From the NCBI GenBank assembly GCA_008632985.1, contig QPGO01000007.1, positions 186,001 through 250,000 of the forward strand: a DNA stretch of 64,000 nt. The letters are read 5' to 3'. A model generated the notes under the pieces. The model ran no database searches and had not been told where the DNA came from. It saw nothing but the letters and a program-made list of their open reading frames with translations. Below are positions 1 through 64,000 of the stretch, piece after piece. Each line of letters begins with the position of its first letter. The first letter of the stretch is position 1. The DNA is from Psammoneis japonica (taxonomy: Eukaryota). A program made the position numbers and the translations under genes.

Positions 1-1183
1 GCTGTCAATGTCGTAGAACACATCGTCGGACGGTTCCTCGGAGTGGACATCGTGTGCGCACATGGCACGTCAGGGAGCTCGAGGTGTCGTCTTGGGTTGA
101 AACGCACTGTTGCATTGAGCCGCTGCGGAGAGGAGCAAGCCACAGCATTGATCGCACGTGAGGCTCTTGCCACTCTGCGCATGATGCTGATCAGCTTGGT
201 TCTTGACAGCACGGAGTTCCTCGACAGGGTGTGCGGCATTCTCGAGCATGATGCGCTTCTGTCCTTCAGAGAAGTGGTCACTGGCCGGGATGAGTGCCTC
301 GTGCTTGCGCAACTGATCTTGCCAATGAAGGATGAACCCGTGGGTCAGACCTTTCCAAGCAACCATCACCAAGACGTGCGGTGGTGAGGTGCGCGAGCAA
401 GGTGGAGGACTCGACAGATGCGCGGGTGGAGGCAAGCGCACACTCAGACAAGGCGCGGCAGACGGTCTGGGCGTCAGAAGACCCCACATTTTCGCGAATG
501 AGAGCCTTGCCCTTGTCGGTGAGAAGAATGCGTTCGAAGACAGCGAACATGCACTTTTGCTGTTCAGCAAAGAGCAGTTTGTCTTCGGGGCTGGTCGGTT
601 TGTACGACGAGTCTAGAATGCACTCGACATCTTGGGCACGGGCTTGTGCCACAAGTGAGGTGTGCCAAGTGTGCCACTGCTTGTCGGATTTGAGAGCCGT
701 GAAAGCGGTGGGGTCACGCTTGATGCCTCGCTTGAAGTCTCGCACCGGGTCGCGTGCCTTGGTCGGGTTGGTGACATGCAGAGGTGCGATGGGTGAGCTG
801 CCGACGGACACAGAAGACATGCAGTCGGGGCTGAGGCGGCAGGCAAGGAACTCGTCATGCGTGAACAACGAGGAGTCATTGGCAATGTCAAGACCTTCGT
901 GTGCTTTGACAATGTACAGACTAGTTGGAGCTGCTAACATGTTCTTATAACCACGGGGCAAAGGGATCACATCAGTGCCGTTGTCGCACTCAAGCGAGTC
1001 GATTTGGGACGGTATGAACGTGAACAGTTCTTGATGCGAGTCCGTGCCGTCTTGGGTCAAAGCCAAACGAAGAGGGCTCCCAGCACCTTGGGCAAGCACA
1101 GTTCCAACAATGTGCTCGAAACCATCGGTTTGTTGCTGACGAGTGAGAACCATGGCAGACAAAAGTGGTGTCAGGACAAGCAA
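1..1183 (-). mobile_element. Ty1/copia (CoDi-like) LTR retrotransposon, gag region, frameshifted; runs off the left end of the window
   Basis: ORFs 278..1183 and 70..570 join via a frameshift into a diatom copia gag-like protein (DFKRGIKRDPTAF...WHTWH...AQARAQDV; FILHWQDQLRKHE...MLENA). Strongly TA-depleted. The 5' LTR probably lies within 1200-2350 but could not be delimited. Confidence 0.8.
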
Positions 1184-2359
1184 TTCTTGTTGGGAAGCGA
1201 AGGTAGACTTGAAACTTGGGTGAGAACAGACTTGACTTGAAGTGGACTTGACTTGAAATCTTGAACTGCCTTAAAATCAGAAGTCGCCGGGCTGTGCCAT
1301 CCCGTTCGTTGTCAAGTGCTAAACTTCCTGTCTGGTCCGTAGAGTTGTGCCGGCACGTCCAAACCCACAGCCAGTGGCGCTTTGGGTTGCTTGCAAGCGG
1401 AGCAGCGGGTTGTAAACCCCTGCAGGTGAGCTGACTAGAGGTGGACAAGACCCCCGAACCGTTCTCATTTTACATCGGTTGGATTTCCCGATCAGGCTGG
1501 CCAGTTGACGCAGGCGTCAGGCGCTGTGGACGAACGAACAAACGCGGGAAAGCACCCTTGCCCCAACGCAGGCTGCAATCACGGCTGCTTGCTCTCACAG
1601 TCGTCCTCGTGGACCTGGCAGAACTGCAGAGCACCAGCAGTCCGGGGCAGATCAGGTGCAATGGACTCGGTGTGCTTGCAGAGTGGCAGCAAAACCGCAG
1701 TCCGAAGAGTGGGTGCAAGTTCTTGGCCGTGAAGACATGCACACACACATGTCTTCAGCGACGAAGATCCTTGAACATGTGGGGTTCTTGACCGTTGACC
1801 GATGAATGGGTGTGTCAAGGGATGAGGATCAAGGATGGACTTGGATGTGACCGTTGAATGTGTGTCTTCAGCGATCAAAGGCAGTGTGATCAATCCAGAC
1901 ATCCAGCGGCAAGGAGACTTGACGGTGACGTTAACTTCCTGCCGATGCCCTGGTGTTGAATGCGCGCAGACTTGCCGATGTACGTAGAATGCACACGGAG
2001 GTCCACGCAGAATTGAGACAGCGTCGTCGGTAAATCAACGACGACGATGGCGGTTGCTCAATGGGTTGACAATGAGCAAGACTGTCAATCTGACAGAAAT
2101 TGAAGGCAAATGGCAAGAATTCAAACAATGACTCCTCACTGCTGTCTAAATGGCAGATGAGTCTCCGCTCAGAGACCGTTGCAGGAGCCGAAAGACGTGC
2201 AAGTCGGCACAATCGGGCCACTGTCATTGTTCTTGTGAGCCTTGTGGCTCGAAAGCAAACTACATCGCACACGAACGCGCGGAACTAAAGCACACAAAAC
2301 TGTGCGCGGTGAACTGAACAGCGCGCGACATTTCGCGCGCACCTGAATCCTGTTCAAAT

Positions 2360-4250
2360 CCTGTCACCACTGCCGAGTGCTTTGACATTCGTGAGCACAC
2401 CAACCTGTTGCGCACTGACAACTCCAGTGCCATGCATTGGCAATGGAAAGGATTGTCCACCACCATCAAACCAGCGCCCAAGCTTCTCCGACATCAAGCC
2501 TTTCACCAGTGCCATCATCGACACCTTGGACTCCATGATTGCTGGCCTGGACACCTCAACTCTGCCACTGATGATGCCTTGCATCTTCAATTGCCAACCA
2601 ACCAAGAATTCTCATGCCATTTTAATCTCTTTTATCTGCAGAAACTCTCTTGGTGCCTCTGGACACCACCATCTGAGCTGAGTTCATTTACGACCTCAGC
2701 GCTGCTCAGCATGCCGTCACCCACTGTGTTGCCAATTCCAGAGCCTCCACCGCCAACACCCACTGGGACAAATGGCATCAGCTCTGCACCACTGTGGCCC
2801 TCGACCCATTGCTCCAAGACATTGATGACCCTGTTGTCTTCCTGAAAGACATCCTCCTCCACCAACACCACACTGGCATCATTGCACCAAGCAGCAATCC
2901 CATCAAAGGACAAACCGCTGAGGATGCCTTGCAGTTGGTTGGCCAAACATTTGCTGCTTTTGGGGCCCCGGATCCGCGGTGCACACCCCAGGGCGGCATG
3001 GATTCCCAACTTGCCAGACAAGTCCATTGCCACAAGAAAGAGGATCCACCACCAGACCATGCAAAACCGGTCCCTGTTGCTGTCCTCACCTGGATCATGC
3101 ATGCCACTGCCAACAGCAATGATCCAGGCAATGCATTCCAGACATGCAGCAGGCGGGAATCCCTGTGACATTGGGCCCGTGGAATTCTGCGTGCAAGCTC
3201 CGTGGCAAAATTGTTCAGCAATTTAAATGTCAATGACAGCCCACAGAAAAAGAGGCAGTTTTGTGAATGCACAAACTCTTCCATGATTGAAGCACATGTT
3301 TTTGCTTGACCCAATGCACTCTTCAGACATTCAAGAATGTGTCAGGCACATCGATGTTCCCACAAACAAGTCAAATGAAACATCTGGGGTTTCGCAAAAC
3401 AGGCAGTGTGGAACAATTTTTTACAATGTGTCACGCAGACATGTGCGCGCGAAACATGCAACAGATGACAAAAAACATTGTGTCACACATCAGCACTGCA
3501 AGCTTCCACCTGGGGCTGGAACGCGTCAGGCACCCAAGCAGTCACAGACATGATTGCTGTTGCTTTCTTTTGTTTGTTGCATCCCGGTAAACACACTGCT
3601 GCACCATCCGACTCCACCCCATTCCATCTCGCCGATGTCCACCTGGCATCTGGGGGAGGTGCCCACATGGACACCCTCCAAGCCCCCGATGCTCAGCTTG
3701 ATGCTGTCACCTTCACCAATCTCTTGCTTTCACTGCCCAAAAGAGTGGCATTCATGGAGAAGTTTTGGGACTTGACCTCTCGGGACACCCTGACCTGTGC
3801 CCCACAAAGGCACTCATTTGTTGCATCCGGCATCTTCGATCCCATGGCGCACTCCCTGACACCCCCCTTGGTGTCTGTTTTCATCATGGCGCCTGGCAAC
3901 GGGTGTCTCCTGCCGACATCACAAGCGCCCTGCTTGCCGCTGTCATTGCTTGTGGCAGGCAAATCTCGACTTCAACACTCAAGATGTTGCTGCTTGGTGC
4001 CTTCATGCTGCTGGTGCCTTGGCACTCCTCTGTGCGCAAATGTTGACACCAATCTCACTCGGCTCTTGGGCCGCTGGTGATCTGATGAAATGCAGCTTGG
4101 CTTGCATTTGCAAGCCAAGCTTGTCATGCACAACTTCGCTCATGACATGCTCGCCGGTGGCAACTTTGTCCTTCATCCAAATGCCGATGTCCCGATGAAT
4201 CCACAAGATCCACAGGACTGGCTCGCCACCAGCCCTCCAGCCTTTCTCAG
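2360..4250 (+). mobile_element. Degenerate DIRS/Ngaro-like tyrosine-recombinase retrotransposon fragment (RNase H C-terminus plus YR)
   Basis: 2408..2845 reads TDNSSAMHWQWKG...LLRHQAFHQ...PGHLN..DDA (DIRS-type RNase H). 2794-4130 gives DPR.TPQG..D.QL.RQ...KKEDPPP..KPVP, DMIAVAFF.LLHPGK, DLCPTKAL, AAGALALL...LLGRW*SDEM (tyrosine recombinase), with stops and frameshifts. Confidence 0.8.
3131..3526. mobile_element. 396-bp MITE-like insertion inside the YR gene, 6-bp TSD
   Basis: TSD CAGGCA at 3125-3130 and 3527-3532. Imperfect 11-bp TIR ATGCATTCCAG / CTGGAACGCGT. Removing it restores the frame ...NSNDPG-TQAVTDMIAVAFF. Confidence 0.85.
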
Positions 4251-4259
4251 CATGTGAGT

Positions 4260-6900
4260 TGCATTGCCAACATTGTCCTCTGCCTCTGATGCACAAACTT
4301 TGCGAATGAAGCCTTCCTCATCATGCACAAATTCCAGGGAAAACAAACCTTGGAATGGTGGCCAGTGGCCAAGTCTCCAATCACAGTGCAAACGAATTTC
4401 ACTTTCAACAAACCACAAGTTGTCAAAAGCTTTTAACAAGAACTCTCAGGTCACCCAAGTGAGGCACAAAGAAATGGAACACCTGAATCAGACTCAGAAG
4501 CGGGTCGCAAAACGACTTCATGCCACCACGCCAGTGCATCATGACAACCATAAAAAATTAGCCAAGTTTCTCCAGCAGCTGCCATGGTCCCATCATTCAG
4601 CGGAATCATCAATGAATGTAACAGTGGGTTCATTGCTGGGTGAAGAGTGCTGCTTTACATCATTTGATGATTTCACCGTGGCACCAAGACACCGTCTTGA
4701 TGAACGCAACATCGTCTCTGTCAGCGGGAGACGAAAAAGCTCAAAGCACGGCAAAAACGCGTGTGGTGTCTTGACACAAGATTCGGAGAGACCAGGCCTG
4801 TGAGGACCGGCTAAATGCGCAGTGCGCATTTTTGAGTTTTTGGGTCTCATTTTGCACCAAATGCACAAAAATGCACTGTCTGCTGCATGGAAACATGCCA
4901 GAGGTTTCTGTGTGGCGTCACACCTGAACATTGCAATGCACTCGTGATGAGCTTGCAACTGCAACAGAAGTGATTGGCCCTCTGGAGCAGAGACAAGAAG
5001 TGACACAGTCACACATGAAACTCACTGTCACCTGCTCAAGCAAGTGACAGTGCTTGCTGTTCAGTCGTTCAAACATGCAGATCTCAAGAATGTCACATGG
5101 GATCTCAGTCATGGTTGTGCTGAGCTTGCGGCAGCATGCAGACAGTGCGTGCAGGGTTGGAGGGAGGCTGTGATGTCATCCATCAGTGCTGCATCTACGC
5201 AGAACACATGCAGCCAGTTTCAGCACATAAATGAGCGCAAAACCGGGTTTCAACAAGCGCATTTGGCCAATGCTTGCAGGCCTGCGGGCTGCAGGGAGCA
5301 TTGACCACTTGTCTTTCTTGGTGGGTGTGGGTGTGTGCCGTTGCATGCTGCATTGCCTGCATGCACACAGGGCCCTGCCGCTGTGGCCAGCAGATTGTGG
5401 CGGCAGAGTGGCGTGGCCACTGCACCGGTGACGTGGATGACCATCACATTTGATGTCTCACACCATTTTTGGGGCTGCAGTGAGGTGCACAGACACTCTT
5501 TTTTTCCGATTTGTTGCCACATGATGACAGAGCATCTTTGCCAGTGAGTCGCAAACACAATCATAAATGCAGGGACACAACCCAAAAGGACAAGCAAACA
5601 GACTGCCCCGCGAGTTTACGATTCTGCATGCGACCATCATTTTCAGTCGACCACAATCGTGCCGTGTTCACATTTGGCCGATGGTTGGGCAGATGTTGAG
5701 ACAACAAGCAACCACATGCACGAACACAAATGATCAACAACTGATGGCAGGACGGGCTTGTCAAACATCACATGACGCCATGGCGGCTTTGAATGCAGTG
5801 TGCGACACAAATCACAGTCCATTCAAAGACATGATGTCTGTCAACAGAGCACAATTCATGTTGCACCTGTGTTGTGAAAGTCATTCTACATCGCGAAAAC
5901 AAGCAAAGCATCATTGCATGATTTGTGCCTTGTTCTCTTCTGACCCCACAAACCCCCCACATGTCCGCTCTCCTCCCACATCTCAATGCAGTCGCATGTG
6001 AGTTCACAAGATGTGACAAAGCATTGGTTGTTGGGCCTCTGTGATGTCCTCTCATCAAGAAAGCATCAATTGTCGTTTCATCATGGTGACGCGCACTTTC
6101 CACAGGATTTCTGCATCCTTTTTGTGCCAGAAATTTGTGATTTTTGTTTGCGATTTTGGAGGTGGATTGAATCCAAGGCCTGATTTGCGATTTGTTTTCA
6201 TGAATCATAAATCCGAAAAGGGTTGCCAGTGCAAAAATCATGTTTGCGATCCACCAAAAATTGTGATTTTTTGTGAATCTCATTCGCGCCGGAAGACGAT
6301 CGGACACAGGTTTGTGCTCGTGACTCACTGGCGAAGATGCTCCAATGGCGCATCGCACAAACTCACTTGTTGTTCGACATGTTTTCCCCAATGTGACTGT
6401 TTCATGCAGAATTCACGATTGATCATCTTTGTTGACAATTGAACACATTTTTTAACATGCCACGCTGGCAATCCCAGTTTTACACAGCACTTTCAAGCTC
6501 TCCTGAAAAACAGTTCCATGTGCCCGTCATGGGGAATCCATCAATTTTTTAGGATGTCCCCATGACCTCCAATGTTCTCAATGATCATTCCAAGAATTCG
6601 AGCAATTCGTTTGCACTGAACAAGAGCCCACGCCGTTCCAAAATCCGAGGGGCACACTTTCAAATTCGGGCGGACCGACTGCCCGACCGACACGAAAAAG
6701 TCTGCAATCACCAACCACTGAGCGGCCAATGAAACTCAAATGAATGCAGGCTGGCCAGCTCGCGAGGCGACTCATGATCACAGCAAAAAATCTCCTCCAA
6801 TGAATGAATTACATTTGAACTCTGTCATCTCTTAAAAGTGGGGCACGCGACAATTGAGACGATCACATTCAATCATTGGATGTTCTGAATGTGATTTTCA
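4260..6900. repeat. Heavily degenerate, unclassified repeat/TE remnants
   Basis: TpA and CpG depleted, TG/CA rich, no credible ORF; lies between two recognisable TEs. Confidence 0.55.
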
Positions 6901-6976
6901 GAACTGGTCAATCTTTTGAGAGCTCCGTTTTAAGATCTGTCCGTGCCTCACCCACCTGGATGGTCTGGAGCGGAGG

Positions 6977-7158
6977 CGAATGAACACCGATGTAGCCGCG
7001 TGGGGCAATGACAGTGCCTTGAGCCTGAGAGCAGTGGTGATAAACCAAAGAGAACCCTGTGTCGATTAGATCGCACAAGATTGTGGGAAAGAACAAACCA
7101 CCAGATCGTGCGCGTCAGCCCCGGACCAGGGACTGACCGCTCCACTCAGATTTACTCG
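6977..7158 (-). repeat. 3' LTR (182 bp)
   Basis: Aligns without gaps to 13625-13806. Preceded on the minus strand by a short purine tract (GCGGGGAC). Confidence 0.92.
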
Positions 7159-7339
7159 GTCCCCGCGAAACGGCAGTGACAACGCCGATTCGTCTAAACC
7201 CAGAACATCCTCTCATAGAGAGGTGAACACAAAACCCAAATTCAAACCACCAGCAATGCTGGCTTGGGAGGCCGAAACACGTGGGCGCGAGCCGCAGGTG
7301 TCTGGCCTTGGTGTCGGGGCTCTGCCAAAAGATGCAAGA

Positions 7340-10300
7340 TCAAAGTTTCCAACGCCGCTCTCCCGTCGTCACCTTCGTAAACAGATCCGCCAAATTCGTG
7401 TCCGTGTCCTCCTTCCCGACGCGAACAATGCCAGCCGCAACCGCTTCACGAACCAAATGACAGTTGACAGCATTGTGCTTCTTGTGCAACACAGATTCCG
7501 GAACACTGACGTTCTTCACCACGCCGCGGTTGTCGCAAAATGCATTGGCAGGGCCTTCAATCGGTGCTCCAAACATGCGAAGTTTGTAATGCAAAGCAAC
7601 AATCAACTCCTTGCAAATGCGCATCGCAACCAATTCGCTGCCAAACGTCGCCGACTCCACTGTGTTCTGCCGCTTGCTAAACCAAATGATCGGAGCATTG
7701 TTCACGAATGTCAAAATCCCGCCATGCAATCTGCGAGCAACAACGTTTCCCGCATGGTTAGCGTCAACAAATGCAGATGTGTTTGCCGGGTTGCCACGGG
7801 GCTTGGGCATCCGTGGCGGCAACTCCTCCTCAACGTCCCCGTAAAACTCCGTCCAGTCCGCAGCAGAATTGAAAACAGATTCGTCGATCACAGGCATCTT
7901 CGGGTCAAAACCAGTGCGACCGACATTCAAATGCTTCTTCATGCACGCGAACACATGGTGCAATGCTTCAAGGTGCCCTTTCCTTGGGTTGGCTTGACAC
8001 TGAGAGAGAATGGAAACTTCATGCAAGATGTCGACACGGCCCAACTCGATCGCCCAATGACAAATGCCAATCAACTGCAAACACCTGTCCACCAAATCGG
8101 GTCCCAACTCGTCCATCATGTCTAATTCCGGCTTGCACTTAAAAGGCAGTGGGTCCCTCACATTGTTCTTCAAGACTGCTCCGTCACCGTCCTCTTCCAA
8201 CGGCCCTTCCACCGTCTTGATCGCCGACTTGATGTGCGACTTCGGCGAGCTTGCCCAAATGGTGCGCCCATCTTCGGTCTGAACCTTCTCGACGTCGGCT
8301 CCAAGGTGTGACGATGGCTCTCCTTCACTCCCAGGTTTGACAGTGAATGATTCACCTGTGCTCTCGACAACAGATTTTCCTTGATGAGAAATGATTAGAA
8401 TGTCGTCAACACAAACCAAAAGCATTTCACAATGCTCATGCCCATCGTCGCGAGTCGCCGCACAAACACAAACGTCGGGATCTGCCTTCGTTGATTCAAA
8501 ACCCATGTTCCGTAAAACCGATGCCAATGCAGACCTCCAAGAGTGTCCAGAGCTCTTCAAACCGTGCAGCGCTCGAGTCACAACTAGAACCTTGCCTTGG
8601 TGCTCTCCACATTCCCTGCCACCTTCGAACCAGATCTTCTCCGCACACGGGGCATTCAAACACGCGTTCTCCAGGTCGACAGCCGCAATGTCCACTCCAT
8701 TCAATGCTGCCAGCAGGAATCCTAACCGCACGCCATCCCTCAAAACAACACTTGAGCATGTGATCGATGATGGTGTTTCCGCAGCATGACCTCCTGCAAC
8801 AAATCTGGCCTTCCCAGTGAAATCCATCTTGACGTCGAATGCCAAATGGCACCTGATCTCCTGATGACCACGCAAAGTTGCACTCTTGCCTTCCGGACGA
8901 CTTGAGGGGTTTCAGCTTCATGTTTGCGCCATGCTACCTTGACCTTGTTCATCTCCTTGTTGGTTGCGCGAGCCCAATGGTCCGTCCCCGTTTCCTGGTC
9001 AATCTTCAAAGCATCTTCCGTAGACTTGGGTAAACGCACGCCGAACTTGTGGGCAGTGCGCCAACATTTCTTCTTAACCTTCGAGATGATGCGATTCTGC
9101 TTGCATAAAACATGCGTGACCCACCAAGCAAACGCCGGTTCTTCGGTTAACCTGTTCGCTGCAGCACACTCAGCAAGTTCAATTGGGTTAGACTCCTTCA
9201 GATCCTTGAGTTTCACCCATGACGAGCTGCCGTCCTTCCATGCGACCAACAGGTTCCATCCTTTCGTAGTTGTCTTCTTATGTTCGTTCCCGTCAGCTGT
9301 CTGAACTGTTCCCTCCTGGATCGGCATGGCTTCGCCGGTCTTTTCGTGATCCTGCATCTCCTGTAAAATAGAACACTGGTTGCCTTCGCTGTCAACTTGA
9401 GCAAACATGTTCTCCGCGATCACATTGGCAGTGTGCTTGTCTCTGGTGCCGTCTGTGTGTTCAATCTCACACTCGCGGGTGTCAAACAATGGATTCTGAT
9501 GCCGGGTTCCAATTGGTCGCCCATCCTGACCTCGTGCCCGCTTGACTGCGACTCCTCGCCGTTCAGCGTTGGTCCCAACATCAAACACAAGTTCCATTCC
9601 GAGATGTTGATCAATTGCCTGTTCGTCGTCGTCCTCGGGTCGTTCTCCTGGCAATGACATGTCCCCGCATTCCTCATTGGTTGGTGTCACACCGCCTTCA
9701 TGTTCCACGCCGGGGTTGCCGTCGATCGCCAAATCATCCAATGCAAATGCTGGTGCCGCTTCGTCGCCTTGTAAAACGAAATTGGTGTCATCTAACCGTG
9801 CCTCCAGTTGTTCGTTAAACTTGTCGACTTTCACACGAATGTCCGGCTGCACCATGTCGGCCTGCGTTACATGCTCGACCGAAGTCTTCGAAACTGTCTT
9901 CCCGGATTCCGTGACAATCCAATGACACATGTCCGATCCGACCTTGTGAGATGCACCAAGCCATCGTCCAAGCCTCCTGGGTCATCTGTTACATTCAGCT
10001 TGTCGTGTCCATCCCACCACCAGACCAGATCACAGAAACCGAAGTCCAAATGCTCGCCTGTCTCGGGTGTCTGACCAGTTACCTCTTCACACCCAGTCCG
10101 TTTGTCGCGGCCTCTTGCCATGCGAGACACAAGTTCCGATTCATAAACTAGACCAAAATCCCACAATCATTTCGGCACCTTCTTCCTCGTAATCCGCAGG
10201 CGCCAACGCTTGGCCAAGAACCCGATCTCTCTTTCTGCTGCGTGATTCTGATTCTTACGACCTTGTTCCGTTGTCCTGAGTTGGATCCTCATTCGACGTG

Positions 10301-11642
10301 CGTGTTTCACAAACTCGGCACTTCGTCCTGTGAACTCTCCAGCACCATCCGACATGAGACACTCCGGCACTCCCACATCGTCTGTAAAGTCAACGAGAGA
10401 CAAACCTGCCTCCGACCTTGCGGTCATTGGCACAACCTTTACGAACTTGCCCTGAGCACAAACATTGGCACAAGTGTTGCCGAGCAAAGACTTCACCTTG
10501 GACATTGATGTGTCCACAAACCATGTCCCTTTTGATCTTTTCCGATGCAGGTCCAAGTGATCCACCCTGACTCTCCTTGACATTGGTTGGGTCGCCGTCC
10601 GCACACCGCGCTGTGCAGTTACATTGAGAGTGTCCTCAGCCGTTTCCAAGCCGACGTTCCACTTTCGTGCTAGCTCCTCAGCGTCGATCTTGGAGTGACG
10701 GTCCTCACTGCGTAATTCCTTGACCGCTCTTGCTCTTTCGTCTGCGTCAGACCCACACGCGCAAGCTGCGTTGACTGAACTGATGAGCCTGTCACAAAAG
10801 GATTGAAGATGACAGACTGGAGACAATCGAGTGAGTTCAGCTTCAACCTCGCCCCATTGGACTGCTTGAGACTTGGCCCTGTCGCTCTTCATTTCTGAAA
10901 CCTGTTCCTGTCTCATGCCAGATGTCATCGAACGGATGGCACGCATCTCAGATTGCTCCCTTGTGCGCTGTGGTAAACCCATGTCGACTTCCATTGGACT
11001 CCATGCGTCTCCTGTTGGCAGTGTCACTGGCAAGTTCTTCTCCTCCCAATCCGTCGGAACACGAGACTTGAAAGACACAATTGTCCCCGTGGAATTGAAA
11101 GGTGTGAAAGCTTCATCAGCTTCGACTCCAAACCCATTTCGAGTGTCGCAAGGGTTGTCGTGTACGGGCACATCACACGCTCGCAACTGATTGGGGTTCA
11201 ACAATGAATGATGCATGTCAGTTCCAAACCACAGCATTTGGTCTCCAACCAGCAAGCACTCTCGAGTCGTTTCCGGATCCGTCCACACTGTGCAACAATG
11301 CGCCACAGGAATCTGTTTAACCGGCTCATGCGAATCTAGAAACGGGTGCACTTCACAGACTTTGTTCGTCAATTCCACAAGTTTCCAGTTAGCGCCAGCA
11401 CAACAAGTGTCCGCATGAGTGTCACATTCGTTCCTCGCCATGAAGCCGGGTGTCGTTAAGTTCGTCATCGCGGTGGCAGTCGTTGACCTTGTCACACGTT
11501 TCGAAGTCACAGCAACGCGCCTTTTCGTCACCTTCTCTTGCAAATGAAACATTGGGTGGGGTTTAGTTAACAACATGATGAGCAACATGAATGCAAATGA
11601 CATGTGCACCAAATGCGCCAACGCTCCCGTAGCTGAAACCAC
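7340..11642 (-). pseudogene. copia pol (protease, integrase, RT, RNase H), broken into three ORFs
   Basis: 10167..11642: protease DTHADT and integrase (WFVDT...SDGAGEF...QNHAAERE). 8740..9930: GWNLLVAWKDGSSSW IN tail. 7340..8875: KARFVAGGH, ALHGLKSSG, LVCVDDIL, FVDANHAG, SKRQNTVESATFGSE, NLADLFTK. Confidence 0.95.
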
Positions 11643-11651
11643 CCCGATCAG

Positions 11652-13175
11652 TCAGACATGACCTTGACAGGCTCCTCGACCGAAAGCGCGCCCATTCCTG
11701 CCACCACGATCACGGTCAGCTCCGCGACCGCGGCCACCGTTTTCACCTTGCGCTTGACCTTGCTGCCCTTGACCTTGACGGTCTTGAACCTGAGCTTCGG
11801 CTGCTTGCCTGTTGCCTCCGTCGCGTCCGCCTCTTCCTGCAGGGTTTCCTCGACCACCGCGTCCGTGCATCCTTTCACAAGCTTGAAAAATGTGATTGAG
11901 ACCTCCGTTAAAGCACAATCTGTCCCATTCCTGGTCGGCAAATGTCCTCGTAGGATCCGATGCATCGACTCCGTTAATCACAGTTGTGCGATCACCGCCC
12001 CTTCCTTGATGTCCTCCGCGTCCTCCACCGCGGCCAAATCCACTGCCACGCCCATGACCGCCGTGATGGAAACCTCGGCCACCGCCGCCACCTCGGCTGA
12101 TCTGAGAAATCTTGCGCTTCGTGTGACACCGGGCTTCTAACTGAGCACCTGCATGTAAATGAGAGACTTCGGATGAGAAACAAGCACACGCCCCCGCGAA
12201 GTCACGAGGGTGCTGGTTGCCAACAATGGCCGTAGCCACCACAAGACGGGCATCCTCCGATTTGATGCCCTTCTGCAATGTTTCAACCTTCTGCCGAGCA
12301 GACATGCTTTCATCTGGAACCTCATCCAAAGCAGCAAAGGCACTGGTGAGTCTCTCCGTGAATTTCTCAAATGCAAGTGCACCTTCCTTTTTGTAGAATG
12401 ACGTTTCGACATTGGCCCCAGCCAAATGAACTCGCTTGCTCAATTCGCCTTCGCCATTGCAATGGTTGGCCCAGGCCCAGAATGCTTCGCGTCCATTCTC
12501 TGTTGCGTCACATGGTTCAATCCAAGCCCAACCAGCCGCATCAATCAAGTGCTCCTTCAATGTGCGATGCACGCGACGATTGTCCACATCAAACGCGTCT
12601 CCGGCGAGCGGCAACTGACACATGCGCTCCTCCTGATTGTCCGCGAACTCCGCCGGTGCAGGCATCCTCCTCGCGACACATTTCAACGGCTCCTTAAGTG
12701 CACCAAGCTTCTGCGCCAACAAGTTCAAGAAAGCGTCTTCACACACGTCAAAATCTTCCGCTTTGAATTTGGTGAGGCTGTCAACCGTCGCAGTGGATTC
12801 CGCAAACTCCTTTTCAATGCGCCTGCCGTCCCCAGCCGCCGCCATGGCTGCAATGTTAAAATTCGCCGCGACCAGTGGCTGGCTCCGTTTCGTTAAATCT
12901 CTCAACCACCAAACCAACGCCTGCAAGTTCTTAATCTGTGTCGTCCCCAGCGTCACGCGTCCATCGGCTGCTGTACGACGAGCCGCCCTTTGGGCTAGAT
13001 CCTCAACATCATGGTCCGTTTCCACAACAGCAACATTCTCAAGAGCAGCAAACCCTTCATAGAAAACAAGCCTCGCCCTGGCGTTCTGGTCAACAACACC
13101 ACAAACCTGCAATGCCGCGTCTGCGTCAGCCGCCGCGGCCAAAGCCGCAAGCGCCACTGCTGGTGCCGCTGCCAT
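11652..13175 (-). pseudogene. copia gag with RGG-rich C-terminus
   Basis: ORF from MAAAPA (ATG 13175) with diatom copia gag motifs (IKNLQALVWW; NGREAFWAW..HCNGEGE) and a long G/R-rich tail. No CCHC knuckle seen. Confidence 0.85.
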
Positions 13176-13610
13176 CCTGTGACAAGAGAAACAGAGGCAA
13201 CAACCCGCACAATGGGTCGCAATTTGGTGTGAGTGCGACATGGCACAGGAGGCCACACCGACCGGTGCTGTGACAATGGGTTCACATGGCCAACCGACTT
13301 CGGGGTGATCAATCCCGTGTCGTTTCCATCGCGAGCACACGCTCGGGCATGCCACCCAATGCCGCAGTCGCTCCACACCCGTTAACAACATGGAGATGGT
13401 GACCATTTTGCGAGCATTTTCCATTGCAAGCTGTTTCCTTTGGTCGTCATACGCAATGCAGAGCACACGCTGCACGCGACAACCCCCTTTCGACGCTGCG
13501 CGTACGAATCAGTGCATTTTCTACAGCTGCTCGTTCCATGCACACAATCACAACAATCAACCGTTTGCAACGAGTTGTTTCCTTGTCCGTTTCATTCAGC
13601 TTTTCATCAA

Positions 13611-13623
13611 TGGCTCTGATAAA
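13611..13623 (-). promoter_or_regulatory. Primer-binding site resembling tRNA-iMet complement
   Basis: Minus strand TTTATCAGAGCCA just inside the 5' LTR, versus the canonical copia PBS TGGTATCAGAGC(C). Confidence 0.65.
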
Positions 13624-13624
13624 G

Positions 13625-13806
13625 CGAATAAATACCGATGTAGCCGCGTGGGGTAATGACAGTACCTTAAGCCTAAGAGTAGTAGTGATAAACCAAAGAG
13701 AACCCCATGTCGATTAGATCGTATAAGATTGTGGGAAAGAACAAACCACCAGATCGTGCGCGTCAGCCCCGGACCAGGGACTGACCGCTCCACTCAGATT
13801 TACTCG
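13625..13806 (-). repeat. 5' LTR (182 bp)
   Basis: Direct repeat of 6977-7158; retains 14 TpA sites. Confidence 0.92.
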
Positions 13807-13908
13807 GAGGAATGCACCATTGGCAAATGCGATGTGCATGCGCGCAACCCCGACCCGCCCCACACGCCGCTCCGTTCCAAACCTCGTCCGCCGGCCGCAT
13901 TCCCCACA

Positions 13909-15294
13909 ATGTCGGCAACGCCCAAAAAGAAGGCATCGTCACTTCAAGCACTACTGGATGCTCAAGAGGAGCGAAGAGGCCGTGCCAGTAGCGGCAGAGG
14001 CGTGTTGTGGAGAAGAAGCACAAGATCCAGCCAACAGCAACGACAACAACATGATATTCGACAGGATCAGCAGCGTACATTCAATTCAAAAACAACAAGT
14101 CCACCCACAAGAAACTCTCGGTGGATAGAGGAGCGCAAGAGTAGCAGGACGACCAGACGAAATAATCATAAACCTGGAAACGAGGGTCCATCGTACGAGG
14201 AACGCATGGCAAAGATTGAACGGGATGCAATTGTGCAAGCAGAGCGAGATGATAATTACAATCATGATGATGACATTTCAACGTGGGTTGAACCTCTAAT
14301 TGACGGCAAGTGTCGATACTATCAAGATCGGGATAAGAGATATCCATTCTACACCAAAGAGCGGGGGTCAGAGCTGCTGCAGCTACTCATGGATGCCAAT
14401 AAGGCTCTTCTTTTGCTGAATCAGGAACAAATCGACGAAGAGGCGGTTGCGTTCAGCAAAAACAAGAAAAAGAATGTTTCTGCTCAAGTGATTGTTGGGA
14501 TCGGTCAAGGCCTTTACGCTGAGAAACCAACATTACGAACCAAGGGTGTCACGTGGTCGACCGAGGAATACAGTCATCCCGGTCTTCAGCGCATGTACCT
14601 GCGAATGAAATCCATACAACGCTTTACCGAAATATGGGCGCTGCTGGAACGATCGGCACACATTGGTGTCTTTGACGACATCTTGGAGCAAGGCACGGGT
14701 ACAATACGAATCGCAGCTATTGGTGGTGGTCCGGGCTATGAGCTTCTCGCAAGCAAATTGTTTTTTCAAGAACGAGCGCCGAACGTGGAATTGGAATTGA
14801 TTTCCATGGATCTGTGTGCTGCCTGGAAGCCATATACGGAGCTGCTTGGCTTTCGCTTTATCCAGTACGACATCAACAATGAGGGTACCGACCCATTGGA
14901 GGCAGCGGGATTATCACGGGGAGATTTGCATTTTTGTATCGTGAGTTGTGTCATGATTTACGTGACCAACGACCAAACGTTGGATATGTTTTACAAACTT
15001 GTACACGAGGATGGAGTTCAGGCGATATTGTTGAGTGAACGAGGTGAAAAGACAAGGGCTTGTAAAATGATGCAAGATCGAGGTGGCGCCGTCATTCGAC
15101 TCATTGATCAGACGTACGGCCTGGATGAGCGACAAGCAGTCCTGTGCTCAGATGAATTTAGAAAAGCACATTTGAGGACGCCTGATGCTCTTCGTGAGAA
15201 GGACTTCAATCCTACCTTTCCAAACGTGCCGTATGAAGAGCATAAGCATGAGCGGGCTGGGTACTACGGTACATCTAATAGGTTTCATAGATAG
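13909..15294 (+). CDS. Putative class I SAM-dependent methyltransferase-fold protein with basic low-complexity N-terminus
   Basis: Long intact ORF with normal Tyr use. Motif I-like IAAIGGGPGYE, acidic end of beta2 (ISMDL), YDI, FCIVSCVMIYV. Confidence 0.7.
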   Translation: MSATPKKKASSLQALLDAQEERRGRASSGRGVLWRRSTRSSQQQRQQHDIRQDQQRTFNSKTTSPPTRNSRWIEERKSSRTTRRNNHKPGNEGPSYEERMAKIERDAIVQAERDDNYNHDDDISTWVEPLIDGKCRYYQDRDKRYPFYTKERGSELLQLLMDANKALLLLNQEQIDEEAVAFSKNKKKNVSAQVIVGIGQGLYAEKPTLRTKGVTWSTEEYSHPGLQRMYLRMKSIQRFTEIWALLERSAHIGVFDDILEQGTGTIRIAAIGGGPGYELLASKLFFQERAPNVELELISMDLCAAWKPYTELLGFRFIQYDINNEGTDPLEAAGLSRGDLHFCIVSCVMIYVTNDQTLDMFYKLVHEDGVQAILLSERGEKTRACKMMQDRGGAVIRLIDQTYGLDERQAVLCSDEFRKAHLRTPDALREKDFNPTFPNVPYEEHKHERAGYYGTSNRFHR

Positions 15295-15459
15295 TTCTGC
15301 GTGATGTTTATAAAGTAGCTGTACAAGATTGCAATTGTACTGTAGCAGTTGCGCCATCAATAGCAAACTGAAATTGCTGTGGCAAATAGAGTGTCCACCT
15401 TGTTGAAATAACCCCAGTGACAAGTATTTACATGGCACAGTTCACTCTCAAATAGCTGG

Positions 15460-16692
15460 CTAGCTCGCCGCCATTAAAGGCTCCACATCCATTTTGCTGT
15501 GCACCGCCAGGTAGCAAATCAAAAGCAATGGGTCAATGCCGGGTGCAATGGTAAGATGAAAGGCATTGACATGAACGGGATCCCTCAGCACAAAACAACA
15601 CGGCACCTCGCTCATTTCATTGGTAGCAACGCGAGTCACCACTGTGTGTGTTTGAGCATTGCCCACAAACCCATGCCGACCCTTGTACACGGCGGGTCCC
15701 CATCCCCGGCGAGTATAAACATGAAGTGACACTTCGTGTCGAATGAGCGGGCCGTCCTTTTTCACAAGTGCCCAGGCATACCACGAATCACTATAATTGT
15801 TGTTCGCAGTAGTCGTTGGAACCGCATCCGATTTGGTTTGAGATGCAAAACGGGGTTTGGGCCCATACACAATCCATGACGGTTCACTCGTCGTTGTGTG
15901 CCGACTTCGCATCACGGCAATCACATGACCGTTCCCATCTTGGAGTGTCATGTTTTGAGGACCCATTTGAACCGACAGTACATTGCCATAGGGAGATCCG
16001 TTTGAGGTTTGAATTTGATATTCTCCCAAACCAAAGTACGGATCAAAGCTGCAGTCATCCGCAGGACGATACGATTCGACTATACGGAGACGAATCGGTC
16101 GACCCGATTCAAAGGACGGTAAGGTATTGATGCGTCGTCGTCTGCGTGGTGATATATTACGTGGTGAGGATTCGACTCTGCCCTTGATCAAGACACCGTG
16201 ATGAATCAGTGCGGGAGATGTTTGACTTTCTTCTTGTGATGAAGTTCTTGACAATGATTCATCTTCTGTGTCATCCTGAAATAAGCTTTTCGGTGTAATC
16301 GATCCCACGCTTTCGCTTTCTTCTTCTTCATAGAAGTAGTTTCGATTGCTCATGACGAGAGTTTTATCGCTGGTAGAACAGGTTCGTTCTGAGAAAAGCG
16401 AAGACTCTGACGGAGATACGGTAAGCAGCGGAGGAGGTGTTTTGATTCTTGAATTTCGAACATGATCTGTTGACGGTAACCAATACGCAGATCCGAGATA
16501 GGGCGGTTCCGATGGATGGAGTTTCTCCAAGTTGAATGCGGACTTTTGTGAAGGATAACCACAGGGCAAACTCGGAGGGCTACTGTATGAAGTCGTCCAT
16601 TCCATTACATCTTCGTCCGCAGCAACATCCCCCGCACAATGTTTCCATGCGTCCGTATCGCTCAAGAGCAAGCTACTTGTCGTGCATCCCAT
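15460..16692 (-). CDS. Tubby-C/LURP-one-like domain protein, N-terminal MGC lipidation motif
   Basis: Starts MGCTTS, Ser-rich linker, C-terminal beta-rich domain ending FHLTIAPGIDPLLLICYLAV. Confidence 0.65.
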   Translation of the reverse strand: MGCTTSSLLLSDTDAWKHCAGDVAADEDVMEWTTSYSSPPSLPCGYPSQKSAFNLEKLHPSEPPYLGSAYWLPSTDHVRNSRIKTPPPLLTVSPSESSLFSERTCSTSDKTLVMSNRNYFYEEEESESVGSITPKSLFQDDTEDESLSRTSSQEESQTSPALIHHGVLIKGRVESSPRNISPRRRRRINTLPSFESGRPIRLRIVESYRPADDCSFDPYFGLGEYQIQTSNGSPYGNVLSVQMGPQNMTLQDGNGHVIAVMRSRHTTTSEPSWIVYGPKPRFASQTKSDAVPTTTANNNYSDSWYAWALVKKDGPLIRHEVSLHVYTRRGWGPAVYKGRHGFVGNAQTHTVVTRVATNEMSEVPCCFVLRDPVHVNAFHLTIAPGIDPLLLICYLAVHSKMDVEPLMAAS

Positions 16693-17337
16693 GGTGACTG
16701 CCCCGTACGTATGTGATGAGTCCGAGCAATCCACAATACACTGGCAGTCGCAGTTGTTTCCATCCAACGGAAACGCATTTTTGCCTTTTGACGCGCGTTG
16801 AAGAGTCTCAACGATTTGAATTTGCTTTTCCCGCCAAAAAAAGTGAGGATCAGATAAGTCAGTTTTGATATTGAAGCTACAATCATTAATAAAACAAAAA
16901 ACCAACGTTCTGTAATTAGAAAATTTGTTAGTCTATCATTGGCATTAACTTATATCAATCAATGAAGCTAATATATCGAACGTTACCCGCAACTGCTGGT
17001 CAGAGTACGTTACGGAGTCGTGTGGGCTGTTGTCAAATTCATATTAAACCGTGAATACTTTCTCATCAATTATTCTAAAGGGATGTCGATCTCAATACGT
17101 CGCGTCAGAAACGGTGTTCGCGCTTCCATTATTTACCGTTACTTTTGAAAAACTGGCAGGGTCGGCAAGGGGTCGGTCCGGGAAACTTGATGGCACTTTT
17201 TCCTCACAAAAACATGCTGGCATCTTGTGTCAAAGAAGCGTTCATCATCCAGAGCAAAGCATACTACAGTACTTTATCAACAAGTAACACGCAAAGCTCC
17301 CGCGCATCGTACTCTTTCACTTCCTCGAGATTTTAAC

Positions 17338-18144
17338 ATGGAGCCGACGATTTTTCCCATCACTCAAGATAACATTCACCAAGCTGTACGTGACTGGGTA
17401 TCCAACCGAACACATGCCGAATCGCTATACGGCCACATTGAAGATTGGGACGTTTCCCGTGTTCGGTCCATGAATGGTCTCTTTGACGCCTTGGATGGAT
17501 TTCCCGGCTTTGCACACTTTAATGAAGACATTTCCCGTTGGAATACTCGAAATGTAAAAGACATGCAGCTCATGTTTCGCTACGCCACAAAGTTTGATAA
17601 AGACATTTCCGGTTGGAAGACCGCCAAGGTCATTCGAATGGACGCCATGTTTCACGGTGCTACGTCGTTTAATCAAAACATTTCATCGTGGAACACGACG
17701 AGTGTTAGACACATGCAAGAAATGTTTAGGGAAGCGTGGTCGTTCAATTACGATTTGTCGGAATGGGACGTGGATAATGTCTTTGATTTGAGCTACATGT
17801 TTCATGGCGCCCGTTCGTTTGATCAAGAGATTTGTTGGCGCACTCGAACCGAGCAGAACGATGCCGACGTTCTCAATATGTTTTGTGGCAGCCAGGGTGA
17901 TTTCGAACACAAGTGCCTCAAAAAGGATGAGGCGGACCAAATTGTTGCCGAGTCTCGTCAGGATTGCGCAACCCCTGCAGCAACGGTTCAGACCGCAACG
18001 CCAACCATGTCGCCCACTCAAGGATGCGATGAAGGCAACCTAGTTTGTCTTAATGGTGGTCAGTGTCTACTCCTTTTAATAGGTTGGAGATGCGTATGTC
18101 CCGAAGATTATGCGGGTGAATTTTGTGAGAAAAGCTTAAATTGA
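17338..18144 (+). CDS. DUF285/BspA-type repeat surface protein with C-terminal EGF-like domain
   Basis: YGHIEDWDVSRV and repeated FNxDISxWNTxxVxxMxxMF units. C-terminal CLNGGQC...CVCPEDYAGEFCE. The true start may be further upstream. Confidence 0.9.
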   Translation: MEPTIFPITQDNIHQAVRDWVSNRTHAESLYGHIEDWDVSRVRSMNGLFDALDGFPGFAHFNEDISRWNTRNVKDMQLMFRYATKFDKDISGWKTAKVIRMDAMFHGATSFNQNISSWNTTSVRHMQEMFREAWSFNYDLSEWDVDNVFDLSYMFHGARSFDQEICWRTRTEQNDADVLNMFCGSQGDFEHKCLKKDEADQIVAESRQDCATPAATVQTATPTMSPTQGCDEGNLVCLNGGQCLLLLIGWRCVCPEDYAGEFCEKSLN

Positions 18145-18329
18145 GACAGGAGCAACTTCTACCAGTAGTATCATAGAGTGTCAACTGGAATTGCCATGAC
18201 AGTTGTACATCAAACCTAATGCGTGAATAGCACATATGAAAAGAGCATTCAGAAATAGACTTCTTGCATTGAAATGTAGCTAAGATCACTGTAGCATAGC
18301 CAGAGGCGCTGTTCTGTAATTAGCGCAGC

Positions 18330-21150
18330 CAATTGATTTCACCATTGTTCTCCCTCTACATTGTGCTTTTGTGCACAGGATGCTTGGCAAACCAAGTGAT
18401 TGAGATGGCTGCAGGAGGCAACTGGGTCAGAATGAGAATGAACCACATGACAACATGCAGGGGGATGCCACAAAAAGAGCAAAACCCATGACGTAAGAAC
18501 AGCACATGACCCATGTTTCATTTGACAAGACATTTGTTCCACTTGTTTGTCATGCACAACCATTGATGGCGGGAATGTCATTGTTGGTCATGAACTCAAA
18601 TTGTCCAAGAGCAGCTTTTCCAGTGCCAAATCTTTGTCCAAGCCAAAGAGTCCTTCAAGAGCAACTTGTCCAAGTTCAAAATCATCCAAATCAAAGTCTT
18701 GGATGCTGAACATGAAAGACAGTTGTGCTGATTGAGAGACATTTGCTCCACTTGTGCTTGTTGCACGTGGCTGCAAACTCTGTGCATGTGAAACAGCACC
18801 CGCTGCACACCAGCCATGGTCAAAATGTTTGAAAACATGGAGCAATTCTGACATGACAAAATGCTGCATTTTTCTTTGCAGCAGTTGCCAACTTTGTGCA
18901 TTTGTTTGACCATGAAATGTTGGTGTTGAGAGGCCCCAGTGGCCGAGGGTCTCTGGGTTTGTTCAAAGTCAATCCACCAAATTCAGACTTGAGCAAAAAA
19001 TGCACTGAGGTTGGCTGGGCCAAGTTTGACAAATTGGAACAAGAGCAAGGATTGGATGATGCAGCATGAAAGTGTGCTTTAGCATTTGGTGTTGCAGGCT
19101 TGTGCTTTGGAAGACTTGTGTTTGTTCTCGTCTTTTTTGAAGCAGTGTGCTGCTCCATTGCTCTGCAGCAAAAACTTGGTGAGTTTGTCGTCAACCATGT
19201 GCAGCATGCATGCAGACAAAAGGTTGTTTTTGTCACGCCCTTTGTGACATTTAAAGGCTGCAACACGGCACCGTGATGCATTGACTCTCATTGGCAGCTG
19301 TGCGTTGCACTCCTCCCCATGTGTCACGCGTCCATGTGGCTCTTTGCTAACGTGTGCTGACACTGCACGGTTTTGGCGGAACAGTGTGGGTGCGCACGAA
19401 GGAACGTGCAGAACTGCACAGAGTTTTACGCGTTCGACAGTGATCAACGTTGCTGCAGACAACTCCCACTCAGGGTTTCGAACCCCTGGCCTCCTGCCCA
19501 GTGGTTGCGATGTGCCACTCCGCTGTGAATTCACAATGCAGCATGCATGCAGACAAAAGGTCATTTTTGTCATGCCCTTTGTGACGTTTGAGACGGGCCG
19601 TCGTCTTGTTTTTTTTGCACGTCTTTTCTGGGTTTTTACGCGTTTTTGACAGGTCGCGACAGAAAACAACACGACAAAAGCACGAGTGACAATGACGATG
19701 TTCGCGACGAGCGGTGAGTTGCAAAGCATCACCTCACGAGGGATGCTCATTGGTTTTGTTGTCGTCACACAGCTCAGATTGATTTGCATGCTTTCGTCCC
19801 TCGTTGCCACTGGGCCAATTTTGAGAGATGGCGCAATTGCCATCATCGTCGTGCTTCGATCGCGGTGCCTGATGTTCTCGTTTTCGTTGGCGATCGAACA
19901 ATTCTTGCATTTAAAATTGACAATGACGAAATAATGGCATTCAAACACATTGCCAATTTCAGGACAAACGCGGAAAAAATGGGTCGGCGGTCCCCCTCAA
20001 AGGCTGCAACACGTCGCCGTGATGCATTGACTCTCATTGGCAGCTGCGTGTTGCACATGATCCAAGTTTTCCCAGCCCTGCAGTCTGTGTGGCATGGATG
20101 GGACAAGTGCGCAGTGTCACAAACTCTTCTTGTGGCTGAGAGGGACATCCTTTGGTTGTCTGCAGGGTGCTTCAATCAGTGCATGTGCTGTGACCGTTGC
20201 AGACACTGCAAGAACAGAACAAGGCACACACAGAGAGAGTGCGCACAACAAGGCTCAAGAGTGAGAAAAGCACAAGGAGCTGGAGAGCAGCAAGCCATGG
20301 ATTGTGAAAAAGAGCTTCAGTGAAGAGAAGGAAGAGTGGATGGAGAGAGGTGCACAATGTGCTCTTGAGCAACAAGCCCTCCCCGGGCCAGATCACTGGC
20401 GGGGGTGTGCGCGAGGAGAGAACAGAGCCAGCATGCTTTGCAAGACTTGGCTCTTGGAGCCACAATCTTGCTGGTGAAGGAAAGTGCCCAGTTGTCATGC
20501 ACAATGTGTTTTCCACCAATGCTGAATTTTGCTCTCATCATGACAAGTGAGACAATGGCTGAGCAGGCAAAGCTCAAGAAGAGTCATTTGGTGCCCACCT
20601 GAGGTGGGCGCTTTTTGCAATTGAGGGAAACAAACAATTTCCATGTTTCCACAAGTCAACCAGCCAATGCTTTTTTGTGGTCTTTGTCATTGTCAGTGCC
20701 TCCACAGTTTGTTCAATCCTCTTCTTTCAGCGCACAAATGCTCACCAGCTTGTGTGCACCTGGCGGGTGGGCACTCGGGCGCAGTCGGCGGTGGGCCAGC
20801 TCTGCATGTGCAAAGCTCAATGAAGCTGGATTCTTCCTGCCAAAGAAGAAGGAGGGTTACGGAGACTTGCAGTCTCAGCTTGAGATGGACAACTCTCCAA
20901 AAGATGCAAGTTGCTCGAATGGCTGCTGCGTGGTGGCCTGCGCTGCTGTGAGAGCTTGGACCACATCATTGTGCCTCTCCACAGAAGTGTGATGACAAGG
21001 AATTTCACTTCTCCAAATCACCACATGGGCCATCATCACTTTTAGAGTGTCACCCTCAGAGCAAACGAAATGAAAGATGTCTTTTCTTGAGTGATCGTGC
21101 TTGCTGCGATGAGCCACTGGTTGTTTGTCAGGGCTCTGCGCACACGCACT
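18330..21150. repeat. Degenerate unclassified repeat/TE block with internal duplications
   Basis: TpA-depleted. ~50-bp segments duplicated at 19200/19538 and 19254/20000. No credible ORF. Confidence 0.6.
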
Positions 21151-21373
21151 CGCTCGGAGTTTACCTCTAGTAGAGTTAGTCCAGAGTGCGTATGGATATT
21201 TTGCTTTTGATGCCGACTCGGAGAACGGAAGCAGCAGCGGATCTTGTCACTTGTCACTCATCATTCCCATTCTGACACCGGTATGTTGTGGGTGTTTGTT
21301 TGACAGATCACCGTAACAACCACAGCAACCACCACCACATGTCCGAACCCAAAAAGGTCTAATTGACAACACG

Positions 21374-22690
21374 ATGACTACTAAAACAGTCCACAAAGCC
21401 GCCGTCCTTCATTTTTTGTCCGATCCTGATGTGGACGGCGACCAAGCCTACGAATTCTACTCGGATGGTGCTCTGGTAGTAGTCGACGATCAGATAGCTC
21501 AAGTCGGGCCGGCCGAAGCCATTATGGCCGAACATAGCGATGCTGCATCAGTAGTGGACCACGGCCAAAACCATTTAATCATGCCTGGCTTGATTGACAC
21601 CCATATTCATTTCCCCCAAGTAGAGATCATCGGTTCGTATGGAGACCAGCTCTTGGATTGGTTGAACAATTATACCTTCCCCGCCGAACAACAATTTAAA
21701 GACAAGGACTACGCTACCAAAATTGCCAACTTTTTCCTGGACGAGCTCTTTCGTAACGGAACGACCAGTGCCCTTGTCTTTGCAACGGTCCACAAGGAAT
21801 CGGCCGAAGCCTTCTTTGAAGCCAGTCTTGCTCGGAATGCTCGGATGATTTGTGGCAAGGTCATGATGGATCGGAATGCCCCCCTGTTTGATACTCCGGA
21901 AACCGGCTATCAGGAGAGCAAAGAACTGATCCAAAAGTGGCACGGCACTGGACGACAGTTGTACGCGGTCACGCCCCGTTTTGCCATAACGTCGACGGCC
22001 GAACAATTGGCCAAGGCAGGACAGTTGGTAAAAGAACACCCGGGCGTGTATATGCAAACTCATATTTCCGAAAACAAGGACGAAGTTGCCTTTGTAAAGA
22101 AGCTCTTTCCCGAAGCCAAGGATTATTTGGACGTCTATGATCAACACGGCCTGTTGGGGCCCAAGAGTGTCTTTGCTCATGGCATCCATTTGACAGATCG
22201 AGAACATCAACGTTTGCGTGAGACAGGTTCCAGTGTCTCCTTTTGTCCGACATCCAATTTGTTTTTGGGCAGTGGTTTGTTGGATCTCAAGGCCCTTCAA
22301 GCCGCCCAAGTCTTGCATTCGGTCGCCACCGACGTCGGAGGAGGTACTAGCCTCAGCATGCTTCAAACCCTCCACGAAGCCTACAAAGTCAGCCAACTCA
22401 ATCATCATAAATTGTCTCCCCTCAAGGCCCTGTACTTGGCGACCTTGGGCAATGCCAAAACACTCCAGTTGGAGGATAAGATTGGTTCCTTTCAGGTCGG
22501 GTCGGAAGCCGATTTTGTCGTCCTGGATTTTAATTGTACTCCCCTCATGGAACTCAAGCATTCCAAGTGTCGAACCTTGGCCGAAAAGTTGTTTACGATG
22601 ATTGTATTGGGAGATGATCGGGCGGTCCATGCCACCTACGTGGCGGGAAAGTGCGTGCACAATCGAGACAGCACCACTTCCTCTTCCTAG
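21374..22690 (+). CDS. guaD: Guanine deaminase (amidohydrolase family), intronless
   Basis: PGLIDTHIHFPQ, LLDWLNNYTFP, VTPRFA, QTHISEN, FAHGIHL, FCPTSNLFLGSG, ATDVGGG. Confidence 0.95.
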   Translation: MTTKTVHKAAVLHFLSDPDVDGDQAYEFYSDGALVVVDDQIAQVGPAEAIMAEHSDAASVVDHGQNHLIMPGLIDTHIHFPQVEIIGSYGDQLLDWLNNYTFPAEQQFKDKDYATKIANFFLDELFRNGTTSALVFATVHKESAEAFFEASLARNARMICGKVMMDRNAPLFDTPETGYQESKELIQKWHGTGRQLYAVTPRFAITSTAEQLAKAGQLVKEHPGVYMQTHISENKDEVAFVKKLFPEAKDYLDVYDQHGLLGPKSVFAHGIHLTDREHQRLRETGSSVSFCPTSNLFLGSGLLDLKALQAAQVLHSVATDVGGGTSLSMLQTLHEAYKVSQLNHHKLSPLKALYLATLGNAKTLQLEDKIGSFQVGSEADFVVLDFNCTPLMELKHSKCRTLAEKLFTMIVLGDDRAVHATYVAGKCVHNRDSTTSSS

Positions 22691-22949
22691 TTTGATTGTT
22701 TTCTACTTTTGACCTTACTATGCATAAAGCCTTATTGTAGTAAACTACATGGTGCTCTTTTGGGAAGCTTTGTGAGCTTAGCAACGTAAAATAGTTGTCC
22801 TCCTCGAATAGTTTCTTTACGGGCTCTCCGCTTTATTGATTATGGGATGCGTCAAGAGCTGATAGTGACACCACGGTGGCAAGAAAATCTGGAAGATTTC
22901 GCAATGGGTCCAGGTGCATTTAACAGTCACCACTCTCAGAACCAATCCA

Positions 22950-23990
22950 CTTTGAGATGGCTCCTAGGAAATGGGTAAGCCACAGCAGTCAATGCGTCAC
23001 ACATGCTGATTGCCAATGGTCAACTAATCCACTCCCTTGTCATCCAGGCAATTGCACCATCCCTTGAAAAAACAAAAAAGTTCTGCATCGCATCTTCACC
23101 GCAGGAAATGTCTTGAGTGAATGCTGAAAGTCATTCAAGGCATTTCCTCACTTGTCATCATGGAGTTTGCCAAATTGTGAGGAACACAACACCAGGGTTT
23201 GTGACAGCATCCAAGTTCTTGATGCAGGATTGAGAGCTCTTCTTTGAGAGGCAGTGCTCTGTTTGAGATCTGCAATCTTGCTGCAGCAGAGCCAACACGG
23301 CAATGTGGACCTGTGCACTGTTGCAGCTGGAACATGTCAAAGTTGCCCCAAAGGCAATGGCATCTGCCATGATGTTGCAGCTCAATGAAGCAATGGTGTG
23401 GCATGAAAGCAACTTCTTTGTTTTCTCTGCGTTTCATGTGCGAAAACGTTGTGAGAGATTCCAAGAGATTTTTTTCTGGCGTGTGACAGATTTGAGCCAT
23501 GTTGCATGTCACCCCCAATGACTGTTCAGAGCTGTCAATGTGTCAATTGTCAATGCACAGATGTGGACACATCACTTGTCAGCCCTTGGTGTGTGGGGCA
23601 CTCTCACAAGAGCCCCACCGTCACCACCCCTGCACACGAGCTCTCACAAGTTATGTCATGATGATCCGACGACCATGTGATCATGATGCACTGCTTGACA
23701 GCAGATCATTGCTCACATTCATGCATGCTAATTTGTGTGCAGCAAATGCATTGATTGCACAAGCAACTTGCGTGCCGGAACACTGTGATGTCATGGCAAA
23801 AAAGGTCAGGGCCTCTCTCTCCTTTTTTGTTGCTGGCTGACATGATGCCCAGCACTCCAGCAGTCTTCTGAGCATGTTGCGACTCTGATGAAGTGCCACT
23901 GAGACAAGTGAGAAACAGACAAAGAGAATGATTACAGAACGGGAACAAACAGGTTCTAAATGCAATTGTGAGAGTGTCATTCTAACACCT
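22950..23990. repeat. Degenerate TpA/CpG-depleted repeat remnant
   Basis: Composition shifts abruptly between guaD and BiP; no credible ORF. Confidence 0.55.
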
Positions 23991-24335
23991 TAAGAGTTAG
24001 CCCAGCTGCTGTGCAAACGGACCGGCAAGCAATGCGCGGCGGCGCGGCTCGTTGGCATGCGCCGGATCTAAAGTCGCGCGAAAGATCGCGCAGACAAATG
24101 CCAAGTTTTCGGCGAGGCGCAAGGCGCAATTCACAATGGCGTCATCGCACTTGCATTGCGACTTCTGCACCGGTTGTGTTTTACAGGCTTCGTAGCCTAC
24201 CTCCAATATAGCTTAACATCAGTGTTTCTTGACTTTCCTGAACGAATTGTCATTGGAACTTTCTGAAACATAACCGCAATCTTGCCCGATAGCCAGCCTA
24301 CTACACGAGCGAGAAATCATTGCATTTCAAGCATA

Positions 24336-26315
24336 ATGGCTCTCTTGCGCTTCATATTTTTCTTGGTTTTAGCGCTTGACTTGACTCTATCGTATGCTCA
24401 AGAAAAAAATGATGTTTCCGAAGAAGAGGAACGCACTGGTACGATCATTGGGATTGATCTTGGAACAACCTATTCTTGCGTCGGCGTGTTTCAGCAGGGA
24501 AAGGTAGACATCATTGCAAACGACCAAGGCAATCGCATCACGCCTTCCTATGTTGCCTTTGCACAAGATACCGGAGAAAGGCTTGTTGGAGATGCTGCCA
24601 AGAATCAGGCAACCGTCAACCCCGAGAATACTATTTTTGACGTGAAGCGTCTGATTGGGCGAAAGTATACGGACAAGTCGGTATTGCTCGACAAGAAACT
24701 CATGCCATACGACATTGTTGAAGTGGACGAGAAACCATATGTGCGAGTTCAACAGGGAAATACGATGTCTCGGTTTGCTCCCGAGGAGGTTTCCGCCATG
24801 GTTCTTCAGAAACTCAAGATTCAAGCCGAAACGTATCTGGGACGCGAGATTAGCCGTGCTGTGGTGACGGTGCCTGCCTACTTTAACGATGCGCAACGAC
24901 ACGCCACCAAGGATGCCGGAGTCATTGCTGGGCTACATGTGGAGAGAATTATTAATGAACCGACCGCAGCTGCCATTGCTTTTGGTATGGATAAGGATGG
25001 CGACGAATCAAACGTCCTCGTGTTTGATTTGGGCGGTGGGACCTTTGATGTGACGGTACTGTCGATTGACAATGGCATTTTTCAAGTCTTGGCGACGAAT
25101 GGAGACACCCATTTAGGTGGTTCCGATTTTGATCAATCTGTCATGAAGTATTACATTGACTTCATCAAGTCTCGAACGGGCAAGGACATTGGTCACGACA
25201 AGAGGGCGTTGCAGAAGCTTCGCAAGGAGGTAGAGAGAGTCAAGCGAGCCCTTTCGTCCCAGTTCCAGGCTAGACTGGATATTGAAGACCTGGTCCCTGG
25301 CTACGACTTCTCAGAAACACTAACGCGCGCGAAGTTTGAAGAGCTCAATGCAGAGCTATTCAAGAAAACACTTGGACCAGTCAAGCGAGTGATGGAGGAT
25401 GCAGCTCTTGAGTTGGATGAAATCGATGAAATTATCCTCGTTGGTGGGTCCACTCGTATCCCCAAGGTTCAAGAGCTGCTGGCTGATTTCTTTGAGGGAA
25501 AAGAACCCTTTCATGGTGTCAACCCTGACGAAGCTGTCGCATACGGCGCCGCCATTCAGGGTTCCATCCTTAGTGGTGAGGGCGGGGAAGCGGTGCAGGA
25601 TGTAATGCTGCTTGATGTGACGCCTCTGTCACTTGGAACTTCTATTGAGGGCGGACTCATGAGCGTCATTATCAAGAGAGGTACTACGATTCCCACAGAA
25701 AAGTCGGACGAATACGTGACCCTTGAAGCAAATCAAAATAGAATGATTATTGACGTCTTTGAAGGTGAGCGATCCATGGTCGAGTACAACCATCTACTCG
25801 GAGAATTCGAGCTTACAGGAATACCACCGGCTCCCAGAGGCGCCATGACGGCGATTGTCACCTTTAAAATTGATGCCAACGGTATATTGGAGGTAACCGC
25901 AGAGTTAAAGGGCACCAAGAACAAAAAGACTATCACCATCACCCCGGAAAGTGGCCGGCTGTCTCAGGACGACATTGATCGAATGGTTAAGGAAGCGGAG
26001 CAGTACGCAGAAGAAGACGAAAAGGCACGACAACGCATTGAGGCGCGCAACAAACTAGAATCCTTTGTTTACAGCCTCAAGACGACAATTGATGAAAACG
26101 AAGAAAAGATTCCGCCTGGTGAGGACCTGCAAGAGTTGCTCGATACAATTGACGAGACAATGGAATGGGTAGCAGCGAACCAAGACGCTGATAAAGACGA
26201 CTTCGACTCTAGGTATACAGAGCTGAATGCGCTGTCTCGCCCCATCATGAGTAAAGTCTATGCTTCAGCTGCCGGAGAAAAAGAATACGACGATCCGGGT
26301 GATGATGAGTTGTAA
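24336..26315 (+). CDS. BiP: ER luminal Hsp70 (BiP/GRP78-like)
   Basis: Signal peptide, [48 protein letters not shown]-terminal DDEL. Confidence 0.96.
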
Positions 26316-26393
26316 CGGAATGGTCCAACATAAAGTCAAATTCATTCCCAGCTTTATTTTTAGTTGCAGGCCACGTCGGATTTGTTGCCTTTA

Positions 26394-27437
26394 TCAAACA
26401 ATCCATGACATCCACGTCTTCTTGGCGCGCTTCGTAGGCCTTGATGCAATGTCTTCGTCCTTGCCATCATTGCGAGCGCGCTTCTTGCTGGTCTGGGCCT
26501 TTCGGTTTTCGAAGAAGTCCAAACGTTTTTTACGAATTGAAGCGTCTCTTTTTAGCTGAGAAGAATCGGGCTTGGCGCAAATGACCACCCGAGAGCCTTG
26601 AATAACAGCTGACGGAGGAATAGGCTTCTGGTGATGCTCGCGAGGTTTCGGCTGTTTCACAAGTCCAGGGACGGGCGAATATGCATTACTTTTTACCGGC
26701 AGCGGCTTGGGGGTTTGAGCCGAACGCCATTTCTGCTGTATATTCGCCTTGTCGCTGTTTCTCCTTTCAATTGACGACGGCGATATCTCAGACTCTTGGT
26801 GATTCTGAAGAGAAGGCTCGACGTGAGGCTCTCCAAATACTTTCAGAAAAAGAACAGTCGCCACCACACCGATGAAAGAGCAAGAAAAGCCAAGTGGGAA
26901 TGTATACAAACCAACAATTGCCAGCAAACCAAAAGCGAGTCTAAATTTTGATCGTGTCGTGCCTCGCTCGATAAAGAGCCACGCCACGGTCAAGAAACAC
27001 AGAAGCATGGTGAAACCAACACCCGAACTCTGACTCGGAAGAAACCATTCTAAGAGCGCACCAGTCATTAGCAATCCAGCAAGGAGAGCACCAAACACGA
27101 GACCAAAAAGTAAAAGCCCTAAAGGTAGACACAAGAGGGTCAACAGGAACGCCATTATAGACACGGGCAAAAGAATTTCGAAGAGCCACGTGAGAAGGCT
27201 GGAGACTATCACCAAGAGGGTCTTGTTCAGCTTCGTGTACGTTAAGGAAGTGACCAGAATACCACTGACAAGAATGGTGATGTAGGACTTCGTATTCATA
27301 CATCTTTCCAGAGCATAGCCAATTTGGCTGAACCAAAAGATGGCAAGAGATAAGCTCGAGTAATCAGCATAGAGGAAGTAGCGTGAGACAAAATCGCGAG
27401 AACTGCCAAAGTCGTGTTCTATGAACTGCCAATTCAC
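26394..27437 (-). CDS. Hypothetical multi-pass membrane protein with basic C-terminal tail
   Basis: 347-aa ORF with about 6 hydrophobic segments; convergent with BiP; normal composition. Confidence 0.65.
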   Translation of the reverse strand: MNWQFIEHDFGSSRDFVSRYFLYADYSSLSLAIFWFSQIGYALERCMNTKSYITILVSGILVTSLTYTKLNKTLLVIVSSLLTWLFEILLPVSIMAFLLTLLCLPLGLLLFGLVFGALLAGLLMTGALLEWFLPSQSSGVGFTMLLCFLTVAWLFIERGTTRSKFRLAFGLLAIVGLYTFPLGFSCSFIGVVATVLFLKVFGEPHVEPSLQNHQESEISPSSIERRNSDKANIQQKWRSAQTPKPLPVKSNAYSPVPGLVKQPKPREHHQKPIPPSAVIQGSRVVICAKPDSSQLKRDASIRKKRLDFFENRKAQTSKKRARNDGKDEDIASRPTKRAKKTWMSWIV

Positions 27438-30433
27438 AGCAGTTATGAGAATGATTAAGCAGTGGGTGAGGTGCAGTAATAAGAAAGCACGTTCTTCGCC
27501 ATGGTAAAAGCATGCATTTGACTATTATGTAGTACTTGAACGACGCACGCAAAATAGTGCTGAATATTCGACGTCGTGGACCCTTTCCGTGTTGACGCAT
27601 GATTGCAAAAAGTTTCGTTAGGTTTTGACTCGCGGTTGAAATTTGTACAAAATGTGAGCTGCCGAACTTTCGCGAGGAACACTGTATGCATGTTTGAATA
27701 AAACCCATCGACAATGTCCTCGTCTCAAAATCATACTACAGTGCTGTACATACATGAGCTTGGGTCGCACTGTGCGCCATGAACGGTGGCGTTGAGCATC
27801 AGCAACGAAATGGAAGATATAAACATTTTTTGACACCACCAACACTTTCAAAACACTTGTGGCTAAACCAGTCTAGCCAGAGACCACTCACCACAACAAG
27901 ATGGAGTGGCGCACCCAAGAATCTCGTGCGCGCCACCATCGTCCCAGTTTGCCTCACCTCCCATCTGCTTCACCTGCGCCAGAGTGCACCACTTTGACAC
28001 CTCTTGGACCACTTTGGTTGAAGCATCACCTGATTCCAAAGACAGGATCTTTGCTTTGGACTTTGAAGCTGGGTCATGAACCTTTTTGCTTCTGTCAGGG
28101 GGCTGGCCTCTGTTCACGCAGCCAAACAAAAACAAACAAAAACAATGTGGCGCAAGCCCATCTTGTGTGCAATTTCCTGATGTCATCATTCTTCTCCTGT
28201 GACTTTGCTTTTGAGGCTGGAAGCAGCTCTTGCAGCTTGGCTTTCATTTCTTCCTTCTTGTTTGCATCTTCCAAGCACTGCAGCTGCTCTCAAGGCTCTC
28301 AACCTTGCACCACATGGGGAGCAAACAACCCCGGCAAGTTCTTCAGTTTGGTCTGTTCACACAGTGTGTTCACACAATTCTGGACTGAGCCCCTGTTGCT
28401 CCAACTGTGTTGAGATGATGTGCTGCCATTTTGGTGCTTGGCCCTGCCACTGCTCCAGCATCTTTTTTCACCTCTCTCTCAATGTCATGTCATCAGCGGC
28501 AGGGCCCCAACTTTTCTTTTGACTGTCACCCAAGTCTCAGCCAAGATGTGCAGAAGTGAGAGGCCATGGTTTTTGCACCCCATCCTTTGCTGCCTTGTGC
28601 AGTGCTGCAACTTCTGGGTTGTCAGGGGCACACAATGTTTTTTTTTTAGAGAAAAAGTCAGTCACAACAGAGAGCTTTGTTTTTTTCACATCTTCCTGCA
28701 TTTTGGGAGGCTTCAAAGGTGGCGCCGTGGTTGATCTTTGAAAGGGAAATGACTGTGCCAAATCTCAGTGGTGTCCTGCATCAAAACCAAAATTGCTCCT
28801 GTGTGTGACATGCAATTGCCTTAATGTTTGACAGCAGTCCCATCATCAGTCATGAGGAAATGTGTTTTTTGAGGGACAAAAAATGCCAACAACATGGAAT
28901 TTTGAAGTCACACAATTTTTTCCCTGGCCAGTGCAATGAGATCTTTCATTTGCATGCACCAAAAGGGCAAGAAAATGGAACATTGAAGCTTTCCATGTCT
29001 GCATTTTTGGCTCTGCCTTGAATTGCATCTGGCTCCATGTGGTCTTGTGTGCTGCCATGCATTTCATTGAGGTGTGGTGCTGCTGCACAGCAGGAGGCGA
29101 GTCGAGTTGTCACAACATGGGGCAAGCACTTTTGGTGCCATGCAGGTGTGCAGCAGTGAGTGCTTTGCCATGCATGGGTTTGTGAAGCAACACATTTGCT
29201 GCAGACCCCATGTCAACTTGTTTGTTGTCATCATTGTGCTGACTTTATGAACATGGCTGGAGAGCAGCTGTGGATGAGGAAAAACAAGAAGAAGCGAGAG
29301 TGCACACATGCTGCTTGTGTTCTTTTTGCTGTGTTTCTCATGCAATTTCCATGCTTTGCTTTCAGCAGCTTCCACTGTGCTGGACTGAACTCTCCCCAGA
29401 GAATGGTGCAGAACCAACAAACTGTGCAATTCAAAAACAGTCAGAGCCAGCTGTCATGAGCATGTGCACCATCTTCTTAGAGTCTTTCAAATGCAGTGCT
29501 GAAAAACAAACAAAACATGAAGCACTTCACCTTAGAAAGCAGCAGCAGCAATGTCAAGTGGAACAAGATTCTTCTCTGTCCGTCTGTCCACAATTCAGTT
29601 TTTGGCAGTTTGCCACATGTGGCTGACAGTGCAAAGTTGGTGTGTGGGCCCATCATTTTTCAATGCACCTGCAACCGAGTCATTTCAGTGCTGTCTGCAG
29701 CAGCACACATTGAAGAAATGACATTGCACAAATGCACCTTGCTTCTTTTGTGTCTTTGCAAGATGCTGATGCTGGGGGCACTTTGCTCTTGAGCACAGAA
29801 GTCTTGTGGCTCATGTTGCAAACAAGCTCAATGTCACCAGCTGGCATCCATGCACCCCTTTGTGGCATTCTTCAACCAGGTCTCTTTTCCTTGCTCATTT
29901 TCCATGCTTGCATTTGTTGCTGGCTTCTGTCATGCCTGACTGACCATCTTTTCCCCAGAGTGTGATCATGCAGAGCTGGTGTGAGCTGTGCAACTCAAGA
30001 ACAGCATGGTCAATGGCCAACTGCATGTGTGCACACATCCTGAAAATTTGCAAAGGGGCAGGGAGGCATTCAGGGTCCTCAAGACATCAGCTCTGGTGGT
30101 GGACGCAGGGGATGGCTTGCAGCTTAACAACAGTCCAGTGTGTGGCCTGGGGGGGCTCCTCTTCATGGGGATCGATGTCCCCACACCATTCACGGGGCTG
30201 GGCTCCAGTGATGATTTGCTGAACGGAACGGAACAATTCTGTTTGTTTCTTGCTCGTTCCAATGCTTCCTTTTGACGCCAACTGTGATGAGGCCGGCCAT
30301 CCAGCAGTTCCTCCCAGCCAGACAGAAGAAGAAGAGAAAAGGAAAAGGAAGGAAAAAACAAACATTGGTGAAGGTTTGAAAGGGTGCGCTGCAGTGCCGC
30401 AGTGCGTGCAGCAGTGAAGACGGACGTAGACAG

Positions 30434-31382
30434 GTGCAGACGCGCCACGTGGAATTTGGTGCGAAGTGTCGTGCGTTCACGTGCGCAGAAGGATGTGGAT
30501 CGCCAACGGCTGGAATGAAGCAGCACACCACACAGCAGCGAGTGCAGCTCTGTCATCACGGCGCTAGAATGGCGGAGGACAACATCGTTGCGTCTGGCAA
30601 AGCAGAGGATGCAGCAGCTCCGGAAGTCATGGCAGAACTCACGGGCGCCAAAGGCACGGCGGCAGCTGCCATGACTGCACTTGGCACCGAGGGAAGTGCC
30701 GAGGGTGTGTCCGTCGAGTCCGAACGCGCAAGGATGTTGGAGAAGCCGGCGCAGTCGCAAACTGAAAAGAGTGAGAAAGCCGTGCCGCCGGAGCCAACCT
30801 TTCAAATTTGTGGTTGGAATGAAGCACAGCAGCTGGGTTGCACCGCCGAGCAGCTCCTCAAGGCCGGTTGCAAGATCAAGTTGGTGGGTGATCAGGCCAC
30901 CTTTGTGAAACCGGAGGTCCCACCTTTTTGCAGCGGCAAAAGCGAGGAGGCAGCCAAGCCCGCGGCCAAAGTGGTCGCGAAAGCAACGGCGGAAGAGGAA
31001 GAAGAAGGAAAGCAATTTCCGGACCCCAACGATCCGTCATTCGACTGGGGAATGGGTGTTGCGGCACGAAAAATCCGATGAATTCCAGGAGTCCATGTGC
31101 CTGATGAAGGATGCGCCGAATGATCCCGACCTCTGGTTCCCCGTGCTGGGAGAACTGGGGTGCATCAGGAGCGACCCTGAAGCCGTCGCGAATGCTCACG
31201 GCGAACACTGCAAGTGGGTGTGGAGGTGCCACACGGAAGTCGGCGAGAGGGGCATCCCAGACTCGATGCCAAAGAGCAACAAAGTGTTCAAGACCACCGT
31301 CGAGGCTTTCGAAGCGGGGTGGTCGCTCGCACTGGTCTGTCTCGTGAAGAGAGCAAGCACAGAAGTGTGCACATTTGGATGA
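30434..31382 (+). pseudogene. Degenerate unknown ORF(s), possibly the N-terminal part of the SET gene
   Basis: Overlapping ORFs 30434..31081 and 31056..31382 with coding-like A/E/K-rich content, directly upstream of the SET ORF. Confidence 0.45.
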
Positions 31383-31405
31383 GGCGCCGTGTCACTTAAC
31401 CTGCG

Positions 31406-32026
31406 TTGTTTTGCCTCGAAAAGTCCATTCGCTCCGCAGGCCCCAAGGAGGTGGAGGTGGGCGAGCTACACGTGTTGCAATGGAGGGGCGCAGGCATTGG
31501 TTTTTTTGCCTTGCGCCAGTTCCAGAAAGGCAGCACGGTTGGAATCTATGTGGGCCCCAGGGTGCCCGGTGCGACAAGGAGCCACTCGTGGCACGACCAC
31601 GACAGCAAGTTTGGAGAAGACCACAGCGTGTGCTGCTCCACCATCCGTGACAGCGAGGGCCGCTGCATCACAGTGGAGCCAAAACCGCTTGATTTCAGCG
31701 GTCCAGGGAACAAGAATTCCCATCCACTCTGCCTCGGAATGCACTGCGTGAACGATGCCACCGAGTCGTTCAAGGACAAGAAGAAGATCAAGGCAAGCCA
31801 ACACGCGGACAACAACTGCGAGTTCTACAATGACGGGTGCTTGGCAGTCACGAAGCGAATCATGCCCGGGGAGGAATTTCTCTGCAGATGCAACTTGGAC
31901 GAATCGGAGAAGAAGAAGAAGAAGAGGAAGGTGACGTCGGGTGCCATGAATCGGAAGAAGAAATCGCGTCTGCTCCCCAAGTCGGGGGGGAGAAGCTCTG
32001 CGTCTGGCAAAACGTTTCCCGTGTAG
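31406..32026 (+). pseudogene. SET-domain protein (lysine methyltransferase-like), Tyr-eroded
   Basis: GAGIGFFALRQFQKGSTVGIYVG...GMHCVNDA...NNCEF...AVTKRIMPGEEFLCRCN matches SET motifs GxGxFA, YxG, NH/ND, ELxxxY. Poly-K NLS-like tail. Confidence 0.82.
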
Positions 32027-32248
32027 TGTGCTCTGTAAATTAGCAGCACAGTGTGTTGGTGTTTTTCAGCGAAACTGCAGCATTAGTTGGAAAGGCGTAG
32101 CCCCAGTTGTGGTTCGAAAAATGGGAACGAGGAAGAACAGAAAGTCGGTAAATTTACACAAATCCAGTGAATTAGCAGGCACCTGCACAGTCGCCTGAGT
32201 GCAGAAAGTCAGCAAATTTACGCAAATTTAGCAAGTTATTTTGTGCTG

Positions 32249-33694
32249 TCACAGTCGCCTGAGAATGGTCTCTTCCTCTAGAGAAAGGGGGATTGAATTG
32301 TTGTTCTTGCCCACTGCAGCACTCTTCAGGTAGAGAGACACACAGAAGAACTCGTCGTTTGAGTTTGTCCTGCTGGAGATGCAGTGGCACTTGGTGGGGT
32401 TAAAAATGATGACATCACCAAGCCGGAGTGCAACGGAGATGCCTTCGGCAGGGAAGCAGAAGTGCGCCACAATCCCGTCATTCATGGTGCAGCTGCCGGA
32501 TGGAGGGACTCCCACCACGGTGACTGCTGACAGGAAGAAGTCCTGGTCCCGATGGGCATTGAGGAAGACATTGCGCCCAGCCGCCAGAGAGGAGAAAATG
32601 CCATCTGACCGTGCCAGGGATTTCCAGTTGTGAAACTTTCTGACACGAGCAACACCCTTGAGGATGGCACAGTCCACGCACTCATTGACAAGGTGCTCCA
32701 TGCGTGAAAGAAGTCTGGTGAGGTGGTGAGTGTGTTGGTCGGCTGTGCCAGGCTGCTTGCAAGAAATTCGAGCATCCCTCGTGGCAGCCAGGCCAATCGT
32801 GGAACACTTGCTCCTGTCTGTCTCCATGAAGGTAACGCGTTGTTTGCCGCGCACGGTGGACTGGGCGGTGCAGCATTCTAGTGCTTCGAGCGCTCGGCAC
32901 TGAGCAACTAGTTCTGCTGGGTTGGGGGAGCTGAACACCACAGCAGAACGCGGCAGCAGGGTGCAGGTGTTGTCGCAGCGGCAACCGTCCAAGCCAAAGA
33001 AAGGCTTCAGATCGAGCACAGGGTCACAGACGACCAGAGGAGCCAATTCGGCAAAGTCAATGTCAGCAAGACAAGGTGGTGCAGGCTGAGTGTAGTCCCC
33101 GTTATAAACTAGAGTGCGGTTGGCTGCGCAGTGTACGGAGAGACTCTCAGTGGCACACGGTGCGAGTGGAACGAGGCGAGTGATCTTGGATGTTTTCCCA
33201 CTGGCGCGGCTGCGGATTCGCCTGCGGCTGCAGTGGGCCTTGCGAAGTGGCGGTTGAGCCCTCAACACGTTCTCGTTTGTCCTGGTGCGCATTGATGATG
33301 CGGTGTTCGCAGAGAACGTGTGTGCGAACTTGCCGGCAAATGTTCCGCTGCTTGACACTGTCACTGTCGTCTCAACAGTGCCCAAAGCAGAACTCTGTCG
33401 ACAGGGACCGGCGGACTCCAGGGGAGTGGGGTCAAAACCCAATCGAGAGATGTGTCTGCTTTCCGTTGCCTCAAGAGCACCCAAAGCAAAACTCTGTTGA
33501 CAGGGACCGGCAGACTCCAGGGGAGTGGGGTCGAAACCTGGTCGCGAGAAGCACTTGCTTGTTGTCGGGCTGCAAGCTGCACGTCCCAAACCCCCACACT
33601 GTCGAGACCGGCTGTAACTCGATCGCGACAAGTGCTTGTCGTTGGCAGGATGACGCAGCGAGGCATGAGGCAGTTGCGACATGGTGTGTCTCAA
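32249..33694 (-). pseudogene. TET/JBP-like 2OG-Fe(II) dioxygenase
   Basis: C-terminal double-stranded beta-helix motifs: NVFLNAHRDQDF (HxD), FCFPAEGISVALRLGDVIIFN, KCHCIS (distal His), CVSLYLK. The true start is uncertain. Confidence 0.7.
33381..33550. repeat. 99-bp-period tandem duplication (33 codons) in the 5' part of the dioxygenase ORF
   Basis: CCCAAAGCA...CAGGGACCGGC.GACTCCAGGGGAGTGGGGTC at 33381 and 33480. Confidence 0.85.
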
Positions 33695-34129
33695 TTTGAA
33701 ATGTGTTTCAAAATGTGATGACGGAAGTGTTGTCGCGTTGTTTTTGTCTCCGCGGAGGGAGGATCATCCCACGGCAATCTCAGTGCGAGTTCTCGCGTAG
33801 AAGTGCGTTGCGTGCCGTGCCAGCTCATGCGTTTGAATTGCACGGACATGCAAGCACGGCAACGGTGAGAAGCAGGCCGAGATTCAAAACAAATTTTACC
33901 GCCTAAAGGCGTCTTGTCATTTCAACGCGTCTGCACATCTGTTTAAAATGACTTCATACGTCGCTCCATGTGCAGGTAGAGGCAGCACGTCGCGTTTGAA
34001 AATTTCGCGCGCGGAGAGGGCGCGACGGCAATTTTGCGCATTCTGCGCACGTCACAGTTTGGTTTGGAAACGCGACGACTGGTCGAACCCACTGCAAGCA
34101 AGGTTGATGTTGCCACAAGGTTGGATGCG

Positions 34130-35071
34130 ATGAACCATCGTTGCAGAAGTGTCAGGGAGTTTCATCTTCAAACGGCTCCGGACTCCGCGTTCCAGAGCAG
34201 GCGTGTCTCCAGAGACGGAAGCGGATCTTCGCACGGCGGCGAAGTTGGCTTCGCTTTGAGCAGTGAAGTGTTTTTGAACGAACGCCTTCTTGGCGTGAAT
34301 CACACCTGCGATGCATCTGTCGACATGGGCGGGGGAGTTGCCGGACCCAGCATCGGGCTCAAGTTACTTTGTCGCCGTTGCACCGTGGTGAGCATCGAGG
34401 CCGACCACGATCATCACCAAGAGGCTGTACGTTGGGCTCATCGTGCTGGCCTTCGCTCGAACGGCGGGTTAGAGTTGATCAACAAGTCATTCTTGGATGA
34501 GAGGCTGGCTCCTTTGTGGAAAAAGAAAGGACTCAAGGTGTTCTTCAACAACTGCAACTCCCGCATGGTCGACGACAAGAACACACAGCAGAAGGCAGAG
34601 GCGATGCTTTCGAAGTTGTGTCGTGCTGGGACCGTGGTGGTGGCGCTAGATCCGCTGTTCGCATCGTACGCGGGAGAGTGGATGTGCGAGTCCTTCACGG
34701 CGGATTGCCATGATGGCGACTTTTTGTGGCACAGCGGAGATGTGAAACATCTCGTCTTCCACAAGTGCACCAAGAAAGAGGAGACTTCTCAGTCAACCAG
34801 CCAGCACATGCGACGTCCCACTCCGACACACTTGGAACGGAAGTATTTGCCCGTCGCGAAATGGCCAATTTTGCTCAAGAACTCAACTGAACTGTTTTTT
34901 TACTGTCACTGTGCTGGACGTCACACGCTAGTTACTCTGCTCAATTCGCCATTGCTTCGCGGTAACGTAAAGTTGTCGTCGGAGATGGGCAAAAAAAAAA
35001 AACAACTCAGTCTTCGTCGCTGTCCTGAAGCACCAAGTCGTCATCGACGTTCAGGTCAACTTCGTAGTTGA
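34130..35071 (+). pseudogene. DOT1-like SAM-dependent methyltransferase
   Basis: HGGEV...DASVDMGGGVA...VVSIEAD...LINKSFLD...KVFFNNC...LCRAGTVVVALDPL parallels DOT1 YGE / DLGxG / GIE / GDF / FxNN / GxRIVS. The 3' end may be extended by loss of a stop codon. Confidence 0.62.
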
Positions 35072-35879
35072 GCTCGACATCATCGTCGGCCTCTTCTCCA
35101 GCTTCTTCTGCCGGAGCTCCAATGAGACGACAGAGTTCCACAGGCAACGACCCCTCGTAGAAGCAACTGTGAAGCAAGTTCTTGTTTTGGGCGCACCAAC
35201 CGATGTGAAACTGACCACCTTCCTTCTGAAGCTCGGTGAGCGCCGCCTCGTTGCCGATCACTTCGGACCAAACAGCATCCTTCATCCAGAAGAAGTCGTC
35301 TTCAACGAAGACCTCGGTGTTGTTCTCAGGGTCATCGTTCAGCTGCTTTGCAATGTGCTTCCCGAGGCCGCGCACTTTAGCATCGGTTGGGACTTCTTCG
35401 AGGAAGATGAAGAAGAGACGCACGGCGCATTTCTTGGCGTTCGTCTGCAACTCGCCCTCATGAACCCACCTGCCAGCGTAAGGGTGGAATCCGACTTGAA
35501 CCGCCCACGGAGTCCTGCTGCGAAGGTTGTCAAACAGAACCTTCTCCGACCAAACATTGGTTGAAAGGGGATTCTTGGCTTGGAGACGAAAAACGACGCC
35601 TTTCTTGCGGCCGACAGTGACGGTGGCGCAGCGCAGGAGGGCGTCCTTGTCGGAATGGCTGCCATCGTCAGAACTGGCGGATTTGGAAAGCTTGAACCCG
35701 TGCTTGGCAAGGTGGTCTTCCGGTTTAAGGTCGTCGTCGGTCAAGCCGTTGGTCTTGCGGGGCGGACTTAGTTTCTTCAACAGAGCATCAGAAAACTTCG
35801 TCTTTGCCTTCTTCTGTTTGGTTTCGGCGACTTTGGCTTTCGCAGCCGGGGAGGTCGTTGTGTTTCTTTTGCGTGCCAT
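35007..35879 (-). CDS. Unknown protein (basic N-terminus, acidic C-terminus) within the Helitron block
   Basis: Coding-like ORF from MARKRNTTTSP (ATG 35879), ~290 aa, Tyr-poor. Confidence 0.6.
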   Translation of the reverse strand: MARKRNTTTSPAAKAKVAETKQKKAKTKFSDALLKKLSPPRKTNGLTDDDLKPEDHLAKHGFKLSKSASSDDGSHSDKDALLRCATVTVGRKKGVVFRLQAKNPLSTNVWSEKVLFDNLRSRTPWAVQVGFHPYAGRWVHEGELQTNAKKCAVRLFFIFLEEVPTDAKVRGLGKHIAKQLNDDPENNTEVFVEDDFFWMKDAVWSEVIGNEAALTELQKEGGQFHIGWCAQNKNLLHSCFYEGSLPVELCRLIGAPAEEAGEEADDDVELNYEVDLNVDDDLVLQDSDED

Positions 35880-36684
35880 CAAAACAGTTGGAGAGAAACC
35901 ATGGGAACAAAAAGTGCGATCGTTCAGAAGTGCCAAGAAAGACCCAGTGGAGCTGTGCACATCACACCAAGGAGAACTGGCAACGTCAGCAACCAGATTC
36001 AAACACGTCGAACTGCAACAAGGTGACCTTCCAGGTGTCAGCACTTGCAAGTGGTGCATGGATTCAATTTGAACAAAACAGATGCAAGGATTGGAGCACG
36101 CAAAGTCGTACCAAGTTTGCTGAAAATGCGTAAAATCACGTGCAATTCCATCCGTGCTTCGTGTGCATTTCAGCCGTTGCTGCCGCGCGGCCATCGCGCA
36201 CGAAATCTAGTCGCCAAACGGTCGACGCCATCGCTGTCACCACATGCTGTGCCGGCAGTTAGCCAAGGTGGGCCCATCACCCATTTGGAGGATTCGCGCG
36301 CACTTTGGAAACACGAATGACGTCAATCGTGTTGTCATTGCCACACGACTAACTCAACTGCCCCGCCACTCGTCAAAGCATGATTCTACGGAATTTGCGT
36401 AAAGCTGCGCCCACCACCAAGATTGCCGAAACAACTTGAACAAGATCCGAATCTTACCCCATGGAATGTTCAGAGCAGATGGTCGAAACAACTTGAACAA
36501 GATCCAAATCTTGTCCCATGGGATGTTCAACGTCGACGAAACTAAGCAGGATGTCGCACGTCTGGTGCGAAGAAGGACGTGGGAGGAACGCACACGTCAC
36601 TCTTCCGTCAAGGTGAAAGAGGCACACTTTCGTCTCACTTTTTTGTGACAGAACCTTTGCGCAAAGGGAAACAAAAAGCATCCA

Positions 36685-37385
36685 ACTATGGTGATTGGGC
36701 CACACCGATCGTAGTTCTCAGTTCTCACAGTGACCTGGTGACGCAGGTTGTGAGATGACGCACAAGCTCAGCTGCGGTGACTGGACGACACCAGTCGCAG
36801 CTCTCACAGAGACCTGATCGCACAGGTTGTGAGAACACGACACAACGCTGCGGTGATCGGATGGCACCGACGCAGTTCGTCAAGCAACCAATTCACTTGG
36901 CTGCGGTGACTGGACGACACCAGTCACAGCTCTCACAGCGACCTGATTGCACAGGTTGTGAGCAAACAACACAGCGCTGCACCTCGTAACGCAGGTTGTG
37001 AGATGACGCACAAGCTCAGCTGCGGTGACTGGATGACACCAGTCGCAGCTCTCACAGAGACCTGATCGCACAGGTTGTGAGAACACGACACAACACTGCG
37101 GTGATCGGGCAGCACCGACGCAGTTCGTCAAGCAACTGATCAACTCGGCTGCGGTGACTGGACAGCACCAGTCGCAGCACTCACAGTGACCTGATTGCAC
37201 AGGTTGTGAGAAGACGACACAGCGCTGCGGTGAACGGGCAGCACCGACGCGGTTCGTTGATCAACCAGACAGAACCACTGCAGTGACTGGACGACACCAG
37301 TCGCAGTGCTGCAGGTGGCGAGAAAACACACATCGCTGTGGTGATTGGATAGCACCGATCGCAGCTTCACGGTGATCGCACCGAA
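36685..37385. repeat. Higher-order tandem array of hairpin-forming units upstream of Rep
   Basis: Core GCTGCGGTGACTGGACGACACCAGTCGCAGC or variants at ~36690, 36771, 36847, 36900, 37019, 37096, 37148, 37224, 37278 and 37335; 248-bp superperiod (36743/36991). Confidence 0.9.
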
Positions 37386-37451
37386 AAAACAACTGTTTTT
37401 GCTGAGCAACTTCTTGAAATTTGTCGAGTTAAAGTGTCAGCTTAAATTAAA

Positions 37452-40400
37452 ATGGACGAGGCCAACTCCCGTGTTTGTGGTGCAATCAATGGAAAGTTTG
37501 AGATGCTTTGTCTGCACAGAGATGGAGAATTTAGACCACACGTGTGTTCAGTCTGTGACATTCTGCTGAAACCTAGAGAAGTTTGCTGCTTGCCGCTTGA
37601 AACATTGGAATCAGCAAGAAACTCACTCACCCCTTCAGACTGGAACAGCGCATCTGATCGTCTCAAGTCCTGCCACACTGTAGAGCATGAAGATGCTGAT
37701 TGGATCAAAGACCTGCTGCTTTCTCCCCGTGCCCAACACGCAGCACAGGAAGACAGACGACGCGTCGACAGATTCACTTGCTGCATCAAATGCCGAAGAA
37801 GCCTGGGAAGAGCCGTCACGCCAATGCACGCGACAGCGAACAACTGCTGTTTCGGTGCCCCGCCGCACGAACTGTTGTCTCTAACCGAAGTAGAGTTGGC
37901 AATGCTCACACCAGTGAAAACATGCGGATGCTGCTTCAGTTGCCTTGGCGGCAAACAGAAGAAGCTTCAGGGAAGTCTGACACGCTACAAAGTCAAGATG
38001 CAAAGCATCGCAAGAACTGTTGTGCACTTCGACGTGCTGAATTTACATCAGAATGTGATTGTGCTGATGACTGGAAAGATGACTCCGGAGCAAAGACAAC
38101 TTGTGCGTTCAAAGAACAGAATTAGGACACACTGCATGCCAAGGGCGATGGAATGGCTGTTGTGCCACAACCAAGAGTGGGTGCACCAACAGACAAATCT
38201 AGACAAAGTCAGGCGTAATCTGCGAAATCCCGCACTTGTCGACAGCACCGGCGAAGAAGAAGGAGAAAATACGAACATTGAGACCTCAGAGTCATTTCAC
38301 ACTTGCTTTCCTGATGGAACCATGTCTCCTGCGACCGGTGGTCAGCGCAACCTGGACTGCTTCAAAGAACTTGTGCACGAAGCCACTGCCAACGGATTTG
38401 ACTTAGAGGCACAAGCACAGTTGTCTGAAGAATCTGCGAGTGATTTCAAAGGCAACAACTTCATTGACGCGTGTCTGCTGCAGTTTCCTTTTGGCAGAGG
38501 AGGAATCAATGAGATGAGAATGAAGAAAGACGGAAGTCTCACAGACAGCACCAACCTTGCACACTGTGCCGACCACTTGGCACGGATTTCCCAGCCTCAC
38601 TTCCACGAGCAGCTCTTCGTGTTAACATGCTGCAACTTGACAATGAAGCAAAGGATGCTGCAGAGCGCAGGGTGGAAAGTCAGGGACAAGAATCAGGCTG
38701 CACAGTTTGCAAACGAGCTGACAGTGGACGATGTGGACAGAGCTGTTTGTGATCGCAACTTGGGCGAGAGAAGAGATTGTGGACTTGGGCACCACTTTTT
38801 GCGCACACTCGATGTTGCATCTGCGTCTCTGCCACACAGCAACGAAGCAGCAAAGAAAATGAGGAGAAACGCCGAAACTTGTCAGCATCATTTTGGTCAG
38901 GGTGGCATTTTCTTAACCGTCAGTCCGGACGATGCAAATTCGTTTCTTGTGCAACTGCACTCGGGTGTCATCCTGGACCCAAACGAAGACGTGACACAAC
39001 TGACGGACGAAATTCTTGCTGGCAGGGCCAAGCAACGTAATGAACTGCGTCTAAAGTTTCCCGGTCTAACAGCCTTTGTATTCGAGTGCTTGTTTGACAT
39101 TGCAACAGAAGAGGCAGTGGGTTGGGATCTGAGTGCCAACCAACCAAGAGAAAACTTTAACTTCTACATTGGCAGGCCAGCCGCATTTTTAGCCACAGTT
39201 GAGGAGCAGGGACATCTGACAGTGCACGGACACATGCAGATCTGGTTCGCATCGATCAACAATGCAAGAGAGAAACTGCATTTGCCAATGAGACAGATCC
39301 GACACGAAGGTGCTGAGCACCTCACCAATGCAGTTCAGAAGATCTGCAGCACGGAGTTAATCTGCAGTGAGGACTTCAGCACTAACGCGTTGCGTGAAGC
39401 ATTCGATCATGACTGTGCAGCACCAAAAATGTGTCGCACCTCTCCAAAAGCAGCAGACGACCAACAGCTGAGAAACCTGAGGCACAAAGACGGCCAGCAG
39501 TCGAAGAACGGAATGTTTGCTTGTTGTCGTCACTGCACCAAGCACTGGACAAACGTCGAGTTTGTAGAAAGCTTTTTACAGTCACGGCACCGTGCACCTG
39601 GCCTGACTCGCCATCCAGATGACCTTGCAAAGCGACTAAAAGCAATGTGTGTACAATGCCAGCGAAGTGGTCCGCAAGGGACAACAGAGGCACACATGCC
39701 GGACGCAGCTTACAACCATCACATGCACGTTACGAAGTCGTGTTTTCCCAAATGCGCAGAGTTACGTAAAATGCGTAAAAAAACCCACACGAGGAACTGG
39801 ACGTGCTGTCAAGGAAAAGGAAACGAGAGGAGCTCAAACTGGGTGACTGCCGTCACAGGCAACCAGCTGCTTCGTGTCCAAATGATTCAGTGAGGAATGC
39901 AGATGACACTCAGATAAAGTGGTTCAGCTGGGATGGGACTTTTACGCATCGGCACGTGAAGGAAGTTGTTCCGAAGAGGAGAAAGTGCGATGCTTTTCAA
40001 AACGTGTCATGCCCTGCAACAAGCAGATCAAAACTGACATGCAACACAAACATTGCTTCATTGATGCCTGGACCGTCTGCTCAATGCACGATTGAGCACA
40101 TCCTAAAAGACACCCAGAAAGATGACACTGCATCGCACGATGAAGTGCTTCGAACTGCGAACAGGACAGCGACGGAATTACGGAAACACGCATCTGATGC
40201 ATCGGAAGCAATCAGACATCTCATGTGGGGTGCTTGCTCGCATGACAAGACGAACATCATTGGACCACCACTTGCATCTTACATGACAAGGAACGGAAGC
40301 CGTTTCATCAAATCTCATTTGACCGCATGGTGCCCCTTGAAAGACATTGTCAGCACACTAGAAAGAGACGAAGTGTCTGTGACTGTAGCCCATTTTGGCG

Positions 40401-43101
40401 ATGCACCATTCTTCCAATGCCAGGCCTTGCACTGCCCATGTCGTCCAACAGCACTGGAGAATCTCAGTCCGTTTGCGTTTTTCAGTGAGTGCGAAGTTCT
40501 TCGCAACACAAGGAAAAACGAATGCGGCATGATGATGTTCGACAACAGAGCACACAGGCACCCGTCTTGTGGTTCAACGAAGAACAAGTTTCTTCAAGGT
40601 GTCAGACAGCGACAGCAACCGCAATTGTCAAAAGCACTTCAGCATGATTTTCCTGATGCAGCCAAGTTTGGTGGTTGCCTTGTAAATCCGCAGCAACCAA
40701 CAACACCAGACAAAGAATTGCGCTGCAAGTTGGCATTGGCCTTGTTTGCGCCTTACAGAACAATGACGGAACTCAAACCAATGACCCACACATGCCTGCG
40801 TGAATTCCAACTCTCCGCAGCAGCCGGTGTATTACAGAGGAAAACTTGAACTTCTTGCAGAACCTGCAGGATGCCAAGTCCAACTGCCTTCGTCTCAAAA
40901 GTGCATCTGACGATCTGCAAAGAAAGACGGAGCAATTTAGACCTGCTGACGTTGCGTTTGACTGTCACGAAAGTGACGAGGAAGAAGGTCTTTCAGGCGC
41001 CGTTCAGGGTCAACTGCTGGATGCACTCTTGGAAGAAATGGCAGAGCAGCCAGAAGACGATGACATTGGGTTGAGTGACCAAGCAGTTGTTCCTGCGCAT
41101 TTGAGTGGCAAACGTGCAAGACAGAAAGGTTCACACATGGGTGGTTGCAAATGCTTGGCAGACATGCACACTGACCCACCAAACGAGGAAAGCCAGGTCA
41201 ATGAACGACAACTTTTTGAGAATCTAGAGGGCGGCGATGACACCGACGAGGAAGACCAGAATGAAGGAGTGCAACAACACATCCACAGCAGACCACTGTC
41301 AAGAGACGACATTGTTCGAGTGACACTGACTAGAACGCAAAGAACAAGAAGGTCGTTTGAGGACATGACAGGTTTGGAAGAACACATCGATGTGCGTCAA
41401 GCAAACGGATCTGCAGTGAGTGTCGTAGACTGGGCTAGGAAAGCAAGACTGGACAGGCAACAGCAGCGTGCCTTTGAAATTCTGGCAGGAACCTTTGTGC
41501 TCACTTGCTGTCAAGACGCTCTTCAAGACGAGACGTCACGCAATGGACTCAACAGGAGAAATGGCAGACACGAATTCGCAACAAACCTTCGCCGATTGAA
41601 GAAACTCGTGGAAGTGCAAAGACACAGAACGTTGCAACTTGTGTGTTTTTTACATGGTGCAGGTGGAAGTGGCAAATCAACCACAATGGACCTCGTCGTG
41701 GAATGCGGAAGAGAGTGTTGCTTGCTCATTGAGCAGCCGTTCACAACAAGCACAATCAGAATGACTGCACTGACCGGAGTGGCTGCCACCATTCTCAAAG
41801 GGGGCACAATCCACCGAGTTGCACACCTCATGAGAAGAAAGCAAATGACCGAAGAGCAAATTGAAGCATGGTCAGACACGAGACTTTTGGTGGCAGACGA
41901 GATTTCTTTTGCAAGCAAGAGAGAACTAGAAAAACTCCATGAGAATTTGACAGTGTTGAAGAGCGAATCAAGCAAGCCATGCGGTGGCATGAACATTGTT
42001 TTCGCAGGTGACCTCAGGCAACTAGAACCAGTCGGAAAAGGAGTGAAACCACCACACAAAGATGCATGTCCCGAGTTTCACGAGTGGATCAACTGCTGCA
42101 CAGAACTTCGTGGTGCACACAGGTTTAAAGACGATCCATCATGGGGAAAACTGCTCAAGAGATTCCGCGCTGGCAAGATTACAGTTGACGATGTGGAGTG
42201 CATCAACGAACAAGCAGTTCAGAACAAAGATGATCTGCCCAGTGACCTCCGCTGTGCTGCATGCGCAAATGAGGACAGAGATGCAATTGACACTGGCCCA
42301 TTCGAAAAAAGAGCAAAAACACTGCATGGAAGAGATGGAGACGTCCTTGACTCAATGTTGATTTTCAGTGACGACTTGCAGGCACAGAATGGCACGAGAC
42401 TCTGCCAACCATTTCCGGTTTACAACAGCTTCTGGAACAACTGTGGTGAAGGAGACGTTGTCATGCAATCAGGAAGAATGGATCCAGTCTTACGAATTTA
42501 CAGAGGATGCAGAGTCATGACACCTTTCAACGAAAATGTGGCAAACGGTCAAGCAAACGGAACGCAAGCCACTGTTGACAAGGTCGTTCTCAAACCAGGA
42601 CAGGAACCAAGACTGGTGACTTTAGACAACAACATTGGCATTCCTGCTGCACTTGCCAGTCAGGTAGACCACGTTGCATTGGAACACTGCAACAAAAGCA
42701 TCGACCCCGCGAAGTTTTTAGTTGAGCCAAAAACAAACACTTTCAGGGCTTGCATCGCCAAGCCCAGCCCAACTTTAGAAGAAGGTGACAAACAAAGGCA
42801 GACTTTCCAACTGAAGGCAACCCAGCTGCCGTTTGTCATCAACAATGCCACTGCAGGGCACAAACTGCAAGGGAGTGGAGTCCCGCAGTTGTTTGTACAC
42901 TCTTGGAGCTACACTCAGAATTGGGTGCATGTTGTGCTCTCCAGAGTAAAGACCAGAGAAGGGCTGTTCATGCGAAAGCCACCAAGCAAGGACCTGCGAA
43001 AATGCAAGGTCCCAGAAGGCTGTGAAGCCTTGACAAGACTCATGAAGGAGAGAAGCGCCACGCATTTTTCTCAGCAACAGTGCGCAGAAATGTCAACGTA
43101 G
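37452..43101 (+). pseudogene. Helitron-like RepHel (HUH endonuclease plus PIF1 helicase), two frameshifts
   Basis: ORFs 37452..39893, 39803..40849 and 40846..43101. Rep motifs IFLTVSPDD, VEEQGHLTVHGHMQIW (HUH), CNTNI...QCTIEHILK. PIF1 motifs GAGGSGKST, ALTGVAA, GGTIH, ADEISF, FAGDLRQLEPV, HRF, ANGT, HKLQG, VVLSRV. Confidence 0.93.
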
Positions 43102-43247
43102 TGCGCAAACATTAGATTGGGATGCTCAACCACTGCACAACTGTTTGGCGACCCCAACCATAAAAATGCGGAAATTTCGTAAAACAAAGTGTTTCAATTA
43201 GATCAGCACATTGCGTAAAAATCCACACATGCGTCACACAACGTCGA

Positions 43248-43718
43248 ATGGATTTTAACCAACAAACCAAGAAACGCGAACGCAACCGTCACAGAAAACG
43301 TAGCAACAGAGAAAACATGGATTTGCAGCAACAAACAAAGAAGGCAGACGAGCCAAAGAAAACTGGTGAGGACAAGAAAAAGGTGCAGACATGTGCAGAA
43401 CTTCTTCAGTCATTGATGAACAAGGAAGACGAAGAGGAGATTACCTTGGAAGAAGCAAGAGCGGCGTTTGACCTTGCTTCGGGAAATTTTGATGTCACTT
43501 CTGTGCTTGTGCAAGACAACACGACAGTGGACAGTCATCATGTGGAAACAACGGTCATGCCCAAGGATGATTCAACCATGGAGGAGCTAAAGGCAGCATG
43601 TGCAGCGGCGATTCCACAGCGGTCGGGGAGATTTTTCACCGAGGAGGAGATGGCGGAGCAGGAGAAGGAGCAAGCAAAGTCCCTTCAGAAGAAGCATGGC
43701 CAGAAAGAATGGAATTGA
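43248..43718 (+). CDS. Small charged hypothetical protein downstream of the helicase
   Basis: 156-aa K/E-rich ORF with no Tyr; lies inside the mutated block. Confidence 0.4.
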   Translation: MDFNQQTKKRERNRHRKRSNRENMDLQQQTKKADEPKKTGEDKKKVQTCAELLQSLMNKEDEEEITLEEARAAFDLASGNFDVTSVLVQDNTTVDSHHVETTVMPKDDSTMEELKAACAAAIPQRSGRFFTEEEMAEQEKEQAKSLQKKHGQKEWN

Positions 43719-44220
43719 GCAAATTGCAAATGACTGTTCAGCAAAGACAACCGCATCAATGCATAAAATACATGCACATGGACTTTCACTCAAGCCGCCG
43801 CGGATTGAGCATGGCCGTGAATGAGGGCCAACTGTTTGGCAAAGAAACTGCAACAATGCGCAAATTTCGCACATTTCCACACTCACTTAATCCAACGCAG
43901 CTTGCCTTAGACAACATCAACATGCACAACTAGACAACATCAACACACACAGACAGCCTCATGAAACCTCACAGAAGACAGAACGGTCAGAAGCAAAACA
44001 ACCAGCACCACGCACTAACGCATGTTAGTCATGTCGCGTGGGTCGCGCAAAAGTGCGCGCCGAAATAACCGTTATGTGTCACAATTAATTCGAACGCCCG
44101 GCGCAAAATGCAGCAAAATGATTGGTGCAGGCAATCGTCATGGCTCTATTTTCTGATAGTAGCGAGGGCGGCAATCCAAAATCTTTCGGTTTCAGACTTC
44201 GATCTAGAGAGTTCACCTAA

Positions 44221-44945
44221 GACCCTGTCCAAACACTATCATACGTATGATCATACCTGACGTCATAGCGCCTAAAATGAGCCTCTTCGAAAAAATTAGT
44301 GGTTATTAGCCCTATGCATGACGTAATTTTAGGCCATACCAACTTTCATGAGGATGTTTGTTCTCGCGAGAACAGACTTCCTCGGAAACATCATACCCCA
44401 ACATCATACCCCACCGACGAAACACGAAAACAACCGATATGCATCGTTTTTTGATACGTCCAAAGCGCATGTGGCTGTATATTATATGAGGCAACCACAT
44501 AAGACCATGCATGAGCCGCTTGTTGTCTTTGGGGGGCTTTGTGTGCCATTCTGGACTCTTCTGACACAACCATTTTGCCAAACAGTTTCTTAAAATAAAT
44601 TCATGTCATGCTCTCTTACGGACAACTGATTTAGCCATAAGTTATACATAAGCATGATTTTTTTATCAATAGGTGTCCTTTGTATGGCTTATTGTCGCCT
44701 TATGGTTGCGTTTTCGTCGTCATGGTCATGTCGCTCTCGTCGTGTTGTTATCGCTGGTTCATTCATGTTGTATCTGGTGTTGCTTCGCGTACTGTAAGTT
44801 TGAATCATTCGATTAATGTCTATGAGGTACTATCATACGTACGAATGTGTTTGGACAGAACATTACGGGTATGACCTATGACGTCATCATAAAAGCCTGC
44901 GTGACGTGGGTATGATCATACCTATGATTGTGTTTGGACAGAGTC
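44221..44945. mobile_element. PIF/Harbinger (Tourist-like) MITE, 725 bp
   Basis: 37-bp TIR GACCCTGTCCAAACACTATCATACGTATGATCATACC with 3 mismatches to the right end. TAA TSD at 44218-44220 and 44946-44948. Confidence 0.9.
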
Positions 44946-44970
44946 TAAAAAAAAAAAGAGGAGGAACCAA

Positions 44971-45126
44971 TTATGACCATAATTTCGGTAACTACGACTA
45001 CTAGCGGCCATCTCGGTGGGATCATCAGAGCTGATGAAATTTCGACGCCGACTATGATTATGACCATAATGTCGGTAACTACGACTACTAGCGGCCATGT
45101 CGGTGGGATCATCAGAGCTGATGAAA
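44971..45126. repeat. 87-bp-period tandem duplication
   Basis: TTATGACCATAAT.TCGGTAACTACGACTACTAGCGGCCAT.TCGGTGGGATCATCAGAGCTGATGAAA at 44971 and 45058. Confidence 0.9.
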
Positions 45127-45226
45127 CACAGTGCATCAAAATTAGAGCAGTTTAGATTACACATACGTACACCATAAAATCTATATGCAAAATGCTGTAA
45201 AAGTAGAAAGAGCGTGAAGTGATCCA

Positions 45227-46585
45227 TCAGAAAGAAATTCCAATATCAAACGGAACAAGAACCTCTGACGAGCGATTCATGATTCTGTTTTCGACGGTTT
45301 CACCGCGATTGATGGAGTAAGTTCGGCGTGAGAAGCCGCCCCATTTCGTAAAGGTGATGACATTCACACGAACCATTTCCGTGCCGTCGTCATTGGTAAA
45401 ACATTGAACAGACGGCGTTACATCAATGCGCCTTGCCTTTTTCTTGTCTTTCGGAGGATACTTACGCAAAATGCCTTCGAGCGCAATCTTGTTACAAACG
45501 AGTTTGACATCATTGTAATTCGCGTGCCACCATAGGTAGAACTGGTTACCCATTATGGAAAGGGTGACAAGCTCCATGTACCCTTTTGGAGTATCCTCCA
45601 CGATTAGTTCATCTAAGTAATTCGGGCAACCTTTCCGCAAGGTACTGCAATAGTTGAAATAGTCTTTCAAAGTGGCCAACTTATCTTCTTCTTGATTTCT
45701 CACGTACAGAATCGGATAACCACCAAGTCCATCAAACTTGTAAACATATTCGAGAACATCTCCCTCGGCAAGAGAGATGTGATCCATCACGTCCATGTAC
45801 ACGGCTACATCAAAGTCGCCTTCCTCAAGTGTTGGATTAAAGTTTTCAAAGTCCACCAGGTGTTCTGTAAAAGGCAAATCCCGCCAAAGAGCAGCCATGG
45901 CTGTAGTAGAAGCCTCACACACTCTAGTTACATCCACCTGCTCGGAGCAGTCCCATTTGTCACATGGCTTGAATGGGGATTGCGCATCATTGGTAGCATT
46001 ATCGTCCGGGACACTGGTAGCGGCTGTGCTATTGTCGCCTTCCTCGTTTACATGTGTGGCGAACTTAGTTGCGAGGCACGCAACCCGGGGATGACCGGTG
46101 ACCGTAACTGTAAAAATGCAAGAGTCTGTATGTGTGTTTGTGCCGATAGCCTCACAAGTGACTTGCGTGGGAGAGGTGGTTGCGAATAAAGATCCACTTG
46201 GGGGAGTACAAGTCCAGTCTTGAATGTCAGAAAGCCTGTTGAGTTTGACATGATCATCATAATTCACTGCAGTAAGAACACTGTCTTCAGATTGATCGAC
46301 TACAATATCCTCACACTTGATCATACAATCTTCGTAACAAGGGAACCCTTCGATTGGCCAGGGTTCGCAGATTCCGTCACCGCAGCCGGGGCAGGGGCGA
46401 TCATCAACGTCCATCTTTTTCTTAGAAATGAGCCTTGTCACGCACACCCCACCTTTCGATTTATCAGACCTGTGGCACGGTTTCGATGGACCCAGCCTTC
46501 TGTCACCACGGAGGAAAGTACGAGGCAAATCACCATGGTGACCCATTGTCACTCCCTCCGAAGCAGAAGCAAGACGATGGGACAA
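45227..46585 (-). CDS. HYR-like domain plus conserved unknown C-terminal domain (paralog A)
   Basis: CEDIVV...CTPPSGSLF...TQVTCEA...SCIFTVTV (HYR-like). C-terminal ~240 aa highly similar to 48196..49398. Start uncertain. Confidence 0.75.
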   Translation of the reverse strand: MSHRLASASEGVTMGHHGDLPRTFLRGDRRLGPSKPCHRSDKSKGGVCVTRLISKKKMDVDDRPCPGCGDGICEPWPIEGFPCYEDCMIKCEDIVVDQSEDSVLTAVNYDDHVKLNRLSDIQDWTCTPPSGSLFATTSPTQVTCEAIGTNTHTDSCIFTVTVTGHPRVACLATKFATHVNEEGDNSTAATSVPDDNATNDAQSPFKPCDKWDCSEQVDVTRVCEASTTAMAALWRDLPFTEHLVDFENFNPTLEEGDFDVAVYMDVMDHISLAEGDVLEYVYKFDGLGGYPILYVRNQEEDKLATLKDYFNYCSTLRKGCPNYLDELIVEDTPKGYMELVTLSIMGNQFYLWWHANYNDVKLVCNKIALEGILRKYPPKDKKKARRIDVTPSVQCFTNDDGTEMVRVNVITFTKWGGFSRRTYSINRGETVENRIMNRSSEVLVPFDIGISF

Positions 46586-48195
46586 GTCGGAGGTTGTGGA
46601 AAAAGCATGGTTGCGTTTTTGGGTCTGTGGATGATCCTTAATCAGATTCCAGAGTCACAAAAAGGTGTAAGTGTAAGCTAAAAGACAGTACGAAGGACGG
46701 GTGGGGATTCTCGCCGTCGTCATCAAATCTCCTTCATTTTGTGTCGTTTGATGTTATGCACATACAAGTTCAAAGTTTCCAAGAAGTTGTTGAACTGTGC
46801 CGTGTTTTTGTGTTGTGGAGTCGCGCGCATTTTGTCCAGGGGCCCCCGTTCCCAATCTGCCGTACTTTCTACGTAAACAGCGCGGGGCCCCACATCTGTC
46901 TTTCCCCCTGAAATCATACAGTACTTGTAACCACACCGTAAGAGCCATAAAATCATGGGCGGGAGTTTATTTCCTCCCCTTCTCGCCTTTCCGTGCGTAG
47001 TACAATAGTGAATCGACTCACTCGACTCAAATTGAGAACGCATGGAATTTTTTCAGTTTCCAGCCCGACACCTGGGACCGAGCGAGGACCAACACGGGGT
47101 GCGCCTCAAGGCAACAGCATCGGTGGAGGGAACGCCGGTCTCGAGAACAAGAATGGATGCTTGTGACAATGGCTGCGAGTAGCACCACCACGATCCATGA
47201 CAGTCATGTTACGCACCTTATCAAGGTTTGTATGTCCTCGAGGAGGGTGAAGTTTGAGACTATCCTCGGTTTCTGTGGCGGCAGAAACAAGGGTCAGCGC
47301 CCATCACGACATTATTACCGTCGCCGCCGTGCACGTTCATACATCCCATTGGTCCATGATACTCACCCGAGAAGCCTCGTCGGATACAGAGGATGACCAG
47401 AGTGATTTTGAATGGGAAGATAACCATCGTTCATTTGTGTTCTTATCGATTGTGTTTTTTGAGAAAATGCGCGGGAAACCTTGCCGGAAGGTCTGTGTTC
47501 GGGTTTGGTTGACACGAAGGTGTCACCAATGAGAAGCCCTATGTACCGAGTTTAGGACAACCAAGGATATGGGGAAGGACTACAACATGCCTGTCCATTC
47601 TGAAGAAACGGATTGTCACTACACAGAATCACGTCGGAATAGCGTGACCTTGGAGTTTTCCCCCGTTAGGGCCATTTTAGAAATTGACCGAATGGGTAGC
47701 TATCCCGATGAAACACGGTAAGAGATCTAGATAATTAACAATGACAAAACTTGTGCTTTGAAACACAATAACTCCATTGACCATACTATGTTGATTGGAG
47801 GTGTTCATCCGACGTTTGACTGGAGAATACATGCAACCACTTACGTAGAGGCATAAGTCGTACAGTTACAAAATGGTGGAATTGCGCAGGTAGCTCGGCA
47901 AACACGTACAGACCAGGCAAAGTGATCATCAGCATTCGCCTCACGTTACAGTCTACTTTTTCCCTCCTCCAACGCCAACAGAGCGAGAGTGTCGGACAAT
48001 TATGTTCTCTCTTGCTCGTTTCGATTCTTTTCGGCTTTCGGCACCTCCTATGATTACGACTATTGACCCTATCGGTAGGATCACCAGAGTTGACGAAACA
48101 CAGTGCGTCTCTATTGGATCAGTTAACATAACACATCTGTAAACCATATTTCTTTATGTAAAATGCAGTCAATAGAAAGAGCGTGTAGTGATACA

Positions 48196-49398
48196 TTAGA
48201 AAGCGATGCCAATATCAAACGGAACAAGAACCTCTGACGAGCGATTCATGATTCTGTTTTCGACGGTTTCACCGCGATTGATGGAGTAAGTTCGGCGTGA
48301 GAAGCCGCCCCATTTCGTAAAGGTAATGACATTCACACGAACCATTTCCGTGCCGTCGTCATCGGTAAAACATTGAACTGATGGCGTTACATCAATGCGC
48401 CTTGCCTCTTCCATGTCTTCTTCTGTAAATGTGTCACCCATGTCGTATTCATCATCCGTCGGAGGATACTGTTGCAAAATGTTCTCGAGCGTCTCCTTGT
48501 TGCACACGAATTCATAATCATTGTAATTCGAGTGCCACCATAAGTAGAATTGACTTCCCATTACGGAAAGTGTGACAAGCTCCATGTATCCCTTTGGAGT
48601 ATCCCCCACGAGTAGTTCATCCAAGTAAGTCGGGCAGCCTGTCCAGGCACTGCAAGTTCTATTGTTGAAATAGTCTTGCGAAGTGGCAAATGGATCCTCG
48701 TCTTGATTTCTCACGTATAGAATCGGATAACCACCCATTCCATCAAACTTGTACACATAGTCGAGAACATCTCCCTCGGCAAGAGAAATGTGATCCATCA
48801 CGTCCATGAACACGGCGACATCAAAGTCGCCGTCCTCAAGTGTTGGATTGAAGTTTTCAAAGTCCACCAGGTGTTCTGGAAAAGGCAAATCCCGCAAAAG
48901 AGCAGCCATGGCTGTTGTAGAAGCCTCACATACAGCAGTTACATCTACCTGCTCGGAGCAGTCCCATTCATGTGGCTCGTAAGGGAATTGCGTACTACTA
49001 TTAGTACTATCATCTGGGACCGGGGTAGCAGTCGAGTTATCGATGTCGACAGGAATTTCCGTTGCTGTGCTATTGCTAGTTCCATCATCCGGGACCGGGG
49101 TAGTAGTCGAGTTATCTTTATCGACATGTCCTTCCGTTGACGTGCTATTGTTTCCCACCAGATTAGTCGATGACTTGTCCCCATCTTTATCAGAAAGAGT
49201 CATAGGAAGAACCGTAGCTAGAACAACAATCACAAACAGGAGCAGCAGCGCAGCTCCAATCCAGAAATTGCGATGAGAAGGTTGGTTCGTCGCGCTCTTG
49301 TCGCCATCTTGAGGCGGGGCACTTTCTTGTTTCTCAGGTGCACTCTCAACGTCAACCTCTATGTCGCTTTCCTCGCTGTGTGGTTTTATCTTCATCAT
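48196..49398 (-). CDS. Type II membrane protein with the same unknown C-terminal domain (paralog B)
   Basis: Single TM (FWIGAALLLLFVIVVLATVL), S/T/N-rich repeated stalk, shared domain YVYKFDGMGGYPILYVR...QFYLWWH.NYND...FTKWGGF. Confidence 0.85.
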   Translation of the reverse strand: MMKIKPHSEESDIEVDVESAPEKQESAPPQDGDKSATNQPSHRNFWIGAALLLLFVIVVLATVLPMTLSDKDGDKSSTNLVGNNSTSTEGHVDKDNSTTTPVPDDGTSNSTATEIPVDIDNSTATPVPDDSTNSSTQFPYEPHEWDCSEQVDVTAVCEASTTAMAALLRDLPFPEHLVDFENFNPTLEDGDFDVAVFMDVMDHISLAEGDVLDYVYKFDGMGGYPILYVRNQDEDPFATSQDYFNNRTCSAWTGCPTYLDELLVGDTPKGYMELVTLSVMGSQFYLWWHSNYNDYEFVCNKETLENILQQYPPTDDEYDMGDTFTEEDMEEARRIDVTPSVQCFTDDDGTEMVRVNVITFTKWGGFSRRTYSINRGETVENRIMNRSSEVLVPFDIGIAF

Positions 49399-49760
49399 GG
49401 TATTTTCAAGCTGTTGTGAACAGTATGCAGTTAATCAATGTCAGAATATGAAGCGAGACACGCGATGGCCATCACAGTCTTCACTCTTCAGTCACGCGAA
49501 CTTTTCAACGCTTCAACGGGTGCGAGTTGAGTTGACACGTTTCAAGTTTCAAGGTACAGTAAAGTTAGTCGAACTAGTCAATGATTGCGAGTTTGCCACG
49601 AATGACCTTTCAGAAAGTGACAAAATGTTTCCTAAGTAAGTCGTGCGGTAGGACAGCCGGTATTCGATCGTACAAAATTGCCGCCACCTCGAAAATCTGC
49701 CATCAAAAAGATCTCTGGATCTCACAATTTTGATTTTGAAACAGCAACAAAAGCTTCATA

Positions 49761-50312
49761 ATGAAATACGATCCCACGTATCTTGAAGAAACTTATACTC
49801 TTGAACGCGTTCTGACTTCAGAGGACGACAACGACGTAGAAAAGTTGATGGAACGAATCGACCTGGAATTGATGGAAAGCATCGACTTTGAAGACGATTG
49901 CTTTTTTGAAGAATCTCGGATGTCAAGTATTACTATGGATAGCTTATGTGCCCCCTTCAAGGACAAAGTAGGTGGTGATGGCGGCTTGGGTGTTGAGTCA
50001 CAAGAAGATGATTATGAAATGGATTGCCTCGATTCTGACTCCATGTCTGCAGCAGAACAAGACACCCAGTCTACTGCATGTTCGAGCAAGCCTCAACTAT
50101 ATCAACAGCAATATATCGTGGCATTGGAGAAACTCAACTCTGCTATGAAGAGGTCAGAGGTCTCACGAAACAAGATTCTCTACCTCAAACAGAAGGGACT
50201 CGAACCAATAATGGACCTGCCCAAACACTCCGTCGTGAATGGATTTCACGGCGGATCATGCTTTGAGCAATCCCGATGTATGCTCCAGGGGTTTGCTACT
50301 CAGAAAGTATAG
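49761..50312 (+). CDS. Small acidic protein, family copy 1
   Basis: Shares MESIDFEDDC and ALEKLNSAMKRSEVSRNKIL with the 51007 and 55517 copies. Confidence 0.8.
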   Translation: MKYDPTYLEETYTLERVLTSEDDNDVEKLMERIDLELMESIDFEDDCFFEESRMSSITMDSLCAPFKDKVGGDGGLGVESQEDDYEMDCLDSDSMSAAEQDTQSTACSSKPQLYQQQYIVALEKLNSAMKRSEVSRNKILYLKQKGLEPIMDLPKHSVVNGFHGGSCFEQSRCMLQGFATQKV

Positions 50313-51006
50313 TGTGTCGATAAAGTAGACGCTAACGAGACCACTAGAAGACACGTCGTTCTCTTTGTCTCGCTCCAAAGTGACAACAGTTCTGTTAATC
50401 TCGTCTCAATCATTGGATTTGTCGATTCACTGACAACGAGCTGGTTAGAGCGAACTAGCTCTCTCTTTCTCTCTAGAGAGGGTCAGACGAAAAGTCTTAG
50501 AAGACATAATTTATCTCATAGTCTTTTGACTTGCATTCCATTTCCATTTGAGCTTGCGAGTAGTTCCAGCACGGTTTGGTGGGTTGATGACAATTGTTGT
50601 TTAAATCCGAACAGTGGCGGTAGCTATAGATTTCATTTTTTTTGAGCGAGTCTCCGTCTAGCCACCGTTACCTATTTTTAGAGACGGCCTCGGATAAACA
50701 ATGTTAGCCTCTTCACTGCCTCGTCAGGCTATTTTCTTGGAGTAGTTCTGTAAGTAGCTCTGGATTCTCCCACGCACTTCGGAGTCGTGACACCTTCAAT
50801 GTCCAATGTCCTTCGACTAAGTGGATATATTTATTTAAGAATCGTGCCAAAGGGCCATAGGTATCCATGTCTAAAATAATTTTGCGCGACCACAACAACA
50901 AACTGCGACCACAAAATCACTTGAAGCAATTTTCATCACACAATTTTCGATTTCAGCTTACTTTGCATCCAGTCAGCGACAGAAACAGCAACAGAGAAAG
51001 CCTTCC

Positions 51007-51504
51007 ATGATGAACATCGCACCCTGGTATCACGAAGAAACCTCTACTTTTGAAAGCGCTCATGCTACAAAGGACGATAACGACATGGGCATATTCAGCA
51101 ACAAATTAGATCTTGAGGTGACGAAAAGCATTAGCATTGAAGACGATTGGCTTTACGAAAAACCCCATATCCACGGTGGTGAGGGTAGATTTCAATTCCT
51201 TTTCGAGAAGAGAGTAAGTAGTGATAATAGCTTGGGTGGTATGTCACAAGATGATGATGAATCGTCGGACGACGAGTTCTGCCACCTTTTCGACGACGAT
51301 GACGAGGACGATATGTCATTGATGGAAGAGGACACCTACTTGATAGACTCGATCAACATCCAACCAAATCAACAGCAGTACTTCATGGCATTGGATAAAC
51401 TCAACGCTGCCATGAAAAGGTCTGAGGTGTCACGAAACAACATTCTCTGCCTCTTGCAACAAAGGCTGGAACAAATGGCTGACACCAAAACTCCCCGTGA
51501 ATAA
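51007..51504 (+). CDS. Small acidic protein, family copy 2
   Basis: SSDNSLGGMSQDD...QQQYF.ALDKLNAAMKRSE shared with the 55517 copy. Confidence 0.8.
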   Translation: MMNIAPWYHEETSTFESAHATKDDNDMGIFSNKLDLEVTKSISIEDDWLYEKPHIHGGEGRFQFLFEKRVSSDNSLGGMSQDDDESSDDEFCHLFDDDDEDDMSLMEEDTYLIDSINIQPNQQQYFMALDKLNAAMKRSEVSRNNILCLLQQRLEQMADTKTPRE

Positions 51505-52014
51505 TTTTTATGGGCAGATCAAGTGCAATGGCGACATTCAGCATGGGACAATGAAGATGTAGGCTTCGGGGTTTCCTACGCAGAGAGTATCGTGCGGTTG
51601 TTCCTATTGTTGGGGACGCACTGGGGTATTGACATAGAATAGACATTCATAACGAAAGAAGTTACTATTACTTTGCCTACTGTATAACTGTATCAAAACA
51701 ACACACTGGAATTTCGCTATTCATATAGTAAAGGAGCTCCTCTGTTATATTTGATACTCAGCTTTTGCGTCATCTCAATGCACGGACGCTTCCCCAAGGC
51801 AGGTGCAAGTTCTGAGACAGTCGTCTCTCTACAGGAAAAAAGCAGCATAGCTCGCAGCACCCGCAAAAGCAAGCCCATACCGCAGATAAGATACGGATTT
51901 AAAAAACAAGGGATTCGAAAAAGATCTACCTTGAGCACTTCGGCTCTCAGCGGTACTTTTTCATCAGAGCACTGTAAAAGTCAGGCATGCTGGTAGTATA
52001 GCCTTGGTTGTCAA

Positions 52015-52485
52015 TCAAAGTGACAGATTGATAAACTCATCAGCCATGGTAACACCCGACTAGTCATCAATCAAATCACGATCCTCCTCACTTTGAAACT
52101 GAGACAGAATATTCGTAACTCCATTCAACACAACCTCGGAAACGCTCTTTTCGGATCGATCGTCGTCACTCTGTTCGCTCTCGGCCAGAGTCACTGTTCC
52201 AGACATTGTACCCATTGGTCTAGACGCCATTAGAAGGAATTGTCCAATAATCTCTGGGTTCTTTGGATACTTGCGCTGCTGTGGATTCTTCTGGAGCCAC
52301 TTGGTTTCTCTTTGGAGACGACTTACTCGTTTCCTCCATGGCCGATACACATAATTCCCAAATACTTTGCGGTATTGGTCGTTATGACACCGTCTTTCAT
52401 ATCCTTGCTGGGCGGTGAAAACTTTCTCCACCGCGGCTGGGTTTCCTCATACGAGGATGTTGGTTGAATAGACGGCAACTCGAGG
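52015..52485 (-). pseudogene. Truncated, internally deleted copy of the 3' end of the 56525-59118 gene
   Basis: LELPSIQ...PRWRKFSPPSK and QFLLMASRPMGT.SGTVT...SEVVLNGVTN are present in different frames; no 5' part. Confidence 0.85.
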
Positions 52486-52799
52486 GAACATTTTCCCGCC
52501 AAAACCAAGAGTGTAATTCATTCCTGCATCGCCCACCAGCCCCCGAAACATCATTCCGAGGGAGTCATACATTGGTAGCACATGTTCTGTGCTGTGAGTG
52601 CAAAAGACAAGCTTTCTACCGAATCGGAAAATTGCGACTGCTTACATCTTTCGACGTCTTGAAAATAAGACGTCGTGGTGCGACAGCAAAAGCTTCCGCG
52701 CAGAGCTTATTTTCTCGCGTGGGCATCGCAAGCTACCGGTAATACGGTACGGCAAGGCGTCGTGAGCGCGAGACAGCACCAGGCGAAGAACCTCAGATT

Positions 52800-53143
52800 T
52801 TGAGCATTGCTTCATTCCTGCGGACAGCTTTGGTGTCCCATTCGAGAATGAAGTGAGAAGTGATGATGGTTTCCTGGATGACGAGACAAAAATAAAAAGA
52901 GACGTGATGGACTTCATTGTGCAATCTGGACGTCCAGGCAGCTCTGCCACTTCGCGCCAAAGAGCAGCTGGCTGCAGTGTGCTGGAGAAGATGAGAACTG
53001 CCATGAAAATGTCAGAAGTCTCACAAAACAAGATTCTCTGCCTCAGACAACAGGGGCATGAACAAACAAACAGTCTGGGCAGCAGCAGCCACATTGTTGC
53101 ACACCACCACATCCTGGCAAGCACCACAGCAGGGCTGCAATGA
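52800..53143 (+). pseudogene. Degenerate fourth copy of the small acidic protein family
   Basis: VLEKMRTAMKMSEVSQNKILCLRQQG versus ALEKLNSAMKRSEVSRNKILYLKQKG. Confidence 0.75.
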
Positions 53144-53149
53144 TTTTCC

Positions 53150-55100
53150 AACAGCAGAGTGCACTGGGTCTTCCCTGATCTTTCGTGTTTTTGCCCAGAA
53201 ATTGTGTGGGAGGCAGGCTTGGCTCTGGCTCTTGTTTGACAACTTTTGCTTTTCTTTTCCTTTTTTGAATTTTGCTGGTGACACCTGCATGACTCAGTTT
53301 TCACATCTGCCTTTGACCCATGGCATCTCACAACACATTTGGTGATGGGCTGCACAACAACGCGCTGCATGCTGTCTTGTGTTTTAGAGCAGCACACACA
53401 AAAGCACCCTGAGCTGAAAGCACATTGCGACAATGCAAACACAGTCATTGGATGCTGCAAACAATTGTTGGTGCCTTGTTTGGAGCATTTTTTGCTTCCC
53501 TGTCAAAGCGACAGCAGCAGTCACAACACCTTGCTCATTTTTGCCCCATGGCGTCAATGCAGCTTGGCTGCGTGATGTGGCATGTGGTGTGCTTCATCAT
53601 GGGACAGTGCATAAAACCAAAATTGCAATCAACGGGAGCTCCAAACCATCGGCGATTGGATCTGGAACCAGCTCATTGAGCTCATTCCAAATCCGTGCTC
53701 AAATGTGTCCTTCGTTGCATCTGCACGTCGTCCAAACAGAAACCAATTTTACCACCAGTGGACACTCTGCTGGCAACTGGCCAACCACCCGGTGACAAGG
53801 AACATTGGCATGTCTTGAAATGCCTGCATCGGCAGCTCACACTGGGGGTTGATGCAGCTGCCCCAATTCAGCTGAAGATGCACCACAGGTGTTGGAGACC
53901 TTAAGGGCCAACAAGAAAATTGATGGTGTGCAAGCTTTGCACAGAGTGAAAAGAAGCAGCGGATCAGATGCTGGAAAATGCAGCAAGGTTGGGCATGTGA
54001 GAAAGGATTGTTCTGCGTTCTGACAGCGGCCTCATTTGTTGGCAGCGTTGAATGATGCACCGGGCCACAGGAGTCAATGGAACAGTTGACATGGTGTTGG
54101 ATGGCATGGATTCCAAGTGTCATCCTCCTGTGCTTGATGTGCACAAAAGTGCAGCATGCCTCAGCACTGGACAACATGGCGAGACCGTGCACACAGCCTC
54201 TTGCACGTGGCAATGCACAGTGTTGTCAGCATGCACCTGGGAAGCATGACCACAGGAGGGCATGGCTCCACATCTTGGGCAATCTAGAAGGATGCCAAGA
54301 GAGCACCCGTGTGAAGCACACTAACCTGTTGTCTGGCCCACAACAGTGGCGTGATTCCACACGATGACATCACTCGTGCATGGCGCGTGATGGTGTGATT
54401 TGCACAATCCACAATGCAAATGCATGATCGATTGGCACAATCCACAATGCGAACGCACGACCAACTGGTGCGATCTACAATGCAAACGCACGATCGATTG
54501 GCGCAATCCAAAATGCAAACGAATGGCCAATTTGACAAGATTTCCCATTCGCACGATTCCATTTCTCTCTACACACAAATTGGCTCATAATTTTCACAAT
54601 GATGCAGCTGAAACACATCTGCATTTTTGTCACCTGTTGTGTGCATGGGGCACAAGGCCACTCAGTTGACAGCTCATGTGAAAGAGTGTGCTGGAATGTT
54701 GGCAGGGTCAGCCCAGATGCAGTTTTTGCAGGACAGACAGACAAAGTTGCAATGGAAAGATGTGCTGACAATTGTGGACAATGTGGCAAGTTTGTGTTTG
54801 TAACTCAGTTTGAGTTGTGGGTCTTGTGCTCACTTTTTGGCTTTTGCACCCGGCCAACACAGTGACAATGGCCAGCGGCATTGCCGTTGTGTTTGTTGCA
54901 AGCCACACGGTGAGTCAGGAGGATTCGGTGAGACCCAACATGTGCTGGTCAGCAAGAAGCCACAAAAATCCAACAGCAATGCCTGGAAGTTCTCATTTTG
55001 GGCTCCTTCTGTCAAGTTGTGCTCTTTTCCAAATCACTCGCTTTTGCTCCGCTCGCTCTCGACTTCTCGACTCCGTCTGTGCTGCGGCTGGCCCTCAGTG
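53150..55100. repeat. Degenerate TpA/CpG-depleted TE remnant containing a ~32-bp minisatellite (54399-54535, about 4 copies)
   Basis: Composition, plus repeated GCACAATCCACAATGCAAACGCACGATCGATTG-like units. Confidence 0.65.
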
Positions 55101-55516
55101 AGAGCTTGCGTGCACGACCTTGTGATCCGCGGCCGTCCGCGCCCCTCTCGCCTCTTCTTCTGCCCTGGGAGCTTGCCCGCCAACGAACAATAGATTACGG
55201 ACTGAATACTTTTTATGTCCAAGTTTGGTGGCGTGCGCGTCCACGTCTGAAGTGGTTCAAAGGCGTCAATAGGTCATAATGACCTTTTCAACGTGAGTCA
55301 AAATGGTTACTTATGAATCGCTCCAAATGGGGCATAAGGAAGCATGTCTGAAAAAGTTTGCGCGACCAACTCCGTCCGCGAGCTGAAAAAAAAACGAATG
55401 GCACATCCGCCGCAAGACAAAAAAGAAAAAAGAAGCTTCCCCATTATCGCACAATTTTCGATTCTAGAGTAACTCTACAGCTCCTATTAGTAGCTGAAAC
55501 AAAAACAGCAACTTCC

Positions 55517-56050
55517 ATGATGAACTTCCCTCCCACATATCTTGAAGAAACTATAGAACACTCTCATGCTCCAAAGGACGACAACGACATTGGCATGTTT
55601 GTGGACAAATTTGACGTTGAGTGGATGAATGAGTGGATGGAAAGTATTGACTTTGAAGACGATTGCCTTTGCGAAGATCCCCGGATCTCAAGTGGCATGG
55701 ATATCGTTTATATGCTTTTAGAGAACGAAGTGAGCAGTGACAACAGCTTGGGTGGTATGTCACAAGACGATTCGTCGGACGACGAGTTTAGCCACCTCTT
55801 CGACGAGGACGACGACATGACATTTATGGAAGGCACCTACTTCGAAGGCTCGTCCAATGTCCAACCCAGTCAGCAGCAGTACTTCGTTGCATTGGATAAA
55901 CTCAACGCTGCCATGAAAAGGTCTGAGTTGTCACGAAACAAGATTCTCAGTCTCATGCAACAGAAGCTGGAACAAATGACTGAACCCAAACCCCCCGGGA
56001 ATAGCATTGGGATGAATCAAGTACAATGGCGACGTTCAATGAAGATGTAG
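55517..56050 (+). CDS. Small acidic protein, family copy 3
   Basis: Start MMNFPPTYLEET aligns with the paralog starts; conserved C-terminal helix motif. Confidence 0.8.
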   Translation: MMNFPPTYLEETIEHSHAPKDDNDIGMFVDKFDVEWMNEWMESIDFEDDCLCEDPRISSGMDIVYMLLENEVSSDNSLGGMSQDDSSDDEFSHLFDEDDDMTFMEGTYFEGSSNVQPSQQQYFVALDKLNAAMKRSELSRNKILSLMQQKLEQMTEPKPPGNSIGMNQVQWRRSMKM

Positions 56051-56524
56051 GCTTCAGGGGTTTCCTACACAGGGAGCATCGTGCGGTTGTTCCTTTTCTT
56101 AGTGACGCACCGGGGGTAATAGACATTTATAACATTCATAACGAAAGAAGTTACTACTATTCCCCATCGCCTACTGTATAACGGTATCGAAACTTTGCAC
56201 TGAATTCGTTATCTGCATAAGTCGTAGAAAAGGAGCTCCTCTGTTTTACTAGGCCTAGTACTTGATACTCAGCTTGGCCCTCGATTCACGGACACTTCTC
56301 CAAGGCAAGGTGCAGGTTCTGAGAAAGTCGTCTTTACAGAAACAAGCAGCATAGATCACGACGCACCCGCAATAACAAGCTCATACCGCAGATACGGATT
56401 CGAAAAAAAAGGATTTGAAAAAGATCTACCCTGAGCACTTAAGATCACGGCGATGCTTTTTCAAAAATATTGTAAAGGCAGGCATATACACCAGTAGCAT
56501 TACAGCCTTGGATGTGTCAATCCA

Positions 56525-59118
56525 TCAAAGTGATACATTGACTTCCGCATCAACATTGGCAATATCCGACAAATCATTCATCGAATCATCATCGTGATTC
56601 TCCTCGCTTTGAAATTGAGACAACAAATTCGTAACTCCATTCAGTACCACTTCGGAAAAGCTCTTTTCGGATCGATCGTCGTCGCTCTCGGCGGCGGGAG
56701 TCACGGTTCCCGACATTGTAGTACCCATGGGTCTTGACGCCATTAACAGGAATTGTTCAGTTGACATGTTGTAAATAGAAAATCCTTGAGGTGACAGTCC
56801 TGAAGAGTACTTTGAGTTTTTTGGCGTACTCAAGACCTCTTCATCGTCTGAGTGGTCTGGGGTGACTGCCTTTGGACTCGTCGGCACTACTACATCTGTT
56901 GTTGCAGCTGCATGTTTGGGCGAATAATCGTCGTCCTTTGTGGAAATTTCGGTTTCTTTTTCCAGAGTCACGTTGTCGTTGTCGTCCGGGCGATCGGGTG
57001 TGATTGCGTTTGGACCTGTTGGTAAATAGCTTGTCTGAGTGATTCTCTTTGCCGACTCTACAATATTCTCCGTGGCTTCCTTGGTGACTGGCGCGGCTAC
57101 TGTGGATGATGGAGATACTTGGTTTCGTTTTGGAGACAACGTGCTCGTTTCCTCCATGGCAGCATAGACATTTTCCAAACACTTTGCCGCATTGGATGCA
57201 ATGACACTGTCCTTGATCCCCTTGCTGGGCGGTGAAAACTTTCTCCACCGCGGATGGGTATCCTCGAGTGAGGACATTCGTTGAATGGACGGCAACTCGA
57301 GAGCCGTGTCCTCCTGCACGACCATTGGAACTGCCGTAACTGCTGTTTTCTTTTTTTCTTGTGGAGATTCCATGGCTGGATCAAGATATTGACGTCGACG
57401 ACGAGACACACGATAATCATTGTCATCACCAAAATCCGGGTCGACTTCACCCCGAATACGATTGGCACGGGGTGATTTCTTCAATTCGGCGTTACGCTCT
57501 CGGTAGGCGGTCATGCTGGATCTCGGGGGAGTCTTGTGGTGTGCCTTGTCATTGTCGTCGTCATCGCTCTCGTCATCGGATAAATCTTCCGTGGGAGGAA
57601 TAATCCCGGCGCGTGCTGGTGGCTCCCTACTAAGAGCGGTTTTGGAATTGCTTTTAAACTTGATGGACGTTGGTGCACGAAGCAATCGTTTCATGCGTCG
57701 ACCGACCGATCTAGACATGCTCACATCACTTGTATTGCTCGCGTCATCTGGTTCGGAAGGAGCAGACTTGTTATTGAGCATGATTTCCATGGCATCCAGA
57801 GTGGCTTGAATGTTAGGTTTCTCAAACGAACCAACGACGGCAGCATCTTTTTCTTCACGTTGTCGTTGCTTCTCGGCATAATAACGCTTTTGTGATTCCA
57901 TACTTGCCGCACTCAAAAGCGACAAACTGCCTTGACTACCCAAACTCATACTACCCAGACTCATATCATCATCCTCATCATTGTCGAGTTGCCCGGCTTT
58001 GCGTAGCTCTTCGTCTTCTTCCTTTTGCATGAGATCTTCAAAATCAAAAAACCACGTTTCGGGATTGTGTAAATCAAACAAACGCTTTTGTCGTTGTAAT
58101 TTCCGTTTTCTCCGTGGAGACAGCGACTTGGGTGGTGTCGTTTTTCCGAGTTGTTCCTTGACGAGTGCTCGGTTTCTTCAAAACGTCTCCACAATTCTCG
58201 ATAGGCCTTGACATCAACGACACGGTCTTGAAGTTTGTCTCGTTTTTTGGATTTCTTGTGTGTATGAGCCGCCAATTTGATTTGTAGCTTGAGTTTACGG
58301 TATTCCGCCATGGTTTGTGAGTCCAAGGACGATTCTCGGGTTTTCATCAAGGCCTCGGCCTGGCCCGGTGGAGGCGACAAGAGGGGAGGATGCTGCAGGA
58401 TATTGCCATTGGGATCGTCGGATGCGTGACGACCGCTTCGTACTAATCGGGGGGATGATCCCGGAATGAGTCGACCCGGTTCTCCCATTTGCTGGTAATG
58501 ATGACGATTGGCTTCATAATCCTCTTCTTCGTCGCTGGGAGCGTCCGGATCGACTTCTTCTGGAATGGCCGCATCGAGTTGTTCCAAATGCAAGAGCGAC
58601 GTTGGTGCAAACATGGGAACCACATCATAGTCTAAATGATCGTGCAAATCATCATCAAACGAATGATTGAGTTGAGGCTGTTGCGATGCTGTTTTGTTGC
58701 TGCGTTTCTTTTTTCGTTTTCGCTTTCGGGGTGATGATGATGGTTCTTCTTCAGGAACGGGAGTTTTGATTTCAATTTCATCGCTACGATCTTCTTGTAT
58801 TCGTTCCAACGATTCTCGTATATCCAATTCGGGAGGAGACACCACAGCCGATTCAGGAGACATTAGTGCTGTATCGGGTGTTTCAGGAATAGCTGTTGTA
58901 ACTCTGCCATTGACGACAAGAACTTGTGGAATAACATCAAAGGGTATATCTTCTTCGTCGTCAGCTTGATTGACACGATTGCTTTCTTCTTTTTTCAACA
59001 CCACTTCATTTTTCTTTTCAGGCTGTGGCTTGTCTACAACGACGCTCTTATTGTGAGCCCGTCGTGGGCCGTGAATGGGAGGAGGCTCTTCCGCATCACG
59101 GCATTGGCATTGCCCCAT
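56525..59118 (-). CDS. Large low-complexity protein with MGQCQC lipidation-like N-terminus; one apparent frameshift near 58170
   Basis: ORFs 57961..59118 and 56525..58081 join if one base is added (…WRRFEET-RALVKEQLGKTTPPKSLSPRRKRKLQRQKRLFDL). Confidence 0.7.
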
Positions 59119-59574
59119 GGTGCAATCTCACTTTTTGTTGTGTGTGGCGGTTCGTAAAGATGTTTTGTCACACGCAAAGCACGCACGATCGATACCAGAA
59201 TGAATTAATCCAGGCTTGAAAATACTGTTTTCTATGCGCCAACTGAAAAAGGGCAATATCAGTCCTATCAACAGATCGTTTTATTGTACTTATGATTGTA
59301 TATCAATAAGAAAAAGCAGATCCATTTTAAACGTGCTTGGTTGCGCGGGCAGACAAAAATTTGAAATTAATATATTTATTGTAATATTATGAAAATATAC
59401 GTTGTGCATATTTAATAAATCCAAGGAGAGCTGTTGTATTCATCGCTAGTACCGGTACTTGTTTTAATATGGGTAATACCAATTGCATATTCAATGTTTT
59501 TCTTATTGAACCCCTTTTCTCTCTTCACACTACTCGTACTAACTTCACACACACACAAAAAAGCCGTCCCCACC

Positions 59575-60697
59575 ATGTCATCGCTGCCGCCGCCATCATC
59601 CTCCCCATCACGACGACGACCGAGTGGTACTTCGGATGATGGAACGTCCTATGACGACGACGATGATGATGACGACAGCTGGAACTTGATGCTCCCACAA
59701 GACAAATTGTCCTTGTGGAATTTAATTGCACGCGAATCCCGATCCGTCTCGCTCTTTTGCGTCTTGGCACCCTTGATGAAGTATAGTGTGGAAATAATAA
59801 CAAAGGCGGCGTCCGAGTATCAAAACGAAACGGAAGGTTCCTTTTGGAAACATCAAGTCTACATGATGTTGTCCGTCTTGGCGGGATGGTTGTTGGCCTT
59901 GATGCCGACAAAAATAATGACTGGAAACGCTCCCGGATTTTTTTTGCGTCTGGATGGTATGTTGTGCGGTAGTATATCATCGAAACTCTGATTTTGTTTG
60001 TAAGCTTACAGAAAACTCATTCCCTTCGCTGTGTGTATCTCTCTTAGGCTCTTGTCGTTTGTACAAGACATGCAGGGCACCTTTCCCAACATTCCGTTGC
60101 GACTATGCGAAACCGTGCTGGGACGGTTGTCGTTTCGAGAATTGGCAGTCATTTTACCCGTGCATTTTGTTTGTACAATTTCAACAAGCATGATTCTACG
60201 CTTGTTGCTTCCTGCATCCATTGCATCCATGGCAATGGATCCAATTGTTTATGCCATGGATAACCCCTGGATTGTGGTGAGTCGGTTTTTTTGTGTGATT
60301 GCAGATCCGATTGTTTTACGTTGTTGAATCGCACTCACATATCAACCACTCTTCTTCTTTTTCCCAGGATTTGATGAAAGAAATTCTAGTCAATGCAGCC
60401 TTTACGGTATCCGTCTTGGTTCTTCCTCAACTCCTTTCTCTCAATCACATGCCACGGTGGTTGTCCACTTTTTTCATGTATCCACTCTACAGCTATGCCG
60501 TAGATTCGTCCGGCAAGGGTAGTGCCTTTGGTCCAAACATTGTCTACGGACTATTGGCCGCAGCAGCAACCAAGGGTGAGCAACAAGAATTGTTGATGAA
60601 TAACTTGGATTTGTGTTGTTTGGTCCGACTGGTTGGTCCCATGCTTGGGGGGCTGTTGGGAGGGAGGATAATGGCAGTGTACTTTCCAGACAATTAA
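59575..60697 (+). CDS. Divergent MIP/aquaporin-like membrane protein, 3 exons
   Basis: GT-AG introns 59957-60004 and 60277-60367 give an open frame. MIP-like segments GTFPNIPL...GRLSF, KEILVNAAF, SAFGPN, LVGPMLGGLLGG. Confidence 0.6.
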
Positions 60698-60802
60698 AAC
60701 TGAAACAGTACACGAAAATGAATCAGCTATACTACAACTTGAAGGAGGTATCGTTCACGTTAAACAAACATAAAAGCACTGAACAAGCAGAGCTTTTCTA
60801 TA

Positions 60803-61273
60803 TCAATTTTGAATCGATGCAACACAGGCACGCCACACCCCATCTCGTACAGTATCTTGTTCTGCAAGCCGCGTTATTGTCGAATAAAACAAATCTGGTG
60901 TTTGCAATTGTTGCGCCGAGGCACCCGCCACCATGAGAACGTGTCCCACTTCTCTCATGAGACCCTTTTTTCGTTCGTCGTCGAGTTTCATAATGGCAAG
61001 AATGGCACCATCGTAATCATCACTCTTGAAGAAACCCACCAAACTTCCCGCCACACCACCCACCAAACCACCAATGGGTCCCATTAAAAAGGCTCCGGCA
61101 AAGGCACCACCACCCGCCCAGAGTGATTGTTTCAACGAACTCTTTGCCGTGTCTCTCATGGATTGGTTTTCTGTCAGAAATCGAATCAATTCTCCATAAC
61201 GAGCGTCCTCCTCCACAAACGACAAGTCTGGTATCGGGTCGTCATCTTGTGATCCTTGTGGAATATTATCCAT
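60803..61273 (-). CDS. C19orf12-like glycine-zipper protein
   Basis: AKSSLKQSLWAGGGAFAGAFLMGPIGGLVGGVAGSLVG followed by AIMKLDDERKK resembles C19orf12/Nazo. Confidence 0.65.
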   Translation of the reverse strand: MDNIPQGSQDDDPIPDLSFVEEDARYGELIRFLTENQSMRDTAKSSLKQSLWAGGGAFAGAFLMGPIGGLVGGVAGSLVGFFKSDDYDGAILAIMKLDDERKKGLMREVGHVLMVAGASAQQLQTPDLFYSTITRLAEQDTVRDGVWRACVASIQN

Positions 61274-61759
61274 AATTTTGTTGTTTTTTGTGTTGTGTGT
61301 TTTTCAGCGTGTTGTGAATGTGATTCTCACAACGAATTTTCGTCACGAGTACCTTACAGTGTGTCGAAGGAACAAAGCCGAATATAACAACAGGTTCAAG
61401 GTGCAAAAATGAAACTAGAGTAGAGATTCTTCTCCTTGTACTACTCAGAAAAAGATTCAAGCGATTGCCTACAGCACCTAAAGTCGAAACTGCCAACAAC
61501 AATGTGGTCTATTACAGTATGAACAGCACAATGAAGAATCGTTGTCGTCGTCAGTCGTCACGTCAAATAAACACGTCGCGAGCGCGGTACGTTTTGGAGA
61601 ACTTTGCAGTGTTTTTGTGAAAATCATGTTTTGCCCGGTTTTGACAGAAACAGCGCGACAAATACTGAACGCTGGGATCTTCGAGAAAAGTCGACAAAAC
61701 AATTTTTTCTATTCCCATCGACTTGCTCTTTGCTCTCCTCATGCTCTATAATCTACCGG

Positions 61760-61893
61760 TAGTAGAGAGAGTCTCAAGAGTGCCACTACTGTTGACAAGA
61801 TCCCCTAGTCTACTCGACTTGCTCTCTAGCTAGTAGAGAGTCTCGACTTGCTTTCTAGCTAGAAGTAGAGAGTCTCAAGAGTGCCACTACTAG
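61760..61893. repeat. Short TAG-rich duplicated motifs upstream of GT25
   Basis: GAGAGTCTCAAGAGTGCCACTACT twice and CTCGACTTGCT.TCTAGCTAG twice. Confidence 0.7.
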
Positions 61894-61903
61894 TACGGAG
61901 AAA

Positions 61904-62992
61904 ATGTTGAACTATCCTCTCCGCACCAGTAATGTCACTAGCCCAGGATGGAGATGTGCTTTCTTCCTTGTTCTTTTCCCCGCTACAGCTTTTGTGTTCG
62001 CCCCGCATCTATTCGCCGCTTTTGCCGCTTCCACGATGGAGTGTTCTGACGCTGAACACAGTAGTCCGGAGGTACACGTGATGACTTTAGATCGCGAGGA
62101 CGAGTCTGGTCGATTCAAACAGTTCAAGGAGCGCAATCCCCATATTCTTCCCTATCTTCATCAGTGGGACGCAATCGACGGAACTCGGATCAACTACACG
62201 GACGCAGTAAACGCAGGACTCATTACTCAAGAAGCAGCGGACGTTAGCATAATGCCTGGTTCCATTGGTTGCGCACTATCACATGCACGAGTGTGGCATC
62301 ACGTGGCCCGTGCATACAAGGATGACGACGACCCAGCCATACTTGTTCTGGAGGACGACGCAATTACGCATCCAAACATTCTCGAGTACTCTGAAAGACA
62401 TGCGGACGAGCTTTCAAAGGCTGACATTACCTTGTGTGGTCACAATCACGATGCCATCACCCTGACAACTGACAGGCGAAATGTGAAGAAGCTACTGATG
62501 AAGAGCCCATTCTTTCCAGACGAAACCTTTATCGATCATGCACTGGCCAACACGGACATTGCCGATGTGGACGTTGAACAGCTCTCGATCGCCTTCGGCA
62601 ATCCTTGCTACTGGATAAGTCCAAAAGGAGCTCGGAAGCTAGTGGACGACGTGTCCATATTTCCTCTTCGTACAGATAAGTTGTTTGGTCCTAATCCACA
62701 CAATCCAAGAGGGTGGCCACCAGCCGAGGAACCAATTTTACAGCTTTATCCATACCTACAACACACAAAACAACTCTCCAAGGATGTTCGTCTTGTCAAG
62801 ATGTACCGCACTTCTCTCGAAGCATATCTGACGTCTCCAAGCTTGGCATATGCCCCCAATGACAAGGAAAAATCCACTACTCGAAATATCATAAAGTCCA
62901 AAATCAAGTCCAATAATTATACCTACGGGGAACTGAAAGACTTGATATCAGGTGGCGGTGCAAAGCCTGCATCTCTTGTTTCGAACGAGTAG
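61904..62992 (+). CDS. Glycosyltransferase family 25
   Basis: TLDRE...RF...DAIDG, GSIGCALSHARVW, ILVLEDDA, CYWISPKGARKL; N-terminal hydrophobic anchor. Confidence 0.88.
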   Translation: MLNYPLRTSNVTSPGWRCAFFLVLFPATAFVFAPHLFAAFAASTMECSDAEHSSPEVHVMTLDREDESGRFKQFKERNPHILPYLHQWDAIDGTRINYTDAVNAGLITQEAADVSIMPGSIGCALSHARVWHHVARAYKDDDDPAILVLEDDAITHPNILEYSERHADELSKADITLCGHNHDAITLTTDRRNVKKLLMKSPFFPDETFIDHALANTDIADVDVEQLSIAFGNPCYWISPKGARKLVDDVSIFPLRTDKLFGPNPHNPRGWPPAEEPILQLYPYLQHTKQLSKDVRLVKMYRTSLEAYLTSPSLAYAPNDKEKSTTRNIIKSKIKSNNYTYGELKDLISGGGAKPASLVSNE

Positions 62993-63597
62993 ATTGCTCG
63001 TCAAGTTTCTTTTTGTTTGCAACCAAGAAAGGAATTCATTTTATAATAATTAGCAGTACTTGCCAATAGGGCTCTAGAGATTTTACTTCTAGTAGTTAGA
63101 AACTTGTAGCCTTACTATAATAGAAATAGCAAACAAGGCGAGATTCCACAGAGGTTCTACCGTAGAACTAGGGAAGAATGTCTAACAATCGCTGGAATGG
63201 AATGATAACTGTCCTATAGTAGCTAAGCTCTAGTCTGCGGTTGCGAGTAAAGTAGTTATGTAGAAAGTATGAGCTACGAGTATCTAGACTAGCAATCCAA
63301 AGAGAGCCCAAGAGAAAGTCTTGAGTCATCAAGTAGATCTCAGTCCCATGTATGAGATCAGACTCCCTCGTGATGAAAGAACGAAGGATTCATTTAAAAA
63401 TGTACTATGTAGATGTTGCCCACGCGCAATGGGAATCTTTGTCTGAACTGCGGTCGTGTCGATGGTTCGTGGTGCGTGGCGCCAATCTTATTTCACAGGT
63501 TAGTTGCATCACTCGTCCATGCATCGCGCCTTTCTGATGATGTGACAAACAATTAAAAATATGAAATCAAAGTGACGCTATTAGTTTACCTCGGCTT

Positions 63598-64000
63598 TCA
63601 CGTCTGTTCTTGCACTTTGTCACTTTTGGGAATCTTGATTACCTTTGCGGGATACGAATTGCACATTGCAATACCGCACATGTTGACTCCTCGGTGGATC
63701 TTGAAAAATCCCTCGTCACCCCACTTTGTGCCCCAGGAATTCTTTACAATCCAGTATGGAAGGTTTGTTTCCTCGTCAGTGCCATAACCAACCGCAAGAA
63801 CGGCGTGGTTTACGTCTTTGGTTGAATTCTTGCACGTGTCAGAAGTGTACACTCCGCTCTTGTAGTCCCCAAAGCCATCCACCACTTGAAACGCGACAGA
63901 GACGGGTCCGTGTTGAAAGATTGCCAATTTTAATTCCTCTTCATCTCCCTTGGTGATATTGACAGAGCCGCCCGCAACCGTCAAGTCAAAGGTACTCGAC
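63598..64000 (-). CDS. Papain-family (C1A) cysteine protease, cathepsin H-like, 3' part
   Basis: GPVSVAFQV, YKSGVY, VNHAVLAVGYG, YWIVKNSWG..WG..GFFKI.RGVNMCGI; runs off the window. Confidence 0.93.
   Translation of the reverse strand, partial: SSTFDLTVAGGSVNITKGDEEELKLAIFQHGPVSVAFQVVDGFGDYKSGVYTSDTCKNSTKDVNHAVLAVGYGTDEETNLPYWIVKNSWGTKWGDEGFFKIHRGVNMCGIAMCNSYPAKVIKIPKSDKVQEQT

Follow-up and report, generated by a model that had tools for sequence, protein, structure and literature searches.

Composition of the locus

The window analysed here (64,000 nt; positions 186,001 to 250,000 of Psammoneis japonica contig QPGO01000007.1, assembly GCA_008632985.1) contains a Copia retrotransposon, a Helitron, several blocks poor in TpA and a number of host genes. 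The main features, with observed/expected ratios (o/e) of dinucleotides, are as follows:

1..6975, unstranded: older TpA-poor repeat block adjoining the 3' LTR (TA o/e 0.05-0.2; CpG also low at 3000-6000)
6976..7159, minus strand: hypermutated 3' LTR of the Copia element (4 TA remain; 10 sites are TG/CA where the 5' LTR has TA)
7160..13400, minus strand: Copia internal region (TpA o/e about 0.2; from Pfam RVT_2, tblastn with P0124 and translation)
11655-13508, minus strand: gag-like ORF of Copia
9936-11591, minus strand: protease-integrase of Copia
8878-9978, minus strand: middle part of the Copia polyprotein region
7325-8911, minus strand: RT/RNase H of Copia (RVT_2 in the ORF given as 7343-8911, minus strand)
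13401..13623, minus strand: 5' end of the Copia internal region, in which TA is back, including susceptible ATA/TAT (from TA and ATA/TAT positions)
13624..13807, minus strand: spared 5' LTR (14 TA, including susceptible contexts)
13909..15294, plus strand: host gene adjoining the spared LTR (TpA normal, Tyr 3.9%)
18500..21040, unstranded: TpA-poor, CpG-poor block (TA 0.05, CG 0.54)
23030..23930, unstranded: short TpA-poor, CpG-poor block (TA 0.05, CG 0.27), flanked by guanine deaminase and BiP/Hsp70 genes
27880..43930, unstranded: 16-kb TpA-poor block with the Helitron
37446-39890, plus strand: Helitron Rep ORF
40804-43098, plus strand: Helitron PIF1 helicase ORF
52760..55190, unstranded: TpA-poor, CpG-poor block (TA 0.07, CG 0.46), flanked by two host tandem paralogues

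The coding parts of the Copia element were located by tblastn of P0124, an intact relative of 1404 aa, and translation showed that its RT motif YVDD is now CVDD. The minus-strand RVT_2 ORF and a PBS-like stretch (13611-13623) directly adjoining the right LTR identify that LTR as the 5' one, in agreement with the initial annotation. Only 101 bp separate this LTR from the start codon of the host gene, whose named relatives are Thalassiosirales diatoms without exception. A clean target-site duplication was looked for at the Copia flanks and not found (3 of 5 bases match), thus the element may be a recombinant one. The protein family search recognised no family in the block at 1..6975, where the summed contig depth at 6000-6933 is 1120-4488, compared with 62 in unique DNA.

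Differences between the two LTRs

The direct-repeat search of the window returned a single family, namely the two LTRs at 6976-7159 and 13624-13807 (184 nt, 93% identity), and alignment with a base-by-base list showed that all 12 differing bases are transitions, without transversions or indels. At ten of them the right copy has TA and the left copy has TG (5) or CA (5), and the other two are adjacent and form one site, TG in the right copy and CA in the left. The account of this pair in the initial annotation, including about 12 intact CpGs, was thus reproduced, except that its 182 bp and its limits of 6977 and 13806 become 184 nt, 6976 and 13807. The 5' LTR has 14 TA and the 3' LTR 4, with 12 CG in each. 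Bases within TA make up 28 of 184, so that 12 random substitutions would include 10 TA-destroying transitions with a probability of <1e-10; all ten polarisable differences put TA in one and the same LTR (two-sided binomial 0.002). In the 3' LTR, 10-11 of 14-15 TA sites have been lost, while 0 of 156 non-TA bases and 0 of 12 CpGs have changed, and the changes split 5 to 6 between the strands. Two host paralogue pairs from the window served as a control: among their 118 and 218 substitutions, 48% and 47% are transversions and just 15% and 11% are of the TA type.

TpA loss in transposon-derived blocks

TpA o/e is 0.02-0.3 in 1-~13400, 18500-21040, 23030-23930, 27880-43930 and 52760-55190, and 0.5-0.8 elsewhere. 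When the repeat blocks (35,004 bp) and the host DNA (28,746 bp) were pooled, o/e in repeat versus host DNA was 0.14 vs 0.60 for TA, 1.57 vs 1.15 for TG, 1.53 vs 1.20 for CA and 0.73 vs 1.00 for CG, and 8 ORFs from repeat blocks contain 0-1.0% Tyr, compared with 2.0-3.9% for 8 host ORFs. The five TpA-poor transposon blocks next to host genes with normal TA and Tyr, as initially described, are therefore upheld, whereas intact CpG holds for the Copia element (o/e about 1.0) but not for several other blocks, which are depleted (0.1-0.5) and carry two kinds of decay. The mutated domain ends between 13059 and 13449 in the Copia element, and an apparent TA island at 32024-32401 has resistant contexts only, bar one TTAT.

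Mild TpA under-representation is general, with 0.60 even in the host DNA here, and selection or composition has been considered instead of mutation, in the form of UpA avoidance in RNA, GC-biased gene conversion or a foreign origin of the elements. However, TpA is depleted 4-fold relative to host DNA, the domain edges are sharp (within about 100 bp), catalytic residues have been destroyed (CVDD), and AT and AA are barely altered, which argues against general W>S conversion; we give such explanations hardly any weight.

The process had also been called repeat-targeted. Its confinement to transposon DNA stands, but repeat targeting in the sense of RIP is not borne out here: the process has left alone host paralogues that share 74-82% identity, and a depleted stretch (18500-19223) now has single-copy depth. 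In the same block, 19076-19542 is an extremely abundant repeat. Targeting by sequence identity should mutate both LTRs, and the spared 5' LTR would then need an extra assumption, either that a promoter protected it or that the element recombined with a copy free of mutations.

Direction of change

The LTR pair by itself is not polarisable, and fungal RIP makes TpA from CpA, thus elements that were TA-free originally, with a 5' LTR that acquired TA by RIP-like C>T at CpA/TpG, would leave the same pair. This reverse polarity is refuted by codon evidence. Among 60 Copia homologues, 13 columns are at least 80% Tyr, and at these the window copy has 2 Tyr, 7 Cys and 4 His, compared with 233 of 260 residues retained in the other conserved columns. 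At the 44 Tyr of P0124 it has 3 Tyr, 17 Cys, 11 His, 6 Phe and 7 other residues, and each non-Tyr residue type is retained at 43-91%; Val>Ala replacements use GCA (6/6), Ile>Thr replacements use ACA (5/6) and Thr>Ala codons have a preceding T (8/11). None of the 4 conserved Tyr of the Helitron is retained (2 Cys, 1 His, 1 Arg), versus 187 of 229 residues in other columns. In functional relatives Tyr stands at 3-4% and TA o/e at 0.53-0.92, and a second LTR copy, lying in TA-normal DNA, agrees with the TA state at at least 6 of 8 variable sites. The direction of change is TA to TG/CA, as the initial annotation held, and the opposite one can practically be discounted.

Mutation of both strands after integration

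On the sense strand, former Tyr codons show 17 A>G and 11 T>C (p 0.34) in an order without runs (runs test z 0.78), in line with the strand symmetry claimed earlier. Mutation of both strands without clustering indicates a DNA-level process after integration, and RNA editing was rejected on this ground. TG/CA doublets occur between other family copies and the window copy (8 among the 40 matches listed of 203) and in three metagenomic copies (7-13 per 690 nt), indicating that one ancestral TA was converted independently. The process is post-integration and fast.

It is conceivable that retrotransposon RNA or cDNA is edited by an ADAR-like or other deaminase before its insertion; reasoning from retroviral replication, mutations might be limited to the 3' LTR if minus-strand cDNA were edited while single-stranded, following plus-strand strong-stop transfer. 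Against such pre-integration editing, the strands are near equal both at Tyr sites and in the LTR, copies show independent TG and CA outcomes at one site, the depleted domain runs on into the older block left of Copia, and the unclassified repeat blocks and the Helitron, a transposon without an RNA/cDNA stage, are depleted equally. We consider it very unlikely.

Sequence context

Comparing dinucleotides between repeat and host DNA, TA alone falls and TG, CA (and GC) alone rise. AA (1.20 vs 1.10) is not depleted and AG (0.96 vs 0.93) is not enriched, consistent with the strict TA specificity proposed initially; together with the retention of 14 of 14 conserved Lys in the Copia alignment, this led us to reject the candidate polymerase of that proposal, pol eta (WA->WG).

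Susceptibility follows the order ATA >> GTA > CTA = TTA. Relative to 77 normal Copia loci, a baseline made of other organisms' loci, no ATAT is left (survival 0), and survival is 0.024 for ATAC, 0.038 for ATAG, 0.081 for ATAA, 0.094 for GTAC, 0.23 for CTAC, 0.30 for GTAA, 0.39 for CTAA, 0.44 for CTAG and 0.46 for TTAA, compatible with a multiplicative half-site model; the context at three metagenomic loci leans in the same direction. Product counts and the Cys:His split (expected 17.8, observed 17, alternative 10.2; logL -20.1 vs -25.7) favour 5'-T-A-Y as the preferred trinucleotide (TAT > TAC >> TAR), which is identical to T>C in R-T-A.

Occurrence in other data sets

Contigs of run X1, built from 31-letter words and with a depth of 62-70, matched 6695-7023 without a differing letter and 13757-19223 with 1. 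The contig at 6695-7023 (329 nt, depth 70) spans 5 of the 12 variable LTR sites (6982, 6985, 7006, 7016 and 7021). Among 80 metagenomic Copia loci, 3 have the signature (TA o/e 0.25-0.30), and of 33 Tyr positions compared with P0124, 23 have become Cys/His and 3 are still Tyr; the other 77 have TA o/e of 0.53-0.92 and retain 70% of Tyr. Tyr below 1% was found in 1 of 120 Copia homologues and 2 of 28 Helitron homologues, and the Tyr-less, TpA-poor signature (Tyr <1%) in 4 of 150 database cluster representatives.

The initial annotation had named an assembly artefact as what might undo its reading. If a modified base in repeat chromatin were systematically misread, TA would show G in place of A and CG would show T in place of C; TpA and CpG losses indeed both yield TG/CA, as expected of miscalled modified A and C. 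The run X1 contigs keep the sequence, although this sole run containing the stretch comes from the same sample set and may be the assembly's own sample. On the other hand, metagenome contigs from other projects and predicted proteins of other public assemblies carry the signature too, and independent TG/CA outcomes among copies are unlike a deterministic miscall, making a sequencing or assembly artefact highly improbable.

Proposed process

Every test run agrees with the core of the initial annotation, namely that transposon DNA, and no other, is subject to a TA-specific A:T->G:C mutator that is strand-symmetric and runs opposite to RIP. We think it probable that a host process converts A:T to G:C at TpA on either strand of integrated mobile DNA, giving TG or CA, and would continue until TA is almost exhausted. 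It acts on chromosomal DNA after insertion, far above the background mutation rate, within sharply bounded domains matching transposon-derived sequence. Most likely, an enzyme deaminates adenine in DNA to hypoxanthine, which the following round of replication reads as G. A mark of silenced mobile DNA would direct this enzyme, and it would be kept out of the active promoter region of the neighbouring gene, which would explain the spared 5' LTR. The data show the mutation pattern with its polarity, strand symmetry, timing after integration, context hierarchy and domain limits, and its occurrence in other data sets; the deaminase, what targets it and protection by the promoter are our inference. 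Mobile DNA is thereby irreversibly inactivated: Cys/His replace Tyr, even in the catalytic YVDD of reverse transcriptase, the stop codons TAA and TAG are lost, and GC is raised by about 5 points.

TadA/ADAT2-3 and the TadA-derived laboratory DNA adenine base editors convert A to I with T/U directly 5' of the target A. They resemble the present case in 5' base and in the proposed chemistry, but the 3' preference here, T > C >> G, A, differs from theirs; we know of no natural genome-defence role for TadA/ADAT2-3. ADARs prefer 3' G, fungal ADAT-based mRNA editing prefers UAG, and TadA on tRNA does not match a 3' T either, thus the enzyme may be of a kind other than these.

Alternatively, the same targeting and outcome might involve a lesion on thymine or one borne by repair, with no adenine deaminase, for example an oxidised or modified T at TpA mispairing with G, or a repair or replication polymerase that errs specifically at TA in silenced chromatin. 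T>C in R-T-A formally equals A>G in T-A-Y, the 3' T preference is unlike that of the nucleic-acid adenine deaminases named above, and the damaged base is not identifiable from sequence, in which adenine deamination and thymine chemistry would look alike and cannot be separated. However, 5hmU and similar modified thymines pair with A and are weakly mutagenic, whereas hypoxanthine pairs directly with C, and pol eta-type WA>WG is excluded by the AA and AG levels and the retained Lys codons. We regard a thymine or repair origin as unlikely.

Comparison with known systems

RIP in Neurospora and other fungi is alike in purpose and logic, being a DNA-level, dinucleotide-biased burst of transitions on both strands by which mobile DNA is permanently destroyed and sharply bounded blocks of odd composition are left behind. 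However, RIP changes C:G to T:A, chiefly at CpA, so that TpA and AT content rise, whereas A:T>G:C at TpA removes TpA and raises GC here; RIP as the cause was rejected for this opposite direction. APOBEC (G>A on cDNA) and ADAR (A>G on dsRNA) also inactivate retroelements by editing, but before integration, on one strand and in retroelements only, while here both strands are changed after integration and a DNA transposon is affected too.

So far, a TA-targeted genome defence has, in the literature accessible to us, been reported just once before, in the unrelated alga Bigelowiella natans, a chlorarachniophyte (Rhizaria) and not a stramenopile like the diatom studied here. According to the available part of that preprint (Mettrop et al. 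2026, bioRxiv 10.64898/2026.01.13.699255), 231 of 302 mutations in mutation-accumulation lines fell in two integrated viral regions, A>G/T>C at TpA arose at ~6e-7 per site per generation, genes low in TpA are enriched in reverse-transcriptase and DDE domains, and the authors propose a RIP-like defence with an ADAT2-type deaminase; its Discussion adds that ADARs favour 5' U. The likeness is close: almost exclusively A>G/T>C, at TpA only, with TpG and CpA as products, in integrated foreign DNA only, and with further TpA-poor, CpA+TpG-rich clusters elsewhere in the genome. On the other hand, the evidence in B. natans is direct, with a measured rate, whereas it is historical here, and mutation there falls mainly on a single-copy giant-virus insert and a virophage, where Rho(TpA) is still at least 0.45, versus LTR retrotransposons, a Helitron and other repeats with TpA near exhaustion (0.02-0.2) in the diatom. 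Flanking context, LTR pairs, domain edges and diatoms go unmentioned in the main text of the preprint as far as available to us (10.64898/2026.01.13.699255). The claim that the phenomenon is undescribed in diatoms holds in that no description of TpA hypermutation was found in the literature on diatoms, but not for the phenomenon itself, given the B. natans report. New here are the context hierarchy with no ATAT left, the sharp domain edges and the spared 5' LTR adjoining a host gene.

Deamination of 5-methylcytosine at CpG also has TpG/CpA as products, but it is unable to remove TpA, and 0 of 12 CpGs versus 10-11 TA sites have changed in the LTR pair. CG<>TG/CA differences do occur between family copies, and CpG decay by this route is a second, slower decay in several blocks.

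TpA-poor blocks of the window

Five stretches of the window have a TpA observed/expected ratio (o/e) of 0.02-0.3, as compared with 0.5-0.8 in the rest, and they are delimited sharply, within about 100 bp:

1 to about 13400
18500-21040
23030-23930
27880-43930
52760-55190

When these stretches (repeat blocks, 35,004 bp) and the remaining DNA used (host DNA, 28,746 bp) were pooled, the o/e of TA was 0.14 in the repeat blocks against 0.60 in host DNA, that of TG 1.57 against 1.15, CA 1.53 against 1.20, CG 0.73 against 1.00 and GC 1.15 against 0.96, while the eleven remaining dinucleotides stood at 0.87-1.08 of the host value, AA, AG, AC and GT being unchanged. GC content was 51.4% and 46.4%, respectively. 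The initial annotation had described five blocks nearly devoid of TpA next to normal host genes, and these figures bear it out.

A Copia element and a Helitron were identified within the blocks by Pfam and by comparison with homologues, and we infer that the remaining TpA-poor blocks are mobile DNA as well. Pfam was run on 64 of the 80 stop-to-stop ORFs of at least 120 aa in the repeat blocks (the other 16 overlap longer ORFs of the list) and recognised nothing in them except Copia reverse transcriptase (RT) and Helitron; no tRNA (ARAGORN) and no Rfam family was found. Summed contig depth reaches 78,416 over the extremely abundant dispersed repeat at 19076-19542, as compared with 62 in unique DNA. 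This repeat could be a tRNA-derived SINE, itself TA-depleted; a tRNA T-arm-like stretch can be made out by eye near 19465-19490, and ARAGORN calls no tRNA there. A tandem array (36733-37306, period 129/248 bp, 2-4 copies, 76-91% matches) lies immediately upstream of the Helitron Rep ORF.

The Copia element and its LTR pair

The region first flagged contains a single pair of direct repeats (184 nt, 93% identical), which bound a Copia element:

6976-7159, left repeat, 3' LTR of the element, which lies on the minus strand
7343-8911, minus strand, last ORF of the element, with an RVT_2 (Copia-type) reverse-transcriptase domain (Pfam)
13611-13623, PBS-like stretch
13624-13807, right repeat, 5' LTR of the element, which lies on the minus strand

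Four long ORFs on the minus strand lie between the repeats. The best homologue shares its cluster with P0124, an intact full-length Copia polyprotein of 1404 aa, and P0124 can be aligned in three pieces with 7325-11591, the identity being 57-70%. Since the PBS-like stretch, which resembles the initiator-tRNA type used by Copia elements, adjoins the right repeat, this repeat is the 5' LTR and the left one the 3' LTR, confirming the orientation originally assigned. Three of the five flanking bases match, which is not a convincing target-site duplication at the LTR pair, and for this reason a recombinant origin of the pair is possible.

Compared base by base, the two LTR copies differ at 12 positions, all of them transitions. 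Ten are TA in the 5' LTR against TG (five) or CA (five) in the 3' LTR, and the other two are adjacent and form one TG versus CA site. TA occurs 14 times in the 5' LTR and 4 times in the 3' LTR, while each copy has 12 CG, none of which has changed. All the differences that had been listed from the sequence, together with the intact CpGs, were thus found again. The lone TG/CA site lies at 13706-13707 (TG, 5' LTR) and 7058-7059 (CA, 3' LTR); if its ancestor was TA in an A-TA-G context, it would represent one hit on the otherwise spared 5' LTR, in the most susceptible class. Self-comparison of the window found no transposon paralogue pair other than the LTRs.

Direction of change

The LTR pair cannot polarise itself, and protein conservation was used for direction. 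In an alignment of the Copia RT ORF with 60 homologues, 13 columns are at least 80% Tyr, and the window copy has 2 Tyr, 7 Cys and 4 His there, as compared with 233 of 260 other equally conserved columns that it retains. Against P0124 (1399 aligned residues), 44 Tyr correspond to 3 Tyr, 17 Cys, 11 His, 6 Phe and 7 other residues, every residue type except Tyr being retained at 43-91%, and the RT catalytic motif YVDD reads CVDD. Other codon classes in the same comparison are V>A (GCA in 6/6), I>T (ACA in 5/6) and T>A (preceded by T in 8/11). The Helitron was treated likewise:

37446-39890, Helitron Rep ORF, compared with 19 homologues

It retains 0/4 conserved Tyr (2 Cys, 1 His and 1 Arg instead) and 187/229 other conserved residues. 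In addition, a contig of sequencing run X2 represents another LTR copy with a different, TA-normal flank; it matches 13624-13702 of the 5' LTR with 2 other letters, and of the 8 variable LTR sites (among 12) within this stretch at least 6 are in the TA state. The replacement of Tyr by Cys or His, the other codon classes and this outgroup LTR together give the direction as TA>TG/CA. A RIP-like reverse reading, in which TA would have been gained, is refuted by the conserved Tyr that are now Cys or His and by the TA state of the outgroup LTR.

Sequence context of lost TA sites

The TA sites surviving in the repeat blocks were compared with host DNA and with 77 metagenomic Copia loci of normal TpA content, which belong to other organisms, and survival was found to depend strongly on the flanking bases.

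Survival of TA in the repeat blocks by tetranucleotide, relative to normal Copia loci
ATAT: 0 (none left; host density 3.1 per kb)
ATAC: 0.024
ATAG: 0.038
ATAA: 0.081
GTAC: 0.094
CTAC: 0.23
GTAA: 0.30
CTAA: 0.39
CTAG: 0.44
TTAA: 0.46

By calculation, all ten classes are fitted by a multiplicative model in which each half-site has its own survival factor, about 0.08 for ATA, 0.31 for GTA, 0.66 for CTA and 0.68 for TTA. The ~35 kb of repeat DNA contain 36 ATA/TAT trinucleotides, as compared with ~700 in the 29 kb of host DNA. The apparent TA island at 32024-32401 consists of resistant contexts only, apart from one TTAT, and was rejected as an unmutated island, while the 5' LTR holds susceptible contexts and is therefore truly unmutated.

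Among tetranucleotides the gains fall on ACAA and ACAG (not ATGA and ATGG) and on CTGC (not CCAC). At the Tyr codons 17 Cys were observed, where 17.8 are expected if A is changed in T-A-Y and 10.2 under the alternative, with log-likelihoods of the Cys:His split of -20.1 and -25.7, respectively. Both results favour A>G in 5'-T-A-Y, equivalent to T>C in 5'-R-T-A, as the target, and we hold this assignment, made from base composition and codons, with moderate confidence. A similar leaning is seen in three TpA-poor metagenomic Copia loci, in which TAT makes up 16% of contexts against 31% in normal loci.

Synthesis by a pol eta-type polymerase (WA>WG), one of the mechanisms initially put forward, requires AA>AG as well as TA>TG. 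This candidate does not stand up, as AA is not depleted (1.20 in repeat blocks against 1.10 in host DNA), AG is not enriched (0.96 against 0.93) and conserved Lys are retained at 14/14 positions of the Copia RT; conserved Asn are retained at 12/13.

Timing, strands and copy number

In the 3' LTR, 10-11 of the 14-15 TA sites were lost and 0 of the 156 other bases changed, which is a lower bound on the rate contrast. The process set in only once the element had inserted, or at any rate once its LTRs existed, and it far outpaces background mutation.

The Copia family is multi-copy, with a summed contig depth of 450-1300 over the element against 62 in flanking host DNA. Copies differ from the window copy by 44 A>G, 36 T>C, 51 C>T and 51 G>A, that is, by 182 transitions against 10 transversions. 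Among 40 listed of the 203 rows of copy differences there are 31 events, namely 8 TG<>CA doublets, 14 CG<>TG/CA singles, 3 TA singles and 6 others (one GC>AT doublet). If the copies had each lost ~90% of TA independently, doublets and TA singles are calculated to occur at ~2:1, as seen in these rows; since the CpG o/e is ~1.0 in the Copia element, CpG ancestry could not, by calculation, yield so many doublets.

Former Tyr codons have undergone A>G on the sense strand in 17 cases and T>C in 11 (binomial p 0.34), which together with the 5 TG and 5 CA of the LTR pair upholds the strand symmetry that had been claimed. The order of A>G and T>C is random over 66 polarised sites (35 runs against 32.1 expected, z 0.78), and strand-coordinated, kataegis-like clusters were looked for over the polarised sites and not found. 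Helitrons transpose without an RNA or cDNA stage, and the Helitron of the window is as affected as Copia. Editing of RNA or cDNA before integration, of the ADAR or APOBEC type, is excluded by the 17 to 11 balance, the absence of runs, the affected Helitron and the difference between the LTRs of one element; a processive single-strand burst is excluded by the presence of changes on both strands and by their random order. The strand balance, the random order and the affected Helitron point instead to chromosomal DNA that was hit repeatedly and on either strand.

Domain limits and host DNA

The depleted domain extends from the window start through the 3' LTR into the element body and ends between 13059 and 13449, leaving the last 175-560 bp of the Copia body and the entire 5' LTR normal. 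Next to the spared LTR lies a host gene:

13909-15294, host gene adjoining the 5' LTR, start codon 101 bp past the LTR

Promoter chromatin of this gene would appear to protect the 5' LTR. The gene has 55 homologues, and all six with an NCBI organism name are Thalassiosirales diatoms at 46-66% identity (Thalassiosira profunda, T. exigua, Thalassiosira sp., Discostella, Cyclostephanos and Stephanodiscus), the next named relative being a haptophyte; this is in line with a diatom origin of the window.

Host genes of the window are long uninterrupted ORFs, and two host paralogue pairs served as a control (48055-49029/45080-46021 and 55446-56759/50935-52246). With 118 and 218 substitutions, they have 48% and 47% transversions, and the TA<>TG/CA type accounts for 15% and 11%. 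Despite 74-82% identity, their TpA is normal and their substitution spectrum ordinary. The initial annotation's confinement of the process to transposon DNA, against which equal depletion of host DNA would have counted, is in agreement with these normal genes and paralogues. Depth over the depleted stretch 18500-19223 is today that of a single copy, whereas the Copia family is multi-copy. The tandem host paralogues at 44970-52484 and 55446-57301, whose identity is 74-82% over 1-1.4 kb, lie on either side of a TpA-poor insert, and another host gene is placed between two TpA-poor blocks:

21374-22690, plus strand, guanine deaminase gene (Amidohydro_1, full length, intronless)

Its nearest Atlas clusters are bacterial and it may be of bacterial ancestry; guanine deaminase acts on the free base, and we see no link to the mutator. 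For a BiP-type Hsp70 of the window, the Atlas comparison gave a eukaryotic affiliation and no finer lineage.

CpG decay as a second process

The CpG o/e is near 0.8-1.0 in Copia and Helitron and 0.1-0.5 in several other blocks, and CG<>TG/CA differences are common among copies. Both CpG and TpA are low in the following stretches:

3000-6000
18500-21040
23030-23930
27880-30000
52760-55190

These are probably older, methylated repeats that have undergone both kinds of decay. The CpG loss is ordinary CpG decay, additional to the TA process, and implies cytosine methylation of repeats. It is much slower than the TA process, none of the 12 LTR CpGs having changed; for the same reason, and with a CpG o/e of ~1.0 in Copia, deamination of 5mC at CpG was rejected as the cause of the TA loss.

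The signature in other data

The window was also compared with contigs of sequencing run X1, which may be the assembly's own sample; none of the runs listed as containing the stretch is an RNA run. One X1 contig reproduces 6695-7023 at depth 70 with 0 other letters and agrees at the 5 variable 3' LTR sites that it covers, and another reproduces 13757-19223 at depth 62 with 1 other letter. This evidence comes from 15 listed of ~2,500 contig pieces, and the 5' LTR variable sites at 13706-13724 lie outside those listed.

Scanning metagenome contigs with the Copia alignment gave 80 loci, 77 with a TA o/e of 0.53-0.92 and 3 (L003, L060 and L065) with 0.25-0.30. These three have 67-70% DNA identity to the window copy and 77-91% among themselves. 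Against P0124 they keep 3/33 Tyr, with 10 Cys and 13 His, as compared with 70% kept on average by the 77 other loci. Their TA o/e is 0.10-0.18 within the match and 0.33-0.65 elsewhere, the depletion stopping abruptly at the end of the pol ORF with the 3' terminal part near normal. At the protein level, Tyr falls below 1% in 1/120 Copia homologues, 2/28 Helitron homologues and 4/150 representatives of 50%-identity clusters; in these Tyr-less homologues Cys and His are raised, and the next-lowest Tyr content is ~2.4%, a bimodal distribution. The signature is scattered through public environmental data, beyond the P. japonica assembly.

Discussion

The hypermutation is real, and the initial reading of it as a strand-symmetric, TA-specific A:T>G:C mutator of transposon DNA was essentially right, the tests of polarity, strand, context and confinement being in agreement. 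That reading had also set the process apart from fungal RIP and 5mC decay, and it is indeed neither, as TpA is lost rather than gained and the CpGs of the LTR pair are intact. Fungal RIP makes C:G>T:A changes (mainly CpA>TpA, raising TpA/ApT), whereas the polarity in the window is the opposite and TpA is down 4-fold. RIP is triggered by duplication, acting on long copies more than about 80% identical; in the window Copia is multi-copy, while 18500-19223 has single-copy depth. RIP further involves a RID/DNMT4-type enzyme and premeiotic timing. A RID-related DNMT4 has been reported in many diatoms (Hoguin et al. 2023, PMC9998398), and DNMT4 would not explain A>G.

The initial annotation knew of no description in diatoms and our full-text literature search found none either, but it returned one direct precedent, in the chlorarachniophyte Bigelowiella natans (Mettrop et al., 10.64898/2026.01.13.699255), thus the finding is not categorically new. 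According to the text of that 2026 preprint, 231 of 302 nuclear mutations in mutation-accumulation lines fell in integrated giant-virus and virophage regions; they were A>G/T>C, all on TpA, at ~6e-7 per site per generation and in some lines only, an ongoing de novo mutation about 1000-fold over background. Reverse-transcriptase and DDE domains were over-represented among low-TpA genes, and an ADAT2-like deaminase was proposed (10.64898/2026.01.13.699255). The words diatom, trinucleotide, context and flanking are absent from its main text (10.64898/2026.01.13.699255). The window resembles the B. natans type in that its changes are almost only A:T>G:C transitions (12/12 in the LTRs; 182 against 10 transversions among copies), are restricted to TpA with TpG and CpA as products by strand, and are confined to integrated mobile DNA, the adjacent genome being normal. 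Our results place the phenomenon in a second lineage, distant from the first, and in two classes of transposon, and add a quantitative sequence signature, sharp domain limits and its occurrence in public environmental data.

Targeted adenine deamination in DNA would be the mechanism, while a thymine-side lesion or a TA-specific repair error is possible in its place. Stramenopile-restricted deaminase-SAM-Tudor proteins have been described (Iyer et al. 2011, PMC3239186) and are, like ADAT2/ADAT3 paralogues, no more than candidates for the effector of such deamination. We tentatively propose, as an idea with somewhat more against it than for it, that an old guided genome defence is common to diatoms and chlorarachniophytes, and so perhaps to a large part of the SAR supergroup, its effector being a natural T-A-Y-specific DNA adenine base editor aimed by small RNAs or chromatin marks at silenced mobile DNA and kept out of active promoters, an A>G mirror image of fungal RIP and animal APOBEC that would also explain the Tyr-less 'orphan' ORFs of protist genomes and metagenomes.

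A targeted A:T>G:C mutator supplies the counterpart that the C>T defences (RIP, APOBEC) have lacked. The sole earlier precedent is very recent and in an alga hard to manipulate, and the diatom case, driven to exhaustion in retrotransposons and a Helitron, indicates that the process is peculiar neither to one lineage nor to viral inserts and takes the question to a group for which CRISPR knockouts, methylomes and chromatin maps are available. The trinucleotide signature ATA >> GTA > YTA offers a yardstick for candidate enzymes, and the process respects boundaries of ~100 bp beside a host gene. Should a DNA adenine deaminase prove to be the effector, the adenine base editors of the laboratory would have a natural analogue in it.

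LTR divergence is unusable as a clock in such genomes. Gene prediction is affected as well: TAA and TAG occur at 3.4 and 2.2 per kb in repeat blocks and at 9.6 and 9.0 per kb in host DNA, TGA at 21 per kb in both, and because TA loss removes TAA and TAG, long open frames are twice as common in repeat blocks (2.16 against 1.14 ORFs of at least 120 aa per kb, both strands). Such long ORFs are a trap for gene predictors, by which gene sets and protein databases become polluted with Tyr-less proteins, and TA-depleted repeats are a likely source of the Tyr-less orphan proteins in databases.

Follow-up and report, generated by a model that had tools for sequence, protein, structure and literature searches.

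Transposable elements (TEs) in the diatom Psammoneis japonica have lost nearly all of their tyrosines in a 64,000-nucleotide stretch of the genome (the window), and putative catalytic tyrosines are among them. This loss is true, and it is an unselective by-product of the genetic code and not a separate mechanism. Overall, it is probably best read as A-to-G editing of TpA confined to silenced and presumably methylated chromatin. The mutator acts on chromosomal copies after their insertion, on either strand, copy by copy, and blind to reading frame and TE class. Exposure to it is set by position and coincides with CpG decay.

The window is a mosaic. Two-state segmentation separated TE-holding, TA-poor blocks (TA observed/expected ratio [o/e] of 0.03–0.16) from gene-holding normal blocks (∼0.6). 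The TA-poor blocks, which are unstranded, lie at 3..13617 (TA o/e 0.15), 18333..21161 (TA o/e 0.06, CG o/e 0.53), 23028..23932 (TA o/e 0.03, CG o/e 0.28), 27888..43887 (TA o/e 0.16), which contains a Helitron, and 52760..55174 (TA o/e 0.07, CG o/e 0.48). TpA is depleted in the window and CpA and TpG are enriched, and the host genes on the contig have a normal composition and were spared by TpA erosion. The host genome is 91 Mb; it has 24 matches to silicon transporters, and two of the copia homologs carry the name Fragilaria, both as fits a diatom. The original prediction had called for a comparison of Tyr, Cys, and His frequencies between TE and host proteins, and the tally went in the expected direction. 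Tyr accounted for 26 of 5389 residues (0.48%) in 11 TE-block ORFs versus 82 of 2704 (3.03%) in 8 host ORFs, all within the window, a deficit beyond chance (p ∼2e-19). Cys (3.8% versus 1.6%) and His (3.9% versus 3.2%) were increased in the same TE-block ORFs.

The Helitron-like element (30287..44220, + strand, ∼13.9 kb) is multi-copy. Its limits were set by homology to 35 fetched stretches of other copies and by end sequences, and the window copy lacks the final ∼20 bases present in most other copies. Its Rep-helicase gene (37446..43098, +), identified with tblastn and the Pfam families Helitron_like_N, DUF6570, and PIF1, consists of three reading-frame pieces. The frameshifts are near 39783 and 40830, where there are one-base differences to contigs of the public run X1. 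Across the three pieces the gene is 46–47% identical to an intact 1866-aa homolog. The window gene has 8 Tyr, compared with ∼60 in an intact homolog. The HUH motif (His-Gly-His; 39225..39233, +) is intact, and its His are invariant in the homolog alignment and retained in 304 of 305 cells among the genomic copies. Rep motif 3 (40082..40108, +) reads QCTIEHILK (caa tgc acg att gag cac atc cta aaa) where xYxxKYxxK is expected. As first reported, Tyr position 1 (40085..40087, +) is TGC, encoding Cys in the A-TA-C context that is the most exposed class, and Tyr position 2 (40097..40099, +) is CAC, encoding His. A TG/CA switch site that spans a codon boundary (40093..40094, +) gives Glu here and Lys in homologs and CA-type copies. 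Both Tyr positions are Tyr in all 25 intact homologs that we aligned; the other 11 of the 36 homologs were omitted for being short, near-duplicate, or low in Tyr. Of all 36, 31 match the pattern Y..[KR]Y..K. The Rep region has 41 genomic matches, 33 of them near full length. Among 30 copies fetched from these 41 matches, position 1 was Cys in 18, His in 12, and Tyr in none, and position 2 was His in 19, Cys in 10, and Tyr in 1, the one copy with TAC left.

In Helraiser, mutating Y727 or Y731 is reported to abolish transposition, and the gene is described as encoding HUH, then two Tyr four residues apart, then a PIF1 helicase (PMC4778049). The Rep-helicase gene resembles Helraiser in combining HUH, a YxxxY motif 3, and a PIF1 helicase, with motif 3 mutated in the copies; unlike Helraiser, the window element is 13.9 kb long and has extra ORFs. 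The motif-3 Tyr are putatively equivalent to Helraiser Y727/Y731. This equivalence is based on order, spacing, and invariance, because a search of the PDB with a Rep profile matched Helraiser in the helicase only and did not align the Rep domain.

The other motifs named at the outset, VHVVLSR in PIF1 and CVDD, ALHGLK, and ITCSSVV in a copia element, are all present. In PIF1 motif VI (42925..42945, +) the Tyr position is His (CAT) and the Arg is retained; 17 of 20 readable copies have His and 3 have Cys at this position, which is Tyr in 18/20 pattern-matching homologs. The Copia LTR retrotransposon (6977..13806, − strand) is flanked by a 4-bp target duplication, GAGG. Its RT has TGT at the YxDD Tyr position (8411..8413, −) with intact aspartates, CAC (His) at the ALYGLK position (8564..8566, −), and TGC (Cys) at the ITYSSVV position (8756..8758, −). 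Copia homologs have Tyr at these positions in 112, 117, and 113 of 120 cases, respectively, and Phe at the first in 6 of 120. Within the genome, 24 of 30 copia copies kept the RT aspartates and 2 the YxDD Tyr. The window also contains a decayed tyrosine-recombinase-like gene (2677..4130, +). Tyrosine recombinases have the catalytic set R-K-H-R-W-Y with a C-terminal Tyr, and in this family the likely nucleophile is Tyr in 118/120 homologs, with R, K, R, and W also conserved. Family assignment by Pfam is weak (Phage_integrase matched 2 of 18 members, below cut-off), and the family profile matched no structure in the PDB. The likely nucleophile position of the window copy (4099–4101) is GGC, for which a single TpA change does not account, and there is a TGA stop at 4078. 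Among 17 readable of 27 distinct loci in the genome, the nucleophile is His in 8, Cys in 7, Gly in 1 (the window copy), and Tyr in 1. The suggestion that recombinases are probably affected as well also holds for this recombinase-like family.

Comparison of the Helitron copies revealed what the mutator does. We used 8971 masked columns from 17 copies, with 4 of the 21 omitted as part-length. Half of the pairwise mismatches (51%) were concentrated in 6.5% of the columns. Both TG and CA occurred at 332 dinucleotide sites, 293 of which had at most one CG copy; the remaining 39 were mostly CG-majority, as in ordinary CpG decay, and were set aside. The 293 sites contained TA 378, TG 2361, CA 2151, and CG 17 times, and independent base changes would have given CG 877 times. 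These counts imply that the ancestral state was TA and that a site is no longer a target after either base has changed. Hence, the predicted direction, TA to TG or CA and Tyr to Cys or His, is correct, and copies split between Cys and His site by site. Of the 136 copy pairs, 135 agreed at 0.49–0.68 of the sites and one at 0.90; mean agreement equals expectation by construction, and the spread alone was used. The copies therefore go back to a progenitor that had Tyr, and each acquired its mutations on its own once inserted. Neighboring sites shared the strand at 0.496 versus 0.492 expected (4495 neighbor pairs), so there are no strand-coordinated runs. Contigs of run X1, which possibly is the source sample, show paired T>C/G>A and C>T/A>G differences. 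One eroded Helitron tract is common to two copies at different loci.

The process is strongly context dependent. TpA loss was ∼77–82% versus a CpG loss of ∼5% per strand, and the per-strand TpA hazard was ∼175 times that of A>G outside TpA and ∼14 times that of CpG decay. A>G outside TpA amounted to 0.004–0.007 per site, with a 3' pyrimidine preferred there too; for AA, CA, and GA taken by themselves the value was 0.004–0.005. At TpA, a 3' pyrimidine increased the per-strand hazard ∼2- to 5-fold and a 5' A ∼2- to 4-fold, and TAC was nearly as hot as TAT. The hazard ranking, (A)-T-A-Y, was alike in Helitron (20 copies), Copia (8 copies), and Gypsy (7 fully eroded copies), and the mutator signature was the same in Helitron, Copia, Gypsy, and YR elements. 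Tyr is the sole amino acid with TA in all of its codons, and the preferred word T-A-Y is itself the Tyr codon. As a result, Tyr changes to Cys or His and has no synonymous escape.

The headline of the original prediction, that catalytic tyrosines of different TE classes are removed, implies an aim that we considered and rejected: the loss is frame-blind, affects all conserved Tyr alike, and meets the expectation from context. Three of the five examples given are conserved but not catalytic, since RT catalysis is by aspartates (PMC2850067) and the catalytic residue of helicase motif VI is an arginine finger (PMC4778049). The alignment to intact homologs that had been proposed covered 369 conserved positions in 21 Helitron copies. 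All 9 conserved Tyr were lost alike, with 3 of 187 cells kept and the others changed to Cys (119), His (64), or Arg (1). Retention was 0.97–1.0 for His, Trp, Gln, Cys, and Asp and ∼0.5 for Ile and Val, the latter partly via ATA and GTA codons. TAY was kept at 151 of 1176 in-frame sites (0.128) and at 152 of 882 (0.172) and 46 of 611 (0.075) sites in the other two frames, and the two motif-3 sites fit the context expectation (p = 0.55 and 0.18). Each Rep-helicase copy carries 117–158 (∼130) TpA-derived missense changes, and 1025 of 2678 (∼38%) are at Tyr. The claimed reach over HUH, RT, and YR enzymes is correct, and the helicase is affected too. It also holds that no stop codons are needed: one TpA change converts 0 sense codons to stop, so the mutator itself makes none. 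Even so, a stop or frameshift was present in every copy examined (21/21 Helitron copies, in which some indels may be assembly errors). Of 17 mapped stops, 10 are CGA to TGA.

Targeting follows chromosomal position, not repetition. The 5' LTR of the window copia element (13625..13806, −) adjoins a host gene and kept 14/15 TA-class sites, whereas the 3' LTR (6977..7158, −) lies inside the TE block, is eroded, and kept 4/15. All 12 differences between the two are at TA-class sites, 10 of them TA to TG or CA and 2 at one CA/TG site. In a set of nine near-identical elements, 5/5 LTRs whose outer flank was TA-normal were spared, versus 0/12 of the other LTRs (p = 1.6e-4, with a shared flank counted once and a flank threshold of 0.35 picked after the data were seen). 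The Helitron 3' end (44000..44220, +), beside TA-normal DNA, is likewise spared, with 10/12 TA-class sites kept versus 3/13 further in. Helitron ends in general followed a looser flank trend (rho = 0.50 and 0.64, 16 copies each), with exceptions including loci L146, L151, and L162. A 2.7-kb flank common to five loci (98.3–99.9% identity) kept ∼101 TA, and no two of the loci had more than one TA-related difference between them; an Rfam search of this flank gave no match. Duplicated host genes in the window (74–82% identical) are normal.

The Gypsy family links TpA editing to CpG decay. We fetched 25 of 46 matches, of which 17 had a spared central island, 7 were eroded throughout, and 1 was lightly eroded throughout, a count biased by a query that itself carried the island. 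The pol frames of the least-eroded copy have 3.4–4.3% Tyr, and YLDD is kept. Among 15 island copies, CpG loss was 20/719 inside the island versus 320/2379 outside, and the same regions of the 7 fully eroded copies showed no such contrast (32/334 versus 136/1282). TpA editing thus coincides with CpG decay, because the island also escapes CpG loss. TEs are described as targets of CG methylation in the model diatom Phaeodactylum (PMC9998398), which, together with this coincidence, makes a methylated silenced domain the likely substrate. We think it probable that the targeted domain is silenced, CpG-methylated chromatin, with methylation deduced from the CpG decay.

In our reading, the diatom mutator replaces A by G (equivalently, T by C), is nearly restricted to TpA, works best in (A)-T-A-Y, and has no further target at a site where either base has changed. 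Its substrate would be the silenced, CpG-methylated domain; element ends near unmutated DNA escape. Tyr becomes Cys or His, and the putative nucleophiles of HUH enzymes and recombinases are lost among the ∼130 missense changes that each Rep-helicase copy carries. For the chemistry, a reasonable, if still tentative, candidate is a TadA/ADAT-family enzyme that deaminates adenine in DNA. This candidate is favored by the A>G chemistry and by the YA and YAY preference on DNA reported for TadA-derived editors (bioRxiv 2025.05.14.653640). Our process resembles these editors in both respects; according to the same source they are engineered, guide-directed, and accept CA as well as TA, whereas CA is >100-fold below TA here. 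The genome encodes an ADAT2-like and a TadA-like protein among 9 PF00383 deaminase matches; these two are ordinary housekeeping types without expansion. Such genes are expected of any eukaryote and are no proof of the mutator enzyme.

Our literature search, which covered few subscription papers, returned no report of such a process in diatoms, in the TEs of other algae, or TE-wide, and its sole match was a preprint on Bigelowiella natans. According to the preprint, integrated NCLDV and virophage DNA is hypermutated at TpA, which changes almost exclusively to TpG or CpA, on both strands and regionally, with TpA depletion and a gain of CpA and TpG; new mutations were observed directly, at ∼1000 times background and in some lines only, and ADAT2 (ADAT2/3) was proposed as the enzyme (Mettrop et al., bioRxiv 10.64898/2026.01.13.699255). 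As in that account, A>G/T>C is confined to TpA in P. japonica (∼175-fold over A>G elsewhere), TpA is depleted with CpA and TpG enriched, and the erosion is regional, hits selfish DNA, and spares host genes. Unlike the rhizarian B. natans, the host here is a stramenopile, and the targets are multi-copy TEs of four classes with near-saturated erosion (∼80% of sites). The preference for a pyrimidine at +1 and A at −2, the flank effect, and the coincidence with CpG decay go beyond what the preprint describes as far as it was available to us. In B. natans the mutations were seen arising; here they are deduced from standing copies.

On balance, we lean toward the view that the mutator has a defensive role and renders silencing permanent. 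A plausible defence was also the original proposal, and it remains plausible and unproven. TE families are at 30–40 or more copies despite the mutator; this rise to tens of copies and the eroded tract common to two Helitron loci argue against an efficient defence, and the case for a benefit is weakened by the stops and frameshifts that also break every copy examined. A bolder version, which we regard as rather unlikely as a whole, is that diatoms and rhizarians share a dedicated defence. Silenced DNA with CpG methylation would recruit an adenine deaminase, and this enzyme would edit T-A-Y while the chromosome is double-stranded. If true, the pathway would parallel RIP but make A-to-G changes and take its guidance from chromatin, not from homology; mobility enzymes that depend on a phosphotyrosine (HUH, recombinase) would be killed without synonymous escape; and the mutator enzyme would be an adenine editor of DNA that occurs in nature.

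Alternatively, TpA erosion could be a passive by-product of base modification, error-prone repair, or a bypass polymerase in heterochromatin, with neither an evolved defence nor a deaminase. This is a minority view, but one that deserves weight: TpA erosion coincides with CpG decay, TE families expanded widely all the same, no dedicated deaminase was seen among the 9 PF00383 matches, and whether A or T is the altered base is indistinguishable from sequence alone. However, polymerase eta has a WA-type signature, and A>G at AA, CA, and GA is far under the expectation from it. The loss of TpA (∼77–82%) is also far above that of CpG (∼5% per strand), which rules out T:G repair spilling over to TpA as its source. 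ApT-type 6mA is a poor fit as well, because TAC is nearly as hot as TAT and a model diatom is reported to have 5mC only (bioRxiv 2024.10.28.620566). We ranked the polymerase-eta WA signature and ApT 6mA low, together with artefact and with GC-biased gene conversion, which would not be TpA-specific. RIP-like sensing of repeats, in which duplicates are recognized by homology and mutated by a chemistry other than that of fungal RIP, would account for targets that are repeats, for mutation of both strands, and for the strict dinucleotide specificity. Fungal RIP, known from ascomycetes, is premeiotic, involves the RID methyltransferase, changes C to T, mainly turns CpA into TpA, makes stops, and lowers GC. 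Like RIP, the diatom process causes transitions at one kind of dinucleotide, ruins TE copies where they sit, and spares host genes; unlike RIP, it changes A to G, removes TpA, and creates no stops. Repetition alone is also insufficient here: the identical LTRs of one element differ by position, the five-locus 2.7-kb flank is spared (although gene conversion could have homogenized it), duplicated host genes are normal, and the target in B. natans is, by its description, single-copy. Hence, repeat sensing appears improbable.

Editing by A-to-G deamination of chromosomal DNA also has to be set against changes made before insertion, either APOBEC-like editing of single strands in cDNA or rolling-circle intermediates or the elements' own error-prone copying. 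Mobile intermediates exist in all affected elements, and TadA-family enzymes favor single strands. Nevertheless, strand-coordinated runs are absent (0.496 versus 0.492, 4495 neighbor pairs), erosion depends on the flank, and one signature is found across Helitron, Copia, Gypsy, and YR elements. This explanation is contradicted by the difference between the two LTRs of a single insertion, and we consider it highly improbable. Least credible of all is that the families naturally use Cys or His, that UpA is selected against in RNA, or that the pattern is a sequencing artefact. Natural Cys or His use in active, expressed family members would be the refutation of the original claim, and 6 of ∼276 homologs from public assemblies are Tyr-poor too. 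At the level of sequence it is not what we found: homologs and least-eroded copies carry Tyr, including the Gypsy copy with YLDD and 3.4–4.3% Tyr in the pol frames, and at each site some copies have Cys and others His. The loss is frame-blind and includes non-coding DNA, the host genes on the same contig are normal, and contigs of run X1, possibly again the source sample, have the matching paired differences.

With TpA erosion in P. japonica, a process that had a single description, from a rhizarian, is seen in a second SAR lineage as well, where every TE class that we examined is affected. The case supplies testable rules for an enzyme search in a genetically tractable group, namely the sequence context, the sparing of edges, and the link to CpG decay, and an enzyme that naturally edits A to G in DNA would be important for base editing. 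TE ages based on LTR divergence, dN/dS, and gene predictions are distorted in such genomes, because long ORFs with neither stops nor Tyr pass for intact although they are dead. The six Tyr-poor public homologs hint at a wider occurrence and may come from the same species.

In the Gypsy family, an island covering the protease and reverse transcriptase (about 1600-2400 of L169, a copy on contig C114 of the host assembly G000) lies at a fixed position and has graded edges. Both TpA and CpG loss were avoided there in 17 of the 25 copies fetched from 46 genomic matches; the query copy itself carried the island. An internal promoter, a region reached last by spreading, or conversion could each account for it. 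Along the greater part of their length, though not throughout, the Helitrons L062 and L065, which occupy separate loci, agree at 90% of TG/CA sites; gene conversion, or the copying of an already eroded element, could explain this. Five Helitrons (L137, L141, L142, L145, and L148) have in common an unmutated 3' flank of 2.7 kb, with a contig end close by in four of them; this flank gave no Rfam match and contains no long ORF.

A sub-terminal inverted word, GTTCCTCC / GGAGGAAC, was seen near both Helitron ends (30287-30320 in the window and the 3' ends of other copies, L133-L152), which we take to resemble Helitron2/Helentron ends. Beyond Rep-helicase, the window Helitron holds additional ORFs and a tandem repeat within 30287-37400. 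These are a SET-like ORF (31400-32023; Pfam E 0.015), an ORF without a Pfam match whose motif presumably resembles a 2OG-Fe oxygenase (32252-33763), two further ORFs (33980-35068 and 35010-36206), and a repeat with a unit of ∼129 bp near 36733-37364. Insertions in eroded Helitrons (L157, L158, and L164) comprise short inverted-repeat elements of 390-550 bp together with one insert of 2.5 kb. The TA content of these inserts is normal or partly normal, and they are presumably younger insertions.

The LTRs of the window copia (6977-7158 and 13625-13806) apparently start and end with CG, not TG...CA, and are accompanied by 4-bp target duplications, consistent with the flanks of most of eight other copies. 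Copies L125 and L126 share the left flank and differ in the right one; L125 lacks a matching target duplication and may be a recombinant or a misassembly.

Extreme depletion of TA (observed/expected 0.04) and CG (0.1) marks 28001-30000, likely a saturated, older repeat. Host genes in the window encode an amidohydrolase that we assume to be guanine-deaminase-like (21317-22687) and a DUF285 and EGF protein (17191-18141), and two duplicated sets (45080-49434 and 50875-56759) have normal TA content. Elsewhere in the assembly, a single open frame of 1511 aa with three silicon-transporter domains was seen on contig C38 (226311-230342).
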